In this document: positions 1 to 64,000 of the stretch, piece after piece | Numbering within the stretch: the stretch's first letter is position 1 | Layout of the letters: every line of letters starts with the position of its first letter | NCBI RefSeq assembly: GCF_013315695.1 | Contig: NZ_CP054353.1 | Reading direction: 5' to 3' (one strand) | DNA: 64,000 bases | Source of the DNA: Escherichia coli | GTDB taxonomy: Bacteria > Pseudomonadota > Gammaproteobacteria > Enterobacterales > Enterobacteriaceae | Program-made: the position numbers and the translations under genes | The notes under the pieces: model-generated | What the model saw: only the letters and a program-made list of their open reading frames with translations | Database searches by the model: none | What the model was told of the DNA's origin: nothing

Positions 1-869
1 TAGTGGGTCAGCGGCGGCTCTTTTGCTGACTTGCGGCCTAAACGCTCCATGCTGCGGGCGATCATATCCAGCATCGGGTAAGGAACCGAACGAATACGAC
101 AGTCAATATTCAACTCGTCGATCAGCTTCTGCACGATGCTGCGCAGTGTGCGATGCTCGCCGTTGGTGATGTTGTACACACGCCCGGAAGGTAGCTTATC
201 GCAGGCTTCCTGGCTTGCCAGCCACATGGCGTGCACGGCATTTTCATAGTAGGTCATATCGACCAGCGCACTGCCGCCGTGCGGTAACAGAATGCTGCCG
301 TAGTGGTGCATCATATGCGCCAGACGGGGGATAAAGACTTTATCGTGCGGTCCGAACAGACTTTGTGGGCGCAGAATAGTAAAGCGCGTTTGTGGATTTG
401 CCTGCGAAAGCATATTGATCACTTCTTCGCTGGCTGCTTTGCTACGGGCAAACTCGTTAGCGAAGCGGTGAGGGCGAAAATCTTCTTTAATATCGCGATG
501 GTGGTGATAATCGAAGTACAGGGAGGGGGAAGAGATATGAATAAAGTTACGCACACCCCAGGCGACAGCCCATTCACCCAGGCGGCGAGTGGCGCGAACG
601 TTAGCCAGATCGAAAGCCTGTTGTGTCCCCCAGGGCGAGGTAAAGCTGGAGCAGTGCCACAGCGTATCAATGCCCGCGAGCATCACTTTAGCTTGTGATG
701 AGACCAGCTCGGTCAGATCCGCCGGAACAAACTCTGCGCCCATTTTTTCCAGCAATTTACCCATTGCCTCGTTGCGACCGGTCGCTCGCACGCTGATGCC
801 TTTCTGGCATAAAAACTCTACCGCGTTTCGACCTAAGCCGCTGGTGGCGCCGGTAACCAGTACCTTCAT
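1..869 (-). CDS. ybjS: NAD-dependent epimerase/dehydratase family protein YbjS (C-terminus beyond window edge)
   Basis: Minus-strand ORF from ATG at 869 ([19 protein letters not shown]..., Rossmann G-x-x-G motif) stays open to position 1; lies upstream of ybjT as in E. coli. Confidence 0.75.
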
Positions 870-967
870 ATCAATCCACTGTTGTTGAGAAAATAACGTG
901 CGCATTCTTCCGTGATTTCCTCCATGATGCAATGGGAAACATGAAAGAATAACGCAGGTTTTGTCGA

Positions 968-2398
968 TTAATCTGTGCTTTGTTCTGCCAGTCTGGCGAT
1001 TCGTTTTGCCATTCCGCGAAAAATAAACAGATGCGCGGGGATCATCAATAACCAGTAAAACAACCCTGGCATACCGTGCGGATGCCAGAATGCGCGAACA
1101 TCGATAGTACGATAGTCACCTTTATCTTCCAGGGTAAAACACAGTCGTCCCAGCCCCGGCGCTTTCATGCCAAATAACAGCGTAAGTTGTTTTTGCGGTT
1201 CAACGACAATCACTTTCCAGCTATCCACCGCATCTCCGGTCTGCAAATATTCACGCTCCGGGCGGCCTTTTGCCAGCTTATGACCGATCGCGCGGTCCAT
1301 CAGCGCCCGGGTCTGCCACAAAATATTACCAAAGAAATAACGCTCTCTACCGCCGATTTGATTCACCACCTGCCATAAAGCCGCAAGGCTGGCGGACGTT
1401 TTAACGGTAAACCCCGCCTGTTTGGCGAAATAACCGTACTCCGGTCGCCAGCGGGCAAAGGCCTGAGCGTCGTATCCCCAGTCGCTGGAGTTGACCAGCT
1501 TTTCTTCCTCTTTCAGGGTGCGACGTACCGCGTCATCGAAAGCAATCAGCCGTTGTGGGATGAGTGCACGTAACGCGGTGTCATCTGCCAGCAGATCGTG
1601 TTTCAGCCCCTGAATCAACGCTTTGGCGGTGGTGGGCGGTACGGAAGTAATCACATTGAGAAACCACACCGAAATCCAGCGGGTCGGAAAGGGGATGGGG
1701 ATCAACCAGCGGCGCTTACCGCTCACCGCCATAAAATGTTCAAACTGTTGCTGATAACTGAGTACTTCTGGCCCAGCGGCTTCGAAGATGCGATGTTCGC
1801 AGGCCGGATGATCTAACAGCGCCACCAGATAGTGCAGCAGGTTTTCCAGCGCAATGGGCGTGGTGCGTGAACGGACCCAGCGTGGCGGCGTTAACACGGG
1901 CAAGTTGTAAACCATATCGCGCATGACTTCGAACGCCGCTGAACCTGCACCAACGATTATTCCGGCACGCAATTCGGTCACCGGGACACCCGCTTCACGA
2001 AGAATATCCGCCGTAGCCTGACGGGCGCGCAGATGGTCCGACTGCTCATGTGGCGGGGCCTGCAACGAACTGAGAAAGATTAATTGCTTAACTGGGACTT
2101 CACGTAGCGCATCGCGGACGTTGAGGGCCACCTGGCGCTCCTGAGCGATAAAATCGCCGCCTTCGCCCATGCTGTGCACCAGAAAATAGACCGTATCGAT
2201 ATCCTGCAACAGGGCCGGAAGGTTATCCGGCCAGCTGAGATCGACTTTATGGCAACTGACATTTGCCAGTTGCAGCTTTGCAAGCCTGTCGACATGACGT
2301 GCCGCCGCCAGGATCTGATGCCCCTGCTGGCTGAGTGTTCGCACCAGATGCTGACCAATGTAGCCACTGGCACCGAGAACTAAAATGCGTTGCGGCAC
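968..2398 (-). CDS. ybjT: DUF2867/NAD(P)-binding domain protein YbjT
   Basis: ORF 968..2473; likely GTG start at 2398 giving ...[18 protein letters not shown] (Rossmann motif); recognised as E. coli YbjT from memory. Confidence 0.8.
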
Positions 2399-2408
2399 GT
2401 CTCCCTCC

Positions 2409-3410
2409 TTAACGCGCCAGGAATGCGCGCCAGTGGGCGGCGACTTCCGCCAGCTGAGCGCGCGAGACGTCAAGATGCGTCACCAGGCGGACAATCGGCG
2501 AGGCGTTAATCAGCACGTTTCTCGCTTTCATGTATTCGCCTAACGCGGCAGCATTTTCTTCCCCGACGCGAACAAACAGCATATTGGTGTCCTGACGCAT
2601 CACATCCGCGCCTGCTTCACGCAGCTGCTCCGCCATCCAGGCAGCGTTGTCGTGGTCTTCCTGCAAGCGCGCAACGTTATTTTTCAGGGCATATATTCCG
2701 GTGGCAGCCAGAATGCCGGACTGGCGCATCCCGCCACCTGTCATTTTCCGCCAGCGAATGGCACGTTTAATGTAATCACGATTACCGACGAGTAATGAAC
2801 CGACTGGCGTCCCAAGACCTTTCGACAGGCAAATGGTGAACGAATCACAATATTGTGTGATCTCTTTCAGTTCGCAGCCGTAAGCCACCACAGCATTAAA
2901 GATGCGCGCACCGTCCACATGCAGCGCCAGATTGCGCTCGCGGGTAAATTCCCATGCTTCTTTGAGGTATTCACGCGGCAGCACTTTGCCGTTGTGAGTG
3001 TTTTCCAGACTGAGTAATTTGGTGCGGGCGAAATGGATATCGTCGGGTTTGATTTTCATCGCCACTTTATCCAGCGGTAGCGTGCCGTCGGCAGCCGCGT
3101 CGATGGGTTGCGGTTGAATACTGCCCAGCACCGCCGCGCCACCGGCTTCAAACAGATAGTTATGCGCGGCCTGACCGACAATATACTCTTCGCCGCGTTC
3201 ACAGTGACTGAGCAGAGCGACCAGGTTGGCCTGAGTGCCGGTAGGCAGAAAAATGGCGGCTTCTTTACCGGAAAGCTCTGCTGCATAGTCCTGCAGAGCA
3301 TTAACGGTAGGGTCGTCTCCGTAAACGTCGTCCCCAACCGGGGCGGCCATCATCGCTTCGAGCATGGCGCGGCTCGGTCGGGTAACGGTATCACTGCGTA
3401 AATCAATCAT
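2409..3410 (-). CDS. ltaE: low-specificity L-threonine aldolase
   Basis: 333-aa [16 protein letters not shown]..., PLP-dependent aldolase signature; synteny ybjT-ltaE-poxB. Confidence 0.9.
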
Positions 3411-3446
3411 GGCATGTCCTTATTATGACGGGAAATGCCACCCTTT

Positions 3447-5165
3447 TTACCTTAGCCAGTTCGTTTTCGCCAGTTCGATCACTTCATCACCGCGTCCGCT
3501 GATGATTGCGCGCAACATATACAAGCTGAAACCTTTGGCCTGTTCGAGTTTGATCTGCGGTGGAATGGCTAATTCTTCTTTGGCTACTACCACATCCACC
3601 AACACCGGACCGTCGATGGAAAAGGCGCGTTGCAGGGCTTCATCGACTTCAGAGGCTTTTTCCACGCGAATACCCGTAATTCCGCACGCTTCGGCAATGC
3701 GGGCAAAGTTGGTGTCGTGCAGCTCAGTACCGTCTGTCAGGTAGCCTCCGGCTTTCATCTCCATCGCCACAAAGCCCAGCACGCTGTTATTAAAGACGAT
3801 AATTTTCACTGGCAATTTCATCTGCATTACTGAGAGGAAATCGCCCATCAACATACTGAAACCGCCATCGCCGCACATGGCGACCACCTGACGTTCCGGC
3901 TCGGTTGCCTGCGCACCCAGCGCCTGCGGCATGGCGTTAGCCATCGAACCGTGGTTAAACGAACCTAACAGACGACGCTTGCCGTTCATTTTCAGATAAC
4001 GTGCCGCCCACACCGTTGGCGTACCAACGTCACAGGTAAAGATGGCGTCATCGGCGGCAAAATGACTAATTTGCTGCGCCAGATATTGCGGGTGAATGGC
4101 TTTCTCGCTCGGTTTAGCTAAATCATCCAGCCCTTTGCGGGCGTCGCGGTAATCTTCCAGCGCTTTATCCAGAAACTTGCGATCGGTTTTTTCTTCCACC
4201 AGTGGCAGCAATGCCCGCAGGGTTGATTTGATATCGCCGACCAGTGCCATATCTACCTTGCTATGCGCGCCGATGCTGGCTGGGTTGATATCAATCTGAA
4301 TAATTTTGGCATCGGTCGGGTAGAACGCGCGGTAGGGAAATTGCGTGCCGAGCAGCACTAACGTATCGGCATTCATCATGGTATGGAAACCTGACGAGAA
4401 GCCGATTAATCCCGTCATTCCGACATCATACGGATTATCGTATTCGACATGCTCTTTACCGCGCAGGGCATGAACAATAGGCGCTTTAATTTTCCCGGCA
4501 AACTCAACTAACTCTTTATGCGCCCCCGCGCAGCCGCTGCCACACATCAGGGCGATATTGCTGGAATAACGCAGCAGTTGCGCCAGTTTGCGTAACTCTT
4601 CTTCTTCCGGCGTCACGACTGGTTGTGGCGCATTATACCAGTGGGTAGTTGCCCCTTCTGGTGCAGGTTTTAACGCCACGTCGCCCGGTAACACGACAAC
4701 GGAAACGCCACGGTTTAGCACTGCTTTGCGCATAGCAATTGCCAGCACTTGTGGGATCTGCTCTGGGCTGGAAACCAGCTCGCAATAGTGACTACATTCG
4801 CGGAATAGCTCTTGTGGGTGGGTTTCCTGGAAATAGCCGCTGCCAATTTCGCTGGAGGGAATATGAGCGGCAATCGCCAGTACCGGAACGTGATTGCGGT
4901 GGCAATCGAACAGGCCGTTGATTAAGTGCAGGTTGCCGGGGCCGCACGATCCGGCACAGACCGCCAGTTCTCCGCTAAGTTGTGCTTCAGCGCCAGCGGC
5001 AAACGCCGCCACTTCTTCATGCCGGGTGGACATCCACTCGATGGTGCCCATGCGATTAAGACTGTCACTAAGACCGTTCAGAGAGTCGCCCGTGACTCCC
5101 CAGATGCGTTTCACTCCTGCCGATTCGAGTGTTTTGGCGATATAAGCTGCAACCGTTTGTTTCAT
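3447..5165 (-). CDS. poxB: pyruvate oxidase (ubiquinone-dependent pyruvate dehydrogenase), TPP/FAD enzyme
   Basis: 572-aa [34 protein letters not shown]..., TPP-binding GDGG motif. Confidence 0.9.
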
Positions 5166-5297
5166 GGTTCTCCATCTCCTGAATGTGATAACGGTAACAA
5201 GTTTAGTTCATCTGACGGAGGGGGAAGGGATGGGAGAAAAAGGAGGCACTAACGGTTAAATAGCCCGATGAAAGGAATATCATCGGGCATAAGGCGA

Positions 5298-6266
5298 TTA
5301 TGCGAGAACCAAATCCCCCTGCGGATGGCAGGAGCAGGCCAGTACGTAACCTTCAGCGATTTCGGCGTCGGTCAGCGTCATTGTGCTGCTCACCGTATAT
5401 TCACCGGAAACCACTTTCGTCTTACAGCAGCCGCAAACACCTGCGCGGCAGGCGGCGACAACCGGAACGTTATTGCTTTCCAGCGCCTCCAGTAGCGTGG
5501 TGCCAACCGGGGCGTAAAATTCTCGTGCCGGTTGCAGTTTGGTGAATTTCAGACCGCTGATCGCCGCTTCCGCTACTGGGGTGAAGAATTTCTCTTTAAA
5601 GAAACGCGTCACGCCGAGCGCTTTCACTTCCTGCTCTACCCAATCCATATATGGAGCAGGGCCACAGGTCATCACGGTACGTGAGGCTAAATCAGGGACA
5701 CCTGCCAGCAGTTCGCGAGTGAGACGACCAGCGATAAAGCCTTCGGTAACGTTATTTTCCGCCACCAGCGTTACCGGATAGTTACGCCACTCATCGGCGA
5801 AAATCACATCCTGCGGCGTACGCACGTTGTAGATCACCTGCACATCGGCCTGTGGACGGTTCTTCGCCAGCCAGCGACGCATCGACATAATCGGCGTAAC
5901 GCCGCAGCCTGCCGCCAGCAACAGGAATTTATCTTCTGCTTTATCGTCGCAGGTAAATTCCCCCATCGCGTCCGAAAGCCAGAGATAATCACCGCGTTTT
6001 ACATCGCGCGTCAGCCACTGGGAGCCGACACCGTCATCAATCCGCCGCACAGTCAGGGTGATGTATTCACTCACGCCTGGCGTGGAGGAAATGGTGTAAG
6101 CACGCAGCGTTTCCGCTGAGTTACGCACGCTGACCAGTGCATATTGCCCGGCGCGATATGGGTAGTAATCGTGGCAAATCAGGGAAATCGTCCACACATC
6201 CGGCGTTTCTTGCGTAATGTGATGAACCTGCATCCGCCACGGGCATTGATTCGTTGGCATCGTCAT
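5298..6266 (-). CDS. hcr: NADH oxidoreductase for hybrid-cluster protein (FAD/NAD and 2Fe-2S ferredoxin domains)
   Basis: ORF 5298..6272; likely start MTMPTNQCPW at 6266; C-terminal CxxGxCGxC...C 2Fe-2S motif; immediately downstream of hcp. Confidence 0.9.
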   Translation of the reverse strand: MTMPTNQCPWRMQVHHITQETPDVWTISLICHDYYPYRAGQYALVSVRNSAETLRAYTISSTPGVSEYITLTVRRIDDGVGSQWLTRDVKRGDYLWLSDAMGEFTCDDKAEDKFLLLAAGCGVTPIMSMRRWLAKNRPQADVQVIYNVRTPQDVIFADEWRNYPVTLVAENNVTEGFIAGRLTRELLAGVPDLASRTVMTCGPAPYMDWVEQEVKALGVTRFFKEKFFTPVAEAAISGLKFTKLQPAREFYAPVGTTLLEALESNNVPVVAACRAGVCGCCKTKVVSGEYTVSSTMTLTDAEIAEGYVLACSCHPQGDLVLA

Positions 6267-6277
6267 CGACAAACTCC

Positions 6278-7930
6278 TTACGCGCTCAACAGTTGCTTCA
6301 TGTCTTCTTCAACAGTGGTGATAGAACGCAGGCCGAATTTCTCGTTCAGCACCGCCAGCAGGTCTGGTGTCAGGAAACCAGGTGCAGTCGGGCCGGTGAC
6401 GATATTTTTCACACCCAGAGAAAGCAGCGTCAGCAGAATGACAATCGCTTTCTGTTCAAACCAGGAGAGCACCAGCGACAGCGGCAGATCGTTGACTCCG
6501 CAGCCCAGTTTCTCTGCCAGCGTTACCGCCAGAATAATTGCTGAGTAAGCATCGTTACACTGACCAGCATCTACCAGACGCGGCAGACCTTCGATATCGC
6601 CAAACTCAAGTTTATTAAAGCGATATTTACCGCAAGCGAGGGTCAGGATCAGGCAGTCATCCGGCACGCTGGTGGCGAAATCGGTGAAGTAGTGACGCTC
6701 GCCGCGTGCGCCGTCACAGCCGCCAAGCAGGAAGATATGACGCAGTTTTTCACGGCTCACCAGATCAATCAGCGTATCGGCTGCGCCAAGCAGTGTCTGG
6801 CGACCAAAGCCCACGGTGATCAGGTGCGGAATTTCGCTGTACGGGAAGCCCGCCATCTGTTGCGCCTGGGCAATGACCGCAGAGAAATCTTCGCCATCCA
6901 GATGACGCACACCCGGCCAGCCAACGATGCTGCGGGTCCAGATACGATCGTCATAAGCGCCTACGGTTGGGTCGATGATGCAGTTTGAGGTCATCACGAT
7001 GGGGCCAGGGAAACGAGCGAACTCCACTTGCTGATTCTGCCAGCCGCTGCCGTAGTTACCGACCAGATGCTTGAATTTACGCAGCTCCGGGTAACCATGC
7101 GCAGGCAGCATTTCGCCGTGGGTGTAGACATTAACGCCCGTGCCTTCTGTCTGTTCCAGCAGGTTGTAGAGATCTTTGAGATCGTGACCGGAAATCAGAA
7201 TGCATTTACCCGCCGTCGCTTTGACGTTGACCTGGGTTGGCGTCGGGTGACCGTATTTACTGGTTTCGCCTGCATCCAGAATGCTCATCACTTTGAAGTT
7301 CATCTGGCCGATTTCCATTGAACACTCAAGAAGCGCGTTCATATCGGCAGGCCAGGTCCCCAGCCACGCCATGATTTTATGGTACTGGGCATAAATATCA
7401 TTGTCGTATTGACCGAGAACGTGTGCGTGTTCCATATAGGCCGCCGCACCTTTCAGGCCATACAGGCACAGCAGACGCAGGCCGAGAATGTTTTCGCCAA
7501 TCGCCGCTTTATCTTTGTTAGGGGTAAATTCTGCTGCCTGACGTTGCAGCTCGCCGAGATCGTCGCTCACCAGTTGCAGGTCAGCCATCGGGTTATCGAC
7601 GCGGGCGTTGGCATCTACAGCCAGGCAGTGTGCTTTCAGCGCCTCGCGCAGGGCAATCGCTTCACGAGCGTAGCCGACAATACGCGGAGAATCGAAGTTA
7701 ACGTTGGTCAGGGTTGAGAAAAAGGCACGTGGCGCAAAGCTGTCTACATCGTGGTTGATGATGCCGTATTCACGCGCTTTTACCGCCCAGGCCGAAAGCC
7801 CTTGCAGCGCCGCGATGAGTAAATCCTGAAGGTCAGAGGTTTCCGCCGTTTTACCACACATCCCCTGCGCGTATGAGCAGCCGTTTCCTGCCGGAGTACG
7901 GATAGTTTGTTCACATTGCACACAAAACAT
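6278..7930 (-). CDS. hcp: hybrid-cluster protein (hydroxylamine reductase)
   Basis: ORF 6278..7936; N-terminal MFCVQCEQT cysteine motif; ~550 aa. Confidence 0.9.
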
Positions 7931-8073
7931 GATCACACCTTTTAAAGTTATATTTAATATACATGTTTAAGGTTAAGACGCTTAACGCGGGGATAAAAGG
8001 GATTTTTCATGCAACTTTAAGGGAGATTGATTTAGCGCAATTTTGGCGGCAGGGATCTACCGCCAGAGAGGTA

Positions 8074-8973
8074 TTACGCGGAAAAAAAGGCGATGAGGAT
8101 CGGCACTAACAGGCTGAGAATAAAACCGTGAACAATCGCCGCCGGGACCATATCCAGCCCGCCAGTACGTTGAAGAACGGGCAGGGTGAAATCCATCGAC
8201 GTCGCACCGCATAAGCCCAGTGCAGTAGAGCGGCTACGGCGAATCAGCCCAGGGATTAACATAATAGCAATCAGCTCACGGGCCAGATCATTAAAAAACG
8301 CCGCGCTCCCGATTACTGGACCAAAAGATTCGGTCAATAAAATACCGGAAAGAGAATACCAGCCGAAACCGGAGGCCATTGCCAGCGCGGTATTGATGGG
8401 AAGATCAAGAATAAAGGCGTTAATTAAACCACCAATTAATGAACTGGCAACCACCACCACGGCGACAATCATTCCCCGGCGATTAAGGACAATCTGCTTT
8501 AAGGTCATGCCATTATTGCGCAACTGAATACCGACGAGGAAAAGTAGCAGAATTAAGGTGTATTCACTGGCTTTGGTCGCGTGTTGTAAGAAAGCCAGTC
8601 CACTCAGACCAATGGCAAAACCAATCACTACTACGCCGCACAGTTTTAGCGACTCCAGTGCCATCGCAATACGCGACGGGAGTTTTTCTTGATGATGGTG
8701 GTTGCGCCATGGCAGGCCGCGCTCCAGCCACAACAACGCAATAATATTGCAGAGTAAAATAATGGTAATGCTGACGGAGGAATAATGCAGAATCGCCAAC
8801 AGGTTACTGGCGAGGTTATCGAGAAACGCCAGACTGATACCCATAAAAAAGAGAATGAGGTAAACCATCCAACTTAATAGCTGATTAATAACTCTTAATG
8901 CAGCTTTTTGGCGAAGCGGAATGAGGTAACCCACAATCAGGGGAACCAGAATGATTAACAGCCCAGAAAACAT
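8074..8973 (-). CDS. ybjE: lysine exporter LysO (YbjE), inner-membrane protein
   Basis: ORF 8074..9021, highly hydrophobic; likely start MFSGLLIILVPL at 8973. Confidence 0.85.
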   Translation of the reverse strand: MFSGLLIILVPLIVGYLIPLRQKAALRVINQLLSWMVYLILFFMGISLAFLDNLASNLLAILHYSSVSITIILLCNIIALLWLERGLPWRNHHHQEKLPSRIAMALESLKLCGVVVIGFAIGLSGLAFLQHATKASEYTLILLLFLVGIQLRNNGMTLKQIVLNRRGMIVAVVVVASSLIGGLINAFILDLPINTALAMASGFGWYSLSGILLTESFGPVIGSAAFFNDLARELIAIMLIPGLIRRSRSTALGLCGATSMDFTLPVLQRTGGLDMVPAAIVHGFILSLLVPILIAFFSA

Positions 8974-9312
8974 GAAAACCCAGTCCTTGCAAAGATGAAG
9001 TCGAAATGCGCGATGACACACTACTGAAAGCGGAAGGACGAGTAAAGTTGCAATTAAAAGGAAATGTTATGCAAAAGGAGCAGTAGAGTATTCGTTTTCA
9101 TTTAAAGATGTTCTTGCGCTTTAATTACAAACCGCACCGGTGTTGGTGGCGTCAAAATCGCTGAAGCGTTCCCCGAAGGCCGGGGCAGCCCACATGGATG
9201 TGGGCTGAGGGCGCGTCTTACAAGGATAATGAGATGGACGCTCCAGATTTTACGGTATCAAAGTACCAGACTGGATCGTTGCAATACGTCCTGAAAAATT
9301 AGGGGCGTCCAC

Positions 9313-10338
9313 ATGAAAGTATCAACTCTTGGTATCGACCTGGCAAAGAACGTTTTTCAGCTTCATGGTGTCGATCATGAAGGCCATACTATTTTGCGTA
9401 AAAAGCTCACCCGGGCTAAGTTTGTTCAGTTTGTGATTCAACTGGAACCTTGTCTGATTGGCATGGAAGCCTGCTCATCCAGTCATTATTTTGCGCGATT
9501 ATTCACCCGCTATGGTCATGAGGTAAAACTCATACCTCCGCAGTATGTGAAGCCTTATGTGAAAACGAACAAGACGGATGCAGCAGATGCTGAAGCAATC
9601 TGCGAAGCGGTAACCCGTCCGAATATGCGTTTTGTTCAGATAAAAACCGAAGAGCAGCAGGCCGTTTTAGCGTTACACACTGAACGGGGAATACTTATCC
9701 GTGAGCGGATTGCCTGTGCCAATAGTTTAAGAGCCACACTTGCTGAGTTTGGTATTACGATTGCGGCCGGACAAAGCCATTTAACACGTGAGCTGCCAGC
9801 CATTCTGGAGGATGGCGAAAATGGTTTATCTCCCTTTGTCAGAACCAGCATCTACAGACAGTCTAAACATATCCGGGAACTTGAAGAACAAGTTAAACAG
9901 GTAGAAGAAGCTCTGGCCTCCTGGTATAGAACGCAGGAAGCCTGCCAGAGAATGGCCAAGATCCCGGGGGTTGGCATGCTAACGGCCACTTATGTGGTAG
10001 CAGCAGTGGGTAATGCCCGACAATTCAGTACCGCAAAGCAGTTCGCTTCATGGCTGGGGCTGACACCAAAGGAACATTCCAGCGGCGGGAAACAGCAACT
10101 GGGAGGGATCAGCAAACGTGGAGATGGATATTTCCGATACCTGCTGGTTCACGGCGCACGCGCACTTACCGCCTGGGTCAACCGAAACGGCGCGGTTGAG
10201 GAGAATTCCTGGCTTCAGGGACTCCTTGAGCGGAAGCACTACAATGTAGCTGTTGTCGCCATGGCGGCAAAAACAGCGAGGATCATGTGGTCAATGTTGT
10301 CACACAATACTGAATATCAACCTCGGCAGCTCGCCTGA
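9313..10338 (+). CDS. IS110-family (IS1111-subgroup-like) transposase
   Basis: 341-aa ORF MKVSTLGIDLAKNVFQLHG...EACSSSHYFAR...VKSNKTDAADAEAICEA; matches the N-terminal RuvC-like DEDD architecture of IS5075/IS1111-type transposases as I recall them. Confidence 0.85.
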   Translation: MKVSTLGIDLAKNVFQLHGVDHEGHTILRKKLTRAKFVQFVIQLEPCLIGMEACSSSHYFARLFTRYGHEVKLIPPQYVKPYVKTNKTDAADAEAICEAVTRPNMRFVQIKTEEQQAVLALHTERGILIRERIACANSLRATLAEFGITIAAGQSHLTRELPAILEDGENGLSPFVRTSIYRQSKHIRELEEQVKQVEEALASWYRTQEACQRMAKIPGVGMLTATYVVAAVGNARQFSTAKQFASWLGLTPKEHSSGGKQQLGGISKRGDGYFRYLLVHGARALTAWVNRNGAVEENSWLQGLLERKHYNVAVVAMAAKTARIMWSMLSHNTEYQPRQLA

Positions 10339-10800
10339 CACAAGGTCAGTCAATCTGACGAGGTGCTGAAAAAAAGTTAACGTCCTGGTAGGTGCAGGTG
10401 ACTTCAGAAGATGGCAAAACAGGTAAGACCGCAGGCAGGATACACCGAGAGGTAACAAGGGCAAGTTAGCCCGTAGAGGATGATTGGTACCTGCCTGGCG
10501 GATTTCATCATGGTTCGGGATAAAAATCCCATCAGAAACCGGATATATGGCTGCACCTACCCGTTTTATTACATAACTGAAGAAAGCATTGCATTCCGGG
10601 AGCGTCCATATATGTTACCTCGCGCCCGACCCGGTAGCCGTAAGGGATAAGCCGAGGGCACCGCGCAGCGGCGATTTTGTTCGCCAGAGCCCGGGGGTGC
10701 AGGGGGCGGCGGCGATTGGCCGCCCCCTGCGCGCTCCTTGCGCCAGTGATTATATGAAGCAATGCACATGACAGGAGCGCAACAGGATGAGAGACTGAAC
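10339..10800 (+). ncRNA. candidate IS-encoded guide (seekRNA/bridge-RNA-like) structured region at the 3' end of the transposase
   Basis: No credible ORF; GC-rich with strong hairpins, e.g. gcagggggcggc-ggcgattg-gccgccccctgc near 10700; IS1111-subgroup elements carry their guide RNA downstream of tnp. Confidence 0.3.
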
Positions 10801-10840
10801 TATTCTCGTTATTTTCGGACCTGATGACATTAATTAATTT

Positions 10841-10924
10841 TAAAATATCATCTTAAATACGCCAGTCACCACCAGTAGCCCAATCAGGAAAATAATCAAT
10901 ACAGCCCAGAGTATAATTTTCATT
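10841..10924 (-). CDS. yohP: small membrane protein YohP (27 aa)
   Basis: Minus-strand ORF translating to MKIILWAVLIIFLIGLLVVTGVFKMIF; too short for the ORF track. Confidence 0.85.
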
Positions 10925-11146
10925 GGCGTTCCTTTATTTGTGAGTGCTGAATAAGTATAGGAAAAAACGAAGCCCTTTGCCGCTATTCATAAACGATTAA
11001 GATAAATCGGAAGATATCATTCGCTTAGTGTATATTTTTCTGGATATGTCGTTTTATTGCCACTGATGTATTGCCACGCGAAACTAAAAAATATATCGCA
11101 ACACACGGTAATCTCCGCGCACCTTTTCTTACCTGATTATTCCCCC

Positions 11147-12583
11147 ATGAATCGTGATTCTTTTTATCCAGCCATCGCCTGTTTTCCGCTGTTACTGATG
11201 CTAGCCGGGTGTGCGCCTATGCATGAAACCCGCCAGGCGTTAAGCCAGCAAACACCCGCGGCACAAGTTGACACCGCATTACCCACGGCGCTGAAAAATG
11301 GTTGGCCAGACAGCCAATGGTGGCTGGAGTATCACGATAATCAACTCACCTCATTAATTAATAACGCACTACAGAACGCACCGGATATGCAGGTGGCTGA
11401 ACAGCGCATTCAGCTGGCTGAAGCCCAGGCGAAGGCAGTTGCCACTCAGGATGGTCCACAGCTCGACTTTTCTGCGGATATGGAGCGGCAAAAAATGTCG
11501 GCAGAAGGGTTAATGGGGCCGTTTGCTTTGAACGATCCTGCCGCAGGTACGACCGGTCCGTGGTACACCAACGATACTTTTGGCTTAACGGCGGGCTGGC
11601 ATCTCGATATCTGGGGAAAGACTCGGGCGGAGGTTACTGCTCGCCTCGGTACGGTTAAAGCACGGGCGGCGGAACGCGAGCAAACCCGCCAATTGCTGGC
11701 TGGCAGCGTAGCCCGCCTGTACTGGGAGTGGCAAACCCAGGCGGCGTTAAACACGGTCTTACAGCAAATCGAAAAAGAGCAGAACACCATTATCGCCACC
11801 GATCGCCAGCTATATCAGAACGGGATTACTTCTGCAGTTGAAGGTGTGGAAACCGATATTAATGCCAGCAAAACCCGGCAGCAGCTCAACGATGTCGCGG
11901 GGAAAATGAAAATTATTGAGGCACGGTTAAGTGCGCTCACCAACCACCAGACAAAGTCATTGAAGCTTAAACCGGTCGCGTTGCCGAAAGTGGCAAGTCA
12001 GCTTCCTGATGAACTCGGGTACTCCTTACTGGCCCGGCGGGCAGATTTGCAGGCGGCGCACTGGTACGTTGAGTCATCGTTAAGCACTATTGATGCGGCA
12101 AAAGCGGCATTTTATCCTGACATCAACCTGATGGCCTTTCTGCAACAGGATGCGTTGCACTTAAGCGATCTGTTCCGTCATTCCGCGCAGCAAATGGGCG
12201 TTACGGCAGGCCTGACGCTACCCATTTTCGATAGTGGTCGTCTTAACGCCAATCTCGATATCGCAAAAGCCGAAAGCAACTTGTCTATCGCCAGCTACAA
12301 CAAAGCGGTGGTTGAAGCGGTAAATGACGTGGCGCGGGCGGCCAGCCAGGTTCAGACACTGGCGGAGAAAAACCAGCATCAGGCGCAAATTGAGCACGAT
12401 GCCTTGCGTGTGGTAGGTCTTGCGCAGGCGCGCTTTAACGCGGGCATCATTGCTGGTTCCCGCGTCAGCGAAGCCAGAATCCCCGCGCTGCGTGAGCGGG
12501 CCAATGGCCTGTTATTGCAAGGGCAGTGGCTGGATGCCTCCATTCAACTCACCGGTGCGCTGGGCGGGGGTTACAAACGCTGA
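11147..12583 (+). CDS. mdtQ: multidrug efflux outer-membrane factor lipoprotein (OprM/NodT family), apparently intact
   Basis: ORF 11057..12583; likely start MNRDSFYPAIACFPLLLMLAGC (lipobox) at 11147; OMF family features. Confidence 0.8.
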   Translation: MNRDSFYPAIACFPLLLMLAGCAPMHETRQALSQQTPAAQVDTALPTALKNGWPDSQWWLEYHDNQLTSLINNALQNAPDMQVAEQRIQLAEAQAKAVATQDGPQLDFSADMERQKMSAEGLMGPFALNDPAAGTTGPWYTNDTFGLTAGWHLDIWGKTRAEVTARLGTVKARAAEREQTRQLLAGSVARLYWEWQTQAALNTVLQQIEKEQNTIIATDRQLYQNGITSAVEGVETDINASKTRQQLNDVAGKMKIIEARLSALTNHQTKSLKLKPVALPKVASQLPDELGYSLLARRADLQAAHWYVESSLSTIDAAKAAFYPDINLMAFLQQDALHLSDLFRHSAQQMGVTAGLTLPIFDSGRLNANLDIAKAESNLSIASYNKAVVEAVNDVARAASQVQTLAEKNQHQAQIEHDALRVVGLAQARFNAGIIAGSRVSEARIPALRERANGLLLQGQWLDASIQLTGALGGGYKR

Positions 12584-12635
12584 TGATATGCGCCTTCTAT
12601 ACTTAACATTTATTCAGCGTTAAGTGGAGAACTCG

Positions 12636-13397
12636 ATGGCACAGGTCGCGATAATTACCGCCTCCGATTCGGGGATCGGCAAAGAGTGCGCGTTATTACT
12701 GGCGCAGCAGGGGTTTGATATTGGCATTACCTGGCACTCAGATGAAGAAGGGGCAAAAGATACCGCGCGTGAGGTAGTTAGCCACGGCGTACGTGCGGAG
12801 ATCGTGCAACTGGATCTCGGCAATCTACCAGAAGGGGCACTGGCGCTGGAGAAACTTATTCATCGGCTGGGGCGTATTGATGTGCTGGTGAATAATGCGG
12901 GCGCAATGACCAAAGCGCCGTTTCTTGATATGGCTTTCGATGAGTGGCGCAAGATTTTTACCGTTGATGTCGATGGTGCATTTTTATGCTCGCAAATTGC
13001 TGCCCGCCAGATGGTGAAGCAAGGGCAGGGCGGTCGCATCATCAACATTACATCGGTACATGAACATACGCCGCTGCCGGATGCCAGCGCCTACACAGCC
13101 GCTAAACATGCGCTCGGCGGGTTAACCAAAGCAATGGCGTTGGAGTTGGTCAGGCATAAAATTTTGGTGAACGCAGTCGCACCTGGGGCGATCGCCACGC
13201 CAATGAACGGCATGGATGACGGCGATGTGAAGCCCGACGCGGAGCCTTCGATTCCCTTGCGACGTTTTGGCACAACGCATGAGATTGCCAGTCTGGTGGT
13301 ATGGCTTTGTTCGGAGGGCGCAAATTACACCACCGGGCGGTCGTTGATAGTGGATGGCGGCTTTATGTTGGCGAATCCGCAGTTCAACCCAGAATAG
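12636..13397 (+). CDS. yohF: short-chain dehydrogenase/reductase YohF
   Basis: ORF 12624..13397; start MAQVAIITASDSGIGKE (SDR TGxxxGxG motif), YxxxK catalytic motif. Confidence 0.85.
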   Translation: MAQVAIITASDSGIGKECALLLAQQGFDIGITWHSDEEGAKDTAREVVSHGVRAEIVQLDLGNLPEGALALEKLIHRLGRIDVLVNNAGAMTKAPFLDMAFDEWRKIFTVDVDGAFLCSQIAARQMVKQGQGGRIINITSVHEHTPLPDASAYTAAKHALGGLTKAMALELVRHKILVNAVAPGAIATPMNGMDDGDVKPDAEPSIPLRRFGTTHEIASLVVWLCSEGANYTTGRSLIVDGGFMLANPQFNPE

Positions 13398-13516
13398 CGC
13401 AGTGAGGTGCGTGGTTATTTCATTGGGTTAGGCCAGATAAGACACGCCAGCGTCGCATCAGGCATGGTGCACCGGATGTCGGATGCGGCGCGAACACCTT
13501 ATCCAGGGCAATAGTT
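13398..13516. repeat. REP/BIME-like palindromic units in the yohF-yohD intergenic region
   Basis: gccagataagacacgccagcgtcgcatcaggca and ccggatgtcggatgcggcgcgaacaccttatccagg resemble E. coli REP consensus. Confidence 0.55.
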
Positions 13517-14095
13517 TTACGCCTGATGATCCGGCTTTTTCTTCCCGCGCCGTTTCAGCCACCAGCGCACGCCTACCACCAGAACCACGACCAGAATCAA
13601 CCAGACCCAGTGCTTCAAATGCTGGTCGAGATTGTGCAACCACGGCGCAATCACCTGCCCACCAGCGTAACCGATAGTGGTAAAAATCAGCGACCAGGCA
13701 AATGCGCCGAGAATATTCAGCGGCAGAAAGATTTTCGGCGGCAGCTGGCTGGCACCAATCAGCGTCGGGCCAATGACCCGAAAGCCATACATAAAACGCG
13801 TACCAATGACAAACAGATACGGATGGCGTTGGATAAGTTTCTGCGCCCGCTCAATTTTATCCTGATGTTTCGAGAAACGGCGTAACAGCTTGCCGCCAAA
13901 CCGCCGCCCGCACAGATAAAGCACCTGGTCGCCAATCATGCCGCCAAGCGCCACAGAAAGTACCACCAGCGGGAACTTTAATAGCCCCTGATGTGCCGCA
14001 ACGCCTCCCAGCAAAGTCACGGTTTCACCTTCCGCCAGGCTACCGATCACCAGCGCGGCATAACCATATTGTGAGATGAGTGTATTGAGATCCAT
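13517..14095 (-). CDS. yohD: DedA-family inner-membrane protein YohD
   Basis: ORF 13517..14131; likely start MDLNTLISQYGYAALVIGSLAEGE at 14095. Confidence 0.85.
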   Translation of the reverse strand: MDLNTLISQYGYAALVIGSLAEGETVTLLGGVAAHQGLLKFPLVVLSVALGGMIGDQVLYLCGRRFGGKLLRRFSKHQDKIERAQKLIQRHPYLFVIGTRFMYGFRVIGPTLIGASQLPPKIFLPLNILGAFAWSLIFTTIGYAGGQVIAPWLHNLDQHLKHWVWLILVVVLVVGVRWWLKRRGKKKPDHQA

Positions 14096-14264
14096 AGGAC
14101 AGTCTGTCTCCCTTTGCTTGCCTGTAAGCATACACCCTGTGAATCATTCACGCTGAAAAAGGACGTACATCAGACGGTGCAAATTACATGAGCGAACAAA
14201 AAATAATCACAAGCTGACTTATACTTGAACTGTCAGGTTCATGAACTCACAACAAGGGGGCGGT

Positions 14265-14852
14265 ATGAGCCATGTCTGGGGACTGTTTTCCCATCCCGAT
14301 CGTGAAATGCAGGTGATTAATCGCGAAAACGAAACGATTTCTCACCATTACACCCACCACGTTTTGCTGATGGCGGCGATTCCGGTGATTTGCGCCTTCA
14401 TTGGCACTACACAGATTGGCTGGAATTTTGGCGATGGCACTATCCTGAAGTTATCCTGGTTTACCGGACTGGCGCTGGCTGTCTTGTTTTACGGCGTTAT
14501 GCTGGCTGGGGTTGCGGTGATGGGGCGGGTCATCTGGTGGATGGCGCGTAATTATCCGCAGCGTCCGTCACTTGCGCACTGCATGGTCTTCGCGGGCTAC
14601 GTTGCAACTCCGCTGTTTTTAAGCGGTCTGGTGGCGCTTTACCCGCTGGTCTGGTTGTGTGCGCTGGTCGGCACGGTGGCGCTGTTTTACACCGGCTACC
14701 TGCTGTATCTCGGTATTCCGAGCTTCCTGAATATCAACAAAGAGGAAGGACTTAGCTTCTCCAGTTCGACACTGGCGATAGGCGTGCTGGTGCTGGAAGT
14801 GCTGCTCGCCCTTACCGTTATACTATGGGGCTACGGTTATCGTTTGTTCTAG
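14265..14852 (+). CDS. yohC: Yip1-family inner-membrane protein YohC
   Basis: ORF 14241..14852; likely start MSHVWGLFSHPDRE at 14265; multi-pass membrane. Confidence 0.85.
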   Translation: MSHVWGLFSHPDREMQVINRENETISHHYTHHVLLMAAIPVICAFIGTTQIGWNFGDGTILKLSWFTGLALAVLFYGVMLAGVAVMGRVIWWMARNYPQRPSLAHCMVFAGYVATPLFLSGLVALYPLVWLCALVGTVALFYTGYLLYLGIPSFLNINKEEGLSFSSSTLAIGVLVLEVLLALTVILWGYGYRLF

Positions 14853-15025
14853 AAAGTTCTTTTGCGCTGCATTGCTGGCGTAAATGTCAGCAATGCAGCA
14901 TTTCCTCACGATTCTTCTTTGACGATCGCACTTTTTGCTCGTTATGATGGCGTCGCTAGCCTCAGTAAATCCTTACTCCGGCGGTGCGCAACCCGTGCGC
15001 GTGAACCACTATCTGAATGCTCATC

Positions 15026-15958
15026 ATGCCGAAATTTCGAGTTTCTTTATTTAGCCTGGCCCTGATGCTGGCTGTGCCTTTTGCACCGCAGGCCGTTGCG
15101 AAAACGGCAGCCGCTACCACCGCGTCACAACCGGAAATTGCCTCCGGTAGCGCGATGATTGTTGATCTGAATACCAACAAAGTGATCTATTCGAACCACC
15201 CGGATCTGGTGCGTCCGATTGCGTCTATCAGCAAATTAATGACCGCGATGGTTGTGCTGGATGCACGACTGCCGCTGGATGAAAAACTAAAAGTGGATAT
15301 CAGCCAGACGCCGGAGATGAAAGGGGTCTATTCGCGCGTACGACTGAACAGCGAAATCAGCCGTAAAGATATGCTGTTGCTGGCGCTGATGTCTTCAGAA
15401 AACCGCGCGGCGGCAAGCCTTGCGCACCATTATCCCGGTGGTTACAAAGCCTTTATTAAGGCGATGAACGCGAAAGCGAAATCGCTCGGAATGAACAACA
15501 CGCGCTTTGTTGAACCAACCGGATTGTCGGTGCATAACGTTTCAACCGCCCGTGACTTAACCAAACTGCTCATTGCCAGCAAACAATATCCGCTGATCGG
15601 GCAGTTAAGTACCACCCGGGAAGATATGGCAACCTTCTCTAACCCGACGTATACGCTGCCGTTCCGCAATACTAACCATCTGGTGTATCGCGATAACTGG
15701 AATATTCAGTTAACTAAAACCGGCTTTACCAATGCGGCGGGCCATTGTCTGGTGATGCGTACGGTTATCAATAATAAACCGGTGGCGCTGGTAGTGATGG
15801 ACGCGTTTGGCAAATATACCCATTTTGCCGATGCCAGCCGCCTGCGTACCTGGATTGAGACCGGTAAAGTGATGCCTGTTCCGGCAGCAGCGTTGAGCTA
15901 TAAAAAACAAAAAGCCGCCCAGATGGCGGCGGCGGGGCAGACGGCACAGAACGATTAA
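15026..15958 (+). CDS. pbpG: D-alanyl-D-alanine endopeptidase PBP7
   Basis: ORF 15017..15958; start [15 protein letters not shown] signal peptide; SxxK (ASISK), SxN and KTG motifs. Confidence 0.9.
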
Positions 15959-15996
15959 ATGAATGACGGATGGCGATACTCTGCCATCCGTAATTT

Positions 15997-17712
15997 TTAC
16001 TCCACTTCCTGCCAGTTTTTCCGCTTACTGGTTTTACCGATCCCCGGATTCATACTGTTGGTCGGATCGTTCTCGCGATAGAACTTCTGCAACGTCTCCG
16101 GTGCTTTATACAAATGACCGACGTTATGCTCGGCAGGGTATTGCGCGCCGCGCTGCTGCAGCAGTTCCAGCATCTGTTCTTTCAACGCATGCACATCCAC
16201 GCCTTTTTTCACGATGTAATCCTGATGGAAGACATAGCACATAAAATGGCCGTAATAGAGCTTGTGCACCAGCTGGCTGTCGATCTCCGGCGGTAAATGC
16301 TCATACCATTCGGTGTCGTTACGCCGCAGAGCGATATCCAGCGCCAGAATGTCTTCGACTTCATCGGAATGCACAGCCTGATAACGAATTGCTGCGCCCG
16401 CAGCGGCGAAACGGTGTAAAAACGCTTTGCTGCCTTCCTCCGGCGTACAGACAAAGAAATCGCCCTCGGCCTGTTTGAAATAATCCACCAGCCACGATTT
16501 GGCTTCACCGACGCCATCGCCCGCCATTTTTAACAGCAGATGATGCTCGTATTTATCGCGCCAGTTTTTCATGCGTGGCGGTAAATGGCTGGGGAACAGG
16601 TGACCGAATTTTTGCATTGCACGGTCGGTAAAATGCGGACGGAAGAATTTCACTTTCTCCAGCATCGCATCGGTGCGTCCCTTGAGATTAAAGAAGAACG
16701 GCATCTTGTCGGTGCCTAACTTATCAATCATCAGGAAGGTGTCTTTGCCGTATTTTTCCGCAATATCGTAGATATCCCGGTGCATATATTCCCCGGCAAC
16801 CGGCAAATTTTCGAAATTAGCCAGAATATGACGGCGGATTTCGGTCAGCACTTCCGGCTGGTTGGTGCCGATATAAAACACCTGCTGATTTTTTTCCGCT
16901 TCGAAGGTATCAAGACGTACCGCAAAGACGGCCAGCTTACCTGCGCAACCAGAAGATTCAAATAACCGATCCGGATCAGCGTTATAACGTGCGGGCGTGT
17001 CGGCTTCAATATCACGAACGCGGTGGACATAGTCATAATCGTGGGCGTGACGACCATCGTGGCGCACATCGTCATCTTTGATGCGATCGTCATCCAGCTT
17101 GCTAAGGATCTGCTCCGGCGTTTCGCCCAGATCAATCCCCAGATGGTTAACCAGCGTCAGCTTGCCATCTTCATTTATACGCGCGAATAACGACATTTCG
17201 GTATACGCCGGGCCACGTTGCACCAGCGAACCACCAGAGTTATTACAGATACCGCCGATGACCGATGCGCCTATACACGATGATCCAATCACCGAGTGCG
17301 GTTCGCGTCCCAGCGGTTTGAGGGCTTTTTCCAGTGAATAGAGCGTGGTGCCCGGATAGGCCAGCACCTGTTCGCCCTTGCCGAGAACGTGTAGCTTGTC
17401 GAGACGCAGGGTGCTGATGATCACGATATCGCGATCATAGTCGTTACCGTTTGGCGTAGATCCTTCGGTCAGACCTGTATTGGCGGCCTGCATGAGAATA
17501 ATTTTGTCGGCGGTGACGCAGGCTTTCAGCACCCGCCACAATTCCAGTAGTGAGCCAGGGAAAACGACAGCCAGCGCGTCGCCCTGACCAGAACGGAAGC
17601 CCTTGCGATAGCGGGCCGTTTTTGCGGGATCGGTGAGCAGGTGTGAATGACCGACCAGACGGGCAAGTTCATTCAAAAAGGCTTTATTATCAGTTGTTGT
17701 CATGGAAGACAT
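15997..17712 (-). CDS. dld: FAD-dependent D-lactate dehydrogenase
   Basis: ORF 15997..17745; likely start MSSMTTTDNKAFLNELARLVG at 17712. Confidence 0.9.
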   Translation of the reverse strand: MSSMTTTDNKAFLNELARLVGHSHLLTDPAKTARYRKGFRSGQGDALAVVFPGSLLELWRVLKACVTADKIILMQAANTGLTEGSTPNGNDYDRDIVIISTLRLDKLHVLGKGEQVLAYPGTTLYSLEKALKPLGREPHSVIGSSCIGASVIGGICNNSGGSLVQRGPAYTEMSLFARINEDGKLTLVNHLGIDLGETPEQILSKLDDDRIKDDDVRHDGRHAHDYDYVHRVRDIEADTPARYNADPDRLFESSGCAGKLAVFAVRLDTFEAEKNQQVFYIGTNQPEVLTEIRRHILANFENLPVAGEYMHRDIYDIAEKYGKDTFLMIDKLGTDKMPFFFNLKGRTDAMLEKVKFFRPHFTDRAMQKFGHLFPSHLPPRMKNWRDKYEHHLLLKMAGDGVGEAKSWLVDYFKQAEGDFFVCTPEEGSKAFLHRFAAAGAAIRYQAVHSDEVEDILALDIALRRNDTEWYEHLPPEIDSQLVHKLYYGHFMCYVFHQDYIVKKGVDVHALKEQMLELLQQRGAQYPAEHNVGHLYKAPETLQKFYRENDPTNSMNPGIGKTSKRKNWQEVE

Positions 17713-17907
17713 TTTCCACTCCTTGTGGTGGCGAAAAAATATCACAAACTAGAATAGCGCCTTGTATGACAATTCAGCGAGTGAATATTTTGAAAATTCA
17801 GACAATAAACTGAGCATTCTTTTTCTCTCTCTATCATGCTTATGGCAAACTACGGTTTTTGCACCATTTTCGCTGCCTCGTCGGGCAACAGAGGAAGAAA
17901 AATCCAT

Positions 17908-20205
17908 ATGAAATGGCTATGTTCAGTAGGAATCGCGGTGAGTCTGGCCCTGCAGCCAGCACTGGCGGATGATTTATTCGGCAACCATCCATTAACGCCC
18001 GAAGCGCGGGATGCGTTCGTCACCGAACTGCTTAAGAAAATGACAGTTGATGAGAAAATTGGTCAGCTGCGTTTAATCAGCGTCGGCCCGGATAATCCGA
18101 AAGAGGCGATCCGCGAGATGATCAAAGACGGGCAGGTTGGGGCGATTTTCAACACCGTAACCCGTCAGGATATCCGCGCCATGCAGGATCAGGTGATGGA
18201 ATTAAGCCGCCTGAAAATTCCTCTTTTCTTTGCTTACGACGTGCTGCACGGTCAGCGCACGGTGTTCCCGATTAGCCTCGGTCTGGCCTCGTCTTTTAAC
18301 CTCGATGCGGTGAAAACAGTCGGGCGTGTCTCTGCTTATGAAGCGGCAGATGATGGCCTGAATATGACCTGGGCACCGATGGTCGATGTTTCGCGCGATC
18401 CGCGCTGGGGACGTGCTTCCGAAGGTTTTGGCGAAGATACGTATCTCACCTCAATAATGGGTAAAACCATGGTGCAAGCGATGCAGGGTAAAAGTCCGGC
18501 AGATCGCTACTCGGTGATGACCAGCGTCAAACACTTTGCCGCTTACGGCGCGGTAGAAGGCGGTAAAGAGTACAACACCGTCGATATGAGTCCGCAGCGC
18601 CTGTTTAATGATTATATGCCGCCGTACAAAGCGGGGCTGGACGCAGGCAGCGGCGCGGTGATGGTGGCGCTGAACTCGCTGAACGGCACGCCAGCCACCT
18701 CCGACTCCTGGCTGCTGAAAGATGTTCTGCGCGACCAGTGGGGCTTTAAAGGCATCACCGTTTCCGATCACGGCGCAATCAAAGAGCTGATTAAACATGG
18801 CACAGCGGCAGACCCGGAAGATGCGGTGCGCGTGGCGCTGAAATCCGGCATCAACATGAGTATGAGCGACGAGTATTACTCGAAGTATCTGCCTGGGTTG
18901 ATCAAATCCGGCAAAGTGACGATGGAAGAGCTGGATGACGCTGCCCGTCATGTACTGAACGTTAAATATGATATGGGGTTGTTTAACGACCCGTACAGCC
19001 ATCTCGGTCCGAAAGAGTCTGACCCGGTGGATACCAATGCCGAAAGCCGCCTGCACCGCAAAGAAGCGCGTGAAGTGGCACGCGAAAGCCTGGTGTTGCT
19101 GAAAAACCGTCTCGAAACGTTACCGCTGAAAAAATCAGCCACCATTGCGGTGGTTGGGCCATTGGCGGACAGCAAACGTGACGTGATGGGCAGCTGGTCC
19201 GCAGCCGGTGTTGCCGATCAATCTGTTACTGTGCTAACAGGGATTAAAAACGCCGTCGGTGAAAACGGTAAAGTGCTGTACGCCAAAGGGGCGAACGTCA
19301 CCAGTGACAAAGGCATTATCGATTTCCTGAATCAGTATGAAGAGGCGGTCAAAGTCGACCCGCGCTCGCCGCAAGAGATGATTGATGAAGCGGTGCAAAC
19401 CGCGAAGCAATCTGATGTGGTGGTGGCTGTGGTCGGTGAAGCTCAGGGGATGGCGCACGAGGCCTCCAGCCGTACCGATATCACTATTCCGCAAAGCCAA
19501 CGTGACTTGATTGCGGCGCTGAAAGCCACCGGTAAACCACTGGTGCTGGTGCTGATGAACGGACGTCCGCTGGCGCTGGTGAAAGAAGATCAGCAGGCTG
19601 ATGCGATTCTGGAAACCTGGTTTGCGGGGACTGAAGGCGGTAATGCAATTGCCGATGTATTGTTTGGCGATTATAACCCGTCCGGCAAGCTGCCGATGTC
19701 CTTCCCGCGTTCTGTCGGGCAGATCCCGGTGTACTACAGCCATCTGAATACCGGTCGCCCGTATAATGCCGACAAGCCGAACAAATACACTTCGCGTTAT
19801 TTTGATGAAGCTAACGGGGCGCTTTATCCGTTCGGCTATGGTCTGAGCTATACCACTTTCACCGTCTCTGATGTGAAACTTTCTGCGCCGACCATGAAGC
19901 GTGACGGCAAAGTGACCGCCAGCGTGCAGGTGACGAACACCGGTAAGCGCGAAGGGGTGACGGTAGTTCAGATGTACCTGCAGGATGTGACGGCTTCCAT
20001 GAGTCGCCCGGTAAAACAGCTGAAAGGCTTTGAGAAAATCACCCTGAAACCGGGCGAAACCCAGACTGTCAGCTTCCCGATTGATATCGAGGCGCTGAAG
20101 TTCTGGAATCAACAGATGAAATATGACGCCGAGCCTGGCAAGTTCAATGTCTTTATCGGCACTGATTCCGCACGCGTTAAGAAAGGCGAGTTTGAGTTGC
20201 TGTAA
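17908..20205 (+). CDS. bglX: periplasmic beta-glucosidase (glycoside hydrolase family 3)
   Basis: ORF 17836..20205; likely start MKWLCSVGIAVSLALQPALA signal peptide at 17908; GH3 motifs. Confidence 0.9.
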   Translation: MKWLCSVGIAVSLALQPALADDLFGNHPLTPEARDAFVTELLKKMTVDEKIGQLRLISVGPDNPKEAIREMIKDGQVGAIFNTVTRQDIRAMQDQVMELSRLKIPLFFAYDVLHGQRTVFPISLGLASSFNLDAVKTVGRVSAYEAADDGLNMTWAPMVDVSRDPRWGRASEGFGEDTYLTSIMGKTMVQAMQGKSPADRYSVMTSVKHFAAYGAVEGGKEYNTVDMSPQRLFNDYMPPYKAGLDAGSGAVMVALNSLNGTPATSDSWLLKDVLRDQWGFKGITVSDHGAIKELIKHGTAADPEDAVRVALKSGINMSMSDEYYSKYLPGLIKSGKVTMEELDDAARHVLNVKYDMGLFNDPYSHLGPKESDPVDTNAESRLHRKEAREVARESLVLLKNRLETLPLKKSATIAVVGPLADSKRDVMGSWSAAGVADQSVTVLTGIKNAVGENGKVLYAKGANVTSDKGIIDFLNQYEEAVKVDPRSPQEMIDEAVQTAKQSDVVVAVVGEAQGMAHEASSRTDITIPQSQRDLIAALKATGKPLVLVLMNGRPLALVKEDQQADAILETWFAGTEGGNAIADVLFGDYNPSGKLPMSFPRSVGQIPVYYSHLNTGRPYNADKPNKYTSRYFDEANGALYPFGYGLSYTTFTVSDVKLSAPTMKRDGKVTASVQVTNTGKREGVTVVQMYLQDVTASMSRPVKQLKGFEKITLKPGETQTVSFPIDIEALKFWNQQMKYDAEPGKFNVFIGTDSARVKKGEFELL

Positions 20206-20212
20206 TGCTTTA

Positions 20213-20240
20213 GCAAGGGCGCGACGTTTGCGCCCTTTGC
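20213..20240 (+). terminator. stem-loop downstream of bglX (possible terminator)
   Basis: Inverted repeat caagggcgc-gacgtt-gcgccctttg directly after the bglX stop; no strong T-run. Confidence 0.45.
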
Positions 20241-20278
20241 CTGATGTTCATATCTTAACTTGCTGAATTTTCGCCCTT

Positions 20279-20315
20279 TGTAGGCCGGATAAGGCGCTCG
20301 CGCCGCATCCGGCAG
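20279..20315. repeat. REP element
   Basis: gtaggccggataaggcgctcgcgccgcatccggca matches the E. coli REP palindromic-unit consensus. Confidence 0.7.
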
Positions 20316-20456
20316 GAAACGCCGGACCGAATATGCCTCTTAAGTATTTATCTGATTCTGTAACTGAATCCGTCCGCTCAGGCTAACCCTGTCATTATCA
20401 ACTATGCTTTTCTCTTAATTCGCTGAAAACAACAGTAAAAGAATGAGGAAAGCATC

Positions 20457-21374
20457 ATGCCACTCTCAAAGGTCTGGGCAGGTTCACTGGTTTTGTTGGC
20501 AGCCGTGAGCCTGCCGCTGCACGCGGCTTCCCCAGTTAAAGTCGGTTCAAAAATCGATACCGAAGGCGCGCTGCTCGGCAATATCATTTTGCAGGTGCTG
20601 GAAAGCCACGGCGTACCAACGGTCAATAAAGTGCAACTTGGAACGACTCCTGTGGTGCGCGGGGCGATTACTTCCGGTGAACTGGATATCTATCCGGAAT
20701 ATACCGGCAATGGCGCGTTTTTCTTTAAAGATGAAAACGATGCGGCATGGAAAAATGCCGGGCAGGGCTACGAGAAAGTCAAAAAGCTCGATGCAGAGCA
20801 AAACAAGTTAATCTGGCTGACGCCCGCACCTGCGAATAACACCTGGACCATCGCCGTGCGTCAGGATGTGGCAGAGAAAAATAAACTCACTTCGCTTGCT
20901 GACCTGAGTCGTTACCTGAAAGAGGGCGGCACCTTCAAACTGGCTGCCTCAGCAGAGTTTATCGAACGCGCCGATGCGTTACCCGCGTTTGAAAAAGCCT
21001 ATGGCTTTAAGCTCGGTCAGGATCAGTTGCTGTCACTGGCTGGTGGCGATACGGCAGTGACGATCAAAGCCGCTGCTCAGCAAACCTCTGGCGTTAATGC
21101 CGCAATGGCTTACGGTACCGACGGTCCGGTCGCGGCGCTGGGGCTGCAAACCTTAAGCGATCCGCAAGGCGTGCAACCTATCTACGCACCTGCACCAGTG
21201 GTGCGTGAATCGGTGTTGAAGGAGTATCCGCAAATGGCACAGTGGCTACAGCCAGTCTTCGCCAGCCTCGATGCAAAAACATTGCAGCAACTGAATGCCA
21301 GCATTGCTGTGGAAGGACTGGATGCCAAAAAAGTGGCTGCCGACTACCTGAAACAAAAAGGGTGGACGAAGTAA
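20457..21374 (+). CDS. osmF: glycine-betaine-type ABC transporter periplasmic substrate-binding protein
   Basis: 305-aa ORF with signal peptide MPLSKVWAGSLVLLAAVSLPLHA; first gene of yehZYXW. Confidence 0.85.
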   Translation: MPLSKVWAGSLVLLAAVSLPLHAASPVKVGSKIDTEGALLGNIILQVLESHGVPTVNKVQLGTTPVVRGAITSGELDIYPEYTGNGAFFFKDENDAAWKNAGQGYEKVKKLDAEQNKLIWLTPAPANNTWTIAVRQDVAEKNKLTSLADLSRYLKEGGTFKLAASAEFIERADALPAFEKAYGFKLGQDQLLSLAGGDTAVTIKAAAQQTSGVNAAMAYGTDGPVAALGLQTLSDPQGVQPIYAPAPVVRESVLKEYPQMAQWLQPVFASLDAKTLQQLNASIAVEGLDAKKVAADYLKQKGWTK

Positions 21375-21380
21375 TTTCCC

Positions 21381-22538
21381 GTGACTTATCTACGTATTAA
21401 TCCTGTTCTGGCGCTGTTGCTGTTGCTGACGGCAATCGCAGCGGCGCTGCCGTTTATCAGTTACGCGCCTAATCGTTTAGTTTCGGGTGAGGGGCGTCAT
21501 CTCTGGCAGCTGTGGCCGCAAACGATCTGGATGCTGGTGGGCGTTGGTTGCGCCTGGATGACAGCCTGTTTTATTCCCGCTAAAAAAGGCAGCATTTTTG
21601 CACTCATTCTGGCGCAATTCGTCTTCGTATTGCTGGTGTGGGGAGCAGGAAAGGCGGCGACACAACTGGCACAAAATGGCAGTGCGCTGGCGCGTACCAG
21701 CCTCGGCAGTGGTTTCTGGCTGGCTGCGGCGCTGGCATTGCTGGCCTGTAGCGATGCCATCCGCCGAATCTCCACGCATCCGCTGTGGCGCTGGTTGTTG
21801 CATATGCAGATTGCCATTATTCCGCTGTGGTTGCTGTACTCCGGCACGCTTAACGATCTCTCGCTAATGAAAGAATACGCCAACCGTCAGGATGTGTTTG
21901 ACGACGCGCTGGCACAACATCTGACGTTGCTGTTTGGTGCGGTGCTGCCTGCGTTAGTGATTGGTGTGCCGTTGGGCGTCTGGTGCTACTTTTCCACTGC
22001 GCGGCAGGGGGCGATTTTTTCGCTACTCAATGTCATTCAGACCGTGCCTTCGGTGGCGCTCTTTGGCCTGTTGATTGCGCCGCTTGCCGCGCTGGTTACG
22101 GCCTTTCCGTGGCTGGGTAAGCTCGGCATAGCAGGAACCGGAATGACACCCGCACTGATTGCGCTGGTGCTCTATGCCTTGCTGCCGCTGGTGCGCGGCG
22201 TGGTAGTCGGCTTGAACCAGATCCCGCGCGATGTGCTGGAGAGCGCCAGAGCGATGGGCATGAGCGGGGCGCAGCGATTCCTGCATGTTCAGTTACCGCT
22301 GGCGTTACCGGTATTTCTGCGTAGCCTGCGGGTGGTGATGGTGCAAACCGTCGGCATGGCGGTGATTGCGGCGTTAATCGGCGCAGGCGGTTTTGGTGCG
22401 CTGGTTTTCCAGGGGCTGCTAAGCAGTGCCATTGATTTAGTGTTGCTGGGGGTGATCCCGGTAATTGTTCTGGCGGTGCTGATCGATGCGCTGTTCGATT
22501 TGCTTATCGCACTGCTGAAGGTGAAACGTAATGATTGA
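21381..22538 (+). CDS. yehY: ABC transporter permease YehY
   Basis: 385-aa hydrophobic ORF (GTG start), overlaps yehX start. Confidence 0.85.
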
Positions 22539-23457
22539 ATTTAGCCATGTCAGCAAACTGTTCGGCGCACAAAAAGCCGTTAACGATCTCAATCTCAATT
22601 TTCAGGAAGGGAGTTTTTCGGTGCTGATTGGCACTTCTGGCTCCGGCAAATCCACCACCCTGAAAATGATTAACCGCCTGGTGGAGCATGACAGCGGCGT
22701 GATCCGCTTTGCCGGAGAAGAAATTCGCTCGCTGCGAGTACTGGAGTTGCGCCGCCGGATGGGCTATGCCATTCAATCTATTGGCCTGTTTCCCCACTGG
22801 AGCGTGGCGCAAAATATTGCCACCGTGCCGCAATTACAAAAATGGTCACGGGCGCGGATCGACGATCGTATCGACGAATTAATGGCGCTACTGGGGCTGG
22901 AGCCAAATTTGCGTGAGCGTTATCCGCATCAGCTTTCCGGTGGTCAGCAGCAACGTGTGGGAGTGGCGCGCGCACTGGCTGCCGATCCGCAAGTCTTACT
23001 GATGGATGAACCTTTTGGCGCGCTGGACCCGGTAACGCGCGGCGCGTTGCAACAAGAGATGACGCGCATACACCGTTTGCTGGGGCGTACCATTGTGCTG
23101 GTCACTCATGATATTGATGAGGCGCTACGGCTGGCAGAACATCTGGTATTGATGGATCACGGTGAAGTGGTGCAGCAGGGCAATCCGCTGACGATGCTGA
23201 CTCGTCCGGCGAATGATTTTGTTCGCCAGTTTTTTGGACGTAGTGAACTGGGTGTGCGCCTGCTTTCGTTACGTAGTGTGGCGGATTACGTGCGTCGCGA
23301 AGAACGTGCAGAAGGTGAGGCACTGGCAGAAGAGATGACGCTACGCGATGCGCTCTCCCTGTTTGTCGCGCGGGGATGCGAGGTGCTGCCGGTGATGAAC
23401 ACGCAGGGCCAGCCTTGCGGCACGCTGCATTTTCAGGATCTGCTGGTGGAGGCGTAA
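22531..23457 (+). CDS. yehX: ABC transporter ATP-binding protein YehX
   Basis: Walker [13 protein letters not shown] signature LSGGQQQRV, Walker B LLMDEP. Confidence 0.9.
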
Positions 23458-23461
23458 ACGT

Positions 23462-24193
23462 ATGAAGATGTTGCGCGATCCGCTGTTCTGGCTCATTGCT
23501 CTGTTTGTGGCACTGATTTTCTGGCTGCCTTACAGCCAGCCGCTGTTTGCTGCCTTGTTCCCACAACTGCCACGCCCCGTTTATCAGCAAGAGAGTTTTG
23601 CAGCTCTGGCACTGGCTCATTTCTGGCTGGTGGGAATTTCGAGTTTGTTTGCGGTGATCATTGGTACTGGTGCCGGAATTGCTGTCACTCGCCCTTGGGG
23701 CGCGGAATTTCGTCCACTGGTGGAAACTATTGCCGCCGTTGGACAGACTTTTCCGCCCGTTGCAGTGCTGGCGATTGCCGTTCCGGTGATCGGCTTTGGC
23801 CTGCAACCGGCGATTATCGCCTTGATCCTTTACGGTGTGCTACCCGTCCTGCAGGCGACACTTGCCGGGCTGGGATCGATTGATGCCAGCGTGACCGAAG
23901 TTGCCAAAGGCATGGGAATGAGTCGTGGTCAGCGACTGCGTAAGGTCGAGCTACCGCTGGCGGCTCCGGTGATTCTGGCGGGCGTGCGAACTTCGGTGAT
24001 TATCAACATTGGTACGGCGACGATCGCCTCAACGGTAGGGGCCAGCACGCTGGGTACGCCCATCATCATCGGGCTTAGCGGATTTAATACCGCGTATGTG
24101 ATCCAGGGGGCGTTACTGGTGGCACTGGCGGCGATCATCGCAGACCGCCTGTTTGAAAGGCTGGTGCAGGCGTTCAGCCAGCACGCAAAATAA
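23462..24193 (+). CDS. yehW: ABC transporter permease YehW
   Basis: 243-aa hydrophobic ORF completing the yehZYXW operon. Confidence 0.85.
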
Positions 24194-24281
24194 AGGTATA
24201 ACCTGCGAGCATGACGCCACCAATTCCGCCTAACGCCATAAACAGGAACAGGGCGATGACTCCAATTTTAGCTATGCGCAT
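24174..24281 (-). CDS. yohO: small membrane protein YohO (35 aa)
   Basis: Minus-strand [38 protein letters not shown]; overlaps the yehW 3' end convergently. Confidence 0.7.
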
Positions 24282-24340
24282 AATGCACTCCTTATGTTAA
24301 CGAAAGGATTGTACAGTAAAGCGCATTTGTTAACGAATCA

Positions 24341-25027
24341 TTAAATGCCGAGTGGGAAAATATCATGGCCTTGTTCCTGCCAACTGGTGAGTTGCTGCTG
24401 TTGGGCGGAGGTTCGATTTTCACCGCACCACACCAGCAATGTACGGCCTTCGAACAGTTCAGGGCGTAGTTGATTGAGCGAGTGGGCGAGGACATCAATG
24501 CGCCATCCTTGTTGACTGGCAATCCAGCCCTCCAGCCACAGACGGGTGGTATCCTGAATATTCCAGCCAACCACCAGCGCATCTTTACCCTGTTTTTTAC
24601 GTGCCGAAGCCAGACAAATGGCAATGTAGTTGATCAGTACGCCGTCGAGGATCGCCAGCAGCGCCTGGAGAGTCGGTTGTTGGCACTGAAGCCGTCGGCG
24701 CAGTGGAATGAACAGATGTGTGGTGAGTGTCTGGGCGGGGTAATCCTGACCGCGCTCTTTGATCCACGTTCGCAGGCTATGCAGATTGCCGCTTTGCAGG
24801 TAAGTCAGTAATGTTTCTTGCTGATCGCGCCAGCCGTTCTGCACATCAACATTTTCATTACTGAGCAGCATTTTTACTTTGCTGACCTGCACGCCATTGT
24901 CGATCCAGCGTTTGATCTCGCGGATCCGGTCAATATCGGCATCGTTGAACAGCCGATGACCGCCGTCTGTCCGTTGCGGTTTCAGCAATCCGTAACGCCT
25001 CTGCCACGCGCGTAACGTGACAGGGAT
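24341..25027 (-). pseudogene. mlrA: MerR-family curli regulator MlrA (YehV), 5' end replaced by prophage DNA
   Basis: Reading frame matches MlrA from ...PVTLRAWQRRYGLLKPQRTDGGHRLF onward; upstream codons diverge and hit an in-frame stop, with no ATG for the native N-terminus (MALYTIGEVALLCDIN missing); first in-frame ATG gives the 215-aa ORF 24341..24988. Confidence 0.7.
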
Positions 25028-25062
25028 TAAGGGTAAACTAACTGATTTTACAAGTTTTTATT

Positions 25063-26349
25063 TTACCCCACTTTCTTATGGGGCATACATGGGACACTTT
25101 CAGATAGTCTTTTGTTAAGGAGTTCTATCTGTTCGTGATTGTTGTCTTTCATCCATGCTCCGTAAACATTGAATACCATTTGTGCGTTTGTGTGGCCCAT
25201 CTGGCTTGCGATAAAACTAGGATTAGCTCCAGCGGCAAGTGACCAGCATGCATAAGTATGCCTGGATTGGTACGATTTTCTGTGTCTCAGACCTGCGTGT
25301 TTTAAGATACTTGTCCATGACTCCCTGATGGAGTCAACCTTATAGTGCGGTCCGGAAAACTGCCGCTGTTTTATTACCTGAGGACTAAAAACAAAAGTGC
25401 ATTTATGCACAGTACTTCTCCCATATTCCCTCTGCTTTACCTCTACAGAATGTTGCTTTCCAAGCATGGTCATTTCCGCCTGACTTTTAAGAGCATCAAT
25501 AGCTGGTTGAACCAGATGAATTGTCCTTCCGGTGCCAGCATCGGTTTTTGGTGGAGTGAATTCGCCAAGTTTTGTATAATTCCTACGGATGGTTATAGTC
25601 CTTGCTTTAAGATCTATATCTTCCCATGCCAGCGATACCAGCTCCCCGTGACGAATACCCGTGTATACAGCGAGAATCCACAGGTTTTTTGTTTGTTGAT
25701 GACGGCAAGCCTCAATAAAACGAATAAATTCGTCACGGGTGAGAGGATCTGGTTTTACCTTGGACTTTTTTAAGGGAGCCAGACCGTTAAATGGGTTTCC
25801 TGAGGTATAACCATTATCTGTTGCAAATTGAAACATTCCAGCTATGGTTGTCATATAGTAGTTTACCGTGACCACTGAGCGCCCTTTTATGGAAGAAGTC
25901 TTTCCATTAGAAAGTTTTTGGTAACCGGTCAACAAATCTCTCCTTACGAAAAGTAAATCCTCTTTTGTTATGGATGAAACCAGTTTTTTTTCACCTAACA
26001 TTGGTAACATGTTTTTAATTACTGACTGGTAACGGTTAAGTGCATTCGCACAAATCTCAATTTTCTTAAGGTCCAACCATTTTTCCGAAAGTGCCTTAAC
26101 GGTTATCTCTCTTTTTCCCAGACCAAAGTGTTTCAGGTTAGGGGAATTAGGGAACTGCGCGGAGTAGTCGAAACTCCCCATTCTGATTGCAAAACAAACG
26201 GAAGTGCGAAGTTCACCAGCGATCTTCCGGTTTTTGGCTGTGTCAGGAACACCGAGGTTTTCTCTGACACGTTTGCCATTATAGTGAAACCATATACGGA
26301 GTGATCCTCCATGGTTTTCAACGCCTGTCGGGTATGATGCGTTACTCAT
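25063..26349 (-). CDS. int: tyrosine-type site-specific integrase
   Basis: 428-aa ORF with R (GIRHGEL), HxxR (SRHTYA) and catalytic Y (VFNVYGAW) motifs; adjacent to the attL junction. Confidence 0.9.
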   Translation of the reverse strand: MSNASYPTGVENHGGSLRIWFHYNGKRVRENLGVPDTAKNRKIAGELRTSVCFAIRMGSFDYSAQFPNSPNLKHFGLGKREITVKALSEKWLDLKKIEICANALNRYQSVIKNMLPMLGEKKLVSSITKEDLLFVRRDLLTGYQKLSNGKTSSIKGRSVVTVNYYMTTIAGMFQFATDNGYTSGNPFNGLAPLKKSKVKPDPLTRDEFIRFIEACRHQQTKNLWILAVYTGIRHGELVSLAWEDIDLKARTITIRRNYTKLGEFTPPKTDAGTGRTIHLVQPAIDALKSQAEMTMLGKQHSVEVKQREYGRSTVHKCTFVFSPQVIKQRQFSGPHYKVDSIRESWTSILKHAGLRHRKSYQSRHTYACWSLAAGANPSFIASQMGHTNAQMVFNVYGAWMKDNNHEQIELLNKRLSESVPCMPHKKVG

Positions 26350-26382
26350 TAAACCTCCCAGACGTCCAGGAGCATTAACAGG

Positions 26383-26637
26383 TTAACCGGAACTTGCATT
26401 TTTGGCACCTGGTTGTTTCTGGTTTTCGATCCATCGCATAATTTCTTCGATGTTGTACAGGCATTCACTGTAGTGCCTCGGATCACCTTCTACAGCGTAA
26501 TGGCGGTATTCTTTTCCCTGCATCCATGACTTTCTTCTTGCCCGCTCAATGGTGCCAGGCTTTAGCCCTGTTGATGCAATGAGGACTCTCTCCGTACACC
26601 ATTTGCTGGGGGTTATCTGATAGATGATTGTCTGCAT
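26383..26637 (-). CDS. xis: excisionase-like protein
   Basis: 84-aa basic ORF immediately upstream of int; typical xis position. Confidence 0.6.
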   Translation of the reverse strand: MQTIIYQITPSKWCTERVLIASTGLKPGTIERARRKSWMQGKEYRHYAVEGDPRHYSECLYNIEEIMRWIENQKQPGAKNASSG

Positions 26638-26654
26638 GCCAACCTCATAAAATT

Positions 26655-26790
26655 TTCATCCACGGCAGTGGCACCACACGTCAAACATTCGCTTCACAAC
26701 TTCACGACAGTAGAAGCCGTCAACATCTCGCGTCAGGTCATAGCGATTGCCGTAACGCTGGTGGACCCATCGTTCAAATGCTTTATTCAT
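26655..26790 (-). CDS. small phage protein (44 aa)
   Basis: ORF MNKAFERWVHQRYGNRYDLTRDVDGFY...; below the ORF-track size cutoff. Confidence 0.4.
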
Positions 26791-26793
26791 TCT

Positions 26794-27072
26794 TTACTTC
26801 CTTTTTATGGCTCGTAATTTTTTCAGGTGCTTTTCCTGCTCAGTGTCCGCGAGAATTTTGCGGTACTCCTGGTGGTCAATATGTTCGAACAGGCAGTTTA
26901 ACTCACCAATGCGTACCCGCCCGGATCGTCCGTCCATCCGTCGAAAGAACACTGAGTGCTCAGTGATGCGAGTAATCACCACGGGGTATCCGGCTCTGTC
27001 CGTGTATATCTGACCGCGTTGAATCAAAGCGAACATGTGGTTATCCCCATCGACAAATCGAGAACACAACAA
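26794..27072 (-). CDS. hypothetical early-left protein
   Basis: 92-aa ORF; true start may be the internal Met (MFALIQRGQIYTD...). Confidence 0.4.
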   Translation of the reverse strand: MLCSRFVDGDNHMFALIQRGQIYTDRAGYPVVITRITEHSVFFRRMDGRSGRVRIGELNCLFEHIDHQEYRKILADTEQEKHLKKLRAIKRK

Positions 27073-27120
27073 ACGCTGCTGCGAATACCACCCCCAGAGT
27101 TACGATTGCATCAGGCCAGC

Positions 27121-27639
27121 TCATTGATTCACCTCCTGCCTGTCGTCCGGCATTCGCTCACTACAGCTTATCCAACCATCCGGAGTTACCGGAGAGCTGG
27201 TTGACGCTTCCGGGATTTTCCGAAAATTATTGGTTGACGAATCTTTATTTTCCCGAAAGTTTCCGGACTGAAGCATGGCTTCGCGGCAATCGTTCCAGCC
27301 TGTAGCGTATGCAGCCGCTTTGCTGCTGCCTTCAACTGGCGCATCCTGCCAATACATTTCTTCCGGCACTACCGGCGCTGGAGGGGCGGCGTAAATGCCC
27401 TCTATCACTAAATGTTTGCGCTCAAAATCATCTGGCTCTCGATGATATACGTAACTCCAATCACCAAGGTTATCATTGCGCCTGCAACGGAAACCTATCG
27501 GCTCTGCTTCCAGCGATGCCAGAGCAATTCGTGCCAGTTCTTCCGCTTCTTCTGCTGGCAGTACAACGTTGCTACCCGGTCCGTATGTTTCGCGCCACTG
27601 CTTGATTGTCAGCAGTCGCTCTTTGGTAATAGTGATCAT
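27121..27639 (-). CDS. hypothetical early-left protein
   Basis: 172-aa ORF, 4-bp overlap (translational coupling) with the upstream gene. Confidence 0.5.
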   Translation of the reverse strand: MITITKERLLTIKQWRETYGPGSNVVLPAEEAEELARIALASLEAEPIGFRCRRNDNLGDWSYVYHREPDDFERKHLVIEGIYAAPPAPVVPEEMYWQDAPVEGSSKAAAYATGWNDCREAMLQSGNFRENKDSSTNNFRKIPEASTSSPVTPDGWISCSERMPDDRQEVNQ

Positions 27640-28151
27640 GCCGCGTTTCCTTCTTTCTTATTAACAATTACACCGTCATATATTTCATTAAGGTGCCCTC
27701 TCAACTCCATGCGCCTTAATGCAGATAACATGTAATCGCATTCAACCTGCTTATTCCCGGTAAATGGCTTATCGTCAGGATTACCCCAACAGCAATTACC
27801 CCTGGGCCATCCATGTACTTTCCGTACTCTTCCGTTAACAACGTGAAGTAATCCCCAGCCGGGAGGTAAATCCTCAACTGAAATAATTTCCGGCTCACTA
27901 ATAAAGAATCGCCAGTCGCCCATGCCAAGTGAGGGATTTTTACGGAAACGCTTTTTTCTATCTGCCAACAAGTCAGCACGAGAACACTTCGCCTCTATCA
28001 GGCATGATGCTGAATTTCTGAATCCCATAGCATCTGGCTGTTCTCCGGTACTGGTTACAGCAACAAAGCGGTCATGAAAGCAAACCTTGAACCCGTTGCG
28101 CTTAAGGAACTTGTACGCAATCTGACAGAGTTCGTGGTGTGTTAACGCCAT
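27636..28151 (-). CDS. PD-(D/E)xK-type nuclease-like protein
   Basis: 171-aa ORF with an E-x-PD...IEAK arrangement (GEQPDAMGF ... CLIEAKCS) typical of restriction-endonuclease-fold nucleases. Confidence 0.5.
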   Translation of the reverse strand: MALTHHELCQIAYKFLKRNGFKVCFHDRFVAVTSTGEQPDAMGFRNSASCLIEAKCSRADLLADRKKRFRKNPSLGMGDWRFFISEPEIISVEDLPPGWGLLHVVNGRVRKVHGWPRGNCCWGNPDDKPFTGNKQVECDYMLSALRRMELRGHLNEIYDGVIVNKKEGNAA

Positions 28152-28152
28152 A

Positions 28153-28752
28153 TCACTCTCCTTTGATGCGAATGTCAGCGACGCGTAATGCGTGTTCTAG
28201 GTCAATCAGGTAAAGCCAACTGCCATTTTCTTTAGGTATCATGACTTGTCGCTCATCTGCATTTATGGGGTGTCCATATCGAAGGTCGTAGCGAGTCGGT
28301 AATTGAACTTCCCGCGCTTCCAGTTCAGCAATACGCTTGCACCCATCAGAGATAACTCCCTCATAATACTCGCGCTGCTCGTTGAGTTTTGATTTTGTCT
28401 CCTCAAGCTCAACGCGCAGCTTCCCTACCGTTAGCGCAATATCCTCGTTCTCCTGGTCGCGGCGTTTGATGTATTGCTGGTTTCTTTCCTGTTCATCCAG
28501 CAGTGCCAGCACGGTAGCCGGGTTAGCCTCTGCTATGAATTCAGCGTTTGCATAAGCCTGAGCATCTGTTTCAACCAGGCAGTTAACGTGACATTCTGCA
28601 ATTACGCCACCGGGTTCTCCTTTCCATTTTTGACAAACAAAAACTCCTGTTAAATTGCCGTGTTGGTTAACAGATGTATGCCCTACGATGTAGCTTCCTT
28701 TAGTTGCTTTCTCTGCCTTTTCACGCAGTACCTGATAGTTAATGTTGCTCAC
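28153..28752 (-). CDS. Ead/Ea22-like protein
   Basis: 199-aa ORF with NPATVLALLDE motif and coiled-coil region, as in lambdoid ea22-like genes. Confidence 0.55.
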   Translation of the reverse strand: MSNINYQVLREKAEKATKGSYIVGHTSVNQHGNLTGVFVCQKWKGEPGGVIAECHVNCLVETDAQAYANAEFIAEANPATVLALLDEQERNQQYIKRRDQENEDIALTVGKLRVELEETKSKLNEQREYYEGVISDGCKRIAELEAREVQLPTRYDLRYGHPINADERQVMIPKENGSWLYLIDLEHALRVADIRIKGE

Positions 28753-28988
28753 TGGTTGCCTCCTTTACGGATCTGCGCTGCGATGCACGAAAAAAAAGAC
28801 TTTCGCGTATGACTGTTAAGAGCTGGCGCGAACGCCGCGTTAAGAACGGCGGCATCACAGCCGTCATCGATATAGAGCGCAATTTTTTTCTCCAGGCGTG
28901 CTTTGGCTTCCTGCAACTGCATATCCCGGCACGCACGCGGGATATACTCAGCAATTTGAGCGATAGATTTTTCGTTCTGTTTAAACAT
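28749..28988 (-). CDS. hypothetical small protein
   Basis: 79-aa ORF in a run of overlapping early-left genes. Confidence 0.4.
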   Translation of the reverse strand: MFKQNEKSIAQIAEYIPRACRDMQLQEAKARLEKKIALYIDDGCDAAVLNAAFAPALNSHTRKSFFSCIAAQIRKGGNQ

Positions 28989-29184
28989 GCTTCACCTCGA
29001 TAGGCTTGATGGTATCGATCAGCAGTCGGCGGCGAGTATTTTCTGCAAAGTGGCGGCGTCCGGTTTCTTTGTGGTAAAACTCGTTTTTTCCGACGACCCA
29101 CATCCGCTTTGTCTGGTGCAGTTTTTTTACCTGCGGACCGTCTCGGGTGATAACAATTCCTGTATGAGTTTTTATCACGCTCAT
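28981..29184 (-). CDS. hypothetical small basic protein
   Basis: 67-aa ORF overlapping its neighbours. Confidence 0.4.
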   Translation of the reverse strand: MSVIKTHTGIVITRDGPQVKKLHQTKRMWVVGKNEFYHKETGRRHFAENTRRRLLIDTIKPIEVKHV

Positions 29185-29543
29185 TTTTTATTCTTCGGTG
29201 CTTTCGGCATTACTGCCCAGTGAGTGATATTGACGTTTTCAAGGTCCCCGACCTGAAATGTCCACAGCCATTCTCCGGTTTCTTTTTGTCCCCAGGTGTA
29301 CCAGAGAGAACGCCAGCCAATTAGCCAGCCTTCTCCGTTAGCATCAAATAACAGAACACTTTCATTTGCTGGTGGCAGTTCAGCTGACACTGGTATTATT
29401 TTGTTTTCCAGTGCCGCACATTTAGCTTCAAGCGCGTCGAATTTACGTAACAGGTACTCAGCATTTGTTTCATTCACTTTCAGATCTCGCGGTACACATT
29501 TCCCGCGAAGAAACCCTTCCATTTCGAAAACATTCATGCGCAT
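29181..29543 (-). CDS. DUF551-like phage protein
   Basis: 120-aa ORF with GEGWLIGWRSLWYTWGQ tryptophan-rich motif. Confidence 0.45.
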   Translation of the reverse strand: MRMNVFEMEGFLRGKCVPRDLKVNETNAEYLLRKFDALEAKCAALENKIIPVSAELPPANESVLLFDANGEGWLIGWRSLWYTWGQKETGEWLWTFQVGDLENVNITHWAVMPKAPKNKK

Positions 29544-30139
29544 TTGCGTAACTCCGATAAATCGTTAAAACGTTCCATAAACATCCCGTAGGCATGACCC
29601 GGTGCCAGTGGAATCACGTTGAACATCTCTGTTGCCGGGATGCCTTCCAGTACTGGCCAGAAAGAGCCATCATCAAGCCCGAGATCGCGGCGTTCGGTTG
29701 CCAGCATGATGAGATCGGCATATTTCACAGGCGTGCGCATAACCGGGGGTAACCCGTATTTCTCACGGATTACGGCGTCTATTTTTTCTTCCATCCGTTT
29801 ATAGTCAGGAAGAAGGCGTTTCAGTGGAGCGGGAATATCCTGGCAATACGCTTCTGTTGCATCATGCATTAACGCTTCAAAAGCAAATTCCTGCGGCACC
29901 AGCTGGCTGCAAAGCACCGCATGCTGGGCGACACTGTAGAAGTGTGAAAGATGTCCTGCAAAGCGACAGATATTTGAAAGGGAAACCGCGATATCGTTAA
30001 TCACGATGTCGTCTTTATTTATCTTGTCATAATAAAAATGCTTCCCGGAAAAAGTTTTAATAAATGACATTTCGTTCTCCACTTTATATGCGCTGCACCG
30101 CTCTGAATTTTGATTGCAGCAATCCAGCCCATTTGACAT
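29534..30139 (-). CDS. HD-domain metal-dependent phosphohydrolase (5'-nucleotidase-like)
   Basis: 201-aa ORF with H...HD motif (SVAQHAVLCS ... ALMHDATEAY). Confidence 0.55.
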   Translation of the reverse strand: MSNGLDCCNQNSERCSAYKVENEMSFIKTFSGKHFYYDKINKDDIVINDIAVSLSNICRFAGHLSHFYSVAQHAVLCSQLVPQEFAFEALMHDATEAYCQDIPAPLKRLLPDYKRMEEKIDAVIREKYGLPPVMRTPVKYADLIMLATERRDLGLDDGSFWPVLEGIPATEMFNVIPLAPGHAYGMFMERFNDLSELRKCA

Positions 30140-30160
30140 GGGATGATTGCTGCAATTTTT

Positions 30161-31078
30161 TTAAGTTGTTGGATTTTGGCTTTTATCTTCTTTGTAAGAA
30201 AGAAGGTCACACATCAAATTAACTACCTTGCTGAATTGGAAAAGGTCAGCGCCAGTCTGATGACGCCACTGGAATGCTTTATCATCTTCATCATTAAATG
30301 TCTGAGATTGAGTATTGATGCGCGAAAAATGGAAATTTTCGGTAAGAATGAAGGTCACACCGCAACCGGATAACTCCATTTTATCAGCAGTGAAACTACT
30401 ACTAAGGCTATCGGCCAGTTCGCTTTGAATTGACTCATGCTCAGCTGAGTAGCGAATAATTTCCTTTTGATCTGCGTAGCGTGATAGCTGAATATAATTT
30501 CCGACAGTGAATCCTTCAAATGCATTGGCTGCACCATTGATGTAGTTATTCAGGCGTGTAGTCAGTCCATTCTTGATATCACTGATGTTGATTGTTTCTG
30601 TTTTCACTGAACCGACAACCTTAATCAGCATTGCGCATACCATACCGGCTATTATTTTATTGGTTGTGTTGATTACCAATAATTTCTCATCAGTGCTGTA
30701 CAATGCAAGAATCAGAGTAGACTTAACAAATGCCTGTTTGCATAGATCTACTCGTACGTTATCAATAATGGCCAGTCGTTCGGCACGCTTTAATTTATTC
30801 CCGGACATATTTTCGGTTGTTTGGATTCGAGAATTAGCTTCTTTCATGACGACATGTCGGGGAATTATTTTCTGATCATGACGGATTACCATTGCGTACC
30901 CACCAGATATCGGAGTTACCAGTTCACCAGTGACAGGATTCTCTACAAAAGAGGACCGTGAAAATTCTGTTTCCCCGATTTCAGAATAAGGGAGTTCGAG
31001 AAGATGACCTTCAATAGCCTGTATACTAGGTAATGTTGCTCGGTACACAATTGCGTTACGAAATTTTGGTAATTTCAT
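30161..31078 (-). CDS. RdgC-like recombination-associated protein
   Basis: Long ORF 30161..31279; likely start MKLPKFRNAIVYRATLP at 31078 with a GAGGAAAA RBS; RdgC-like N-terminus; AT-rich. Confidence 0.5.
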   Translation of the reverse strand: MKLPKFRNAIVYRATLPSIQAIEGHLLELPYSEIGETEFSRSSFVENPVTGELVTPISGGYAMVIRHDQKIIPRHVVMKEANSRIQTTENMSGNKLKRAERLAIIDNVRVDLCKQAFVKSTLILALYSTDEKLLVINTTNKIIAGMVCAMLIKVVGSVKTETINISDIKNGLTTRLNNYINGAANAFEGFTVGNYIQLSRYADQKEIIRYSAEHESIQSELADSLSSSFTADKMELSGCGVTFILTENFHFSRINTQSQTFNDEDDKAFQWRHQTGADLFQFSKVVNLMCDLLSYKEDKSQNPTT

Positions 31079-31692
31079 TCTATTTTCCTCTGCACAATGT
31101 ATTAGTTTCTCCACAAAACAGAGAAGAACACCTGCGGTGGCAGCCGCCCGGATGGATTGGGTTATGAGCCCGTCGTCCGGTGATGCTCTTCTCTGTTTTG
31201 TAAAAAGAGCGGTACCAGCCGGAAGCAAGTGTACAAACTGGTACCGCCAAAGCAGTGGCTGTTGTGGTGGGGTTGTCACTCAGGCGTATGGTCAACCTGA
31301 CAACCCGGTGTCCTCAACGGGGAAAGAGTAACCCCGCCATACTTACCGCCGCGCCATTTCGCGGATTACCACAACGCTGAGAGCACTTAGCCAGTTACGG
31401 CACCACACTTTGTCGCGGTTCCATAAATGCCCTCATCGTTGCACCCTGGTCTCTTCCCAGGCGTCAAACCGAATCGCCACGCTGGTTAGGCGTCTTATCA
31501 GCATCCTCATTGACTTGCACATTCCGGCTATCTGGTTTGTTTGCCCGAGCAAGGAGTGGATTGTCCCCTTTAACGTCCCCAGACCGCTAACGACGCATGT
31601 GCCATACGCCGTGTTACAACCAAATTTTGTTAGTACCTTGTTTGTAGGTCTGGAGAGAAAGATAAAATGAAGTTGCGCATTATGCAAGTGTT

Positions 31693-31710
31693 TTATTGCG
31701 AGATAAGCAA
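31693..31710. promoter_or_regulatory. candidate OL operator
   Basis: ttattgcgagataagcaa is a near-copy of ttattgcgcgttaagcaa in the cI-cro intergenic region. Confidence 0.5.
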
Positions 31711-31719
31711 TTTGGTGGG

Positions 31720-31745
31720 TAATGAAAAGCCACCTTCTGGTGGCT
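31720..31745 (-). terminator. intrinsic terminator downstream of cI
   Basis: agccacc-ttct-ggtggct hairpin followed (minus strand) by a U-rich tract, about 25 bp past the cI stop. Confidence 0.55.
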
Positions 31746-31766
31746 AATTGATGTTGAGGTAGGGGG

Positions 31767-32459
31767 TTAATTGTGTCGCTTAAGGGTCTGTGACTGACTG
31801 ATTAAGACCTTTCCAAAGACCATAAACCGGTGTTCGTTTTCGCTGGTAATTCCCCATTCGCGGTAAATCTGATTATCAGAAATTACCAGCAGTTTATCAG
31901 GTATCATTTGCAGTCGTTTGACGTAAATTTTATCATCAAAACCAAATACATATATACCATCCCCATCAAACTGATTGATACTGATATCAACGAAGATGAG
32001 ATCTCCTGGCTCAATGGTTGGACACATACTGTCCCCACGAACGTTGATAACTTTAATGTGATTTGCTGGTCGTCCACCAAACATCGATACAGCATTATCA
32101 GTTCTGTATTCAATGGCATGAATCACATCAATGACATCACCGCCCTGGATAAGGCCATTTCCCGCACTGGCACTGACATCCAGCATTTCAATACGGAATA
32201 CATCCTTCACCTGCGTAACATCCTCACTAATACTGTTTTTACATACAGTATTACTTTTGAGGTCTGAGGTAAAGAGATCAGCAATATCAACACCTAAGCT
32301 CCTGGCAATATTACTCAGGGCTTGTTCAGTGAATTGTTTCTGCTTACCTGTTTCGAGGCGCGAGATATTCGCCGCATCCACTCCTATTGCTTCAGCGAGA
32401 TCGGCGATTTTCATGTTCTTCGCCTGGCGAAGTTGTCTGACTCGATTTCCTATGTTCAT
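31767..32459 (-). CDS. cI: CI-like phage repressor (HTH plus S24 LexA-like peptidase domain)
   Basis: 230-aa ORF with N-terminal HTH (IADLAEAIGVDAANISRLETGK) and C-terminal S24 motifs (GDSMCPTI ... KRL); divergent from cro. Confidence 0.85.
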   Translation of the reverse strand: MNIGNRVRQLRQAKNMKIADLAEAIGVDAANISRLETGKQKQFTEQALSNIARSLGVDIADLFTSDLKSNTVCKNSISEDVTQVKDVFRIEMLDVSASAGNGLIQGGDVIDVIHAIEYRTDNAVSMFGGRPANHIKVINVRGDSMCPTIEPGDLIFVDISINQFDGDGIYVFGFDDKIYVKRLQMIPDKLLVISDNQIYREWGITSENEHRFMVFGKVLISQSQTLKRHN

Positions 32460-32556
32460 GCGTTTATTACATTTCTTTATTGCGCGTTAAGCAAATCAAC
32501 TTGCGCAAAATATTTGCGTGAAATAATATGCTCATCACGCAATATGTGGAGGTTAT
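32460..32556. promoter_or_regulatory. OR/PR/PRM-like switch region
   Basis: 97-bp AT-rich divergent intergenic region with repeated TTGCGC-containing operator-like half-sites. Confidence 0.6.
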
Positions 32557-32817
32557 ATGCAATCACCATTACGGAATGTGCGTAAGGCGCACGGATTTAC
32601 TTTGCAGCATGTTGCTGCGGGCGTTCAGGTCAATCCAGCGACGCTGAGTCGTATTGAAAGACTGGAACAAATTCCATCTATCGATCTTGCAGAACGTCTG
32701 GCCAATTTTTTTAAGGGTGAAATCAGCGAAATGCAGATTCTTTATCCGGCACGTTTTCAATCTAGCCAAAACCAGAATGGGTTTAAACCACAGGAACAGG
32801 AGGTAAGCCGTGGGTAA
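32557..32817 (+). CDS. cro: Cro-like HTH (XRE-family) regulator
   Basis: 86-aa ORF with HTH LQHVAAGVQVNPATLSRIE; first gene rightward of the switch. Confidence 0.75.
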   Translation: MQSPLRNVRKAHGFTLQHVAAGVQVNPATLSRIERLEQIPSIDLAERLANFFKGEISEMQILYPARFQSSQNQNGFKPQEQEVSRG

Positions 32818-33367
32818 GCATCATTGGAAAGTGGAAAAACAGCCTGAGTGGTACGTGAAAGCTGTCAGAAAAACTATCGCGGCGTTGCCGGGGGGTTACG
32901 CTGAAGCTGCTGAGTGGCTGGATGTAACAGAGAACGCATTATTCAACCGCCTTCGTGCAGATGGCGATCAGATTTTCCCGCTGGGATGGGCAATGGTTTT
33001 ACAGCGTGCGGCTGGCACTCACTACATTGCGGATGCTGTCGCACAGTCTGCTGGTGGGGTGTTCGTATCGCTTCCTGAAATTGAGGCAGTAGAGAACGCC
33101 GATATAAACCAGCGCCTGCTGGAAGTCATTGAACAGATCGGCAGTTATTCCAGACAGATTCGTTCAGCAATCGAAGACGGTGTAGTGGAACCGCATGAGA
33201 AGACAGCAATTAACGACGAACTGTATCTTTCAATTTCGAAGCTCCAGGAGCATGCAGCACTGGTCTACAAAATCTTCTGCGCTCCAGAAAAGAGTAACGC
33301 CCGCGAGTGTGCAGCTCCGGGCGTCGTGGCGTCGATTGCTTCTGGTTGTGGAGAAACTAACGCATGA
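32810..33367 (+). CDS. hypothetical regulator in the cII position (possibly YmfL-like)
   Basis: 185-aa ORF overlapping the cro stop and the next start. Confidence 0.4.
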   Translation: MGKHHWKVEKQPEWYVKAVRKTIAALPGGYAEAAEWLDVTENALFNRLRADGDQIFPLGWAMVLQRAAGTHYIADAVAQSAGGVFVSLPEIEAVENADINQRLLEVIEQIGSYSRQIRSAIEDGVVEPHEKTAINDELYLSISKLQEHAALVYKIFCAPEKSNARECAAPGVVASIASGCGETNA

Positions 33368-34509
33368 ATAGTTTAACGGCAAATAACCGTTTGTCGCAAC
33401 AGCTGGTGGTCAGCGTCGCTGAACACCTGTTGTTACGGCATGAATGCAGATTACCAAATCACCTGGCTGTAAGTAACCACAGAGAACTTTACCTGACTGT
33501 GGGGGGCGAGTTGTGCAGGAACTTAACCGCTGGTTTCGTGACGGAAGAGGGCTTTATGTCCATGTTATTCGTTGGGAGCCAGAAACACAGCGCGTTATCT
33601 ATCTTCGCAAAGACTACCCGCATGAGTGCTTTAGTCCTTTGTGGAAATTCAGGCGTGATTTTGTTGAGTGTGAAGGACCACCAGCATATTGATTCTGCAA
33701 TTCCGGGACGTTACACTGTTCAGGCACCTTATAAAGCGGGTGCCGGGATTGGCGTCCTGAAATTCGCACATGCGCATAACCGCGCTTCAGCGGTTTTTTT
33801 GCGCACGTTTCCTCACATCCAAATTATGGTGGGGCGTGCAGGGGCATCGAAAGATGCGCCGGGGTCATGTGCGACCGGTTACGCCAACCCTGTACGTCTC
33901 ACCACCTCTGTGATTGGCGTCCCATGTGGTGAGTTTTCAAAATTCGCACATGAGGATGTCACTATGGCAACCACCCCTACCCAAACTCACCCTAAAATTG
34001 ATGTTATCCATGGGAAGGCTGTTACCTCTTCTTTGGCCGTTGCCGAATATTTCTGCAAGCAGCACAAAAACGTTATTCAAAAAATCCAGACGCTTGAGTG
34101 CTCTGTTGAATTCACTGAGCTGAATTTTCAGCCCAGTGATTACACCGATTGCACAGGCCGCAAACTCCCTTGTTACCAAATCACCCGCGACGGTTTTGCG
34201 TTTCTTGCCATGGGCTTCACGGGGAAACGTGCTGCCCGGTTCAAAGAGGCATACATCAATGCCTTTAACCAGATGGAGAAACAGCTTTCAAATCCCTCTG
34301 TACTGAGCGACGTTGCACATAACGCCAGCGTTCTCTATTCCTACATTTCATCAATTCATCAGGTCTGGCTGCAGCAGCTTTATCCTATGTTGGCAAAAGC
34401 CGAATCTCCGCTGGCTGTTAGCTTGTATGACTATATTAATGATGCTTCGGCGCTGGCCTGCCTCATAAATTTGTCGCTGAATCCTTCAGAGGTAAGGGGG
34501 CGTAAATGA
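33364..34509 (+). CDS. Rha-family phage regulatory protein, copy 1 (variable N-terminal region plus Rha domain)
   Basis: C-terminal ITRDGFAFLAMGFTGKRAARFKEAYINAFNQME matches the Rha-domain signature as I recall it; possible internal start near 33965 (MATTPTQ...). Confidence 0.65.
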   Translation: MNSLTANNRLSQQLVVSVAEHLLLRHECRLPNHLAVSNHRELYLTVGGELCRNLTAGFVTEEGFMSMLFVGSQKHSALSIFAKTTRMSALVLCGNSGVILLSVKDHQHIDSAIPGRYTVQAPYKAGAGIGVLKFAHAHNRASAVFLRTFPHIQIMVGRAGASKDAPGSCATGYANPVRLTTSVIGVPCGEFSKFAHEDVTMATTPTQTHPKIDVIHGKAVTSSLAVAEYFCKQHKNVIQKIQTLECSVEFTELNFQPSDYTDCTGRKLPCYQITRDGFAFLAMGFTGKRAARFKEAYINAFNQMEKQLSNPSVLSDVAHNASVLYSYISSIHQVWLQQLYPMLAKAESPLAVSLYDYINDASALACLINLSLNPSEVRGRK

Positions 34510-35387
34510 TCCGGAATATTTTCAAACTGTTTACCAATCGCCACCAGCATATTGATTCTGCAATTCCGGGACGTTACACTGTTCAGGCACCTTATAAAGC
34601 GGGTGCCGGGATTGGCGTCCTGAAATTGTCAACGGCGATGTATGACGCGCCAGCGTCTTTTTTATCGTCCGCATTTGCTCACATCCAGATTATGGTGGGC
34701 TGGGCGGGGGCACCGAAAGGTGCGCCGGTCTCCGTTGACGCCGGTTACGCCAACCCCGTCCAGTTCACCACCAGTGAAATTGGCGTTTCCGGTGGTGGAA
34801 GTTTTTCACTGTCAACGGAGGCTGCCATCATGGCTACGATCCCAGCCCTCACTCAACCTGAAATCACCATTGACAACGGCCAGGCCGTTACCACTTCTTT
34901 GGCTGTTGCCAACTTCTTCTCCAAGCGTCACGACGATGTGCTGAAAAAGATCCGCACTCTGGATTGTTCCCCTGAGTTTTGTGCCCGCAATTTTGCGGAG
35001 ACATCGATTTCGGTAAATCAACCGAACGGTGGTACACGCAAGCTCCTTTGCTATCAAATCACACGAGACGGTTTTGCGTTTCTTGCTATGGGTTTCACGG
35101 GTAAACGTGCTGCCCGGTTCAAAGAGGCATACATCAATGCCTTTAACCAGATGGAAAAACTGCTTTCAAAGCCATCCACGCTGAGCGATGCCGCAGATAA
35201 CGCCAGCGTGCTTTACTCCCACCTGTCGGTAATCCACAAGGTCTGGCTGCAGCAGCTTTATCCCATGTTGGCAAAAGCCGAATCCCCGCTGGCTGTAAGT
35301 CTGTATGACCGCATCAACGACGCGGCGCTACTGGCCAGTCTCATAAATTTGTCGCTGAACCCTTCAGAGGTAAGGGGGCGTAAATGA
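34506..35387 (+). CDS. Rha-family phage regulatory protein, copy 2 (tandem paralogue)
   Basis: 293-aa ORF; same Rha C-terminal motif; N-terminus MIRNIFKLFTNRHQHIDSAIPGRY repeats a segment inside copy 1. Confidence 0.65.
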   Translation: MIRNIFKLFTNRHQHIDSAIPGRYTVQAPYKAGAGIGVLKLSTAMYDAPASFLSSAFAHIQIMVGWAGAPKGAPVSVDAGYANPVQFTTSEIGVSGGGSFSLSTEAAIMATIPALTQPEITIDNGQAVTTSLAVANFFSKRHDDVLKKIRTLDCSPEFCARNFAETSISVNQPNGGTRKLLCYQITRDGFAFLAMGFTGKRAARFKEAYINAFNQMEKLLSKPSTLSDAADNASVLYSHLSVIHKVWLQQLYPMLAKAESPLAVSLYDRINDAALLASLINLSLNPSEVRGRK

Positions 35388-35608
35388 TCCGGAATATTTT
35401 CAAACGGTTTACCAATCATACTTTCCGTTGTCCTCGTCCGGGTCAGTGGTACACCACGCCTGCAGGGCATGTTCTACGTGTTAGCCTGGTTGACCGTGAA
35501 TGTCAGAAGGTGATTTGTGAACCGCTGGGCCGTAATTACCGCGTCAGTATGCCGCTTATAGCCTTTCGCTCCGGAAAAAACATGAAGCATCTCGGAGGTG
35601 CTGCATGA
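35384..35608 (+). CDS. small protein sharing the repeat-derived N-terminus
   Basis: 74-aa ORF starting MIRNIFKRFTN, the same N-terminal motif as Rha copy 2. Confidence 0.35.
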   Translation: MIRNIFKRFTNHTFRCPRPGQWYTTPAGHVLRVSLVDRECQKVICEPLGRNYRVSMPLIAFRSGKNMKHLGGAA

Positions 35609-36423
35609 GTATGGAGTTGATGGTTAAAGCGATGAAAATTCGAGTGGGAAATCCATTGCGAAAACTGGTTCTGATTAAGCTGGCTGATAATGCCAGCGAT
35701 CAGGGTGAGTGCTGGCCCAGCTACCAGCATATTGCTGACCAGTGCGAGATTAGCAAACGTTCTGTGATGAATCATATTGCGGCCCTTTGTGAGTCCGGGC
35801 TGGTAAAAAAAGTCACCCGGAAAGGTGAAAAAGGTAACTCAAGTAATATCTATCTCCTTCATCTTGATGGTGCAGGAGATTCACTAGGGGGTAGTGCAAA
35901 TAATTCACTATCTGGTGCAGCAAATTCACCAGGTAGTGCAGGAGTTGCACCAGGGGGTAGTGCAGGAGATTCACCCAGAACCAGTCACTCTTTTGAACCA
36001 GTCAAAGAACCAGTCAATGAACCAATAGCTGTTGGTGCATCTGCTGATGAGTCTGTGCGAGTTCGTTCAAACCGACCGGAATACTCTCCGGAGTTTGAGC
36101 AGGCATGGCTGGCCTATCCAAAACGTGCTGGTGGCAATTCAAAATCTGCAGCCTTCAAAGCCTGGAAAGCCCGTTTGAATGAGGGGGTAAACCCCGAAAC
36201 CATGCTGGAAGGTGTGAAACGCTACGCGGGCTGGGTATCTGCGATGGGTAACAGCGGCACACAATTTGTGAAACAGGCTGTCACGTTCTTTGGCCCGGAT
36301 CGTCATTTCGAAGAATCCTGGGAAGTTCCTGCGGTATCTGCAGTCAGACGCGAGGACCCGTACTTCAAAGCCAGTTACGACAACGTGGACTACAGCCAGA
36401 TCCCGGAAGGATTCAGGGGGTGA
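35605..36423 (+). CDS. replication initiation protein (O-like, N-terminal HTH)
   Basis: 272-aa ORF in the O position; N-terminal HTH-like segment; internal DNA iterons at 35868-35976. Confidence 0.6.
   Translation: MSMELMVKAMKIRVGNPLRKLVLIKLADNASDQGECWPSYQHIADQCEISKRSVMNHIAALCESGLVKKVTRKGEKGNSSNIYLLHLDGAGDSLGGSANNSLSGAANSPGSAGVAPGGSAGDSPRTSHSFEPVKEPVNEPIAVGASADESVRVRSNRPEYSPEFEQAWLAYPKRAGGNSKSAAFKAWKARLNEGVNPETMLEGVKRYAGWVSAMGNSGTQFVKQAVTFFGPDRHFEESWEVPAVSAVRREDPYFKASYDNVDYSQIPEGFRG
35868..35976. repeat. iteron-like direct repeats (candidate replication origin) inside the O-like gene
   Basis: About five imperfect ~20-bp repeats of the form GGTAGTGCA(GGAG/AAAT)..TTCAC encoding a low-complexity G/S/A linker. 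Confidence 0.5.
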
Positions 36424-36914
36424 TCATGAGTCTTTTGAATGAAGTTCAGAAATTCATTGAAGCCCATCCGGGCTGTACTTCCGGAGACATTGCGGATGCT
36501 TTTGCTGGTTACTCACGGCAGCGCGTTCTGCAGTCAGCAAGCAAGTTACGTCAGAGTGGGCGTGTGGCTCACCGTTGTGAAGGAGATACACGCAGACATT
36601 TCCCACGCCTGACTGAGAGAGCGCAGGATCCGGAACCACAACCAGTTCGTGAAACCAGACCTGTGCGCAATTTCTATGTCGGCACTAACGATCCCCGTGT
36701 GATTTTGTGCCTGACCCGCCAGGCTGAAGAACTGGAGTCCAGGGGCTTATACCGTCGTGCTGCAACGGTGTGGATGGCGGCATTCCGTGAAAGCCACTCC
36801 CAGCCAGAACGAAACAATTTTCTGGCACGTCGTGAGCGGTGCTTACGGAAAAGCAGCAAGCGCGCTGCATCGGGTGAAGAGTGGTATCTGTCAGGGAATT
36901 TCGTGGGGGCTTAA
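36420..36914 (+). CDS. hypothetical protein (replication-module position)
   Basis: 164-aa basic ORF translationally coupled to both neighbours. Confidence 0.4.
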   Translation: MIMSLLNEVQKFIEAHPGCTSGDIADAFAGYSRQRVLQSASKLRQSGRVAHRCEGDTRRHFPRLTERAQDPEPQPVRETRPVRNFYVGTNDPRVILCLTRQAEELESRGLYRRAATVWMAAFRESHSQPERNNFLARRERCLRKSSKRAASGEEWYLSGNFVGA

Positions 36915-37567
36915 TGAGTAATAAATATTGCCAGGCGCTGGTGGAACTGCGGAACAAACCAGCCCATGAACTGAAGGAAGTGGGCGATCAGTGGCGCACG
37001 CCGGACAACATTTTCTGGGGAATTAACACCCTGTTTGGCCCGTTTGTTCTGGATCTGTTCACTGACGGTGATAACGCCAAATGTGCTGCGTATTACACTG
37101 CGGAAGACAACGCGCTGGCGCATGACTGGTCTGAACGTCTTGCGGAGCTTAAAGGTGCTGCCTTTGGTAATCCCCCGTACAGCCGCGCCAGTCAGCATGA
37201 GGGGCAATACATCACCGGCATGCGTTACATCATGAAACATGCCAGTGCCATGCGTGATAAAGGCGGGCGCTATGTTTTCCTGATCAAAGCTGCCACCAGC
37301 GAAGTGTGGTGGCCGGAAGATGCAGATCATATTGCTTTTATTCGCGGGCGTATTGGTTTTGAACTGCCTGCCTGGTTTATCCCGAAAGACGAAAAGCAGG
37401 TGCCAACAGGTGCTTTCTTCGCTGGTGCTATTGCTGTTTTCGACAAGACCTGGAAGGGACCGGCAATCAGCTACATAGGGCGCGATGAACTTGAGGCATG
37501 TGGTGAGGCGTTTCTGGCGCAGGTTCGCCAGCAGGCGGAAAAACTGGTCAGGGAGATGGCGGCATGA
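36914..37567 (+). CDS. phage DNA N6-adenine methyltransferase (Dam-like)
   Basis: ORF 36881..37567; likely start MSNKYCQ at 36914; NPPY catalytic motif (AFGNPPYS). Confidence 0.7.
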   Translation: MSNKYCQALVELRNKPAHELKEVGDQWRTPDNIFWGINTLFGPFVLDLFTDGDNAKCAAYYTAEDNALAHDWSERLAELKGAAFGNPPYSRASQHEGQYITGMRYIMKHASAMRDKGGRYVFLIKAATSEVWWPEDADHIAFIRGRIGFELPAWFIPKDEKQVPTGAFFAGAIAVFDKTWKGPAISYIGRDELEACGEAFLAQVRQQAEKLVREMAA

Positions 37568-37890
37568 CGACGTTAACTCAATGCCAGCAGCAGGTGCTGG
37601 ATATGCTGATTTCTTATCAGAAAGAACGTGGCTTCCCGCCAACCAATCAGGAGGTGGCAACCATGCTGGGATACCGTTCGGTGAATGCAGCGGTGGAGCA
37701 TCTTCGCGCACTGGAGAAAAAAGGCGTCATCACGATAAAGCGTGGCGTGGCCCGGGGGATAACGCTTCATACTGCGATGAAGGACGACGACAGCGAGGCG
37801 GTCGGGATTATCCGCGCACTGCTTGCCGGTGAGGAAAACGCAAGGCTGCGTGCAACCCACTGGTTACATGAGAGGGGCCTGAAAGTATGA
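37564..37890 (+). CDS. LexA N-terminal DNA-binding-domain-like protein
   Basis: 108-aa ORF, winged-HTH segment LTQCQQQVLDMLISYQKERGFPPTNQEVATMLGYRSVNAAVEHLRALEKKGVI resembling the LexA DNA-binding domain; no peptidase domain. Confidence 0.55.
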   Translation: MTTLTQCQQQVLDMLISYQKERGFPPTNQEVATMLGYRSVNAAVEHLRALEKKGVITIKRGVARGITLHTAMKDDDSEAVGIIRALLAGEENARLRATHWLHERGLKV

Positions 37891-38282
37891 AGCTAATACT
37901 GCCTTTTCCGCCCAGCGTGAACACGTACTGGCGACACCCCAACAAAGGGGCGTTTGCTGGTAAGAGCCTGATAAGCGCGGCGGGGCGAAAATTCCAGAGC
38001 GCGGCGTGTGCAGCAATAGTTGAGCAGTTACGTCGTCTGCCGAAACCAACGTCGGCACCTGCTTCAGTGGAGATCGTGTTGTTTCCTCCGGATAACCGGA
38101 TCCGCGATCTGGACAACTATAACAAGGCGCTGTTTGACGCCCTGACCCACGCGGGTGTGTGGGAAGACGACAGTCAGGTGAAAAGAATGCTGGTGGAGTG
38201 GGGACCGGTTATCCCGGAGGGGAAGGTCGAGATCACTATCAGTAAGTACGAAAAAGCGAGTTGCAAATTAGCAACTCGGTAA
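37887..38282 (+). CDS. rusA: RusA-family Holliday-junction resolvase
   Basis: 131-aa ORF MKLILPFPPSVNTYW...DLDNYNKALFDALTHAGVWEDDSQV, conserved RusA motifs. Confidence 0.8.
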   Translation: MKLILPFPPSVNTYWRHPNKGAFAGKSLISAAGRKFQSAACAAIVEQLRRLPKPTSAPASVEIVLFPPDNRIRDLDNYNKALFDALTHAGVWEDDSQVKRMLVEWGPVIPEGKVEITISKYEKASCKLATR

Positions 38283-38432
38283 CGGAATTGAGCAACACCC
38301 TAAATTTGGGTATTACCTCGTTAAAGATACTGTATTTATGAACAGTGTATCCTTGATAACTATTAAAAATCGCAGTAAGTTCATCCTGCATCAACGAAAA
38401 GGGAGTGCAGTCCCGCTCGTGGATAAAAATTT

Positions 38433-39260
38433 GTGGAGAAACCAATGAATCAGTTGCTTGTAATTGATGGCGTTTCTGTGCGCCAGTACTTCGAATCTAA
38501 CTACTGTCTTAACGACCTTCAGAAAGCTGCTCTTCTTGCCGCTGGTGAGAATCGCTCCTCCCGTTCGCTGGAAGTTCACGAGTTTATGCGTCGTCCTGAA
38601 ACGAAGGCTCTTGTGGAATTATTGGAAGAAGAAACTACGGGAGATTCCCGTAGTATTCCTGTCATCACCATTCAGGGGCGCAATGGTGGGACGTATGTCT
38701 GTAAAGAGCTGGTCTATGCATATGCAATGTGGATCAGCCCGGCATTCAGCTTAAAAGTGATACGTACTTTTGATGCGCTTCATAATTCATCACCAGAAGA
38801 AACCACATCCGACAAAATTAAATCCGGGGTCATTCTGCTTGAATCAGCAGCAAAGACTCTAAATCTGTCAAACTCCTCGAAACTTGGTGCATACCAGAAA
38901 TTATCAAAGGTAGCTGGTCTTCCTGAACTTATGCCGATCTATGCCATTGATGCACCTGCTGATGCGCCAGATGGTTCAAGCCGCCCTACGCTGTCGCTGA
39001 GTGCACTGCTGAAGCAGTATGGTATCCGCCTGACGGCTAATCAGGCATATCACCAGATGGCGAAGCTGGGGATCGTTGAACAACGCGAACGATACAGCCG
39101 TACCGCGATTAACAACATCAAAAAATTCTGGTCGCTGACCGCGAAAGGCTGCATGTTCGGCAAGAACATCACCAGTCCTGCAAATCCGCGCGAGACGCAG
39201 CCGCATTTCTTCGAATCCCGATTTCCTGAGCTGTTAAAGCTGCTCGATACCGTTCATTGA
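38433..39260 (+). CDS. KilA-N domain protein
   Basis: 275-aa ORF; N-terminal region resembles the KilA-N domain. Confidence 0.5.
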   Translation: MEKPMNQLLVIDGVSVRQYFESNYCLNDLQKAALLAAGENRSSRSLEVHEFMRRPETKALVELLEEETTGDSRSIPVITIQGRNGGTYVCKELVYAYAMWISPAFSLKVIRTFDALHNSSPEETTSDKIKSGVILLESAAKTLNLSNSSKLGAYQKLSKVAGLPELMPIYAIDAPADAPDGSSRPTLSLSALLKQYGIRLTANQAYHQMAKLGIVEQRERYSRTAINNIKKFWSLTAKGCMFGKNITSPANPRETQPHFFESRFPELLKLLDTVH

Positions 39261-39261
39261 G

Positions 39262-40257
39262 GTGACTGTGAGAGCACTACTGACCCCTGAAATTGCCCCG
39301 CGTATGGGGATCGTATTGTTCAGGCCAGGTTCAGAGCTGATGCCCCTGTTTATGCAGGGGCGTGTCCTGCTGGAGCCTGAGCCGGAGCGTTATTCATCTT
39401 TCGCCAGTGGTGCCGTTCCGGCGGCATCACAACCGCTGGCGGATGATCCTGCCGTTCGGGCCGTGTTCCGCCATGAGGCAGTGATCCGTCGTGCTGGTGG
39501 CGTGGAATGTCTTGAAAGCTGGTTACTTCGTGAAAAAGGCTGCCAGTGGCCTCATTCCGGATGGCACAGCGAGAACATGACCACAATGCGACACGCTCCG
39601 GGTGCAATCCGTCTGTGCTGGCACTGCGATAACCAGCTGCGCGATCAGTTCACGGAACGGCTGGAATCAATGGCAACGGATAACTGTGCCCGCTGGGTGT
39701 TGTCTGTTGTGCGTCGGGATCTCGGTTTTGATGACAGTCACGTTGTGACAATGCCGGAACTGTGCTGGTGGCTGATTCGTAATGACCTGGCGGATGCCTT
39801 ACCGGAAAGTGCAGCCCGTAAGGCACTGAGATTACCGAAGCCTGTTGTGCCGTCTGTCACCCGGGAAAGTGACCTTGTGCCTTCGGTTCCTGCCACCAGC
39901 ATCATCCAGGATAAAGCGAAAAAGGTGCTGGCGCTGAAAGTGGATCCGGAGTCGCCGGAGTCTTTTATGTTACGCCCCAAACGTCGCCGCTGGGTTAATG
40001 AAAAGTACACGCGCTGGGTTAAGACGCAGCCGTGTGCATGTTGTGGAAAGCCTGCTGATGATCCCCACCACCTGATAGGCCACGGTCAGGGGGGAATGGG
40101 TACAAAAGCGCATGACCTCTTCGTGCTGCCTTTGTGCAGAAAGCATCACGACGAGCTGCATGCGGATACCGTGGCATTTGAAGAGAAGTATGGCTCCCAG
40201 CTGGAGCTGATATTTCGTTTTATCGATCGTGCGCTGGCAATAGGCGTGCTGGCCTGA
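39262..40257 (+). CDS. DUF968-like protein (YdfU-like)
   Basis: 331-aa ORF (GTG start) with C-terminal cysteine/histidine cluster CACCGKPADDPHHLIGH...CRKHHDELH. Confidence 0.5.
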   Translation: MTVRALLTPEIAPRMGIVLFRPGSELMPLFMQGRVLLEPEPERYSSFASGAVPAASQPLADDPAVRAVFRHEAVIRRAGGVECLESWLLREKGCQWPHSGWHSENMTTMRHAPGAIRLCWHCDNQLRDQFTERLESMATDNCARWVLSVVRRDLGFDDSHVVTMPELCWWLIRNDLADALPESAARKALRLPKPVVPSVTRESDLVPSVPATSIIQDKAKKVLALKVDPESPESFMLRPKRRRWVNEKYTRWVKTQPCACCGKPADDPHHLIGHGQGGMGTKAHDLFVLPLCRKHHDELHADTVAFEEKYGSQLELIFRFIDRALAIGVLA

Positions 40258-40259
40258 TT

Positions 40260-40646
40260 TTGTGGAGAAAGTTGATGCGTGATATTCAAATGGTTCTTGA
40301 ACGTTGGGGGGCATGGGTGGCAAATAATCACGAGGATGTGGAATGGTCATCTGTTGCTGCAGGTTTTAAGGGATTAATTCCTTCGAAAGTAAAATCCCGC
40401 CCGCAATGTAGCGATGACGATGGCCTGATCATTAGCTCTGCGATGACAGTTCTTAAGAAAAAGGAACCGTATCAATACGAATTACTGGAAATGTATTATG
40501 TGTATGGGGTTACATTACGGGTGTTGGGGGTAAAACTGGGGATATCACTTAATCAGGTTGTTATCAGACTGCAGAAAGCTGAAGGGTTTATTGACGGTTG
40601 TCTGGCAATGTTGGGGGTATCTTTAGAAATTGATTGTTACATATAG
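40260..40646 (+). CDS. late-gene antiterminator Q
   Basis: 128-aa ORF resembling the short Q proteins of E. coli cryptic prophages (QuuD-like); true start may be MRDIQMVLERW at 40275; sits directly upstream of the late region. Confidence 0.7.
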   Translation: MWRKLMRDIQMVLERWGAWVANNHEDVEWSSVAAGFKGLIPSKVKSRPQCSDDDGLIISSAMTVLKKKEPYQYELLEMYYVYGVTLRVLGVKLGISLNQVVIRLQKAEGFIDGCLAMLGVSLEIDCYI

Positions 40647-40685
40647 TAATAAATTCAATCAAAGTAAATAATCATATTTTATTAT

Positions 40686-40718
40686 AACCTCCTGATGATA
40701 CCTGTTCATTGGGAGGTT
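40686..40718 (+). promoter_or_regulatory. RBS-sequestering hairpin upstream of the 214-aa cargo gene
   Basis: aacctcc(40686-40692) pairs with ggaggtt(40712-40718), which contains the GGAGG RBS for the ATG at 40722. Confidence 0.45.
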
Positions 40719-41339
40719 ATTATGGATAAAAATGTAGAGCATGTATTAGTTGATGCAATTGAAAATAAGCAATCTTTAACAGTCGTTTACTTAGGAGGGA
40801 GCCAGCCCGGAACATTAAGGAATATTTCTCCGATTAGTATAAATGGGGATAAATTGCGGGCAAGATGCCATAGTTCTGGAGCAGTAAAGGTTTTCAATCT
40901 TGGGAAAATACAGTTACCCAGTGACTCCTGCGCGGTATCTATGCACTATGGAGATTTAGAAGTTAAAGCTTATGAGACGATGCAGAGCGTAAATGACAAC
41001 TTTCATGCCCTTTATCCTGAAGGACGATGGGGTGTTGATTTTAATGAGCATCGCTTTGCTTTATTTGATTTTTTTAAAAACGGGAAACGAAAAAAAACGG
41101 CATTTATGGCAATTGAGTTCAGGGAAAGAGATGAAGAGAAAATAATAACAGGTGTAACAATTGATATTGGTATATCTGGAACAGTGATTTCTGAGAAGTC
41201 CCGAATCCCAAAAAGACGACCATGGGTAGTGGTTGGTCCCGAACACGGAGAATACAGTACTTATTCAACTTTGGACAAGGCTGCTACAGCGTTTTTTGAG
41301 AGGCTTTCGTTGATAGCATCCGGCCTGGAAGATAATTGA
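40695..41339 (+). CDS. hypothetical cargo protein downstream of Q, family not recognised
   Basis: 214-aa ORF, AT-rich; probable start MDKNVEH at 40722 preceded by a GGAGG RBS; segment YLGGSQPGTLRNISPISINGDKLRARC...FNLGKI could be a small beta-barrel ligand-binding domain. Confidence 0.5.
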   Translation: MIPVHWEVIMDKNVEHVLVDAIENKQSLTVVYLGGSQPGTLRNISPISINGDKLRARCHSSGAVKVFNLGKIQLPSDSCAVSMHYGDLEVKAYETMQSVNDNFHALYPEGRWGVDFNEHRFALFDFFKNGKRKKTAFMAIEFRERDEEKIITGVTIDIGISGTVISEKSRIPKRRPWVVVGPEHGEYSTYSTLDKAATAFFERLSLIASGLEDN

Positions 41340-41468
41340 TTTTATGTTTGGTATTCAGAGTTCGCCGTGCTTAAGAAAGTCAAGATTCTAAAAATACTGA
41401 ATGAGCTACTTGTGTTATAACAAAAATGCTATTAGTGTGTTAAGAGTGGTTACTTCGCCACACAACTT

Positions 41469-41494
41469 AAACCCGCCACTGAGCGGGTTTTTTG
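41469..41494 (+). terminator. rho-independent terminator
   Basis: acccgc-cactga-gcgggt stem-loop followed by TTTTTT. Confidence 0.75.
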
Positions 41495-41617
41495 TACCTG
41501 TAAACTTGGTGCAGTACAGTAAACACGCTGGTGGTCGTGAATACTGGCTTTTTATCTTGCTGGCTTTTTAGACAAGAGTTATTGGTATGTCACGTTAACC
41601 GGAAAGGGTAAAAAGAC

Positions 41618-41815
41618 ATGCTGAAACAGCAGGATATGACAGAAACCGCCAGAGTTGTGTTTGATGAATTAAGCGTTACCGAACCGGCGACAGTCGGGGA
41701 GATTGCGCAGAATACTTACCTTTCACGCGAACGCTGCCAGTTAATACTGACCCAGCTTGTTATGGCGGGTCTGGCAGACTATCAGTGCGGTTGTTACAGA
41801 CGCCTTCAGTCCTGA
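41618..41815 (+). CDS. small winged-HTH-like regulator
   Basis: 65-aa ORF; PATVGEIAQNTYLSRERCQLILTQLVMAGL resembles a PapI/FaeA-like winged helix. Confidence 0.4.
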   Translation: MLKQQDMTETARVVFDELSVTEPATVGEIAQNTYLSRERCQLILTQLVMAGLADYQCGCYRRLQS

Positions 41816-41949
41816 AGGCTTTTTATTTGTGGTGAATGGGCGGCTGGTGGGGGGGCGACACCTGTCAGTCCTTTGCTTATGTGTTGATGATAATTTACCT
41901 TTTGGGGCTATAATTGAGCTAACCAATTGCTAATGAAAGTAAAATTATA

Positions 41950-42663
41950 ATGGCTGTTGTCTGTTCAGTTATCATGGTTTGCTCCCCAATTAATATTTTT
42001 CTTGAAAAGGATACGTTGTCACTTAAGCCAGGCTCAGTTGTTCTGGCCACCAAATGCATCAGGGAGCTTTTCCTTATGCATTATGGCAAAGTTAAAATTG
42101 TCGATATAAGCGAATCCGTCGTAAGTCAATATCTGGAAAGTCAGCATAAGCTGACGAGGACTCGTCTGACTGACATTCCGCTTTACCTGTTGCTGGAACC
42201 CAACAATCCTGCGTTGGCTGCGGCTTTAATTACCAGCCAGGGATTTTCCGGAGAGGCCACGGATATGTTTCTTATGATGGCCTGCCTGTCTCTGTTTGAA
42301 ACAGATGAACGGATGTCATTGTTTTTAAGTGGATGTTTATCCAGCATAAGTGCCAAAGTCAGGGCGATAATTCAGACAGATATATCAGCAAGCTGGACGC
42401 TTGGTGCGATTGCTCTACAGTTGCATATGAGTGAGAGTTTGTTAAAGACAAAACTGAAAAATGAAGGGGGCATGTTCAGTCGCTTGTTGCTGGAAGAGCG
42501 GATGCGTGTTGCTGTAAATATGTTATGTTCCCGGCATGGATATGGACAGGCTATAGCAGAAAAATGCGGTTATTCAAGCAGGTCCTACTTTATTTCTGTA
42601 TTTCACCGCTATTATGGCTTCCCGCCAGACAGATATGTATCCAGGCAAGGGCTTGATTATTGA
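41950..42663 (+). CDS. AraC-family transcriptional regulator
   Basis: 237-aa ORF with C-terminal AraC-type dual HTH (WTLGAIALQLHMSESLLKTKLK ... IAEKCGYSSRSYFISVFHRYYGFPP); AT-rich. Confidence 0.7.
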   Translation: MAVVCSVIMVCSPINIFLEKDTLSLKPGSVVLATKCIRELFLMHYGKVKIVDISESVVSQYLESQHKLTRTRLTDIPLYLLLEPNNPALAAALITSQGFSGEATDMFLMMACLSLFETDERMSLFLSGCLSSISAKVRAIIQTDISASWTLGAIALQLHMSESLLKTKLKNEGGMFSRLLLEERMRVAVNMLCSRHGYGQAIAEKCGYSSRSYFISVFHRYYGFPPDRYVSRQGLDY

Positions 42664-42691
42664 TTTTCATCTGATTATTATTTTTTGGCTC

Positions 42692-42767
42692 GGCCCTTTA
42701 GCTCAGTGGTGAGAGCGAGCGATTCATAATCGCCAGGTCGCTGGTTCAAATCCAGCAAGGGCCACCA
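42692..42767 (+). tRNA. tRNA with CAU anticodon (Ile2/Met-type; ileZ-like)
   Basis: Cloverleaf GGCCCTT-TA-GCTCAGTGGTGAGAGC..anticodon loop TTCATAA..GGTTCAAATCC..AAGGGCC-A-CCA. Confidence 0.85.
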
Positions 42768-42774
42768 TCACATA

Positions 42775-42851
42775 CCGCCATTAGCTCATCAGGATAGAGC
42801 GCCAGCCTTCGAAGCTGGTTGCGCGGGGTTCGAGTCCTCGATGGCGGTCCA
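42775..42851 (+). tRNA. tRNA-Arg (anticodon UCG; argN-like)
   Basis: Acceptor CCGCCAT/ATGGCGG, anticodon loop CTTCGAA, T-loop GGTTCGAGTCC, encoded CCA. Confidence 0.8.
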
Positions 42852-42864
42852 TTATCTGTACCCT

Positions 42865-42941
42865 GCGTTATTAGCTCAGCCGGACAGAGCAATTGCCTTC
42901 TAAGCAATCGGTCACTGGTTCGAATCCAGTACAACGCGCCA
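42865..42941 (+). tRNA. tRNA-Arg (anticodon UCU; argO/argU-like)
   Basis: GCGTTATTAGCTCAGCCGGACAGAGC..anticodon loop CTTCTAA..GGTTCGAATCC..CGCCA, close to host argU. Confidence 0.8.
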
Positions 42942-42954
42942 GACTTATTTTTCC

Positions 42955-42980
42955 CGGCTCGCTTTTGCGGGCTTTTTTTT
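42955..42980 (+). terminator. rho-independent terminator after the tRNA cluster
   Basis: gctcgc-tttt-gcgggc hairpin followed by eight T. Confidence 0.7.
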
Positions 42981-43433
42981 AAATGTCTCACAATTCAGAC
43001 GGTTGACAGTTGTCTGTTTTGCGGGGAGTTTGTTAAAAGAAACTGGCATGGTGAATCCCCCTGTGCGGAGGGGCAATCAGCAACTGGTGTTTTGTCACCG
43101 ACCCTTATCCTTTCTGTGCGGGTTCAGGTGCTGATACTGAACTCACCGGGAGGCACCCGGCATCATGTGCATGATGATACAGATACGCGGCTTTAGCCCC
43201 TCTCCGGAGGGGCTTTCTTGTGGGCAAAAAAAAGCCCGAGTGGGTTCGGGCAACAGCATGAGATATACATTTTTATAATCGAATGGATTTTAACCAGAAT
43301 TCATAAGGCTGCGCAACTGCGCGGTCTTTTTCGAATTGCGGGCTGTCGTCTCTCTTCTGCCATTGTCCTGTAACTTCCGGACTTCAGCCCGCTCCTTATT
43401 TTACTCACAATATTATCCCGGCCGGGAGGATTC

Positions 43434-45395
43434 ATGGCATTTAAACACTATGACGTGGTCAGGGCGGCATCGCCGTCAGACCTTGCGAAACGACTGACAC
43501 AAAAACTGAAGGAGGGGTGGCAGCCATTTGGCAGTCCGGTGGCCATCACGCCTTATACCCTGATGCAGGCCATTGCGGCGGAAGGTGATGTCACCACACC
43601 TGTGGTGGTGAAGCCGTCGGATGGAGAAGGCGCAGTTATCAGCAACACCAGCAACCCGGAGTATTACTTTGTTGTTGCCCTGGCCGGGCAGTCAAACGGT
43701 ATGGCGTATGGTGAAGGGCTTCCGCTGCCGGAGACATATGACCGTCCGGACCCGCGTATTAAACAGCTGGCGCGTCGCAGCACTGTCACGCCGGGTGGTG
43801 CGTCCTGTAACTACAATGACATTATTCCTGCGGACCACTGCCTGCATGATGTTCAGGATTTGAGTAAGTTTTCACACCCGAAAGCCAGCGCAGCTCAGTA
43901 TGGATGCGTGGGGCAGGGATTACATATCGCGAAGAAATTGTTGCCGTTTATTCCGGCGAATGCCGGTATTCTTCTGGTTCCGTGCTGCCGTGGTGGTTCT
44001 GCATTTTTGGCGGGCGATGAAGGTACCTTCAGCGAATCCACCGGCGCAAGCGAGACCTCGGCACGCTGGGGTGTAGATAAGCCACTGTACAAGGACCTGC
44101 TTACCCGTACTCAGGCCGCACTGAAGGCCAACCCTAAAAATATTCTGCTTGCAGTGGTCTGGATGCAGGGCGAGTTTGATTTGAAACAGGGTGCATACGC
44201 CACTCAGCCGGGGCTGTTTGATTCCATGGTGGAAAAATATCGTTCTGACCTGTCGGAATTCGGAGGTCAGTGTCTCGGGGGCTCTCCGTCATCAGTTCCC
44301 TGGATTTGTGGCGACACGACCTACTACTGGAAGCAGACTTATTCTTCGCAATACGATGCGGTGTATGGTGCATATAAGACGAAATCCGCAAAAAAAATCT
44401 TCTTTGTGCCGTTTATGACGGATGAAAACGGGCGAAATGTGGGTACCAACGAGCCGTCAGAAGATCCGGATGTTGCGGATATTGGGTATTACGGAGCCGG
44501 TGGTCGAACGGACGCCAAAACCTGGACGACGGCTGACCGTAAAACGCATTTTGGATCATGGGCACGTCGTGGGATTATTTCCGACCGTCTGGCAACGGCG
44601 ATTCTTGTGCATGCCGGGAGAACCGCTGAATTCATTACCGGAAAACAGCCTGATACGGTGAAGCCCACCGGACCTTCCGGTGAAGGTACGGAGAGAGAGC
44701 CGGAAGGTCCGGTCAGTAACCGAACCCTGATGAGTCTGCTGGCGTCCGGCGAAGACCTGGCATCACAGGGCTGGCGCTATTATCACAAACCGGCGAGCGG
44801 AGACAATGTTAACAAAAACATTGCTGAAGCGGTGGTCAGTGATGCGGGGGCTACGGGAGGTAAGGCCCTGCAACTGAATAAACCGGAAAACCACATCTGG
44901 TTTCTGGAGCATGATGCAGCCGGGCAGGGGGCAGAGTTGCTGAAGAAAGGAGGACGTGTGAGCGTACGGTTTAAGTTGCCGGGTTCACTGGTGCCGAATC
45001 AGTTTGCCCTGGGCATTTACTGGCAGTTGTCGTCCCTGCCGGAGGGAGTGACGCTGGCAGAGGAAGGCAACGACATGCTGATGTCCTTCTTTCTGCAGAC
45101 GGATGCGACGAACCTGAACGCGATGCACCACAAGAAGCCGAATGCGAAGCTGGAAACGTTCGGGGTCTTTGATAACGGATGGCACACACTGGCTTTTGAG
45201 TTTGCCGGAAACAACAGCATTCAGGTGACGCCGGTACTGGATGAGAAACGGGGGACGCCGTTCACACTGGTGAAATCTCCGGCATCAGGGGCGGCGGACA
45301 AACTGCAACTGACAGGCATATCAAAGGCGGCGACATATACGCTGCTGATTGACAGTGTGAAGGTGGAAGTGAACAACGCGGATGCCGCGGCATGA
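43434..45395 (+). CDS. nanS-p: prophage sialate O-acetylesterase (NanS-p-like)
   Basis: 653-aa ORF; position and sequence recalled as the esterase found downstream of stx in Stx phages. Confidence 0.65.
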   Translation: MAFKHYDVVRAASPSDLAKRLTQKLKEGWQPFGSPVAITPYTLMQAIAAEGDVTTPVVVKPSDGEGAVISNTSNPEYYFVVALAGQSNGMAYGEGLPLPETYDRPDPRIKQLARRSTVTPGGASCNYNDIIPADHCLHDVQDLSKFSHPKASAAQYGCVGQGLHIAKKLLPFIPANAGILLVPCCRGGSAFLAGDEGTFSESTGASETSARWGVDKPLYKDLLTRTQAALKANPKNILLAVVWMQGEFDLKQGAYATQPGLFDSMVEKYRSDLSEFGGQCLGGSPSSVPWICGDTTYYWKQTYSSQYDAVYGAYKTKSAKKIFFVPFMTDENGRNVGTNEPSEDPDVADIGYYGAGGRTDAKTWTTADRKTHFGSWARRGIISDRLATAILVHAGRTAEFITGKQPDTVKPTGPSGEGTEREPEGPVSNRTLMSLLASGEDLASQGWRYYHKPASGDNVNKNIAEAVVSDAGATGGKALQLNKPENHIWFLEHDAAGQGAELLKKGGRVSVRFKLPGSLVPNQFALGIYWQLSSLPEGVTLAEEGNDMLMSFFLQTDATNLNAMHHKKPNAKLETFGVFDNGWHTLAFEFAGNNSIQVTPVLDEKRGTPFTLVKSPASGAADKLQLTGISKAATYTLLIDSVKVEVNNADAAA

Positions 45396-45546
45396 TAAAA
45401 AAAGGCCGCCAGCAATGAAGGAAAGGGATGAACTGTGTCCACTACATGAATGCTGGCGGCTGGTAAAACGACCACGATGACACCGAAGTTTGCGATATTT
45501 TTCTACAAAAATAAGTAAATCATGTCAACTATCACGGTGAGAAACC

Positions 45547-45729
45547 ATGACATTTCTGAACCAGTTAATGCTGTACTTCTGTACGGCAGTCTGTGTTATG
45601 TATCTTCTTTCGGGTGGGTACAGGGCAGTGCGCGATTTCTGGCGCAGGCAGATTGATAAAAGGGCCGCTGAGAGAATCAGCGCCAGTCAGTCAGCCGGAA
45701 GCAAACCCGAAGATCCGCTCATTCCGTAG
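45547..45729 (+). CDS. small hydrophobic protein
   Basis: 60-aa ORF with one predicted TM segment, upstream of the lysis cassette. Confidence 0.35.
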   Translation: MTFLNQLMLYFCTAVCVMYLLSGGYRAVRDFWRRQIDKRAAERISASQSAGSKPEDPLIP

Positions 45730-45766
45730 TCACTTTCTTGACAACACCTTTCAACGAGAAAATCCC

Positions 45767-46036
45767 ATGTCAGAAATCACATCCCTGGTCACTGCTGAGG
45801 CAGTGAAGGAAGTCCTGCGCTCTGAAGAAGTCCTGAGCGCACTGAAACAGAAACTCCGCCAGAACCTTGAGGCGCGTCTTGATGCAGAAGTGGATGCCAT
45901 TCTGGATGAGCTGCTGGGCGTACCAGCGGTTCCGGAGCCGGAAGGCATTGCGGATGACAGTACTGTTTCAGATGGCGTCGGGTCTCAGCCTGACGGTAGT
46001 GAAGAGCCTCAGCCTGACGGCGAAATGATGATGTAA
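45767..46036 (+). CDS. acidic hypothetical protein
   Basis: Internal start MSEITSLVTAE of ORF 45593..46036; highly acidic C-terminus. Confidence 0.4.
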   Translation: MSEITSLVTAEAVKEVLRSEEVLSALKQKLRQNLEARLDAEVDAILDELLGVPAVPEPEGIADDSTVSDGVGSQPDGSEEPQPDGEMMM

Positions 46037-46111
46037 CCATGCGCAGGGGGTGTCGGTGTGAGCTGATGCCCCACTTGTTGTTGTGAGCTTCCGGATTGCG
46101 GGAGACGGGGT

Positions 46112-46327
46112 ATGTACCAGATGGAAAAAATCACAACAGGTGTGTCATACACCACGTCAGCGGTGGGAACGGGCTACTGGTTCCTGCAGTTGCTGGACAG
46201 GGTTTCCCCGTCTCAGTGGGCGGCAATAGGCGTGCTGGGGAGTCTGCTGTTTGGGCTGCTGACATATCTGACTAACCTGTATTTCAAAATCAGAGAGGAC
46301 CGGCGTAAGGCGGCGCGGGGAGAGTAA
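46112..46327 (+). CDS. holin (phage-21 S-type pinholin)
   Basis: 71-aa [46 protein letters not shown]..., two TM segments, charged C-terminus; recalled as S21 family. Confidence 0.85.
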
Positions 46328-46328
46328 A

Positions 46329-46682
46329 GTGATGAATAAAAAATATGAACTGGTTGTTAAGGGGATAAATAATTACGGGGATAAGGTTACTGTTACTGTG
46401 AAGCCGGAAGGTGACGGGCAAGCGTCGCTGTTGTTGCCAGATGTGGCGATTAGTCTTGACCGTACTGAAGGTGCCACGCTGGAGTTTTACGAAGCTGAGG
46501 CGAAAAAGCAGGCGAAGCAGTTTTTCATGGATGTTGCTGCCGGGTTATGTGAAGGGGATGGTCCGTTGCCGGAAAAGCGCCCCGTAATTTTAGAGGCGCA
46601 GGATGTGTTGATAACCTACAAAGGAAAGCTACCGGGAAGAATTACTGGTTCTCTGAAGACTCCACCGGAATCACAACCTTAA
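46329..46682 (+). CDS. hypothetical protein inserted between holin and endolysin
   Basis: 117-aa hydrophilic ORF starting 1 bp after the holin stop. Confidence 0.5.
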   Translation: MMNKKYELVVKGINNYGDKVTVTVKPEGDGQASLLLPDVAISLDRTEGATLEFYEAEAKKQAKQFFMDVAAGLCEGDGPLPEKRPVILEAQDVLITYKGKLPGRITGSLKTPPESQP

Positions 46683-46745
46683 TTCACTGACCGGAACAGA
46701 TAAACCTGTCCGTGGGCAGAAACCGATAAATCCTGATAAATATCC

Positions 46746-47279
46746 ATGAACGCAAAAATCAGATACGGCCTGTCGGCTGCCGTTCTGGCGCTGATTGCCG
46801 CAGGTGCGCCTGCGCCTGACATTCTCGACCAGTTTCTGGATGAAAAGGAAGGTAACCACACCACGGCATACCGTGATGGTGCGGGTATCTGGACTATCTG
46901 CCGCGGTGCCATCCTGGTGGATGGCAAACCTGTCGTTCCGGGCATGAAGTTGTCGAAGGAAAAATGCGACCAGGTTAACGCCATTGAGCGTGATAAAGCG
47001 CTGGCGTGGGTGGAGAAAAACATCAGAGTGCCGCTGACCGAACCCCAGAAAGCGGGGATCGCGTCATTCTGTCCGTACAACATTGGTCCCGGTAAGTGTT
47101 TCCCGTCGACGTTTTATAAACGAATTAATGCAGGTGATCGCAGGGGAGCGTGTGAGGCGATTCGCTGGTGGATTAAGGACGGTGGCAGAGACTGCCGTAT
47201 CCGCTCAAACAACTGTTATGGTCAGGTATCCCGTCGTGACCAGGAGAGCGCGCTGGCGTGCTGGGGAATCGACAGATAA
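46746..47279 (+). CDS. SAR endolysin (lysozyme, GH24; phage-21 R-type)
   Basis: N-terminal signal-anchor-release segment (LSAAVLALIAAGAPA) and E-D-T catalytic triad spacing (EGNHTTAYRDGAGIWTICRG). Confidence 0.85.
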   Translation: MNAKIRYGLSAAVLALIAAGAPAPDILDQFLDEKEGNHTTAYRDGAGIWTICRGAILVDGKPVVPGMKLSKEKCDQVNAIERDKALAWVEKNIRVPLTEPQKAGIASFCPYNIGPGKCFPSTFYKRINAGDRRGACEAIRWWIKDGGRDCRIRSNNCYGQVSRRDQESALACWGIDR

Positions 47280-47370
47280 GCAGAATATTTTGCTGAAAAA
47301 TAAGGCATGGCCACGCGGGCGGATAACACGAAATCCTGCGAACTGGCGAAACGTAAGTGAATAAAAGTAA

Positions 47371-47410
47371 AAACCCCGTTTGTTGGCACCAAGCGGGGTT
47401 TTGTGTTTCC
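47371..47410 (+). terminator. strong stem-loop with U-tract inside the lysis cassette
   Basis: aaaccccgtttg-ttggcac-caagcggggttt followed by tgtgttt. Confidence 0.5.
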
Positions 47411-47438
47411 TGACTCCGGAAAAGTCAAAGGAGAAAGT

Positions 47439-47576
47439 GTGTTTGATTTTAGCAAACTGATTCGGGAGATTCGAGTGATGGCTGAAAAATTATCCACCTG
47501 GAAGTTCATTCTTATCTGGCTGGTGTTTGTGATTATGGCCTCCGGTTATTTCATCGGTCAGATACGCTGGTGGTGA
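47439..47576 (+). CDS. small membrane protein (45 aa from GTG, or 32 aa from ATG at 47478)
   Basis: AGGAG RBS 9 nt upstream of GTG; product ...MAEKLSTWKFILIWLVFVIMASGYFIGQIRWW; stop overlaps the Rz start. Confidence 0.4.
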   Translation: MFDFSKLIREIRVMAEKLSTWKFILIWLVFVIMASGYFIGQIRWW

Positions 47577-47577
47577 A

Positions 47578-48015
47578 ATGAACCGCGTACTGTGCGTGGT
47601 CATCATTGCCCTGCTGGTGGCCTGTGGTGCGCTTAGTCTGGGGCTGAATCATTACCGTGATAACGCCATGACCTACAAAGAGCAGCGCGATAAAGCCACA
47701 TCCATCATCGCTGATATGCAGAAGCGTCAACGTGATGTAGCAGAACTCGACGCCAGATACACAAAGGAGCTTGCTGATGCTAACGCGACTATCGAAAGTC
47801 TCCGTGCTGATGTTTCTGCTGGTCGTAAGCGCCTGCAAGTCGCCGCCACCTGTGCAAAGTCAACGACCGGAGCCAGCAGCATGGGCGATGGAGAAAGCCC
47901 AAGACTTACAGCAGATGCTGAACTCAATTATTACCGTCTCCGAAGTGGAATCGACAAGATAACCGCGCAGGTTAACTACCTGCAGGAATACATCAGGACG
48001 CAATGCCTGAAATAA
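47578..48015 (+). CDS. i-spanin Rz
   Basis: 145-aa ORF with N-terminal TM and coiled-coil periplasmic domain; Rz1 embedded. Confidence 0.8.
   Translation: MNRVLCVVIIALLVACGALSLGLNHYRDNAMTYKEQRDKATSIIADMQKRQRDVAELDARYTKELADANATIESLRADVSAGRKRLQVAATCAKSTTGASSMGDGESPRLTADAELNYYRLRSGIDKITAQVNYLQEYIRTQCLK
47771..47962 (+). CDS. o-spanin Rz1 (lipoprotein) embedded in Rz in the +1 frame
   Basis: Lipobox LVVSAC followed by a proline-rich segment; fully inside Rz. Confidence 0.7.
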   Translation: MLMLTRLSKVSVLMFLLVVSACKSPPPVQSQRPEPAAWAMEKAQDLQQMLNSIITVSEVESTR

Positions 48016-48216
48016 TTTTTTTGCAAATCACAAAGTCAATTTAATGAGCCTCGCGATGCGGGGCTTTTTGCAATAAATGCGTACCGCAACGCATGTTTTT
48101 TACACCGAACCTGCCCCTTTGGAATGGGCCTTTGAGGATACCAGTTAGTGCTGGCGAGCCTCGGTGGGCTGGTTTCCTATGCGGCAAAGGTTCATTTCAA
48201 ATGGTAGGTAAACGTT

Positions 48217-48738
48217 ATGAATATCGTGCCACTTAATTACAAAGGTGAAATTGTCAGTTTCAACACTGATGGTTGGATCAACGTCACAGGTGTTGCTGAG
48301 AGATTTGGAAAACGCATTGATAACTGGATGCGTTTGGCAGAAACGCTTGAATACGTTCGTGCTTTAGACGAAGCGTTGACCGGGAAAGAATCTCAAATTT
48401 TACATCCCTCACAATCGAGGTATGTAAAAACCAGCAAGGCACGAAAGGACAGGGGTGGTGGTACGTGGCTACATCCAAAACTTTCAGTTGCATTTGCCCG
48501 TTGGTGTGATGCTCGTTTTGCTGTGTGGTGCGACCTGCACATTGATAGTCTGCTTCGCGGTGAACTGACTGAGCAGCAGAAATATGAGCAAGCATGTCGC
48601 ATTCGCGATGACCGGAAATCAAAAGCCAGCAATGGGGCAAGAGAGATGGCTCGCTGGCGATGGGATAAGCCGGTTATTGAAGCAAATGTTGAGTACTGGC
48701 GCGAGCAACTGCAGTTGACTCTCGATATCGCGTGCTGA
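48217..48738 (+). CDS. KilA-N-like domain protein
   Basis: 173-aa ORF with WLHPKLSVAFARWCDARFAVW motif. Confidence 0.45.
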   Translation: MNIVPLNYKGEIVSFNTDGWINVTGVAERFGKRIDNWMRLAETLEYVRALDEALTGKESQILHPSQSRYVKTSKARKDRGGGTWLHPKLSVAFARWCDARFAVWCDLHIDSLLRGELTEQQKYEQACRIRDDRKSKASNGAREMARWRWDKPVIEANVEYWREQLQLTLDIAC

Positions 48739-49719
48739 TGGCAAACGCAAAACTGCGTTATCGGAAAAATCAAAGCATTACGAGAACTGAGCAACGGCTA
48801 TCCATTACAAAGCCCATCTACGGGTGGGCTTGATAATGAAACCGGAATTTATTCTTGGCAACCAGTTACGGCAGTACCACGAAACAACCCAAGCCAGTAA
48901 GTGGGGAAATAACACTGGCAGCCACTGAAAGATGAAGCTCCTGCCTTAAGGCAAAAAAGATTCTTTGTGGTGGCGGACTGATGGAAAGACATCGGTTATT
49001 GCAGAGGCCATTCAATGAGTGGTCTCGACAATGGCTTATACCCTACACGGGATAACTTAACTGATATCCCTTTTAAAGGATAAAGGTATTCAAGCCTGAC
49101 ACATCATGCGCTGTATCGTCGCCGTATTCCTGCATTAACAGAGACCGCAGCCCGACAGGGAGACTCCTCTGCGCGAGTGTGCGGGGATAATCAAAAACGA
49201 TACACACCGGGGTTTACCGCGTTAACGGAGCGCGGCGTTGTCCCCTCATAGTCGCCTGTCCGGTGCGATGGTGGAAGAAACCGGATGTTTATCACTATTA
49301 ATTGATGACACAGAAATGGATTCATTGAATTTCAGCACGTTTTTGTATTCGTGTTATTGAACATCTGTTTATTTTACTTTTAACATATTGATAATAAAAA
49401 GAGCTGTAAATCTTTAGATGAGTCGATTTTGTCCGGGGAAGTTCAAATGGATTTTATGCTGACGGTTTCTGGTGTGGTTATCCTGTCCATTGCTTATACT
49501 GCAGATAAATATGGCTGCCATTTGTTATCACGTATTGGCGCTTATTGTTCGTTGATGCTGATTTTCTCGTCGCTTTTTTTTGAGTAAGTTATATTAATTA
49601 TAACAAATAATTTTCTGTGTTATTTTTTCAGGCTATCCCGTCAGAGGGGAAGCCTGTACTGCCGGGGAGCGAATGGAAAACTGATGTGTCCGGTAACTGC
49701 GTGTTCTGTGAACACCATG

Positions 49720-49905
49720 TTACTTAATTATGTAATTCATACCCGAACTCTCTGTTGACAGCCTTCTTCTGCAGGCTTCAATAACCCACGCTGAAAAGTT
49801 TCCTGAACCTTTCAGATCAAGAGCGATGTTAATTTGTTCAATCATCTGGTTTGGAAATCGGATGTTGCGGGTTGTTGTTCTGCGGGTTCTGTTCTTTGAT
49901 GACAT
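49720..49905 (-). CDS. small ribbon-helix-helix-like DNA-binding protein (YlcI/DUF3950-like)
   Basis: 61-aa ORF MSSKNRTRRTTTRNIRFPNQMIEQINIALDLKGSGNFSAWVIEACRRRL. Confidence 0.45.
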   Translation of the reverse strand: MSSKNRTRRTTTRNIRFPNQMIEQINIALDLKGSGNFSAWVIEACRRRLSTESSGMNYIIK

Positions 49906-50112
49906 AATGTTTCCCCATATTCAGTGTTGCTGATTTGTATTATCTGAAGTTGCTTTTACGTTAATTTGATGCAGATCAATTAATACGATACCTGCGTCAT
50001 AATTGATTATTTCTCGTGGTTTGATGGCGTACACACATGTTGTGATAAACCTTATATAGATGATAATCATTATCATTTTCGTGGGTCCTTTCCGGCGATC
50101 CGACCGGTTACG

Positions 50113-50124
50113 GGGCGGCGACCT
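50113..50124 (+). other. cosN cohesive-end site
   Basis: gggcggcgacct followed by cgcggattttcactatttatgaaaattttccgg, matching the lambda left cohesive end GGGCGGCGACCT as recalled. Confidence 0.8.
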
Positions 50125-50308
50125 CGCGGATTTTCACTATTTATGAAAATTTTCCGGGATCCATGTCCGGTTTCTCTGCAAGTTAACCATATGAAAAATA
50201 TAAAAACATGCTTTCCATGAACCGGGCATGCGCAAAAAATAGACACTAAAACCGGACATGACCGGTTTTGTTGTGATTGTGAGGTGAGAGTTTTTTGCGA
50301 GGTGAGGA

Positions 50309-50818
50309 GTGGCTACGCAGACTGAAGTTGCCAGGCATTTAAGTCTGACCGATCGCCAGCTTCGCAGATTGCAGAAATTGCCGGGTGCCCCGATATCGAA
50401 TAAGCGAGGGCAACTGGATCTGGATGCCTGGCGCGATTTTTACATATCGTATCTGAGAAGAAGTAAAAACGATGTGCCTGATGGCGATAGCGAAGACGAC
50501 TATGAGGAGAAATTGCTTATTGCCAGATGGGAACTGACAGCAGAACAGGCTGTTACACAGCAGTTAAAAAATGAGGTGTCAAAAGGAAAACTTATTGACA
50601 CCGGGTTCTGTATTTTTGCCCTCAGCAAGCTGGCAATGGCGTTATCCAGTACGCTTGATTCCATCCCTTTATCCATGCAGCGACAGTTTCCTGATTTAAC
50701 ACCGCGCCATCTTGACCATCTGAAAACCCTTATTGCGAAGGGGGCAAATCAGTGTGCGCGGGCGGGGGATAAATTACCGGATTTACTCGATGAATATATC
50801 AGAGCAACAACTGAATAA
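50309..50818 (+). CDS. terminase small subunit (Nu1-like)
   Basis: 169-aa ORF (GTG start); C-terminal similarity to lambda Nu1. Confidence 0.8.
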   Translation: MATQTEVARHLSLTDRQLRRLQKLPGAPISNKRGQLDLDAWRDFYISYLRRSKNDVPDGDSEDDYEEKLLIARWELTAEQAVTQQLKNEVSKGKLIDTGFCIFALSKLAMALSSTLDSIPLSMQRQFPDLTPRHLDHLKTLIAKGANQCARAGDKLPDLLDEYIRATTE

Positions 50819-52707
50819 TATGATGAGTGCTGTCACAACAGCATTACAGCCCCTGATAAGGGCATTGCCGGTGACGCCAGTTGAATGGGCTGATCAAAAT
50901 TATTATCTGCCTAAAGAATCTTCATATGGTGAGGGAGAATGGAAAACGCTGCCGTTCCAGATCGCCATCATGAACAGCATGGGGAATGATCAGATCCGGA
51001 CTGTTAATCTGATTAAATCTGCCCGTGTTGGCTATACAAAGATGTTGCTGGGGGTGGTCGGGTATTTTATTGAGCATAAATCCCGAAACAGTCTGCTTTT
51101 TCAGCCCACGGATTCTGCCGCTGAAGATTTTATGAAGTCTCACGTGGAGGCGACGATTCGGGATGTGCCATGTCTGAAAGACCTTTCTCCATGGCTGGGG
51201 CGTAAACATCGTGACAATACTCTCACGCTGAAACGCTTTTCATCGGGTGTGGGCTTCTGGTGCCTGGGCGGCGCTGCCGCCAAAAACTACCGTGAAAAAT
51301 CCGTGGACGTGGTCTGCTATGACGAACTTTCCTCGTTCGAACCGGATGTCGAAAAAGAGGGTTCGCCAACCCTGCTTGGGGATAAACGTATTGAGGGCTC
51401 TGTATGGCCCAAATCCATTCGCGGCTCGACGCCTAAAATCAAAGGCACCTGCCAGATCGAAAAAGCGGCCAACGAGTCGGCGCATTTCATGCGTTTTTAT
51501 GTGCCCTGCCCGCACTGTGGGGAGGCGCAGTATCTGAAATTTGGCGATGAGTCCACGCCTTTTGGCCTTAAATGGGAGAAGGACAGCCCCGAAAGCGTTT
51601 TCTACCTCTGTGAACATCATGGCTGCGTGATCCATCAGTCTGAGCTTGACCAGAGCAACGGGCGGTGGATCTGTGAAAACACGGGGATGTGGACCCGCGA
51701 CGGTCTGACGTTTTTCAGCGCTGCGGATAATGAAATTCCGCCGCCGCGCTCCATCACATTCCATATCTGGACGGCGTACAGTCCGTTCACCACCTGGGTA
51801 CAGATTGTCTATGACTGGCTGGATGCACTGAAAGATCCCAACGGCCTGAAAACCTTTGTGAACACCACGCTGGGCGAGACCTGGGAAGAGGCCGTGGGCG
51901 AAAAACTCGATCACCAGGTGCTGATGGATAAGGTTGTGCGTTACACGGCTGCGGTGCCTTCCCGGGTGGTTTATCTGACGGCGGGCATTGACTCGCAGCG
52001 AAACCGTTTTGAGATGTATGTCTGGGGATGGGCTCCGGGAGAGGAAGCCTTTCTGGTGGATAAAATCATCATTATGGGGCGTCCCGATGAGGAAGAGACG
52101 CTGTTACGTGTGGATGTGGCGATCAACAAAAAATACCGCCATGCAGACGGAACCGAAATGACCATTTCCCGTGTCTGCTGGGACACCGGGGGGAATTGTC
52201 TATCAGAGGTCAAAAAAACACGGTGTTTTCCGGGTGCTGCCGGTAAAAGGTGCATCTGTTTATGGCAAGCCGGTGATCACCATGCCAAAAACCCGCAATC
52301 AGCGGGGCGTGTATCTGTGCGAAGTGGGGACGGACACCGCAAAAGAAATTCTCTATGCCCGTATGAAAGCCGATCCCACGCCTGCGGATGAAGCCACGTC
52401 GTATGCCATCCGTTTTCCTGATGATCCGGAGATTTTTTCGCAGACAGAGGCGCAGCAACTGGTGGCGGAAGAGCTTGTGGAGAAGTGGGAAAAAGGAAAG
52501 ATGCGTCTGCTGTGGGATAACAAAAAGCGGCGTAACGAAGCGCTGGACTGCCTGGTGTATGCCTACGCGGCATTACGTGTGTCCGTGCAACGCTGGCAGC
52601 TTGATCTGGCTGTACTGGCAAAATCCCGGGAAGAAGAGACGACCCGGCCAACCCTTAAAGAACTGGCAGCGAAGCTGTCCGGAGGAGTGAATGGTTACAG
52701 TCGCTGA
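50790..52707 (+). pseudogene. terminase large subunit (lambda A-like) with a frameshift at 52188-52193
   Basis: N-terminal frame (MNISEQQLNN...RVCWDTGG) and C-terminal frame (GIVYQRSKKHGVFRVLPVKGASVYGKPV...) both match lambda gpA as recalled, but are offset by one base at a run of six G. Confidence 0.8.
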
Positions 52708-52897
52708 ACTGCAGGCGCTGCGTCAGGCGCGCCTTGATTTATTAACCGGTAAACGGGTGGTGTCTGTCCAGAAAGATGGTCGCAGAATTGAATATACGGC
52801 AGCTTCTCTGGATGAGCTTAACCGGGCGATCAATGATGCGGAGTCGGTACTGGGGACAACCCGCCGTCGCCGTCGTCCGCTGGGAGTGAGGTTATGA
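52691..52897 (+). CDS. head-tail joining protein W
   Basis: 68-aa ORF ...LTGKRVVSVQKDGRRIEYTAASL... close to lambda gpW. Confidence 0.85.
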   Translation: MVTVAELQALRQARLDLLTGKRVVSVQKDGRRIEYTAASLDELNRAINDAESVLGTTRRRRRPLGVRL

Positions 52898-54486
52898 AAC
52901 GAACGCCTGTCCTGATTGATGTGAACGGCGTTCCGCTTCGGGAGAGCCTCAGCTACAACGGTGGCGGTGCAGGATTTGGCGGGCAAATGGCAGAGTGGTT
53001 GCCACCCTCGCAGAGTGCCGATGCGGCCCTGCTGCCCGCGTTGCGTCTGGGGAATGCCCGTGCAGATGATCTGGTGCGCAATAACGGAATAGCGGCCAAT
53101 GCGGTGGCCCTGCATAAGGATCACATTGTCGGGCATATGTTTCTGATCAGTTACCGTCCGAACTGGCGCTGGCTGGGGATGCGGGAGACCGCGGCAAAAA
53201 GTTTTGTCGATGAGGTGGAGGCGGCCTGGTCAGAATACGCAGAAGGGATGTTTGGTGAGATCGACATGGAAGGGAAACGCACGTTCACGGAATTTATCCG
53301 TGAAGGTGTGGGCGTTCATGCGTTTAACGGCGAAATCTTTGTGCAGCCGGTCTGGGATACGGAGAGCACGCAACTGTTTCGTACGCGTTTTAAAGCCGTG
53401 AGTCCGAAACGGGTGGACACGCCAGGACACGGTATGGGGAACCGTTTTCTGCGGGCCGGTGTGGAGGTCGATCGATATGGTCGTGCCGTTGCGTACCATA
53501 TCTGTGAGGATGATTTTCCTCGCTCCGGGAGTGGACGATGGGAACGGATCCCGCGTGAACTTCCCACCGGGCGTCCGGCCATGCTGCATATTTTCGAGCC
53601 GGTGGAGGACGGGCAGACCCGTGGGGCCAATCAGTTTTACAGCGTAATGGAACGGCTGAAGATGCTCGATTCCCTGCAGGCAACACAGCTTCAGTCGGCC
53701 ATAGTGAAGGCGATGTATGCAGCGACGATTGAAAGTGAACTTGATACCGAAAAGGCCTTTGAATATATCGCCGGTGCGCCGCAGGGGCAGAAGGATAATC
53801 CGCTTATTAATATTCTGGAGAAGTTCTCCACCTGGTATGACACGAATAGCGTGACGCTGGGCGGTGTCAAAATTCCGCACCTTTTCCCCGGTGATGATCT
53901 GAAACTTCAGACCGCGCAGGATTCAGACAATGGATTTTCGGCGCTTGAACAGGCGCTGCTGCGGTATATCGCCGCCGGTCTTGGCGTTTCCTACGAACAG
54001 TTGTCCCGTGATTACTCGAAGGTCAGTTATTCAAGTGCCCGCGCATCCGCCAATGAGTCGTGGCGCTATTTTATGGGGCGGCGAAAATTTATTGCGTCCC
54101 GGCTGGCCACGCAGATGTTTTCCTGCTGGCTGGAAGAGGCACTTCTTCGGGGGATTATTCGTCCGCCACGGGCGCGTTTTGATTTTTATCAGGCGCGATC
54201 AGCCTGGTCACGGGCTGAGTGGATTGGAGCCGGAAGAATGGCCATTGACGGGCTCAAGGAGGTTCAGGAATCAGTGATGCGCATTGAGGCCGGACTGAGC
54301 ACGTATGAGAAAGAGCTGGCGCTGATGGGCGAGGATTATCAGGACATTTTCCGCCAGCAGGTCAGGGAATCTGCAGAGCGGGAAAAAGCCGGACTCTCAC
54401 GTCCGGTGTGGATAGCGCAGGCGTATCAGCAGCAGATAGCGGAGAGTCGCAGGCCGGAAGAGGAGACAACACCACGTGAGACGTAA
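52894..54486 (+). CDS. portal protein (lambda B-like)
   Basis: 530-aa ORF with long near-identical stretches to lambda gpB (VEDGQTRGAN.FYSVME..KMLD.LQ.TQLQSAIVKAMYAATIESELDT). Confidence 0.9.
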   Translation: MKRTPVLIDVNGVPLRESLSYNGGGAGFGGQMAEWLPPSQSADAALLPALRLGNARADDLVRNNGIAANAVALHKDHIVGHMFLISYRPNWRWLGMRETAAKSFVDEVEAAWSEYAEGMFGEIDMEGKRTFTEFIREGVGVHAFNGEIFVQPVWDTESTQLFRTRFKAVSPKRVDTPGHGMGNRFLRAGVEVDRYGRAVAYHICEDDFPRSGSGRWERIPRELPTGRPAMLHIFEPVEDGQTRGANQFYSVMERLKMLDSLQATQLQSAIVKAMYAATIESELDTEKAFEYIAGAPQGQKDNPLINILEKFSTWYDTNSVTLGGVKIPHLFPGDDLKLQTAQDSDNGFSALEQALLRYIAAGLGVSYEQLSRDYSKVSYSSARASANESWRYFMGRRKFIASRLATQMFSCWLEEALLRGIIRPPRARFDFYQARSAWSRAEWIGAGRMAIDGLKEVQESVMRIEAGLSTYEKELALMGEDYQDIFRQQVRESAEREKAGLSRPVWIAQAYQQQIAESRRPEEETTPRET

Positions 54487-55981
54487 TCTTTCACACATTA
54501 TTGCCGCAGCATTCAATGAACCGCTGCTTCTGGAGCCCGCCTATGCGCGGGTTTTCTTTTGCGCGCTCGGGCGCGAGATGGGGGCAGCAAGTCTTTCGGT
54601 ACCGCAACAGCAGGTACAGCTTGATGCTCCCGGGATGCTGGCTGAAACGGACGAGTACATGGCCGGAGGTAAACGACCGGCCCGTGTTTACCGGGTGGTG
54701 AACGGTATTGCGGTACTGCCGGTGACCGGCACGCTGGTGCACCGGCTGGGGGGGATGCGGCCATTTTCCGGAATGACTGGCTATGACGGCATTGTCGCCT
54801 GTCTTCAGCAGGCAATGGCAGATAGCCAGGTGCGGGGCATACTGCTGGACATTGACAGTCCGGGCGGGCAGGCCGCCGGCGCGTTTGACTGCGCTGACAT
54901 GATTTACCGCCTCCGGCAGCAGAAGCCGGTCTGGGCACTGTGTAATGACACGGCCTGTTCTGCAGCCATGCTGCTGGCGTCGGCCTGCTCCCGACGGCTG
55001 GTTACCCAGACATCCCGTATCGGCTCCATTGGCGTGATGATGAGCCATGTCAGCTATGCCGGTCATCTGGCGCAGGCCGGTGTGGATATCACGCTGATTT
55101 ACTCAGGAGCGCACAAGGTGGATGGCAATCAGTTTGAAGCGTTGCCGGCAGAGGTTCGCCAGGACATGCAGCAGCGGATTGATGCGGCGCGCCGGATGTT
55201 TGCCGAAAAAGTGGCGATGTATACCGGTCTGTCTGTTGATGCGGTCACGGGAACAGAGGCTGCCGTTTTTGAAGGTCAGTCCGGCATTGAGGCCGGGCTG
55301 GCGGATGAATTAATCAATGCGTCGGATGCCATCAGTGTGATGGCCACGGCGCTGAACAGTAATGTCAGAGGAGGCACTATGCCGCAATTAACTGCAACGG
55401 AAGCCGCCGTGCAGGAGAACCAGCGAGTGATGGGGATCCTGACATGCCAGGAAGCGAAAGGACGTGAACAGCTTGCCACGATGCTGGCAGGGCAACAGGG
55501 CATGAGCGTTGAACAGGCCCGGGCGATTCTGGCCGCGGCGGCACCGCAGCAGCCGGTGGCATCCGCACAGAGTGAAGCCGATCGCATTATGGCGTGTGAA
55601 GAAGCGAACGGTCGTGAACAACTGGCGGCAACGCTGGCGGCGATGCCGGAGATGACGGTGGAAAAAGCCCGCCCGATCCTGGCTGCTTCACCGCAGGCGA
55701 ATGCCGGACCATCACTCCGTGATCAGATCATGGCACTGGATGAGGCAAAAGGGGCTGAGGCGCAGGCTGAACAGCTGGCTGCCTGCCCGGGAATGACTGT
55801 GGAGAGCGCCCGGGCTGTGCTGGCTGCGGGATCAGGTAAGGCAGAACCGGTCTCTGCATCCACAACCGCCCTGTTTGAACATTTCATGGCGAACCATTCA
55901 CCGGCTGCGGTCCAGGGGGGCGTGTCACAGGCGTCAGAAGACGGTGATGCGGACGTGAAAATGCTCATGGCCATGCCATGA
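54476..55981 (+). CDS. head protease/scaffold (lambda C/Nu3-like, S49 peptidase family)
   Basis: 501-aa ORF; C-terminal half carries three tandem ~35-aa repeats. Confidence 0.8.
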   Translation: MRRNLSHIIAAAFNEPLLLEPAYARVFFCALGREMGAASLSVPQQQVQLDAPGMLAETDEYMAGGKRPARVYRVVNGIAVLPVTGTLVHRLGGMRPFSGMTGYDGIVACLQQAMADSQVRGILLDIDSPGGQAAGAFDCADMIYRLRQQKPVWALCNDTACSAAMLLASACSRRLVTQTSRIGSIGVMMSHVSYAGHLAQAGVDITLIYSGAHKVDGNQFEALPAEVRQDMQQRIDAARRMFAEKVAMYTGLSVDAVTGTEAAVFEGQSGIEAGLADELINASDAISVMATALNSNVRGGTMPQLTATEAAVQENQRVMGILTCQEAKGREQLATMLAGQQGMSVEQARAILAAAAPQQPVASAQSEADRIMACEEANGREQLAATLAAMPEMTVEKARPILAASPQANAGPSLRDQIMALDEAKGAEAQAEQLAACPGMTVESARAVLAAGSGKAEPVSASTTALFEHFMANHSPAAVQGGVSQASEDGDADVKMLMAMP

Positions 55982-56017
55982 AGTCAGTGCTGAACATCAA
56001 TACGAGGTTTTTACAAT

Positions 56018-56368
56018 ATGGTGACGAAAACCATCACTGAACAGCGTGCGGAAGTACGTATTTTTGCCGGTAATGATCCGGCTCACACCGCCACAGGCAG
56101 CAGCGGGATTTCCTCGGCAACACCGGCACTGACACCCCTGATGCTGGATGGGGCCACCGGGAAACTGGTGGTCTGGGACGGACAGAAAGCCGGTAGTGCG
56201 GTTGGCATACTGGTACTGCCGCTTGAAGGCACAGAGGAGGTGCTGACCTATTACAAGTCGGGGACCTTTGCGACGGAGGCAATCCGCTGGCCTGAAAGTG
56301 TGGATGAACACAAAAAGGCCAACGCCTTTACCGGCAGTGCCCTGAGTCACGCGGCGCTGCCGTAACAC
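56018..56368 (+). CDS. head decoration protein D
   Basis: 115-aa ORF ...DPAHTAT...TPLMLD...YYKSGTF... lambda gpD-like. Confidence 0.85.
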
Positions 56369-56422
56369 GTTATCAGGCCACCGCGTTGGCCTGACTGATT
56401 TCTTAATGAAAGGAACTGATTT

Positions 56423-57451
56423 ATGGGATTGTTTACGACCCGCCAGTTACTCGGTTATACCGAACAAAAAGTTAAATTCCGTGCGCTGTTTCTGGAGCTG
56501 TTTTTCCGCCGTACGGTGAATTTCCACACCGAAGAGGTGATGCTGGACAAAATTACCGGAAAAACGCCGGTGGCGGCCTATGTCTCCCCGATCGTTGAAG
56601 GAAAAGTGCTTCGCCATCGCGGTGGTGAAACCCGCGTGTTACGTCCGGGCTACGTCAAGCCCAAACACGAATTTAATTACCAGCAGGCGGTTGAGCGCCT
56701 TCCTGGTGAAGATCCGGCTCAGCTGAACGACCCGGCCTACCGTCGTCTGCGTATCATTACCGATAACCTCAAACAGGAAGAGCACGCCATTGTCCAGGTG
56801 GAAGAAATGCAGGCGGTGAATGCCGTGCTGTATGGCAAATACACCATGGAAGGGGATCAGTTTGATACTGTCGAGGTGGATTTCGGGCGCTCTGAAGGAA
56901 ATAACATTGAGCAGGCTGACGGTAAAAAATGGTCTGAGCAGGACCGTGATACGTTTGATCCGACGCATGATATTGACCTCTACTGCGATCAGGCCAGCGG
57001 CCTTGTGAATATCGCCATTATGGACGGTACGGTCTGGCGTCTGCTGAATGGCTTTAAGCTGTTCCGCGAAAAACTGGATACCCGTCGCGGCTCAAATTCA
57101 CAACTCGAAACGGCAGTGAAAGATCTGGGGGCGGTGGTGTCCTTCAAGGGGTATTACGGCGATCTGGCCATTGTGGTGGCGAAAACGTCTTATGTGGCAG
57201 AGGACGGTACCGAAAAACGTTATCTGCCGGAGGGCATGCTGGTGCTGGGGAATACGGCAGCAGAGGGCATTCGTTGCTATGGTGCCATTCAGGATGCGCA
57301 GGCGTTGTCCGAAGGTGTGGTGGCCTCTTCCCGTTACCCGAAACACTGGCTGACCGTGGGCGATCCGGCCCGTGAATTCACCATGACGCAGTCCGCACCG
57401 CTGATGGTGCTGCCGGATCCGGATGAGTTTGTGGTGGTACAGGTGAAATAA
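56423..57451 (+). CDS. major capsid protein E
   Basis: 342-aa ORF with extended identity to lambda gpE (GYVKPKHE ... TRRGSNS.LETAVKDLG ... GDPAREFTM.QSAPLM). Confidence 0.9.
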   Translation: MGLFTTRQLLGYTEQKVKFRALFLELFFRRTVNFHTEEVMLDKITGKTPVAAYVSPIVEGKVLRHRGGETRVLRPGYVKPKHEFNYQQAVERLPGEDPAQLNDPAYRRLRIITDNLKQEEHAIVQVEEMQAVNAVLYGKYTMEGDQFDTVEVDFGRSEGNNIEQADGKKWSEQDRDTFDPTHDIDLYCDQASGLVNIAIMDGTVWRLLNGFKLFREKLDTRRGSNSQLETAVKDLGAVVSFKGYYGDLAIVVAKTSYVAEDGTEKRYLPEGMLVLGNTAAEGIRCYGAIQDAQALSEGVVASSRYPKHWLTVGDPAREFTMTQSAPLMVLPDPDEFVVVQVK

Positions 57452-57502
57452 TCCGTGAGCGGGGGCGAAATGCCCCCGTGTCTTTTTTCACAGGAGGCTG
57501 AG

Positions 57503-57886
57503 ATGGCAACAAAAGAAGAAAATCTGAATCGTCTTCGTCAACTGGCTGGCCTGCTGGGGCGCGAGGCGGATATGTCGGGGAGTGCTGCGGATATTGCTCA
57601 ACGTGTGTCTGAGTGGGAAGAGGAGCTTGCTGTTTCCCCGGAGGGCATTATGCACTCTGATGAGAGCGGGGCTGATCAAAATCACACAGACGATGGTGAG
57701 CAGTTGCACAACACTGATGCTCCGGATGATGTTAAAGCGGTCCGTGTGCGGAAATGCCTGCATGTGATGGGGTATTGCCCGGAGACAGGCCGTCCCGTTG
57801 AACTGACGTACCGGGGCATGCGTGTTATGGTGCCATCACCACTGGCGACAGCCATGATACAGCACGGAACGGCTGAGCATGCGTGA
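57503..57886 (+). CDS. DNA-packaging protein FI
   Basis: ORF 57455..57886; AGGAGG RBS before MATKEENLNRLRQLAG at 57503. Confidence 0.65.
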   Translation: MATKEENLNRLRQLAGLLGREADMSGSAADIAQRVSEWEEELAVSPEGIMHSDESGADQNHTDDGEQLHNTDAPDDVKAVRVRKCLHVMGYCPETGRPVELTYRGMRVMVPSPLATAMIQHGTAEHA

Positions 57887-58232
57887 TTTTCAGAATGCCT
57901 TTGATGCTGCCCTCGCCGGGGTGGACAGTACGATCGTTGAAGTGATGGGGATCCGTGCGCAGTTCACCTCCGGAGCACAACGTGGCGGCGAAGTTCAGGG
58001 GGTTTTTGACGATCCGGAGTCGCTGGGTTTTGCCGGTGGCGGGGTCCGTATTGAAGGAAGCAGCCCGTCATTATTTGTGCGGACGGATACGGTGCGTGCC
58101 GTGCGGCGTGGTGACACGCTGACCATTAACGGCGAGATGTTCTGGGTGGATCGTGTTTCTCCGGATGACGGGGGAAGCTGTTATCTCTGGCTCAACCGTG
58201 GGCAACCACCCGCTGTTAACCGGCGACGATAA
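57879..58232 (+). CDS. head-tail joining protein FII
   Basis: 117-aa ORF ending ...FWVDRVSPDDGGSCYLWLNRGQPPAVNRRR, near-identical to lambda gpFII. Confidence 0.85.
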   Translation: MRDFQNAFDAALAGVDSTIVEVMGIRAQFTSGAQRGGEVQGVFDDPESLGFAGGGVRIEGSSPSLFVRTDTVRAVRRGDTLTINGEMFWVDRVSPDDGGSCYLWLNRGQPPAVNRRR

Positions 58233-58247
58233 ACGCAGGGTGAAATT

Positions 58248-58823
58248 ATGGCGATAAAAGGGCTTGATCAGGCGATTGATAATCTGAGCCGGGTTCGTAA
58301 AAACGCCATTCCGGCGGCTTCAGCAATGACGATTAACCGCGTGGCCACAACGGCGATTAATCAGTCTTCATCACAGGTTGCCCGGGAGACAAAGGTACGC
58401 CGGAAACTGGTTAAGGAACGGTCCAGACTGAAACGGGCCACGGTCAGAAATCCGAATGCAAAAATTATCGTTAACCGCGGTGATCTCCCTGTGATTAAGC
58501 TGGGGATCAGAATGCTGGGGCGTCGTCCGGACAGCATACTCAAAGCCGGTCAGCATCGTTATCAGCGGGCATTTATCCAGCGATTAAATAATGGGCGCTG
58601 GCATGTTATGCAACGTCTTCCCCAGGCCAGATATGAGGAGGGCAATGACGACAAGGGAAGGAAAAAGCGTAATCGCCTTCCCATTCAGGTGGTGAAAATC
58701 CCGATGGCGGCCCCACTGAAACAGGCATTTGATGAGAATGTTGACCGTATCCGGCGTGAACGCCTGCCTAAAGAACTGGCATACGCGCTGAAACAACAAC
58801 TGAGGATTGCGATAAAACGATGA
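58248..58823 (+). CDS. minor tail protein Z
   Basis: 191-aa ORF MAIKGLDQAIDNLSR...ARETKVRRKLVKER.RLKRATV, lambda gpZ-like. Confidence 0.85.
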   Translation: MAIKGLDQAIDNLSRVRKNAIPAASAMTINRVATTAINQSSSQVARETKVRRKLVKERSRLKRATVRNPNAKIIVNRGDLPVIKLGIRMLGRRPDSILKAGQHRYQRAFIQRLNNGRWHVMQRLPQARYEEGNDDKGRKKRNRLPIQVVKIPMAAPLKQAFDENVDRIRRERLPKELAYALKQQLRIAIKR

Positions 58824-59215
58824 AACACACTGACATTCGTGCCGCAGTGCTGGATGCACTCGAGCAGCATGAACACGGGGCGACGCTGTTTGATGGTCGC
58901 CCCGTTGTTTTTGACGAAGAGGATTTTCCTGCGATCGCGGTTTATCTGACGGATGCAGAGTATACCGGTGAAGAGCTGGATGCAGATACCTGGCGGGCCA
59001 CGCTGCATATTGAGGTGTTTTTACCGGCACAGGTACCGGATTCAGAGCTTGATCAGTGGATGGAAAGCCGGATTTACCCGGCGATGACTGCGATCCCGGC
59101 ACTGGCAGGACTGATTACCACGATGGTTACGCAGGGCTATGAGTATCGTCGTGATGACGATATGGCGTTATGGAGCTCTGCGGATCTGACTTATTCCATT
59201 ACATACGAGATGTGA
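58820..59215 (+). CDS. tail terminator protein U
   Basis: 131-aa [36 protein letters not shown]..., lambda gpU-like. Confidence 0.85.
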
Positions 59216-59222
59216 GGACGAT

Positions 59223-59969
59223 ATGGCAACACCAAATCCCCTGGAGCCGGTAAAAGGTGCCGGTACCACTCTGTGGGTTTACAACGGCAAGGCTGATGCT
59301 TATGCAAACCCGTTGTCAGACGATGACTGGCAGCGACTGGCTAAGGTGAAGGATCTGACGCCGGGCGAGATGACGGCTGAATCCTACGATGATAACTACC
59401 TGGATGATGAAGACGCGGACTGGAGCGCGACCGGGCAGGGGCAGAAATCTGCAGGTGATACCAGTTTTACGCTGGCCTGGAAACCGGGAGAGGAAGGTCA
59501 GAAAGGGCTTATAGGCTGGTTTGAAAGCGGCGATGTCCGGGCCTATAAAATCCGTTTTCCGAATGGCACGGTGGATGTGTTTCGTGGCTGGGTCAGCAGT
59601 ATCGGTAAGGCCGTGACGGCGAAAGAAGTGATCACCCGCACGGTGAAAGTCACTAACGTGGGTAAACCTTCTGTAGCGGAAGAACGCAGCAAAATTACGC
59701 CGGTCACTGCGATTAAGGTAACGCCGACAGGTACGGTTGAAAAAGGGAAAACAACCACCCTGACCGTTACTGTGGAACCGGAAAATGCAACGGATAAGAC
59801 ATTCAGGGCGATTTCCGCCGATCCATCAAAAGCCACCATTAGCGTGAAAGATATGACGATTACTGTGACGGGGGTTAAGGATGGAAAAGTCAGCATCCCT
59901 GTGATTTCCGGTAATGGTCAGTTTGCTGCGGTGGCTGAAATTACCGTTAATAATGTGCCGGGTGGCTAA
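59223..59969 (+). CDS. major tail tube protein V (C-terminal Ig-like domain)
   Basis: 248-aa ORF ...[11 protein letters not shown]...[40 protein letters not shown], lambda gpV-like. Confidence 0.9.
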
Positions 59970-59987
59970 AGAGCTGAGAGATAAGCG

Positions 59988-60419
59988 ATGTTCCTGAAAA
60001 CAGAACAATTTGAATATAACGGTGTATCCGTCACGCTTTCTGAGCTGTCTGCGCTGCAGCGTATTGAGCATCTTGCCCTCCTGAAACGGCGGGCAGAAGA
60101 GGCTGAAGCCAGCGGCAACCTGCAGGTGAGTGTGGAAGATCTTGTCAGAACCGGCGCGTTTCTGGTGGCGATGTCCCTGTGGCATAACCATCCACAGAAA
60201 ACGCAGTCACCGTCAATGAATGAGGCCGTGATGAAGATAGAGCAGGAAGTGCTCACCACCTGGCCTGCCGATGCCATTGCCCGGGCGGAAGACGTGGTGT
60301 TGTGCCTGTCCGGGATGATCGAAGCTGTTCGTCCGGATACTGATATTACTGAAGTGGCGAAAAATAACACGCTGACTGATGATGATTTTTCTGCGGGAAA
60401 GTCTTCGACGGCGAGCTGA
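59988..60419 (+). CDS. tail assembly chaperone G
   Basis: 143-aa ORF followed by an overlapping -1 frame ORF (T). Confidence 0.8.
   Translation: MFLKTEQFEYNGVSVTLSELSALQRIEHLALLKRRAEEAEASGNLQVSVEDLVRTGAFLVAMSLWHNHPQKTQSPSMNEAVMKIEQEVLTTWPADAIARAEDVVLCLSGMIEAVRPDTDITEVAKNNTLTDDDFSAGKSSTAS
60395..60401 (+). promoter_or_regulatory. programmed -1 ribosomal frameshift slippery site (G to G-T fusion)
   Basis: Heptamer GGGAAAG at the 3' end of G, as in lambda G/GT; -1 frame continues as ORF 60446..60859. Confidence 0.75.
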
Positions 60420-60445
60420 ACTTTGCCCTCAGACTGGCGCGTGAG

Positions 60446-60859
60446 ATGGGGAGACCCGACTGGCGCGCCATGCTTGCCGGGATGACATCCACCGAATATG
60501 CCGACTGGCACCGTTTTTACCGCACGCATTATTTTCAGGATACCCAGCTGGATATGCATTTTTCCGGGCTGACGTACGCTGTACTCAGCCTGTTTTTTTG
60601 CGATCCGGATATGCATCCCTCTGATTTCAGTCTGCTTGTCCCCCGGCATGAGGAAGAGCAGGTGGAGAGGCCGGATGAGGACAAAATGCTGATGCAGAAA
60701 GCGGCAGGACTTGCCGGAGGCGTCCGGTTCGGTGGGGACGGAGGGCGCGATATTTTATCGTCTGCGGATGTGGCGGATGTCATGGTGGATGATGCCGCAT
60801 TAATGATGGCTTCAGCGGGGATTCCGGGAGGTGTGAGATATGTCCCAGCCGGTTGGTGA
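60446..60859 (+). CDS. T-frame portion of the G-T tail assembly protein
   Basis: 137-aa ORF in the -1 frame relative to G, ends overlapping the H start. Confidence 0.7.
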   Translation: MGRPDWRAMLAGMTSTEYADWHRFYRTHYFQDTQLDMHFSGLTYAVLSLFFCDPDMHPSDFSLLVPRHEEEQVERPDEDKMLMQKAAGLAGGVRFGGDGGRDILSSADVADVMVDDAALMMASAGIPGGVRYVPAGW

Positions 60860-63401
60860 TCTTGTTATTGACCTTAGTCTGGATGCTGTCCGTTTCGATG
60901 AGCAGATGAGCCGGGTAAGGCGTCATTTTTCAGGTCTGGATACCGACGCCAGAAAAACCGCCAGTGCTGTTGAACAGGGCCTGAGCCGCCAGGCGCTGGC
61001 TGCACAAAAAGCAGGGATTTCCGTCGGGCAGTATAAAGCGGCCATGCGAACCCTGCCCGCACAGTTTACGGATATCGCCACGCAGCTTGCCGGTGGTCAG
61101 AATCCCTGGCTGATCCTGCTGCAACAGGGCGGTCAGGTGAAGGACTCCTTCGGCGGGATGATCCCCATGTTCAGGGGGCTTGCCGGTGCGATCACCCTGC
61201 CGATGGTCGGGGTCACCTCGCTGGCGGTGGCGACAGGTGCGCTGGTGTACGCCTGGTACCAGGGAGATTCCACGCTTTCAGCGTTTAATAAAACCCTGGT
61301 TCTTTCCGGTAATCAGTCCGGACTGACTGCCGATCGCATGCTGACGCTCTCCAGAGCCGGACAGGCCGCAGGGCTGACGTTTAACCAGGCGAGTGAGTCA
61401 CTGGCAGCCATGGTGAATGCCGGTGTGCGTGGTGGTGAACAGTTTGATGCCATCAACCAGAGTGTCGCGCGTTTTGCGTCTGCATCCGGTGTGGAGGTGG
61501 ACAAGGTTGCAGAGGCTTTCGGAAAACTGACCACTGACCCGACGTCGGGGCTGATTGCGATGGCGAAGCAGTTCCATAACGTGACGGCGGAGCAGATTGC
61601 GTATGTTGCTCAGTTGCAGCGTTCCGGCGATGAAACCGGGGCATTGCAGGCGGCGAACGAGGCCGCAACGAAAGGGTTTGATGACCAGACCCGCCGCCTG
61701 AAAGAGAACATGGGCACGCTGGAGACCTGGGCAGACAGGACAGCGCGGGCATTCAAATCCATGTGGGATGCGGTGCTGGATATTGGTCGTCCTGATACCG
61801 CGCAGGAGATGCTGATTAAGGCAGAGGCTGCGTTTAAGAAAGCAGACGACATCTGGAATCTGCGCAAGGATGATTATTTTGTTAACGATGAAGCGCGGGC
61901 GCGTTACTGGGATGATCGTGAAAAGGCCCGTCTTGCGCTTGAAGCCGCCCGAAAGAAGGCTGAGCAGCAGACTCAACAGGACAAAAATGCGCAGCAGCAG
62001 AGCGATACCGAAGCGTCACGGCTGAAATATACCGAAGAGGCGCAGAAGGCTTACGAACGGCTGCAGACGCCGCTGGAGAAATATACCGCCCGTCAGGAAG
62101 AACTGAACAAGGCACTGAAAGACGGGAAAATCCTGCAGGCGGATTACAACACGCTGATGGCGGCGGCGAAAAAGGATTATGAAGCGACGCTGAAAAAGCC
62201 GAAACAGTCCGGCGTGAAGGTGTCTGCGGGCGATCGTCAGGAAGACAGTGCTCATGCTGCCCTGCTGACGCTTCAGGCAGAACTCCGGACGCTGGAGAAG
62301 CATGCCGGAGCAAATGAGAAAATCAGCCAGCAGCGCCGGGATTTGTGGAAGGCGGAGAGTCAGTTCGCGGTACTGGAGGAGGCGGCGCAACGTCGCCAGC
62401 TGTCTGCACAGGAGAAATCCCTGCTGGCGCATAAAGATGAGACGCTGGAGTACAAACGCCAGCTGGCTGCACTTGGCGACAAGGTTACGTATCAGGAGCG
62501 CCTGAACGCGCTGGCGCAGCAGGCGGATAAATTCGCACAGCAGCAACGGGCAAAACGGGCCGCCATTGATGCGAAAAGCCGGGGGCTGACTGACCGGCAG
62601 GCAGAACGGGAAGCCACGGAACAGCGCCTGAAGGAACAGTATGGCGATAATCCGCTGGCGCTGAATAACGTCATGTCAGAGCAGAAAAAGACCTGGGCGG
62701 CTGAAGACCTGCTTCGCGGGAACTGGATGGCAGGCCTCAGGTCCGGCTGGAGTGAGTGGGAAGAGAGTGCCACGGACAGTATGTCGCAGGTAAAAAGTGC
62801 TGCCACGCAGACCTTTGACGGTATTGCACAGAATATGGCAGCGATGCTGACCGGCAGCGAACAGAACTGGCGTGGTTTCACCCGTTCTGTGCTGTCCATG
62901 CTGACAGAGATTTTTCTGAAGCAGGCGATGGTGGGGATAGTCGGGAGTATCGGCAGCGCCATTGGCGGTGCTTTCGGTGGTGGTGCGTCTGCCTCCACGG
63001 GGACGGCCATTCAGGCTGCGGCGGCGAACTTCCATTTCGCGACCGGGGGATTTACGGGGACGGGGGGTAAATATGAACCTGCGGGGATTGTTCATCGCGG
63101 GGAGTTTGTCTTCACGAAGGAGGCGACCAGCCGGATTGGTGTCGGCAATCTGTACCGCCTGATGCGGGGCTATGCGGAAGGTGGTTATGTCGGCGGTGCC
63201 GGAAGTCCGGCGCAGATGCGGCGGGCGGAAGGCATTAATTTTAATCAGAACAATCACGTGGTGATTCAGAACGACGGCCCCAACGGGCGGGCAGGGCCGC
63301 AGCTGATGAAAGCGGTGTATGAGATGGCCCGCAAGGGGGCACAGGATGAACTCCGGCTGCAGTTGCGTGATGGCGGTATGTTATCAGGGAGCGGTGGATG
63401 A
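60840..63401 (+). CDS. tail tape-measure protein H
   Basis: 853-aa ORF, same length as lambda gpH, with coiled-coil-rich centre. Confidence 0.9.
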   Translation: MSQPVGDLVIDLSLDAVRFDEQMSRVRRHFSGLDTDARKTASAVEQGLSRQALAAQKAGISVGQYKAAMRTLPAQFTDIATQLAGGQNPWLILLQQGGQVKDSFGGMIPMFRGLAGAITLPMVGVTSLAVATGALVYAWYQGDSTLSAFNKTLVLSGNQSGLTADRMLTLSRAGQAAGLTFNQASESLAAMVNAGVRGGEQFDAINQSVARFASASGVEVDKVAEAFGKLTTDPTSGLIAMAKQFHNVTAEQIAYVAQLQRSGDETGALQAANEAATKGFDDQTRRLKENMGTLETWADRTARAFKSMWDAVLDIGRPDTAQEMLIKAEAAFKKADDIWNLRKDDYFVNDEARARYWDDREKARLALEAARKKAEQQTQQDKNAQQQSDTEASRLKYTEEAQKAYERLQTPLEKYTARQEELNKALKDGKILQADYNTLMAAAKKDYEATLKKPKQSGVKVSAGDRQEDSAHAALLTLQAELRTLEKHAGANEKISQQRRDLWKAESQFAVLEEAAQRRQLSAQEKSLLAHKDETLEYKRQLAALGDKVTYQERLNALAQQADKFAQQQRAKRAAIDAKSRGLTDRQAEREATEQRLKEQYGDNPLALNNVMSEQKKTWAAEDLLRGNWMAGLRSGWSEWEESATDSMSQVKSAATQTFDGIAQNMAAMLTGSEQNWRGFTRSVLSMLTEIFLKQAMVGIVGSIGSAIGGAFGGGASASTGTAIQAAAANFHFATGGFTGTGGKYEPAGIVHRGEFVFTKEATSRIGVGNLYRLMRGYAEGGYVGGAGSPAQMRRAEGINFNQNNHVVIQNDGPNGRAGPQLMKAVYEMARKGAQDELRLQLRDGGMLSGSGG

Positions 63402-63727
63402 AAACCTTTCGCTGGAAAGTGAAGCCGGATATGGAGGTGAACTCGCAGCCATCGGTGCGTGAAGTGCGTTTTGGTGACGGGTACTCACAGCGTATGGCGG
63501 CAGGGCTGAATGCTGACCTGAAAACATACAGGGTGACGCTTTCCGTGACCCGGGAGGAGGCCCGGCATCTGGAAGCGTTCCTGGCAGAGCACGGTGGCTG
63601 GAAGGCATTTTTGTGGAAGCCACCCTATGCATACCGGCAGATAAAGGTGACCTGTGCCGGGTGGTCTGCGCGGGTCGGGATGTTGCGCGTTGAGTTCAGC
63701 GCGGAGTTTAAGCAGGTGGTGAACTGA
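63398..63727 (+). CDS. minor tail protein M
   Basis: 109-aa ORF MKTFRWKVKP...VRFGDGYSQR...VTCAGWSARVGMLRVEFSAEFKQVVN, lambda gpM-like. Confidence 0.9.
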   Translation: MKTFRWKVKPDMEVNSQPSVREVRFGDGYSQRMAAGLNADLKTYRVTLSVTREEARHLEAFLAEHGGWKAFLWKPPYAYRQIKVTCAGWSARVGMLRVEFSAEFKQVVN

Positions 63728-64000
63728 TGCAGGATATTCGCGAAGAAAGTCTGAACGAGTCGGTTAAGTCAGAGCAGTCACCGCGGGTGGTACTCTGGGA
63801 AATCGACCTGACGGTACAGGGTGGTGAGCGGTATTTTTTCTGTAATGAGCTGAATGAAAAAGGGGAGCCGGTCACCTGGCAGGGGCGTAAGTATGAGGCA
63901 TACCCGATTGACGGCAGCGGCTTTGAGATGAACGGCCGGGGCAGCAGTGCCAGACCGTCGCTGACGGTGTCCAATCTGTTCGGTCTGGTCACCGGGATGG
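63727..64000 (+). CDS. minor tail protein L (N-terminal part; continues beyond window)
   Basis: ORF from ATG at 63727: MQDIREESLNESVKSEQSPRVVLWEIDLTVQGGERYFFCNE..., lambda gpL-like. Confidence 0.85.
   Translation, partial: MQDIREESLNESVKSEQSPRVVLWEIDLTVQGGERYFFCNELNEKGEPVTWQGRKYEAYPIDGSGFEMNGRGSSARPSLTVSNLFGLVTGM

Follow-up and report, generated by a model that had tools for sequence, protein, structure and literature searches.

The window, a 64,000-nucleotide stretch of Escherichia coli DNA, joins two blocks of genes that lie far apart in K-12. Gene coordinates were taken from the RefSeq annotation of IAI39, whose matching sequence is 98.9% identical. The last gene of the left (0.9-Mb) block is lysO (ybjE; 8074-8973, minus strand), as placed by the transferred annotation, the list of open reading frames and alignment to K-12. 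The right (2.2-Mb) block begins with yohP (10840-10923, minus strand), placed by the transferred annotation and by the annotation and alignment of K-12, relative to which it is inverted. It is followed by mdtQ (yohG; 11147-12583, plus strand), which is open along its entire length in the window (ORF 11057-12583, no internal stop) and is an annotated pseudogene in IAI39, CE10 and K-12. According to the ORF list and the transferred annotation, lysO adjoins yohP-mdtQ with an IS110-family element between them. The original prediction had correctly located an IS at this junction but had let it extend from 9022 to 10840. That interval is the entire lysO-yohP intergenic region; the IS occupies 9228-10613, and its flanks consist of two halves of a repeat, TRIP1, and of intergenic DNA.

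The neighbour of lysO in K-12 MG1655 is aqpZ (about 915 kb), and that of yohP is dusC (about 2,229 kb). Alignment to this genome confirmed that the window connects the lysO/ybjE region to yohP-mdtQ with the blocks relatively inverted, the yohP...dld block having in K-12 the orientation opposite to that in the window. The K-12 breakpoints are at 915.1 and 2,229.3 kb (midpoint about 1,572 kb), and the spacing of the two blocks, at first put at about 1.3 Mb, measures 1.314 Mb.

TRIP1 was described as a GC-rich repeat of about 146-273 bp, with TRIP1a at ybjE/aqpZ and TRIP1c at yohG/yohI in opposite orientations (Rudd 1999; Li 2024, PMC10888264). We aligned the two K-12 loci to each other and to the window, and found that both flanks of the IS are TRIP1, at locations that agree with those published. 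In K-12, TRIP1a (lysO-aqpZ) and TRIP1c (yohP-dusC) are mutually inverted, about 270 bp long and 94% identical, and the IS interrupts the same base in each. This pre-existing inverted host repeat, overlooked in the original prediction, is an alternative substrate for recombination. The left half in the window (96 bp; 9132-9227, plus strand) is derived from TRIP1a and linked to lysO, since the alignment to K-12 lysO-aqpZ is unbroken up to 9227. It contains a hairpin, GCCCAC-AUGGAU-GUGGGC, ends with ...CTTACAAGGAT at the IS and has lineage-specific variants common to the window, CE10 and IAI39. The right half (178 bp; 10614-10791, plus strand), linked to yohP, is derived from TRIP1c according to the K-12 yohP-dusC alignment, and its distal diagnostic bases (GTGATTATATGAAGCAATGCACATGACAGG) are of the TRIP1c type. 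The insertion site is ...GGAT^GTTACC..., where the caret marks the insertion point. We also considered whether TRIP1 could be a TwoAYGGAY RNA (Rfam RF01731), a family defined by a pair of hairpins whose loops read AYGGAY. The K-12 copies of TRIP1a and TRIP1c score 30.6 and 30.9 bits (E = 0.007 and 0.005), below the gathering threshold of 43 bits, and a scan of the IS-interrupted region with Rfam gave no meaningful match. The first TRIP1 loop, AUGGAU, fits the AYGGAY motif, whereas the second, AGGGAU, does not. Membership was therefore rejected and only a resemblance retained.

The element itself is an isoform of ISEc81 (IS110 family, IS1111 group), 1386 bp long (9228-10613, plus strand), with boundaries defined by comparison with the uninterrupted K-12 TRIP1a and TRIP1c. 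Rejoining its flanks restores K-12 TRIP1 (GGGAT^GTTACC) with zero duplicated bases. The transposase gene (341 aa; 9313-10338, plus strand; ORF list and Pfam) encodes a DEDD/RuvC-like domain and a Transposase_20 domain, PF01548 at residues 6-146 (1e-14) and PF02371 at residues 211-289 (4.4e-24), as in the IS110 family; its C-terminal domain aligns, distantly, to the solved IS621 and ISCro4 transposases. The protein is annotated as WP_000868863.1 in IAI39 and MS 21-1. Compared at the protein level with the ISfinder ISEc81 entry, the sequence of which was taken from the supplement of PMC11187229, 337 of the 341 residues are identical (98.8%), the four differences being A91T, S155N, W288R and E297K. 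Two further features are those of the IS1111 group. Subterminal inverted repeats, ATGGACGCTCC on the left (9233-9243, plus strand) and GGAGCGTCCAT on the right (10599-10609, plus strand), were read from the sequence as reverse complements of each other, 5 nt and 4 nt from the respective IS ends. Non-coding DNA amounts to 275 nt (10339-10613) past the transposase stop, as compared to 85 nt before its start. The subterminal repeats, the downstream non-coding region and the site-specific insertion lacking target duplication are all shared with ISEc81. Pfam domains, element layout and near-identity to ISEc81 thus bear out the IS110/IS1111 family first assigned to the element. An identification as ISEc11 was rejected, as the target and the protein of ISEc11 differ.

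Position and orientation of the IS relative to TRIP1 are identical at TRIP1a, at TRIP1c and in a third, independent insertion, located in a divergent TRIP1-like copy between yegH and asmA. These insertions show that the element is specific for both site and orientation.

A candidate seekRNA hairpin was predicted by RNA folding in the downstream non-coding region (10420-10512, plus strand). It has a long stem that surrounds an internal loop, and a small hairpin at the centre of that loop; architecture and position agree with those of published IS1111-type seekRNAs (PMC11187229). The fold of the entire ISEc81 non-coding region has a z-score of -2.9. Within the internal loop, on its 5′ side, a k-mer search found a putative top-strand guide, GAGGUAACA (10449-10457, plus strand), complementary to the target T^GTTACCTC; by chance, matches of 9 nt or longer arose in 65 of 2000 shuffles (about 3%). 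On the 3′ side of the same loop, (A)GGAUG (10477-10482, plus strand), noticed on reading the sequence, is a putative bottom-strand guide, as it matches the top strand of the target, (A/G)GGAT^G, exactly. This second match, of just 5-6 nt, is short and weak taken alone. The two matches overlap by 2 nt, TG, across the insertion point. In IS1111-type seekRNAs, the top-strand match is 5′ of the bottom-strand match and overlaps it (PMC11187229), and the candidate guides are so placed. We looked for covariation in diverged ISEc81 relatives; the only one covering the non-coding region, a plasmid remnant, has identical guides and was uninformative. Finally, a circle formed by joining the two IS ends, right to left, would contain TTGCAT-16 nt-TAT^AAT, a predicted promoter at the putative circle junction. 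It is plausible that ISEc81 carries a seekRNA guide matching its TRIP1 target.

The distribution of the junction was then determined in 5,426 complete E. coli genomes. The lysO-IS-yohP junction is present in 84 of them, including IAI39 and SMS-3-5, and no inverted junction lacking the IS was found among the 5,426. The rearrangement is therefore real, as had been proposed, but it is not an event peculiar to one strain: this gene order is the normal one for a whole lineage. The predicted reciprocal junction, dusC-IS-aqpZ, covered over at least 80% of its length, was found in 97 genomes, that is, the 84 inverted ones and 13 un-inverted IS carriers. These counts therefore imply an IS copy at each end in every inverted genome. 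In five un-inverted genomes the IS occupies both sites, as would be expected before the inversion or after a reversion. The 1386-bp unit as such occurs in 179 genomes, in most of them with at least 99% identity. The closest relative of the window is MS 21-1 (99.9% identical), the SMS-3-5 and IAI39 junctions being 98.7-98.9% identical. The original prediction placed a second IS copy between aqpZ and dusC; MS 21-1 indeed has this reciprocal junction, with an inverted copy that differs from the IS of the window by 1 nt in 1386. CE10 (O7:K1) is un-inverted, yet IAI39, also O7:K1, is inverted.

Diagnostic bases place the crossover in the lineage of the window and MS 21-1 between positions -5 and +28 relative to the IS, an interval of which about 98% is the IS itself. 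Since at most 33 bp of the region open to the crossover lie outside the IS, the mapping indicates homologous recombination of one IS copy with another, inverted one. The same mapping was impossible in IAI39 with CE10 as the un-inverted comparator, since the right halves of TRIP1 have been homogenised between the loci there. An exchange inside TRIP1 has clearly taken place in the CE10/IAI39 lineage.

We consider, with a probability of about 85%, that the window contains one of the two junctions of a terminus-spanning inversion that measures about 1.3 Mb on the K-12 map and arose via ISEc81 insertion and recombination. From the insertion pattern, ISEc81 would first have entered TRIP1a and TRIP1c at the target ...A(C/A)A(G/A)GGAT^GTTACCTCGCG..., in the second TRIP1 hairpin. 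The two copies would thereby have become 1.4-kb inverted repeats, about 99.9% identical; they are inverted because TRIP1a and TRIP1c are inverted and the IS enters TRIP1 in one orientation only. Host homologous recombination between the copies would then have flipped the segment, giving lysO-IS-yohP, as in the window, and dusC-IS-aqpZ elsewhere. Recombination between two IS copies, as initially suggested, is thus supported by the lack of any IS-free inverted junction in the genomes surveyed. The strict association of IS and inversion could, however, partly reflect shared ancestry, with few events rather than many.

The inverted segment measures about 1.4-1.6 Mb in carrier strains. It has inverted, near-identical repeats at both ends, and its breakpoints are roughly equidistant from the terminus: their midpoint in K-12 compares with dif at about 1.59 Mb. 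Because the breakpoints are nearly symmetric about the terminus, the inversion does not disturb replichore balance or the Tus/ter fork trap. This would explain why the lineage to which IAI39 and SMS-3-5 belong has kept it. In agreement, terE, D, A, C and B were reported to lie within the inverted segment, and the fork trap to remain intact (PMC8347550).

The best-placed alternative, although unlikely, is the one proposed by Li et al. 2024 (PMC10888264), in which homologous recombination between TRIP1a and TRIP1c made the inversion. ISEc81 would then be only a passenger, inserted in the hybrid TRIP1 copies before or after the event, TRIP1 being its target. TRIP1a and TRIP1c are indeed inverted and 94% identical, the a/c pair accounts for 137 of 156 reported TRIP1 rearrangements, and rearrangements of other TRIP1 types (a/b, a/e and others), in which no IS is known to play a role, have been reported (PMC10888264). 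Exchange or conversion in the right half of TRIP1 is also evident in CE10 and IAI39. Against this, inverted junctions free of the IS number 0 of 5,426 as compared to 84 with the IS at both ends, the homology offered by the IS is about five times longer than TRIP1 and about 99.9% rather than 94% identical, and, in the lineage of the window, the share of TRIP1 in the -5 to +28 crossover interval is only 33 bp. A different relation between repeat and element, in which ISEc81 occupancy and not TRIP1 itself decides whether TRIP1a and TRIP1c recombine, was also considered. In its strongest form, the inversion would be a recurrent, reversible flip within a clone (CE10 versus IAI39), promoted or catalysed by the seekRNA-guided recombinase. 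We regard this as quite improbable. If it were true, the published attribution of megabase rearrangements to TRIP1 would be the signature of a TRIP1-homing, RNA-guided IS, and a flip driven by the recombinase would parallel in nature the inversions engineered with bridge RNAs.

Direct catalysis of the inversion by the ISEc81 recombinase and its seekRNA, through pairing of one copy's left-end junction with the right-end junction of the inverted other, is very improbable. The transposase is intact, the predicted guide RNA is plausible, RNA-guided recombination is the activity of this IS family (PMC11187229) and engineered bridge-RNA recombinases can invert DNA. Nevertheless, as reasoned from excision chemistry, such a reaction should leave an IS-free hybrid TRIP1 and a tandem IS dimer. 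Neither was seen: there are no IS-free inverted junctions, and each junction holds a single 1386-bp IS. An assembly artefact, from collapsed or mis-joined copies of a 1.4-1.7-kb repeat, can be practically dismissed, for although repeats of this length can mislead short-read assemblies and the two O7:K1 genomes, CE10 and IAI39, disagree, the identical junction recurs in 84 complete genomes that many laboratories assembled independently, the reciprocal junctions agree with it, and the inversion was reported in three papers (PMC5372343, PMC8347550, PMC10888264).

The inversion is thus already known, from Wang 2017 (PMC5372343), Goodall 2021 (PMC8347550) and Li 2024 (PMC10888264). In SMS-3-5 it was measured as 1.402 Mb, with inverted repeats carrying WP_000868863.1 at its flanks (PMC5372343, Table S8), and TRIP1a/1c rearrangements were described as well (PMC10888264). 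The SMS-3-5/IAI39 inversion has the same breakpoints as the window (ybjE/aqpZ and yohG-yohP/yohI-dusC) and the same transposase accession, WP_000868863.1, and is comparable in size, at 1.40 Mb in SMS-3-5 as against 1.31 Mb on the K-12 map. Wang 2017 lists the transposase and makes no mention of TRIP1 or of an IS family, whereas Li 2024 credits TRIP1 alone, with no mention of an IS. In literature searched by its ISfinder name, ISEc81 appeared in survey mentions only, where its TRIP1 target and seekRNA are not described, and no target logo text for ISEc81 was found in the supplements of PMC11187229. What is added here is modest: ISEc81 targets TRIP1 specifically, has a plausible seekRNA guide and is present in every inverted genome. 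The locus is a textbook case of a terminus-symmetric, IS-mediated inversion, and the value of the analysis is mainly one of clarification, in that it refines the TRIP1 interpretation of Li et al. 2024 (PMC10888264). With ISEc81 inserted, two inverted repeats that are weak at 270 bp would become strong ones of 1.4 kb, and the breakpoint would be reused because this site-specific, RNA-guided element homes to a particular TRIP1 hairpin.

ISEc81 belongs to the same subgroup as ISEc11 (PMC11187229) and has the same layout, a transposase gene of about 340 codons followed by a non-coding region. The candidate seekRNA of ISEc81 resembles that of ISEc11 (PMC11187229) in its predicted features: the guide sits inside an internal loop, and the two matches, the top-strand one first, share bases across the insertion point. 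A circle-junction promoter is predicted in both elements. In contrast, the targets differ (GTGAAAATACTG for ISEc11, ACAGGGAT^GTTACCTCG for ISEc81), and the transposases are clearly different. IS621, ISPpu9 and other REP-targeting IS110 elements are, like ISEc81, IS elements with an RNA-guided DEDD recombinase that home to a conserved, hairpin-forming intergenic repeat, and therefore accumulate at predictable, repeated chromosomal sites. They differ in the abundance of the target, with 3-5 copies of TRIP1 per genome as compared to hundreds of REP for the IS621 and ISPpu9 type. The non-coding region is downstream in ISEc81, as in the IS1111 type, and upstream in the IS110/IS621 type. ISEc81 and TRIP1 make a natural IS1111-type pair of guide and target, open to direct testing. 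In practice, the inversion is to be expected when genomes of this lineage are scaffolded against K-12. Within the lineage, the window differs from MS 21-1 in having a prophage at mlrA.

In K-12 MG1655, lysO (ybjE) is followed by aqpZ at ~915 kb and yohP is followed by dusC at ~2,229 kb. In the window, lysO (8074-8973, minus strand) closes the left block, while yohP (10840-10923, minus strand) opens the right block together with mdtQ (11147-12583, plus strand). When aligned to K-12 MG1655, the window matches the lysO-aqpZ intergenic region continuously as far as position 9227 and, from 10614 onward, the reverse complement of the yohP-dusC intergenic region. Therefore, the foreign segment spans 9228-10613 (1386 bp). 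The original prediction had placed an IS element at 9022-10840; an IS is indeed present there, but this span is the entire intergenic space between lysO and yohP. As compared to this junction as annotated in IAI39, mdtQ-yohF-yohD-yohC-pbpG-dld has the opposite orientation in K-12. The positions in K-12 and this orientation show that the description of two mutually inverted blocks lying 1.3 Mb apart was correct, and the break in synteny was confirmed overall. In the window, the mdtQ reading frame is open from end to end; the annotations of K-12, IAI39 and CE10 list the gene as a pseudogene with an internal stop.

The IS contains a single ORF (9313-10338, 341 aa) encoding the transposase, with 85 nt upstream as compared to 275 nt downstream. 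Subterminal inverted repeats ATGGACGCTCC are located at 9233-9243 and 10599-10609. The protein carries the DEDD_Tnp_IS110 and Transposase_20 domains, distantly resembles the solved IS621 and ISCro4 transposases and is identical at 337 of 341 positions to the ISfinder ISEc81 transposase (Siddiquee et al. 2024 supplement). The element is thus an ISEc81 isoform of the IS1111 group of the IS110 family, in agreement with the family originally assigned to it. ISEc81 was found in 179 of 5,426 complete E. coli genomes, with a median of 2 copies and a maximum of 4. In the searchable literature, it is mentioned in survey lists only.

The same GC-rich repeat of ~270 bp is present, in opposite orientations, in both K-12 intergenic regions. 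Alignments of the window with K-12 showed that the IS is inserted into this repeat at ...ACAGGGAT|GTTACCTCGCG... without duplication. The repeat is TRIP1 (Rudd 1999); its copy TRIP1a separates ybjE from aqpZ, and its copy TRIP1c separates yohG (mdtQ) from yohI (dusC) (Li et al. 2024, PMC10888264). In the window, the lysO-linked left half (9132-9227, 96 bp) is of TRIP1a type and the yohP-linked right half (10614-10791, 178 bp) of TRIP1c type. The first account of the junction had missed the host repeat beneath the IS, inverted copies of which are carried by both K-12 loci. Strain MS14384 carries a third ISEc81 copy at the identical base of a TRIP1-like sequence that is more divergent and lies between yegH and asmA. 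Because the same base and orientation are used at all three sites, ISEc81 insertion is site-specific and orientation-specific.

The yegH-asmA copy (2900-4520 of locus L005, NZ_LR130562.1) adjoins a RelE/ParE-type toxin-antitoxin remnant, and this locus is absent from the five TRIP1 loci (a-e) of Li et al. 2024. Many genomes with a single ISEc81 carry it at ~1.8-1.9 Mb, which may be the yegH-asmA site. Uninterrupted TRIP1 matched the Rfam TwoAYGGAY RNA motif with 30.6 and 30.9 bits (E ~0.005), below the gathering threshold of 43, at 10037-10176 of the K-12 TRIP1a locus (L002) and 14230-14381 of the TRIP1c locus (L003). ISEc81 enters TRIP1 at the loop of its second hairpin, which is AYGGAY-like. 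A published connection of TRIP1 with TwoAYGGAY was not found.

In IS1111-type elements, the downstream non-coding region specifies a seekRNA, with a segment complementary to the top strand of the target 5′ of one complementary to the bottom strand and matches that overlap in the target (Siddiquee et al., PMC11187229). RNA folding predicted a long hairpin at 10420-10512 in the non-coding region of the IS, with an internal loop and a small central hairpin. The 5′ side of this loop includes GAGGUAACA (10449-10457), which is complementary to T|GTTACCTC, and its 3′ side includes (A)GGAUG (10477-10482), which is identical to (A/G)GGAT|G. These putative guide matches overlap on TG, across the insertion point. 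A match of at least 9 nt occurred in 65 of 2000 shuffles; by sequence alone the guide-target match is suggestive, and the placement in the predicted loop strengthens it. The single diverged ISEc81-like copy found has guides identical to those of the window. Fusion of the right end with the left end would generate TTGCAT-16 nt-TAT|AAT, a putative junction promoter of the type known from this IS family. Near the right end, the 7-mer CGTTTTA (10562-10568) matches the left flank of the target (GCGTTTTACAGG), which could reflect chance or a piece of a longer guide or donor-recognition segment. The diverged copy is an ISEc81-like 3′ remnant, 93% identical and with the same guide region, beside a type VI secretion cluster on plasmid NZ_JBSQBR010000002.1 (2493-2880 of locus L008). 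Its right flank, GCTGCCACC, resembles the TRIP1 target only in part, and it may be an off-target insertion.

The reciprocal junction was built as predicted (dusC, TRIP1 left half, IS, TRIP1 right half, aqpZ) and used as a query. MS 21-1, whose genome is closest to the window, contains it at full length, with an IS that differs from that of the window by one base. The second copy expected between aqpZ and dusC therefore exists in this relative. Among the 5,426 complete genomes, the inverted junction lysO-IS-yohP was present in 84, and no genome had an inverted junction without the IS. The un-inverted junctions lysO-IS-aqpZ and dusC-IS-yohP were present in 8 and 10 genomes, respectively, five of which carry both (CE10, Res13-Lact-PER13-34, XJ6.1, JNEC-KY178 and LR778147.1). 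The reciprocal query was covered over at least 80% in 97 genomes. Since 97 corresponds to the 84 inverted genomes plus 13 un-inverted IS carriers, this arithmetic indirectly but consistently indicates that the IS sits at both junctions of every inverted genome.

In the lineage of the window and MS 21-1, the left half terminates in ...TCTTACAAGGAT when linked to lysO and in ...TTTTACAGGGAT when linked to dusC. At +28 and +46, the right half has C and T when linked to aqpZ, and T and C when linked to yohP. In un-inverted CE10, the variants linked to lysO and aqpZ are the same as in this lineage. From this linkage, the crossover maps to the interval from -5 to +28 around the IS, which comprises 1,419 bp, 1,386 bp of them IS. 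Because the interval is mostly IS and IS-free inverted genomes were not found, recombination between two IS copies, as first proposed, is favored over recombination between bare TRIP1 copies. In the CE10/IAI39 lineage, the right halves of the two loci are identical over their proximal ~130 nt, showing that TRIP1 itself also undergoes exchange or gene conversion and making the CE10/IAI39 crossover unmappable. CE10 (L006, L007) and IAI39 (L001) are both O7:K1 and have the IS and flank variants in common; CE10 is un-inverted with the IS at TRIP1a and TRIP1c, and IAI39 is inverted. Either the segment flipped within the clone, or a reference was used to orient the older CE10 assembly.

The K-12 breakpoints, 915.1 and 2,229.3 kb, have their midpoint at ~1,572 kb, near dif (~1.59 Mb), a position that would help to explain why the inversion is tolerated. 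From coordinates, the inverted segment is ~1.58 Mb in MS 21-1; it is 1.40 Mb in SMS-3-5. The inversion itself is already known, having been published three times. Wang et al. 2017 (PMC5372343) described a 1.402-Mb inversion in SMS-3-5 flanked by a 1606-bp inverted repeat with transposase WP_000868863.1, the same RefSeq accession as for the IS of IAI39, MS 21-1 and CE10. Goodall et al. 2021 (PMC8347550) noted it in the context of the fork trap: in SMS-3-5, it encompasses terE, D, A, C and B, and the trap stays functional. The inversion was ascribed to TRIP1a/TRIP1c recombination, with a size of 1,313,407 bp and no IS mentioned, by Li et al. 2024 (PMC10888264). The present data refine this known case, without a new kind of feature, by adding that ISEc81 is TRIP1-specific, that it appears at both ends in every inverted genome and that the crossover maps to the IS in the window lineage.

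A lambdoid prophage fills the right 39 kb of the window (25063-64000). It encodes an integrase (25063-26349, minus strand), a CI-like repressor (31767-32459), tRNAs (42692-42938), STnc100 (43017-43225), AsxR (43229-43281), a terminase (50733-52391), a portal protein (52894-54486) and a tape measure protein (60840-63401). It begins directly past a shortened mlrA (yehV) ORF (24341-24988; 215 aa as compared to 243 aa in K-12); mlrA/yehV is a known Stx-phage attachment site. In MS 21-1, the closest genome across the inversion junction, mlrA is intact and no prophage is present at this site. MS 21-1 also carries, at 2408-5432 of locus L009, a small island absent from the window, with a tyrosine integrase and an HNH endonuclease. 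A copy of the thiM TPP riboswitch lies on either side of this island, which suggests that it is an integrative element targeting and duplicating the riboswitch.

What the first reader, a model, noticed from the sequence alone, without database searches (positions are those of the whole stretch)
10339..10800. GC-rich structured 3' tail of the IS110/IS1111-family element: candidate guide RNA
About 460 bp downstream of the transposase has no plausible ORF but has high GC and strong hairpins, e.g. the 12-bp perfect stem gcagggggcggc/gccgccccctgc with an 8-nt loop near 10700. IS110-family recombinases use an element-encoded structured RNA to specify target and donor; in the IS1111 subgroup it lies 3' of the recombinase. 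Its target-binding loop would predict where this IS inserts, including the breakpoint seen here.
Basis: partly seen in the sequence, partly recalled or inferred. Interest (0 to 1): 0.5.

Follow-up and report, generated by a model that had tools for sequence, protein, structure and literature searches.

The report
ISEc81 guide RNA, hairpin lies outside
The insertion sequence here (ISEc81, IS1111 group) does encode a guide RNA after its transposase gene, as already predicted for this element, but the GC-rich hairpin that drew attention lies in the chromosomal repeat the element inserted into.

Summary
The transposase at 9313-10338 is 99% identical to ISEc81, an ISfinder element of the IS1111 group. 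Empty sites in other E. coli place the element at 9227/9228 to 10611/10612. Its 3' tail is therefore about 273 nt (10339-10611, 47.6% GC), not 460.

A covariance model built only from distant relatives (45-55% transposase identity) hits the 64-kb window once, at 10407-10560 (+), 114.8 bits, E 2e-29. The helices show compensatory changes. The target loop carries GAGGTAACA (10449-10457), complementary to the right flank, and AGGATG (10477-10482), identical to the left flank across the junction. This is the order published for IS1111 seekRNAs. In 51 relatives these segments follow each element's own flanks; donor-side segments follow the element's own ends.

The 12-bp hairpin (10699-10730) and the high GC (64%) lie outside the element. 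They belong to a conserved structured enterobacterial repeat of about 270 nt, which is the insertion target.

The two flanks come from different copies of that repeat, so the element sits at one end of a roughly 1.4-Mb inversion.

Durrant et al. 2024 already list a right-end bridge RNA for ISEc81. Verdict: real but already known.

The parts
9227..10612 (+). ISEc81 (IS110 family, IS1111 group), 1386 bp by the family's 7-nt/3-nt end convention. 9228-10611 is certainly element DNA. The AT at 9226-9227 and at 10612-10613 is a single AT in empty sites, so the ends are ambiguous by up to 2 nt.
   Evidence: Empty-site comparison with K-12 lysO-aqpZ and ATCC 8739 dusC-yohP. Transposase 99% identical to ISfinder ISEc81.
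9234..9244 (+). Left subterminal inverted repeat ATGGACGCTCC, 7 nt inside the left end.
   Evidence: Best inverted repeat between the two ends. The same (T)ATGGAC... motif sits at the same place in about 50 relatives.
9313..10338 (+). Transposase/recombinase gene, 341 aa, intact. Contains the motif GLTPKEHSSG (GL-P----SG).
   Evidence: ORF list. Pfam DEDD_Tnp_IS110 (E 1e-14) and Transposase_20 (E 4.4e-24). RefSeq names it 'IS110 family RNA-guided transposase'.
10407..10560 (+). Guide RNA (long seekRNA / bridge RNA), 154 nt. It consists of a 5' conserved block, a target-binding stem-loop and a donor-binding stem-loop.
   Evidence: Only hit in the window of covariance model R1, built from 47 distant relatives with the window left out: 114.8 bits, E 2.1e-29, full length. 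Helices are 91.4% paired against 64.8% in shuffles; covariation score 0.679 against 0.193; 0 of 500 shuffles reach it.
10387..10397 (+). GGTAGGTGCAG, a possible outer stem pairing with CTGCACCTACC at 10551-10561. It would enclose the whole RNA.
   Evidence: Perfect 11-bp complementarity read from the sequence. The minimum-energy fold pairs part of it. Conservation in relatives was not tested because the 5' region aligns poorly.
10429..10501 (+). Target-binding stem-loop: outer stem CCGCAGGCAGG / CCTGCCTGGCGG, large internal loop, inner hairpin GGGC (10459-10462) / GCCC (10469-10472).
   Evidence: RNAalifold consensus with compensatory changes in nearly every pair.
10449..10457 (+). Top-strand target guide GAGGTAACA, the reverse complement of right-flank TGTTACCTC (10613-10621).
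   Evidence: Exact 9-nt match. The homologous position in relatives matches each element's own right flank: at least 7 nt in 31 of 51, against a mean of 1.25 and a maximum of 5 with permuted flanks.
10477..10482 (+). Bottom-strand target guide AGGATG, identical to the target's top strand across the insertion point: AGGA at 9223-9226 plus TG at 10613-10614.
   Evidence: The homologous position in relatives matches each element's own left flank plus 2 nt: at least 6 nt in 34 of 51, against a mean of 2.35 and a maximum of 9 with permuted flanks.
10505..10510 (+). Donor-side segment TCATCA, complementary to TGATGA. The left end reads TAATGA (5 of 6 match). In the free RNA it pairs with the 5' block GATGG (10410-10414).
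   Evidence: the helix is 94.6% paired and 4 of its pairs show compensatory change. The variants CTATCA, ACATCA and GCATTA follow left ends TAATAG, TGATGT and CGATGC.
10543..10549 (+). Donor-side segment ATATATG: the last 5 nt of the right end (ATATA) plus the junction base T plus a conserved G.
   Evidence: The 5 nt equal the element's own right end in 49 of 50 relatives (permuted: mean 16, maximum 25). The sixth base follows the first base of the left end (T, C or A).
10589..10594 (+). TTGCAT, a -35-like hexamer in the conserved block CTTGCAAAA. In a circular copy it would lie 16 nt upstream of a TATAAT formed across the joined ends (10611-10612 plus 9227-9230).
   Evidence: Read from the sequence. 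The block is conserved in relatives. No sigma-70-like site was found on the + strand inside the element. A junction promoter is shown for ISEc11 (PMC11187229). For this element it is an inference.
10599..10609 (+). Right subterminal inverted repeat GGAGCGTCCAT, 3 nt inside the right end.
9131..9226 (+). Not part of the element: left half of the roughly 270-nt chromosomal structured repeat (the lysO-aqpZ copy). It includes the hairpin GCCCACATGGATGTGGGC at 9189-9206.
10613..10795 (+). Not part of the element: right half of the same repeat family (the dusC-yohP copy).
   Evidence: 99.7% identical to the ATCC 8739 empty site. Present in nearly all E. coli genomes. The hairpin is kept with GC-to-AU swaps in Klebsiella copies.

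Best explanation
The element at 9227-10612 is ISEc81, a member of the IS1111 group of the IS110 family. Its 3' non-coding region encodes a guide RNA of about 154 nt (10407-10560, + strand) of the seekRNA / bridge RNA kind.

The RNA has two stem-loops. The internal loop of the first carries GAGGUAACA, which would pair with the top strand just right of the insertion point. It also carries AGGAUG, which would pair with the bottom strand across the insertion point. Together these set the insertion site ...ACAAGGA|TGTTACCTC....

Segments flanking the second stem-loop match the element's own ends: UCAUCA to the left end and AUAUAUG to the right end plus the junction. They would hold the joined ends of a circular copy.

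The DEDD recombinase bound to this RNA would then join donor and target at the shared T(G/A) dinucleotide.

Shown here: the element's identity and boundaries; conservation and covariation of the RNA structure; and co-variation of the guide segments with flanks and ends across about 50 diverged relatives.

Inferred from published work on ISEc11, ISPa11, ISKpn4 and IS621: that the RNA is made, binds the recombinase and is required for transposition, and that it is transcribed from a promoter formed at the circle junction.

The GC-rich hairpin at 10699-10730 is not part of this. It is one helix of the chromosomal repeat that the element targets.
For: Identity: 99% to ISfinder ISEc81; both Pfam domains of the family.

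Boundaries: empty sites; subterminal repeats 7 and 3 nt from the ends, as in relatives.

RNA: a model built without the window hits once in 64 kb, at 10407-10560 (+), 114.8 bits, E 2e-29. 19 of 21-22 predicted pairs show compensatory change. Cells are 91.4% paired against 64.8% in shuffles and at most 45% when partners are slid.

Target guides: exact 9-nt and 6-nt matches to this insertion's own flanks, in the published IS1111 order (top-strand match 5' of the bottom-strand match, overlapping in the target) (PMC11187229).

Across 51 non-redundant relatives with unrelated flanks, the same two positions match each element's own flanks in 31 and 34 cases. Permuted flanks give means of 1.25 and 2.35 over 1000 permutations.

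Donor guides: 49 of 50 exact matches to the element's own right end.

Specificity: 179 of 5426 E. coli genomes carry the element, and 173 hold a copy with this repeat on both sides.

Prior prediction: Durrant et al. 2024 list ISEc81 with a bridge RNA in the right end.
Against: There is no expression or binding data for this element; none can be obtained with these tools. Rfam 15 gives no match for the RNA. That is only the absence of any Rfam match, and I do not know whether Rfam holds a family for these RNAs.

The bottom-strand guide match is short: 6 nt here, and only 5 nt against the K-12-type target ACAGGGATG.

The single-sequence minimum-energy fold of the whole tail differs in part from the consensus structure.

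The left-end segment UCAUCA is also one strand of an RNA helix. Its covariation with the left end (4.92 of 6 against 4.62 permuted) is weak, so its role as a DNA guide is less certain than that of the other three segments.
Confidence: 0.9

Rival explanations
1. The GC-rich hairpin region (10612-10800) is the guide RNA or another functional part of the element.
For: It lies directly after the element, is strongly structured and has a perfect 12-bp stem.
Against: It is present, 93-99.7% identical, at empty sites in K-12 and ATCC 8739 and in nearly all 5426 E. coli genomes, of which only 179 carry the element. The subterminal repeat and the conserved end GTCCATATA stop at 10612. The covariance model does not extend into it. 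It is conserved as part of an independent repeat in Klebsiella and Kluyvera.
Confidence: 0.02
2. The conserved 3' tail acts only as DNA (recombinase binding sites, a promoter part) and no RNA is involved.
For: Part of the tail is DNA-level signal: the subterminal repeat and the -35-like TTGCAT block. No internal promoter was found for a separate RNA gene.
Against: The helices keep pairing through changes on both sides, including G-U pairs, which is a signature of RNA. Short segments follow unrelated flanking DNA on both strands. A double-stranded protein-binding site has no reason to do that. For relatives, the RNA has been purified with the transposase and shown to be required (PMC11187229).
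Confidence: 0.04
3. The match between guide segments and flanks in this window is chance or an artefact of the rearrangement. This copy would be an inactive relic sitting at an inversion breakpoint.
For: The flanks come from two different chromosomal sites, so this copy did not insert between these two flanks as they now stand. The bottom-strand match is only 6 nt.
Against: Both parental sites are copies of the same repeat with the same target sequence, so the match holds for either parent. The gene is intact and the RNA scores 114.8 bits. The family-wide permutation test rules out chance.
Confidence: 0.04

Closest known systems
ISEc81 as catalogued in ISfinder and analysed in Durrant et al. 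2024 (Nature 630:984) and Siddiquee et al. 2024 (Nat Commun 15:5235)
   Same: Same element: 99% transposase identity. Durrant's supplementary table lists ISEc81 as IS1111 group with the predicted bridge RNA in the right end.
   Different: I found no published description of its guide segments, target or structure. The three papers that name ISEc81 only list it among mobile-element hits. This window's copy differs from the ISfinder protein by about 4 residues.
ISEc11 seekRNA (Siddiquee et al. 2024, PMC11187229)
   Same: IS1111 group with subterminal repeats. The non-coding region lies downstream of the transposase gene. The long RNA is 154 nt in ISEc11, and the model hit here is also 154 nt. 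The top-strand match lies 5' of the bottom-strand match and the two overlap in the target. No internal promoter is present, and a promoter forms at the circle junction.
   Different: A different subgroup and a different target (GTGAAAATACTG for ISEc11). ISEc11 is tested experimentally; ISEc81 is not.
IS621 bridge RNA (Durrant et al. 2024; Hiraizumi et al. 2024)
   Same: A two-loop RNA in which one loop reads both strands of the target and the other reads the donor, around a shared core dinucleotide, working with a DEDD recombinase.
   Different: IS621 belongs to the IS110 group. Its RNA is encoded in the left end, upstream of the gene, and the guide order is reversed. Its donor loop is a simple internal loop. 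Here the donor segments lie in a multi-branch junction, as Durrant et al. note for many IS1111 members. The subterminal repeats are long here (11 bp) and 2-3 bp in IS621.
ISPa11 and other IS1111-group elements that target repeats (REP, attC, Tn21 ends)
   Same: Insertion at one fixed position in a repeated, hairpin-forming chromosomal sequence.
   Different: The target here is a loop in a structured repeat of about 270 nt, present in about 3 copies per E. coli genome. It is not a short REP, an attC site or a transposon end.
Rfam RF01731 TwoAYGGAY RNA (Weinberg et al. 2010), for the flanking repeat only
   Same: Full-length alignment to the model: an outer stem enclosing two hairpins, the first with the loop AUGGAU.
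   Different: Scores of 30.6-33.1 bits are below the gathering score of 43. The second loop is AGGGAY, not AYGGAY. Klebsiella copies give no match. The element extends about 110 nt beyond the model, and that extension includes the GC hairpin.

Membership tests
IS110 family, IS1111 group insertion sequence | DEDD (RuvC-like) N-terminal transposase domain | tested here: met
   Pfam PF01548 DEDD_Tnp_IS110, residues 6-146, E 1e-14.
IS110 family, IS1111 group insertion sequence | C-terminal domain PF02371 with the GL-P----S(T)G motif | tested here: met
   PF02371, residues 211-289, E 4.4e-24. GLTPKEHSSG is in the translation. Motif as defined in PMC11187229.
IS110 family, IS1111 group insertion sequence | Subterminal inverted repeats of 7-17 bp, set in from the ends | tested here: met
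   ATGGACGCTCC 9234-9244 and GGAGCGTCCAT 10599-10609, 7 and 3 nt from ends fixed by empty sites.
IS110 family, IS1111 group insertion sequence | The long non-coding region lies downstream of the transposase gene | tested here: met
   273-274 nt downstream against 85-86 nt upstream.
IS110 family, IS1111 group insertion sequence | Site-specific insertion without a real target duplication | tested here: met
   The same position in the lysO-aqpZ, dusC-yohP and yegH-asmA copies of one repeat. Only an ambiguous AT is shared.
IS110 family, IS1111 group insertion sequence | Circular intermediate with a promoter formed at the joined ends | not testable with these tools
   The sequence predicts TTGCAT, 16 nt, then TATAAT across the joined ends. 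No experiment.
seekRNA / bridge RNA | A conserved structured RNA encoded in the long non-coding region, supported by covariation | tested here: met
   (114.8 bits; 91.4% paired; covariation 0.679 against 0.193).
seekRNA / bridge RNA | [quoted passage not shown] | tested here: met
   GAGGTAACA 10449-10457 and AGGATG 10477-10482. Family-wide co-variation with each element's own flanks.
seekRNA / bridge RNA | Segments matching the element's own ends (donor recognition) | tested here: met
   The right-end segment is exact in 49 of 50 relatives. The left-end segment is weaker and is also part of an RNA helix.
seekRNA / bridge RNA | The RNA is expressed, binds the recombinase and is required for circle formation and transposition | not testable with these tools
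   Shown for ISEc11, ISPa11, ISKpn4, ISPst6 and IS621. Not shown for ISEc81.
Rfam RF01731 TwoAYGGAY (flanking repeat, includes 10612-10800) | Score at or above the curated gathering score of 43 bits | tested here: not met
   30.6, 30.9 and 33.1 bits for three E. coli copies; no match in Klebsiella copies.
Rfam RF01731 TwoAYGGAY (flanking repeat, includes 10612-10800) | Two hairpins with AYGGAY in the terminal loops, enclosed by an outer stem | tested here: inconclusive
   Hairpin 1 has the loop AUGGAU. Hairpin 2 has the loop AGGGAU or AGGGAC. An outer stem is present.

The most novel reading that the evidence does not exclude
The GC-rich sequence flanking the element is a previously undescribed structured element of about 270 nt in Enterobacteriaceae. 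It occurs about 3 times per genome in E. coli and 13 times in one Klebsiella chromosome, and it is distantly related to the orphan TwoAYGGAY RNA motif. ISEc81 has specialised its guide RNA to insert into the second loop of that element. Because the landing sites are repeated, pairs of occupied sites then drive megabase inversions such as the one seen here. This would give the orphan motif its first biological context.
Probability: 0.3. Interest if true: 0.4.

Novelty: already known. Interest (0 to 1): 0.2.

Why it matters
As a discovery it matters little. RNA-guided target choice by IS1111-group elements was shown in 2024, and ISEc81 is already listed with a predicted right-end bridge RNA.

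The work has practical value in three ways.
- It gives exact guide and target assignments for a natural E. coli element that could be tested or reprogrammed.
- It offers an independent check that guide segments follow flanks and ends across about 50 diverged relatives.
- It corrects the annotation: the eye-catching hairpin belongs to the host repeat.

The side observations may deserve a separate look. They are the conserved structured repeat used as a landing site, and the roughly 1.4-Mb inversion bounded by two copies of the element.

Tried and rejected
- **Rfam scan of 8900-11200 at E up to 10.** Only noise such as microRNA and snoRNA models. No family matched the guide RNA.
- **Single-sequence folding of the whole tail.** It recovers the target stem-loop, but other parts differ from the consensus, so I relied on the comparative structure.
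- **Hairpin as an intrinsic terminator for the transposase gene.** No T-run follows it on either strand, and the scan found no terminator there.
- **Internal promoter for the RNA.** None on the + strand inside the element.
- **Small ORFs in 10339-10800.** All cross the boundary of the element, so I rejected them as genes; they were not tested by homology.
- **Filing the flanking repeat under TwoAYGGAY.** The scores stay below the gathering score, and Klebsiella copies do not match.
- **The small hairpin GGU-AAG-ACC in the 5' block.** It has some support (89% paired) but few informative changes. An alternative that extends the target stem was not tested.
- **The outer stem 10387-10397 / 10551-10561.** It could not be tested across relatives because that region aligns poorly.
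- **Literature search for 'ISEc81'.** Only lists of mobile elements were found.

Full report
**What is in the window.** The surroundings are E. coli chromosome. hcp and lysO lie on the minus strand up to about 9021. A 341-aa ORF follows at 9313-10338 (+), then yohP (-), mdtQ and yohF. RefSeq annotates the ORF as 'IS110 family transposase', and in newer records as 'IS110 family RNA-guided transposase'. Pfam finds both family domains, DEDD_Tnp_IS110 and Transposase_20. The protein is 99% identical to the ISfinder entry ISEc81, as reproduced in the supplement of Siddiquee et al. 2024. It is 68% identical to ISYen1 and 65% to ISEch3.

**Where the element ends.**
- Megablast of the two junctions against 5426 complete E. 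coli genomes shows that almost every genome matches the flanks but not the element.
- Alignment to K-12 (lysO-aqpZ) and ATCC 8739 (dusC-yohP) places the last chromosomal base on the left at 9227 and the first on the right at 10612. A single AT in the empty site appears on both sides.
- The element is therefore 9228-10611, plus one copy of that AT. That makes 1386 bp, or 9227-10612 by the convention used for IS1111 members.
- An 11-bp subterminal inverted repeat sits 7 and 3 nt inside these ends: ATGGACGCTCC at 9234-9244 and GGAGCGTCCAT at 10599-10609.
- The 3' non-coding tail is thus 273-274 nt, not 460.
- Its GC content is 47.6%. The 64% GC part, 10612-10800, is chromosomal.

It is real: stem 10699-10710 / 10719-10730 with an 8-nt loop. 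It lies 87 nt beyond the end of the element. It is present at empty sites, so it cannot be part of the element or of its RNA.

**Is there a guide RNA in the true tail?** I first looked for short matches between the tail and the reconstructed target.
- GAGGTAACA (10449-10457) is the exact reverse complement of TGTTACCTC, the first 9 nt of the right flank.
- AGGATG (10477-10482) equals the target's top strand across the insertion point, AGGA|TG.
- The top-strand match is 5' of the bottom-strand match, and the two overlap in the target.
- Siddiquee et al. report exactly this arrangement for IS1111-type seekRNAs.
- Both segments lie on opposite sides of a large internal loop in a stem-loop at 10429-10501.

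**Comparative test.**
- A scan of one genome per species returned 80 loci encoding relatives, most with 45-55% transposase identity.
- Nearly all carry the same end architecture: TAATGG.ATGGAC... or TGATGG.GTGGAC... on the left, and ...GTCCATATA or ...GTCCACACA on the right. Their flanks are unrelated.
- In each element, a segment about 164-176 nt from the right end is the reverse complement of its own right flank. A segment about 136-150 nt from the right end equals its own left flank plus the first 2 nt of the right flank.
- Among 51 non-redundant elements, the first match is at least 7 nt in 31 and the second at least 6 nt in 34. With flanks permuted among elements, the means are 1.25 (maximum 5) and 2.35 (maximum 9) over 1000 permutations.
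- This is direct evidence that these loop positions specify the insertion site throughout the subgroup.

**Structure.**
- An alignment of the last 226 nt of 50 elements gives a consensus of two stem-loops. 19 of the 21 predicted pairs keep pairing through changes on both sides.
- On a second alignment without the window, 91.4% of cells are paired against 64.8% in shuffles. The covariation score is 0.679 against 0.193 in shuffles and at most 0.133 when partners are slid. None of 500 shuffles reaches the observed value.
- A covariance model was built from those 47 distant relatives, leaving out the window and its 70% relative. It hits the 64-kb window exactly once: 10407-10560 (+), full length, 114.8 bits, E 2.1e-29.
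- The length, 154 nt, equals that of the long seekRNA of ISEc11.

**Donor side.** The second stem-loop has helices at 10512-10515 / 10537-10540 and 10518-10521 / 10525-10528. Conserved single-stranded segments flank it.
- The 3' segment (ATATATG, 10543-10549) equals the last 5 nt of the element's own right end in 49 of 50 relatives. Examples are ACACA, ACAAA, ATGTA, ATCTA, ATACG and AGACA; with permuted ends the mean is 16 and the maximum 25. Its sixth base follows the first base of the left end, which in turn equals the first base of the right flank.
- The 5' segment (TCATCA, 10505-10510) is complementary to the left end. This fit is looser: 4.92 of 6 against 4.62 permuted.
- That 5' segment also forms a helix with a 5' conserved block (GATGG, 10410-10414). 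The helix is 94.6% paired and 4 of its pairs show compensatory change. Three sequences therefore move together: the block, the segment and the left end.
- Durrant et al. note that in many IS1111 members the donor-binding nucleotides lie in a multi-branch loop. This fits.

**Expression.** No sigma-70-like site lies on the + strand inside the element. Joining the ends would create TTGCAT, a 16-nt spacer and TATAAT across the junction. The TTGCA(A/T) block is conserved in relatives. A junction promoter is documented for ISEc11. For ISEc81 this remains an inference.

**The breakpoint.**
- The left flank is the lysO-side half of one repeat copy. The right flank is the yohP-side half of another copy.
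- In SMS-3-5 the reciprocal product exists: yohJ-dusC-ISEc81-aqpZ-ybjD at 2.31 Mb. The lysO-ISEc81-yohP junction is at 0.91 Mb.
- The window therefore shows one end of an inversion of about 1.4 Mb between two occupied copies of the target repeat.
- About 92-101 genomes carry these junctions.
- Recombination between the two inverted copies of the element is the ordinary explanation. Catalysis by the recombinase itself cannot be excluded with these data.

**What 10612-10800 is.**
- Together with 9131-9226 it forms a repeat of about 270 nt. It is uninterrupted in K-12 and ATCC 8739 and more than 90% conserved in Kluyvera. It is also present in Klebsiella, with 13 places in one chromosome-sized K. 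pneumoniae record filed among the plasmids.
- The intact copy folds with z -4.88.
- Nine copies from three genera give 81 predicted pairs, 16 of them with compensatory change. These include GC-to-AU swaps in the 12-bp hairpin.
- Rfam gives a full-length but sub-threshold match to TwoAYGGAY: 30.6-33.1 bits against a gathering score of 43, in E. coli copies only.
- ISEc81 inserts in the loop of the second hairpin, C-AGGGA|U-G.
- I record this as a lead, not as a classification.

**Novelty.**
- ISEc81 is catalogued in ISfinder.
- The mechanism was established in 2024 (PMC11187229, PMC11208160, PMC11208158).
- Durrant et al. list ISEc81 as 'RE, IS1111', meaning a bridge RNA predicted in its right end.
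- The element occurs in 179 of 5426 complete E. coli genomes, at a median of 2 copies.
- The finding is therefore real but already known. This analysis adds only the explicit guide and target assignments and the family-wide co-variation.

Noticed in passing
window 9131-9226 and 10613-10795; L003 2212-2495; L004 1395-1680; L089-L094: The insertion target is a conserved, highly structured repeat of about 270 nt, found in E. coli (about 3 copies), Kluyvera and Klebsiella (13 places in one chromosome). It has 81 predicted pairs, 16 with compensatory change, and z -4.88. Rfam gives only a sub-threshold, full-length match to the orphan motif TwoAYGGAY (30.6-33.1 bits, gathering score 43). No annotation lies over it in K-12.
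   Followed up: partly
window 9021-9227 against 10612-10930; L087 (SMS-3-5, 2.31 Mb): The element sits at one end of an inversion of about 1.4 Mb. lysO-IS-yohP is seen here, and the reciprocal dusC-IS-aqpZ is found in the same genomes; about 92-101 of 5426 genomes carry these junctions. Whether RecA or the RNA-guided recombinase made the inversion is open.
   Followed up: partly
window 10410-10414 with 10505-10510, and left end 9227-9232; alignment A3 columns 3-8 with 129-134: A 5' block of the RNA (UGAUGG in most relatives) has the sequence of the element's left end and pairs with the segment complementary to that end. The block, the segment and the left end co-vary (for example TGATAG / CTATCA / TAATAG in L053 and L055). 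This suggests the left-end guide is masked in the free RNA, or that both DNA strands of the left end are read.
   Followed up: partly
window 9220-9227 against L003 2304-2312: The left flank here reads ACAAGGAT, where K-12, ATCC 8739 and Kluyvera have ACAGGGAT. The A gives a 6-nt match to the bottom-strand guide instead of 5 nt.
   Followed up: no
L009 (Pectobacterium aroidearum, 70% relative): It also sits in a hairpin loop, GCCGC-AGGGA|C-GCGGC. Its top-strand guide matches the flank (TTCGCCG), but the junction bases and the bottom-strand guide do not. This may be an off-target or a diverged site.
   Followed up: no
L088 2501-2849 (E. coli plasmid NZ_JBSQBR010000002.1): A 349-bp fragment, 93% identical to the 3' end of the gene plus the guide-RNA region (element positions 1011-1359), lies without a transposase gene next to an IS3 fragment. 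It is probably a truncated relic.
   Followed up: no
window 11057-12583: The mdtQ reading frame is open in the window. The IAI39 record annotates mdtQ as a pseudogene with an internal stop, so the window is probably not from IAI39 itself. The junction queries are 100% identical to strain MS 21-1.
   Followed up: no

What the first reader, a model, noticed from the sequence alone, without database searches (positions are those of the whole stretch)
11147..12583. mdtQ appears intact
The outer-membrane efflux gene reads through as a single 478-aa lipoprotein ORF. I recall mdtQ (yohG) being a frameshifted pseudogene in K-12, so this strain may keep a functional efflux component.
Basis: partly seen in the sequence, partly recalled or inferred. 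Interest (0 to 1): 0.25.

Follow-up and report, generated by a model that had tools for sequence, protein, structure and literature searches.

The report
Ordinary intact mdtQ outer-membrane channel gene
This E. coli strain carries the normal, uninterrupted version of the outer-membrane channel gene mdtQ; the broken copy is a one-base deletion peculiar to the K-12 laboratory lineage, so an intact copy is the rule and not a discovery.

Summary
Window 11147..12583 (+) is one 478-aa ORF with an LAGC lipobox (Cys22). It matches NCBI's MdtQ equivalog model end to end (1016 bits, cut-off 650).

K-12 MG1655 annotates mdtQ (b2139) as a pseudogene. Alignment shows 42 substitutions and a single 1-nt deletion in K-12, in the A5 run at window 11290-11294 (codon 48-50).

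The intact state is the norm, however:
- The locus is present in 5421 of 5426 complete E. coli genomes.
- The A5 allele is exact in 4589 genomes.
- The K-12 A4 allele is exact in only 355. An evenly spaced sample of 60 of these was essentially all K-12 laboratory derivatives.

dN/dS between this allele and the repaired K-12 allele is 0.048. A 2025 review already states that mdtQ is core-genome conserved despite its pseudogene annotation.

The gene is an orphan NodT-family, TolC-like channel with no adjacent pump. Its function remains unproven. Verdict: real, ordinary and already known.

Side note: 535 bp upstream, an IS110-family element inside a TRIP1 repeat marks one end of a terminus-spanning inversion (lysO|yohP junction). 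It occurs in 97 genomes and never without the IS.

The parts
11147..12583 (+). mdtQ (yohG) coding sequence, 478 aa, intact
   Evidence: ORF listing and sequence. NF008524 MdtQ equivalog 1016.5 bits against cut-off 650, 1-478/478. Two PF02321 OEP stretches. 100% identical annotated CDS in NZ_OZ547117.1.
11147..11212 (+). Lipoprotein signal peptide ending in lipobox LAGC (residues 19-22, Cys22 codon 11210-11212)
   Evidence: Translation MNRDSFYPAIACFPLLLMLAGC; regex hit at residue 19. TIGR01845 NodT-family lipoprotein model 272.7 bits against cut-off 210.
11290..11294 (+). A5 homopolymer run. K-12 has A4 here, and that is the only frame-disrupting difference.
   Evidence: Global alignment to MG1655 b2139. 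Allele counts from 51-nt and 50-nt probes.
10840..10923 (-). yohP small membrane protein gene, divergent upstream neighbour, as in K-12
   Evidence: Annotation of the identical stretch in NZ_OZ547117.1 transferred to window coordinates. Same neighbour in MG1655.
12636..13397 (+). yohF SDR oxidoreductase, 52 nt downstream on the same strand; possibly co-transcribed (inference)
   Evidence: NF009384 483.5 bits. Annotation. No +strand terminator-like site between the genes.
9228..10611 (+). IS110-family (IS1111-like) insertion sequence, 1384 bp, transposase 9313..10338. It is not part of mdtQ but marks the rearrangement junction 535 bp upstream.
   Evidence: NF033542 359 bits. Boundaries from BLAST to K-12. 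Subterminal inverted repeat and AT flanks. Distribution.
9132..9227 (.). Left part of a TRIP1 repeat (K-12 TRIP1a, lysO side)
   Evidence: BLAST to K-12 914784-915111, and 90.7% to K-12 2229292-2229388.
10612..10790 (.). Right part of a TRIP1 repeat (K-12 TRIP1c, mdtQ side)
   Evidence: BLAST: contiguous 99.2% match to K-12 2229293-2228705, and 93.3% to K-12 915110-915288.

Best explanation
This is the ordinary wild-type allele of mdtQ (yohG). It encodes an orphan outer-membrane-factor lipoprotein of the NodT/OprM/CusC branch of the TolC superfamily. Inferred mechanism: the precursor is exported, acylated on Cys22 after signal peptidase II cleavage, and assembles as a trimer into a beta-barrel plus a long periplasmic alpha-helical tunnel. 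That tunnel serves as the exit duct for an inner-membrane pump/adaptor pair encoded elsewhere. The K-12 'pseudogene' is a recent, lineage-specific loss of one A from an A5 run at codon 48-50. The window strain (an IAI39/SMS-3-5-like lineage) simply never had that lesion. Shown here: intactness, family membership, the exact K-12 lesion, its restriction to K-12-type genomes, and purifying selection. Inferred: trimeric channel function, efflux role and partner.
Against: No adaptor or pump gene lies next to it. There is no recognisable Shine-Dalgarno in the 15 nt before the ATG (...GATTATTCCCCCATG). Promoter-like sites are not above chance (2 found, 2.3 expected), and the promoter is unconfirmed in the literature. 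The only reported phenotype is mildly increased puromycin/acriflavine/tetraphenylarsonium susceptibility of null mutants, as cited by the review. From my own knowledge, that work appears to have been done in K-12, where the gene is already frameshifted, so it is weak evidence. Independent truncations occur in Salmonella Typhi and Paratyphi A (PMC9241588), and there is an IS421 insertion in one E. coli genome (H39). The gene is therefore dispensable in some lineages.
Confidence: 0.9

Rival explanations
1. The ORF is intact but effectively silent or dispensable. It would be a cryptic gene that contributes nothing measurable to efflux and is intermittently lost, with K-12 as one example.
For: Orphan gene with no partner nearby. 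No Shine-Dalgarno and no promoter signal above chance. Promoter unconfirmed and function 'not elucidated'. Independent inactivations in K-12, S. Typhi and Paratyphi A, and by IS421 (H39).
Against: dN/dS of 0.048 over 42 substitutions and presence in 5421 of 5426 genomes show sustained purifying selection, which a functionless gene would not experience.
Confidence: 0.2
2. MdtQ is a functional channel whose physiological cargo is not drugs. It might export an endogenous metabolite or peptide, possibly linked to the co-oriented downstream oxidoreductase yohF.
For: mdtQ and yohF are 52 nt apart on the same strand with no terminator-like site between them, and this pairing is the same in K-12. Drug phenotypes reported are marginal. 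In the review's tree, MdtQ and MdtP are divergent from TolC and CusC and 'may have distinct functions'.
Against: There is no direct evidence for any substrate. Co-transcription with yohF was not tested.
Confidence: 0.2
3. The apparent intactness is a homopolymer-length error in this assembly, and the strain really has the K-12 type frameshift.
For: The difference lies in a homopolymer run, which is a known error hotspot (own knowledge).
Against: The same A5 allele is exact over 51 nt in 4589 independent complete genomes. The surrounding sequence carries 42 substitutions relative to K-12, so this is not a K-12 type haplotype.
Confidence: 0.01

Closest known systems
E. coli K-12 MG1655 mdtQ / yohG (b2139), annotated pseudogene
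   Same: Same locus and neighbours (yohP divergent upstream; yohF, yohD, yohC and pbpG downstream). 97.1% nucleotide identity (42 substitutions in 1437 nt). Only 6 amino-acid differences once the K-12 frame is repaired.
   Different: K-12 has A4 instead of A5 at window 11290-11294, which shifts the frame after residue 49 or 50 and stops at codon 70. Further upstream, K-12 has dusC beyond yohP, whereas the window has an IS110-family element and lysO.
Intact MdtQ of other E. coli (e.g. O157:H7 Q8X659, used for the AlphaFold model in PMC11762307)
   Same: [quoted passage not shown] Core-genome conserved.
   Different: The window allele belongs to a minority haplotype. Only 70 genomes are at least 99% identical over 11000-12700, and the rest are 95-99%.
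MdtP (YjcP), outer-membrane factor of the mdtNOP operon
   Same: Paralogous NodT-family lipoprotein (NF007390 353 bits, aligned 17-477). Equally uncharacterised.
   Different: The score is below the MdtP cut-off of 597, so this is not an MdtP. MdtP has adjacent adaptor and pump genes, while MdtQ stands alone.
Solved outer-membrane factors: VceC (1yc9), OprM (1wp1), SilC (9rmm), CusC (3pik), CmeC (4mt4)
   Same: Sequence homology over the whole mature chain (E from 7e-38 to 1e-21). This implies the same trimeric barrel-plus-tunnel architecture, and most of these are N-terminally acylated lipoproteins.
   Different: These proteins have known partner pumps and substrates. MdtQ has neither, and it has no solved structure.
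TolC
   Different: About 12% identity. TolC is not a lipoprotein. The score is far below the TolC family cut-off of 225.

Membership tests
MdtQ equivalog (NCBIfam NF008524) | Whole-protein score above the curated cut-off (650 bits) with an end-to-end alignment | tested here: met
   1016.5 bits, residues 1-478 on profile positions 1-478 of 478.
MdtQ equivalog (NCBIfam NF008524) | Orthologous chromosomal position (yohP-mdtQ-yohF-yohD-yohC-pbpG) | tested here: met
   Same order and orientation as MG1655. BLAST shows colinearity from K-12 2229293 downwards.
NodT-family outer-membrane-factor lipoproteins (TIGR01845) | Family HMM above cut-off (210 bits) | tested here: met
   272.7 bits, residues 16-475 on profile positions 4-460 of 460.
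NodT-family outer-membrane-factor lipoproteins (TIGR01845) | N-terminal signal peptide with a lipobox and an invariant Cys | tested here: met
   LAGC at residues 19-22 after a hydrophobic stretch.
NodT-family outer-membrane-factor lipoproteins (TIGR01845) | Two tandem OEP repeats (PF02321) | tested here: met
   Pfam OEP at 101 bits with two matched stretches, the best at residues 69-266.
NodT-family outer-membrane-factor lipoproteins (TIGR01845) | TolC-like trimeric barrel/tunnel fold | tested here: inconclusive
Functional tripartite multidrug efflux system | Cognate periplasmic adaptor and inner-membrane pump genes in the same operon or neighbourhood | tested here: not met
   Neighbours are yohP, yohF, yohD, yohC, pbpG, an IS and lysO; none is an adaptor or tripartite pump gene. 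The review also notes that mdtQ is encoded independently.
Functional tripartite multidrug efflux system | Expression and a drug-efflux phenotype | not testable with these tools
   Only a consensus scan was possible. Promoter-like sites are at chance level and there is no Shine-Dalgarno.
K-12-type mdtQ pseudogene | A4 instead of A5 at gene positions 144-148, causing a frameshift | tested here: not met
   The window has A5 and a continuous frame.

The most novel reading that the evidence does not exclude
Because K-12 alone carries the frameshift, decades of K-12-based efflux genetics may have been blind to a fourth working exit duct. In wild E. coli such as this strain, intact MdtQ could provide TolC-independent export for some pump or endogenous substrate. 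A separate reading concerns the neighbouring DNA: the IS110-family element in the TRIP1 repeat 535 bp upstream may have made the 1.3-1.5 Mb terminus-spanning inversion through its own RNA-guided recombinase, and not through homologous recombination.
Probability: 0.25. Interest if true: 0.35.

Novelty: already known. Interest (0 to 1): 0.07.

Why it matters
It matters little as a discovery. An intact mdtQ is what almost every natural E. coli has, and the literature already notes that the gene is core-conserved despite K-12's pseudogene label. The practical points are cautionary. K-12 is the atypical strain at this locus, so a K-12 knock-out phenotype for mdtQ is hard to interpret. MdtQ's role should therefore be studied in a non-K-12 background or in a K-12 strain with the A-run repaired.

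Tried and rejected
1. I designed 51-nt and 50-nt probes so that every 28-mer seed would span the indel, expecting each probe to hit only its own allele. The search still aligned the other allele with a gap. I used the exact-identity bands instead, plus an E-value cut that admits only perfect matches.

2. I checked for independent recurrence of the A5-to-A4 slip outside K-12. The only candidate in the spread sample (EcN_Sk, 5.06 Mb) has an mdtQ identical to K-12 at all 1436 positions, so it is the same allele and not a recurrence.

3. The promoter/terminator scan upstream of mdtQ found nothing above chance.

4. An Rfam scan of the whole window found no family within the IS110 element or near mdtQ.

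5. I looked for guide-like matches between the IS 3' non-coding region and the TRIP1 target flanks. GAGGTAACA (10449) and GTAAGAC (10423) are reverse complements of the right and left target flanks. However, the count of shared 7-mers or longer is not significant (2 observed, 0.77 expected, 19% of shuffles), so this stays a lead only.

6. I did not run structure prediction or the large protein-database searches. Family membership was already unambiguous, and a published model exists.

Full report
**Observation**

Window 11147..12583 on the + strand runs from ATG to TGA as 1437 nt, which is 478 codons plus the stop, with no interruption. The mechanical ORF reaches back to a TTG at 11057. The ATG at 11147 is nonetheless the start that aligns with position 1 of NCBI's 478-position MdtQ model. 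It also yields a canonical lipoprotein signal peptide, MNRDSFYPAIACFPLLLMLAG|C, with lipobox LAGC at residues 19-22.

**Identity**

- The protein scores 1016.5 bits on NF008524 (MdtQ equivalog, cut-off 650), matching 1-478 of 478.
- It scores 272.7 bits on TIGR01845 (NodT-family outer-membrane subunit, cut-off 210).
- Its scores for MdtP, CusC-type, AdeK, AdeC and TolC models are below their cut-offs.
- Pfam finds two OEP repeats.
- Against solved structures, it is homologous over residues 51-477 to VceC (1yc9, E = 7e-38), and then to OprM, SilC, CmeC, CusC, OprN, MtrE and OprJ.
- Its neighbours are those of K-12 mdtQ: yohP divergent upstream, then yohF, yohD, yohC and pbpG downstream.

MG1655 annotates mdtQ (b2139, 2227323-2228758) as a pseudogene of 1436 nt. 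RefSeq flags K-12-type genomes as 'frameshifted'. Global alignment of the two genes gives 42 substitutions and exactly one indel. K-12 lacks one A of the A5 run at window 11290-11294 (gene positions 144-148). Its reading frame therefore leaves the MdtQ sequence after ...PTALK and stops at codon 70. Restoring that A gives a K-12 frame with no other stop and only six amino-acid differences from the window protein: L106I, D143G, T159N, A230S, H267N and H417R. There are 36 synonymous and 6 non-synonymous differences, giving dN/dS = 0.048. The K-12 lesion is thus young, and the gene has otherwise been under strong purifying selection.

**How unusual is an intact copy?**

It is not unusual at all.

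- The locus is found in 5421 of 5426 complete E. coli genomes, and 5407 of them cover at least 80% of the query.
- A 51-nt probe centred on the A5 run is matched exactly in 4589 genomes.
- The corresponding 50-nt K-12 probe is matched exactly in only 355.
- An evenly spaced sample of 60 of those 355 consists of MG1655, BW25113, DH5alpha, DH1, C600/EC600, J53, JM109, TG1, MC4100, HMS174, NCM3722, S17-1, NEB strains, laboratory-evolved lines and similar.
- The only listed carrier with an un-K-12-like genome size, EcN_Sk, has an mdtQ identical to K-12 at every one of 1436 positions. It carries the same allele and is not an independent slip.

**How it most likely works**

The following is inference from family membership. 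The precursor is exported and lipidated at Cys22. It then trimerises into an outer-membrane beta-barrel with a long periplasmic helical tunnel, and acts as the exit duct for an adaptor/pump pair encoded elsewhere.

Several points weaken a confident 'functional efflux component' claim:
- No partner genes are nearby.
- There is no Shine-Dalgarno before the ATG.
- No promoter signal rises above chance.
- The drug phenotypes are marginal, and from my own knowledge they appear to have been measured in K-12, which already carries the frameshift.
- The gene has been lost independently elsewhere: truncations in S. Typhi and Paratyphi A (PMC9241588) and an IS421 insertion in one E. coli genome (H39).

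Conservation and the low dN/dS argue that the gene does something. Whether that is drug efflux, or export of an endogenous compound (possibly linked to yohF, 52 nt downstream with no terminator-like site between them), is open.

**Context noticed while checking**

Upstream of yohP the window does not continue into dusC as K-12 does. BLAST against K-12 gives three segments:
- 8900-9227 is the lysO side, running into the left part of the TRIP1a repeat (K-12 ...915111).
- 9228-10611 is a 1384-bp insertion.
- 10612 onward is the right part of TRIP1c and the mdtQ side (K-12 2229293 downward).

The insertion encodes a 341-aa IS110-family RNA-guided transposase (NF033542, 359 bits). It has an AT dinucleotide at both junctions and an 11-bp subterminal inverted repeat, ATGGACGCTCC/GGAGCGTCCAT. 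Its 273-nt 3' non-coding region folds better than shuffles (z = -3.0). This layout is IS1111-like (own knowledge).

The lysO-IS-yohP junction occurs in 97 genomes, including IAI39, SMS-3-5 and others. A synthetic junction with the IS removed is found in none. The IS is present in only 179 genomes, with a median of two copies. In strain MSB1_4I the reciprocal junction dusC-IS-aqpZ lies 1.55 Mb away, with the IS in the opposite orientation (compared with H114). mdtQ therefore sits just inside one end of a terminus-spanning inversion bounded by two inverted IS copies.

A 2024 paper catalogued ybjE/yohG and aqpZ/yohI junctions as TRIP1-repeat rearrangements (PMC10888264). The word 'transposase' does not occur in its text. 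The IS lies 535 bp from the mdtQ start, beyond yohP. The 10612-11200 stretch is 99.2% identical to K-12, so there is no sign that the rearrangement alters mdtQ itself.

**Verdict**

Interest is low.

Noticed in passing
window 9132-10790 (IS at 9228-10611): A 1384-bp IS110-family (IS1111-like) element is inserted at an AT dinucleotide inside a TRIP1 repeat. Its left flank is K-12 TRIP1a (lysO side, about 0.915 Mb) and its right flank is K-12 TRIP1c (mdtQ side, about 2.229 Mb), so this is one junction of a terminus-spanning inversion. The junction occurs in 97 of 5426 genomes (IAI39, SMS-3-5 and others) and never without the IS. The reciprocal dusC-IS-aqpZ junction was verified in strain MSB1_4I. 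The published TRIP1 rearrangement paper (PMC10888264) does not mention a transposase.
   Followed up: partly
window 10339-10611: The 273-nt 3' non-coding region of the IS folds more stably than shuffles (z = -3.0). It contains GTAAGAC (10423) and GAGGTAACA (10449), which are reverse complements of the left and right TRIP1 target flanks. This may be a guide (bridge/seek) RNA, but the matches are not statistically significant and no Rfam family hit it.
   Followed up: partly
L007 (NZ_CP046396.1) 3001-4384: In genomes with a single copy, the same IS sits between yegH and a RelE/ParE toxin fragment near asmA. I did not check whether that site is also a TRIP1-type repeat.
   Followed up: no
window 33724-34775 and 42692-43281: Prophage-type RNA genes are present: two isrK plus C4-antisense pairs, three tRNAs, STnc100 and AsxR (anti-stx2 sRNA). 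They indicate a lambdoid prophage in the second half of the window.
   Followed up: no
window 14941-15021: An Rfam Peptidase-S11 cis-regulatory RNA motif (72.8 bits) lies upstream of pbpG.
   Followed up: no
L005 (NZ_CP172017.1, strain EcN_Sk) 2381-3816: A 5.06-Mb stool isolate from Herdecke, Germany carries an mdtQ identical to K-12, including the frameshift, with K-12-identical YohF and YohD proteins. This could be a K-12-related natural lineage or a K-12-derived segment.
   Followed up: partly
hits H213-H235, yohP-dusC intergenic region of many phylogroup-A/B1-type genomes: Many genomes have an IS1 inserted in the TRIP1c/yohP upstream region, so this intergenic repeat seems to be a recurrent IS landing site.
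   Followed up: no

What the first reader, a model, noticed from the sequence alone, without database searches (positions are those of the whole stretch)
27636..28151. PD-(D/E)xK-like nuclease gene in the early-left accessory region
The 171-aa ORF has the D...(D/E)xK layout (QPDAMGF ... LIEAKC) and is tightly packed with overlapping neighbours (Ea22-like, two unknown small ORFs). No partner recombinase (Bet/RecT/Erf) is evident, so it may be a recombination, repair or anti-phage nuclease rather than an exonuclease of a canonical recombination pair.
Basis: partly seen in the sequence, partly recalled or inferred. Interest (0 to 1): 0.4.

Follow-up and report, generated by a model that had tools for sequence, protein, structure and literature searches.

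The report
Unannotated MmcB-like phage nuclease gene
The 171-codon gene is real and encodes a restriction-endonuclease-fold (PD-(D/E)xK) protein from a large, unnamed phage family distantly related to the bacterial DNA-repair nuclease MmcB; this is a useful annotation, not a surprising discovery.

Summary
Window 27636-28151 (minus strand) is an intact 171-aa gene in the early-left operon of a lambdoid prophage. It has a strong ribosome-binding site and is packed tightly against both neighbours.

No Pfam, NCBIfam or PADLOC model matches it. The evidence that it is a PD-(D/E)xK nuclease is:
- A confident AlphaFold model (pLDDT 84) has the canonical alpha-beta-beta-beta-alpha-beta core.
- Profile-profile comparison with MmcB gives 98% probability (E 2e-13), and the catalytic residues align.
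- Acidic-27, E37, D40, E53 and K55 are kept in at least 99% of 148 representatives that are no more than 50% identical to each other.

The family has at least 3300 such clusters and occurs in 17% of complete E. coli genomes. It is also found in strictly lytic phages next to primase or helicase genes. It has no conserved partner gene.

The most likely role is a stand-alone, metal-dependent DNA endonuclease working in phage replication, recombination or repair. It is not a Bet/RecT-coupled exonuclease, and a defence role is unlikely.

Novelty is modest: an unnamed sister family of a known kind.

The parts
27636..28151 (-). 171-aa gene for an MmcB-like PD-(D/E)xK nuclease-fold protein (PHROG 9263/631, function unknown)
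27951..28073 (-). Catalytic core block, residues D27 to K67. It comprises acidic-27, G36-E37-x-P39-D40 (start of strand 2), E53-x-K55 (strand 3), and the following helix S57-R58-x-D60-(F/L)61-x-x-D64-x-x-K67.
   Evidence: Codons read. Conservation counts. Secondary structure. Residue-by-residue match to MmcB E42/D52/E66/K68/S70/D73/D77/K79.
27636..27866 (-). C-terminal part, residues 96-171. It holds the conserved P96-x-G-W99-G100-L101 hairpin and the helix carrying E137, R146 and R147, which probably forms a DNA-binding surface. The last ~8 residues are disordered in the model.
28158..28163 (-). Shine-Dalgarno sequence AAGGAG, 6 nt upstream of the ATG, embedded in the 3' end of the Ea22-like gene
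   Evidence: Read directly from the sequence.
27636..27639 (-). ATGA stop/start overlap with the downstream truncated DUF551-like gene, suggesting translational coupling
   Evidence: Sequence and ORF coordinates.
28153..28752 (-). Context: upstream Ea22-like gene in the same operon. It is the most frequent neighbour of the family, but in only 11 of 69 viral loci.
   Evidence: Pfam PF13935 at 1.1e-40. Neighbour clustering.
27121..27639 (-). Context: downstream gene whose C-terminus carries only the first 16 positions of the DUF551 domain (a truncated, mosaic gene)
   Evidence: Pfam match. PGAP note 'missing C-terminus'.

Best explanation
The gene encodes a small, stand-alone, metal-dependent DNA endonuclease of the PD-(D/E)xK (restriction-endonuclease-like) fold. 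It belongs to a large phage-borne family that no curated database names and that is a remote sister of the bacterial MmcB/DUF1052 repair nucleases.

The predicted active site is an acidic residue at position 27 (after strand 1), D40 at the start of strand 2, and E53-x-K55 on strand 3. A helix with the motif S-R-x-D-F-x-x-D-x-x-K, shared with MmcB, backs it. E37, H5, R70 and R81 are additional invariant residues specific to this family.

The gene is transcribed with the early-left operon, so it is made when the prophage is induced or on infection. It is translationally coupled to its neighbours.

Its most likely job is to cut damaged or branched DNA (stalled forks, lesion-containing or recombination intermediates) during phage DNA replication. 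This would parallel the role proposed for MmcB in tolerance of mitomycin C crosslinks. It would not act as the exonuclease half of a recombination pair.

Shown here: the gene, the fold, the homology, residue conservation, distribution and genomic contexts. Inferred: catalytic activity, substrate and biological role.
For: **Fold and homology**
- The model has pLDDT 83.9 and pTM 0.79, with helix 5-18, strands 22-25, 41-45 and 48-54, helix 58-64 and strand 80-85.
- 3dnx is an MmcB-family protein. Sinorhizobium MmcB matches PF06319 at 1.6e-79 and matches 3dnx at 3.9e-30.
- hhalign of the phage family against an MmcB alignment gives 98% probability, E 2e-13, over 104 columns, with the catalytic residues in register.
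- Reciprocal HMM searches link the two families in both directions, scoring up to 42.5 and 39.5 bits.
- In the viral structure library, after the family's own members the next tier of matches includes phage proteins named MmcB-like DNA repair protein (E 3e-7 to 1e-4).

**Conservation**
- Acidic-27 in 139/140, E37 in 145/146, D40 in 145/146, E53 in 147/148, K55 in 147/148, D60 in 148/148, D64 in 148/149.
- Purifying selection on the ORF.

**Context**
- Vibrio phage MAR10: directly after the polymerase, primase/helicase and SNF2 helicase genes.
- Phage Vi01: abuts the gp61 primase gene.
- An Ackermannviridae Vibrio phage: two genes (about 870 bp) from the primase gene.
- A metagenomic phage: directly after DnaB and DUF3987 genes.
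- Neighbour families across 69 viral loci are integrase, helicases, DnaB, SSB, NinB, NinG, RdgC, DNA methylases and nucleotide hydrolases.

**Literature**
- MmcB is described as an SOS-regulated PD-(D/E)XK endonuclease that protects Caulobacter from mitomycin C and cisplatin (PMC9578287).
Against: - No biochemical data exist for any member of this phage family, and every database name is 'hypothetical protein'.
- The window protein alone does not reach any Pfam model at E<=1. It scores only 13.3 bits against my MmcB HMM. The homology is visible only at the profile level.
- As far as I could read, MmcB's own substrate and activity are not established. The primary paper is not held.
- The prophage already encodes a RusA resolvase, so the gene is not needed for junction resolution.
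- Its position in the variable int-proximal accessory region here would also suit a non-essential 'moron' gene.
Confidence: 0.6

Rival explanations
1. It is a Holliday-junction or branched-DNA resolvase of the archaeal Hjc type that resolves recombination or replication intermediates before packaging.
For: - 34 of 50 divergent family members give weak Pfam hits to Hjc PF01870, best E 1.3e-4.
- The literature links DUF1052/MmcB to archaeal junction resolvases (PMC1189080).
- The gene sits in the replication modules of lytic phages.
Against: - All Hjc hits fall below the Pfam cut-off: 16.9-17.7 bits against 21.1.
- This prophage already has RusA, and some loci carry NinG/Rap beside the gene.
Confidence: 0.15
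2. It is a prophage 'moron' that protects the lysogen: a superinfection-exclusion or anti-phage nuclease, or a nuclease aimed at host or competing DNA.
For: - It lies in the variable int-proximal accessory region of a temperate phage, a typical place for defence cargo.
- It occurs in 927 of 5426 E. coli genomes and also on plasmids.
- C5 and N6 DNA methylases are occasional neighbours.
Against: - No PADLOC model matches it.
- There is no sensor or regulatory domain and no conserved partner; the largest neighbour cluster covers 11 of 69 loci.
- The family is present in strictly lytic Ackermannviridae and Vibrio siphoviruses inside replication modules.
- It is co-transcribed with lytic early genes, so it is unlikely to be expressed in the repressed lysogen. 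No independent promoter stands out above chance.
Confidence: 0.15
3. It is a catalytically inactive PD-(D/E)xK-fold protein that only binds DNA, acting as a regulator or structural factor.
For: No enzymatic data exist. Some PD-(D/E)xK-fold proteins have lost activity; this rests on general knowledge and was not tested here.
Against: The full catalytic set (acidic-27, D40, E53, K55) is kept in at least 99% of 148 divergent representatives. That pattern is expected of an active enzyme.
Confidence: 0.05
4. It is the exonuclease half of a two-component recombinase (lambda Exo/RecE/YqaJ type) whose annealing partner was missed.
For: It has the PD-(D/E)xK fold, as lambda Exo does, and lies in the early-left operon where exo-bet normally sits.
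Against: - No YqaJ or Exo Pfam match.
- No Bet/RecT/Erf gene in the operon.
- No single-strand annealing protein family among the 25 neighbour families listed of 48 found across 114 neighbour clusters.
- At 171 aa it is much smaller than those exonucleases, and it is closest to MmcB.
Confidence: 0.02

Closest known systems
MmcB / DUF1052 family (Pfam PF06319; structure 3dnx, SPO1766 of Ruegeria pomeroyi; Caulobacter crescentus MmcB)
   Same: - Same extended signature: acidic residue, then D, then ExKxSxxDFxxDxxK.
- Similar size, about 150-175 aa, and single-domain.
- Expressed after DNA damage: MmcB through the SOS response; this gene through prophage induction, which is an inference.
   Different: - It does not reach the PF06319 threshold. 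Only 14 of 50 relatives give weak hits.
- Family-specific invariant residues: H5, E37 (MmcB has Arg in that segment), R70, G78, R81, W99.
- 'GMGDWRF' replaces MmcB's 'Y..CDRlfF'.
- It is phage-borne rather than a chromosomal gene of Alphaproteobacteria.
Archaeal Holliday-junction resolvase Hjc (PF01870)
   Same: Minimal PD-(D/E)xK core of similar size. There are weak sequence hits and structural hits.
Phage proteins annotated 'MmcB-like DNA repair protein' (for example Acidovorax phage ACP17, Dickeya phage JA13, Enterococcus phage iF6 gp154)
   Same: Phage-encoded, about the same size, structurally similar (Foldseek E 3e-7 to 1e-4), and listed among replication/recombination genes (PMC10054541).
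   Different: Those proteins reach the PF06319 annotation and share only 15-23% identity with this protein. This clade is a separate one that remains unnamed.
Lambda Exo / RecE / YqaJ recombination exonucleases
   Same: Same superfamily fold and the same operon position in lambdoid phages.
   Different: No sequence match, no partner annealing protein, and a much smaller protein.

Membership tests
PD-(D/E)xK nuclease superfamily | Core alpha-beta-beta-beta-alpha-beta fold (restriction-endonuclease-like) | tested here: met
   [not shown]
PD-(D/E)xK nuclease superfamily | Catalytic D at the start of strand 2 and (D/E)xK on strand 3, conserved in homologues | tested here: met
   D40 precedes strand 41-45, and E53/K55 lie at the end of strand 48-54. 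They are kept in 145/146, 147/148 and 147/148 representatives.
PD-(D/E)xK nuclease superfamily | Divalent-metal-dependent phosphodiester cleavage | not testable with these tools
   This needs purified protein and DNA substrates.
MmcB-like (Pfam PF06319 / DUF1052) | Scores above the Pfam gathering threshold (22 bits) for PF06319 | tested here: not met
   No Pfam hit at E<=1 for the window protein. 14 of 50 relatives give weak hits, best E 2.9e-4. The window protein scores 13.3 bits against my own MmcB HMM.
MmcB-like (Pfam PF06319 / DUF1052) | Detectable homology to the family at profile level | tested here: met
   hhalign gives 98% probability and E 2e-13. Reciprocal HMM hits score up to 42.5 and 39.5 bits.
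MmcB-like (Pfam PF06319 / DUF1052) | Closest solved structure is the family representative 3dnx | tested here: inconclusive
   [not shown]
MmcB-like (Pfam PF06319 / DUF1052) | Extended motif E...D...ExKxSxxDFxxDxxK | tested here: met
   The aligned columns are acidic-27/E42, D40/D52, E53/E66, K55/K68, S57/S70, D60/D73 and D64/D77, with a following Lys (K66/K67) opposite MmcB K79. The window protein has L61 where the family has F.
MmcB-like (Pfam PF06319 / DUF1052) | Confers resistance to mitomycin C or cisplatin; SOS-regulated | not testable with these tools
   Known for Caulobacter MmcB only (PMC9578287). The phage gene has not been tested.
Archaeal Holliday-junction resolvase Hjc (PF01870) | Scores above the Pfam gathering threshold (21.1 bits) | tested here: not met
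   No hit for the window protein. Relatives score 16.9-17.7 bits, best E 1.3e-4.
Lambda Exo / YqaJ recombination exonuclease with annealing partner | YqaJ/Exo domain and an adjacent Bet/RecT/Erf gene | tested here: not met
   No Pfam match. No such gene in the operon or among the 25 neighbour families listed of 48 found.
Known anti-phage defence systems (PADLOC-DB 2.0) | Match to a defence-protein model | tested here: not met
   No family at E<=1 for the target or for either flanking gene.

The most novel reading that the evidence does not exclude
This unnamed phage clade of MmcB-like nucleases could be a dedicated damage-tolerance or fork-processing enzyme. It would let phage genomes replicate from templates carrying crosslinks or other blocks. 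This would matter most for prophages, which are induced by the very agents (mitomycin C, UV) that damage their own DNA. On this reading, the gene gives phages a repair activity that E. coli lacks, and the family would be a tractable model for the still undefined biochemistry of MmcB.
Probability: 0.2. Interest if true: 0.55.

Novelty: new member of a known kind. Interest (0 to 1): 0.3.

Why it matters
- **Scale of the gap.** The family is very large: at least 3300 clusters at 50% identity. It is carried by 17% of complete E. coli genomes, including Shiga-toxin phages, and by lytic Ackermannviridae and Vibrio phages. Yet Pfam, NCBIfam and PADLOC have no model for it and PHROGs lists it as unknown.
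- **Annotation error.** PGAP labels intact copies as 'frameshifted' pseudogenes.
- **What the assignment gives.** Placing the family in the MmcB-like branch of PD-(D/E)xK nucleases provides a testable function and specific residues to mutate (D40, E53, K55) for a common phage gene. It also adds a phage sister group that could help work out what MmcB nucleases actually cut.
- **Limits.** This is a standard fold assignment. It is not a new mechanism.

Tried and rejected
- **Direct scans found nothing.** The protein matched no model in Pfam, NCBIfam or PADLOC. A sequence search of the PDB gave only chance-level hits.
- **PDB profile search.** 3dnx appeared only at E 0.49. I treated it as a lead and confirmed it by other routes.
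- The AFDB Foldseek library was unavailable.
- **Foldseek against the PDB.** No significant hit, and 3dnx was not recovered.
- **Conserved partner gene.** Clustering the three genes on each side of the homologue in 69 viral loci found no cluster present in more than 11 loci. I rejected the idea of a two-gene system.
- **Domain fusions.** Longer family members carry dATP/dGTP pyrophosphohydrolase, DUF551 or a TniB-like ATPase. The first two recur as adjacent neighbour genes in the viral loci, so the fusions look like merged gene calls. I rejected them as functional clues.
- **Promoter and terminator scan.** Counts around the gene were near those of shuffled sequence (promoters 9 found vs 10.4 expected; terminators 10 vs 6.4, sd 2.6), and nothing marks an independent promoter or terminator at the gene.
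- **Selection analysis.** dN/dS was uninformative for most pairs because synonymous sites are saturated; only 5 pairs were usable.
- **Literature.** The primary MmcB paper (Lopes-Kulishev 2015) is not in the held library, so statements about MmcB rest on a review.

Full report
**1. What is in the sequence**

The minus strand of window 27636-28151 carries an ATG-to-TGA ORF of 171 codons. I checked the D40, E37, E53 and K55 codons directly in the sequence.

An AAGGAG ribosome-binding site (28163-28158) lies 6 nt upstream of the ATG, inside the end of the preceding Ea22-like gene. That gene's stop codon is 1 nt from the start. The target's own stop overlaps the next gene's ATG as ATGA (27639-27636).

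The gene is one of a run of co-directional genes between the repressor and the integrase:
- cI-like repressor, 31767-32459
- RdgC-like, 30161-31279
- HD-domain 5'-deoxynucleotidase YfdR, 29534-30139
- a DUF551 protein
- two small ORFs
- Ea22-like gene
- the target
- a truncated DUF551-like ORF
- DUF4222 protein, excisionase and integrase (25063-26349)

. This is the early-left operon of a lambdoid, Stx-phage-like prophage. No Bet, RecT or Erf gene is annotated anywhere in it.

**2. It is a real, constrained gene**

- The word-indexed search found 308 homologues, all named 'hypothetical protein' and none with a Pfam domain.
- An exhaustive profile search of 1.84 billion cluster representatives found 3300 at E<=1e-3 and 2441 at E<=1e-10.
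- tblastn found the protein in 642 phage records. These include Stx1/Stx2 phages, Klebsiella phages, Vibrio siphoviruses and, for the N-terminal ~110 residues, Vi01-like Ackermannviridae.
- The DNA is present in 927 of 5426 complete E. coli genomes, with 248 copies on plasmids.
- Against the viral homologues, synonymous sites are mostly saturated while amino-acid identity stays at 50-75%. In the 5 pairs where it could be computed, median dN/dS was 0.13.

**3. Fold**

Pfam, NCBIfam and PADLOC give no match for the protein itself. PHROGs places it in families 9263 and 631, both of unknown function, with a faint hit to a 'DNA repair protein' PHROG.

An AlphaFold2 model built on 35 homologues is confident (pLDDT 83.9, pTM 0.79). 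Its element order is helix 5-18, strands 22-25, 41-45 and 48-54, helix 58-64, strand 80-85. This is the PD-(D/E)xK core, with D40 at the head of strand 2 and E53-x-K55 at the end of strand 3.

Foldseek against the PDB gave only weak hits (best E 0.01). Most are nucleases of the same fold class (Hjc, AF1548, R2 endonuclease domain, Bax1, EcoT38I), but 3dnx is not among them. The two methods agree on the fold but not on the nearest neighbour.

**4. Link to MmcB**

A profile of the family picked up 3dnx at E 0.49, aligning exactly the D...IExKxSRxDFxAD block. I then tested that lead in steps.

- Using the 3dnx fragment as a tblastn query on plasmids returned genes annotated 'MmcB family DNA repair protein'.
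- The Sinorhizobium copy matches Pfam PF06319 at 1.6e-79 and 3dnx at 3.9e-30. So 3dnx is a true MmcB/DUF1052 member.
- hhalign of a 50-sequence alignment of distant phage-family members (A2) against a 12-sequence MmcB alignment (A3) gives 98% probability and E 2e-13 over 104 columns. It pairs acidic-27 with E42, D40 with D52, E53 with E66, K55 with K68, S57 with S70, D60 with D73 and D64 with D77.
- An MmcB HMM detects 148 of 149 phage-family sequences (median 20 bits, maximum 42.5). The phage-family HMM detects all 12 MmcB sequences; the Bacillus plasmid MmcB domains score best, at 39.5 and 30.8 bits.
- In the viral structure library, after the family's own uncharacterised members, the next tier of matches includes phage proteins named MmcB-like DNA repair protein.
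- Scanned individually against Pfam, 34 of 50 distant members give sub-threshold hits to Hjc and 14 to MmcB-like. This fits the published link between DUF1052 and archaeal junction resolvases (PMC1189080).

Conclusion: this is a remote sister family of MmcB. It is not a member of PF06319 as currently defined.

**5. Catalytic residues**

Counts are across 148 representatives that are at most 50% identical to one another.

| Position | Conserved in |
|---|---|
| 27 (D or E) | 139/140 |
| E37 | 145/146 |
| D40 | 145/146 |
| E53 | 147/148 |
| K55 | 147/148 |
| D60 | 148/148 |
| D64 | 148/149 |
| K67 | 148/149 |
| R70 | 148/148 |
| G78 | 149/149 |
| R81 | 148/149 |
| H5 | 129/133 |
| W99 | 141/145 |

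H5, E37, R70, R81 and W99 are not conserved in MmcB, so they mark this clade. Conservation this strict argues for an active enzyme.

**6. Context and likely role**

In lytic phages the gene lies in replication modules:
- directly after the polymerase, primase/helicase and SNF2 helicase genes in Vibrio phage MAR10
- abutting the gp61 primase gene in Vi01
- two genes (about 870 bp) from the primase gene in an Ackermannviridae Vibrio phage
- directly after DnaB and DUF3987 genes in a metagenomic phage

In temperate lambdoid elements it sits either near the integrase, as here, or in the nin region beside NinB or NinG.

I clustered the neighbours in 69 viral loci. No partner is conserved: the largest cluster, Ea22-like, covers 11 loci. 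The families found are integrase, DUF551, dATP/dGTP pyrophosphohydrolase, DNA methylases, helicases, HNH, RdgC, DnaB, NinB, NinG, SSB and Q. Apparent domain fusions largely mirror these neighbours and are uninformative.

According to a review, MmcB is an SOS-regulated PD-(D/E)XK endonuclease that protects Caulobacter against mitomycin C and cisplatin. It is proposed to act with translesion polymerases on interstrand crosslinks (PMC9578287).

By inference, the phage protein is a stand-alone endonuclease acting on damaged or branched DNA during phage replication. I cannot say which substrate.

- A pure junction-resolvase role is less likely, because this prophage has RusA and the Hjc similarity is weak.
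- A defence role is less likely because of the lytic-phage distribution, the absence of a PADLOC match and the lack of any sensor or partner.
- An Exo-type role is excluded for practical purposes.

**7. Novelty and score**

What this analysis adds:
- the specific MmcB link
- the size and distribution of the family
- the family-specific invariant residues
- the finding that PGAP mis-annotates intact copies as frameshifted pseudogenes

I file it as a new (unnamed) member of a known kind, with interest 0.3.

Noticed in passing
window 27973-28151 (the first 179 nt of the target gene): In identical or near-identical copies (NZ_LR898874, NZ_CP014111, plasmid NZ_CP104668), PGAP annotates only this stretch, as 'hypothetical protein, frameshifted'. 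Yet the 171-codon ORF is intact and collinear with the whole family. This is probably an annotation artefact seeded by truncated reference proteins: PHROG 16308 is a 58-aa family, and cluster P0052 is a 111-aa fragment with 645 member sequences.
   Followed up: partly
window 27121-27639 (-): The downstream 172-aa ORF carries only the first 16 of 68 positions of the DUF551 domain, at its extreme C-terminus, and PGAP calls it 'missing C-terminus'. The Ea22-like ORF (28153-28752) is also flagged as partial. The target gene therefore appears to sit between two mosaic junctions.
   Followed up: partly
window 29534-31279 (-): The early-left operon has no exo/bet/gam module. In that position are an RdgC-like protein (PF04381, 5e-30) and a YfdR-type HD-domain 5'-deoxynucleotidase. 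In related E. coli prophages a YfdQ family protein replaces RdgC.
   Followed up: partly
window 37887-38282 (+) and neighbours (about 36881-37890): By coordinate mapping from the PGAP-annotated identical prophage, the nin-like region encodes a RusA junction resolvase, an N6-adenine methyltransferase and a LexA-family regulator.
   Followed up: no
window about 24341-25062: By the same mapping, the integrase gene abuts mlrA (also called yehV), with yohO and the yehW-Y/osmF genes further out. The prophage therefore occupies the mlrA/yehV locus, which I recall as a known Stx-phage integration site; that recollection was not checked here. In strain MSB1_4I the same integrase is disrupted by an ISKpn26 insertion.
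   Followed up: no
L095 (E. coli plasmid NZ_CP104668, 58.9 kb), locus 4001-4516: A 97% identical copy of the gene sits on a plasmid. Nearby are HicAB toxin-antitoxin genes, a mobilisation protein and an LPD7-domain protein. In all, 248 E. coli copies are plasmid-borne, several on replicons of about 98 kb that may be phage-plasmids.
   Followed up: no
L003 445-1821 and L004 403-1809 (Bacillus plasmids): Bacillus plasmid proteins annotated 'MmcB family' are about 460 aa long, with the MmcB domain only at the C-terminus after a long coiled-coil-like N-terminal region. In one case the next gene encodes a GIY-YIG nuclease. Their MmcB domains score higher against the phage-family HMM than the alphaproteobacterial MmcBs do.
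   Followed up: no
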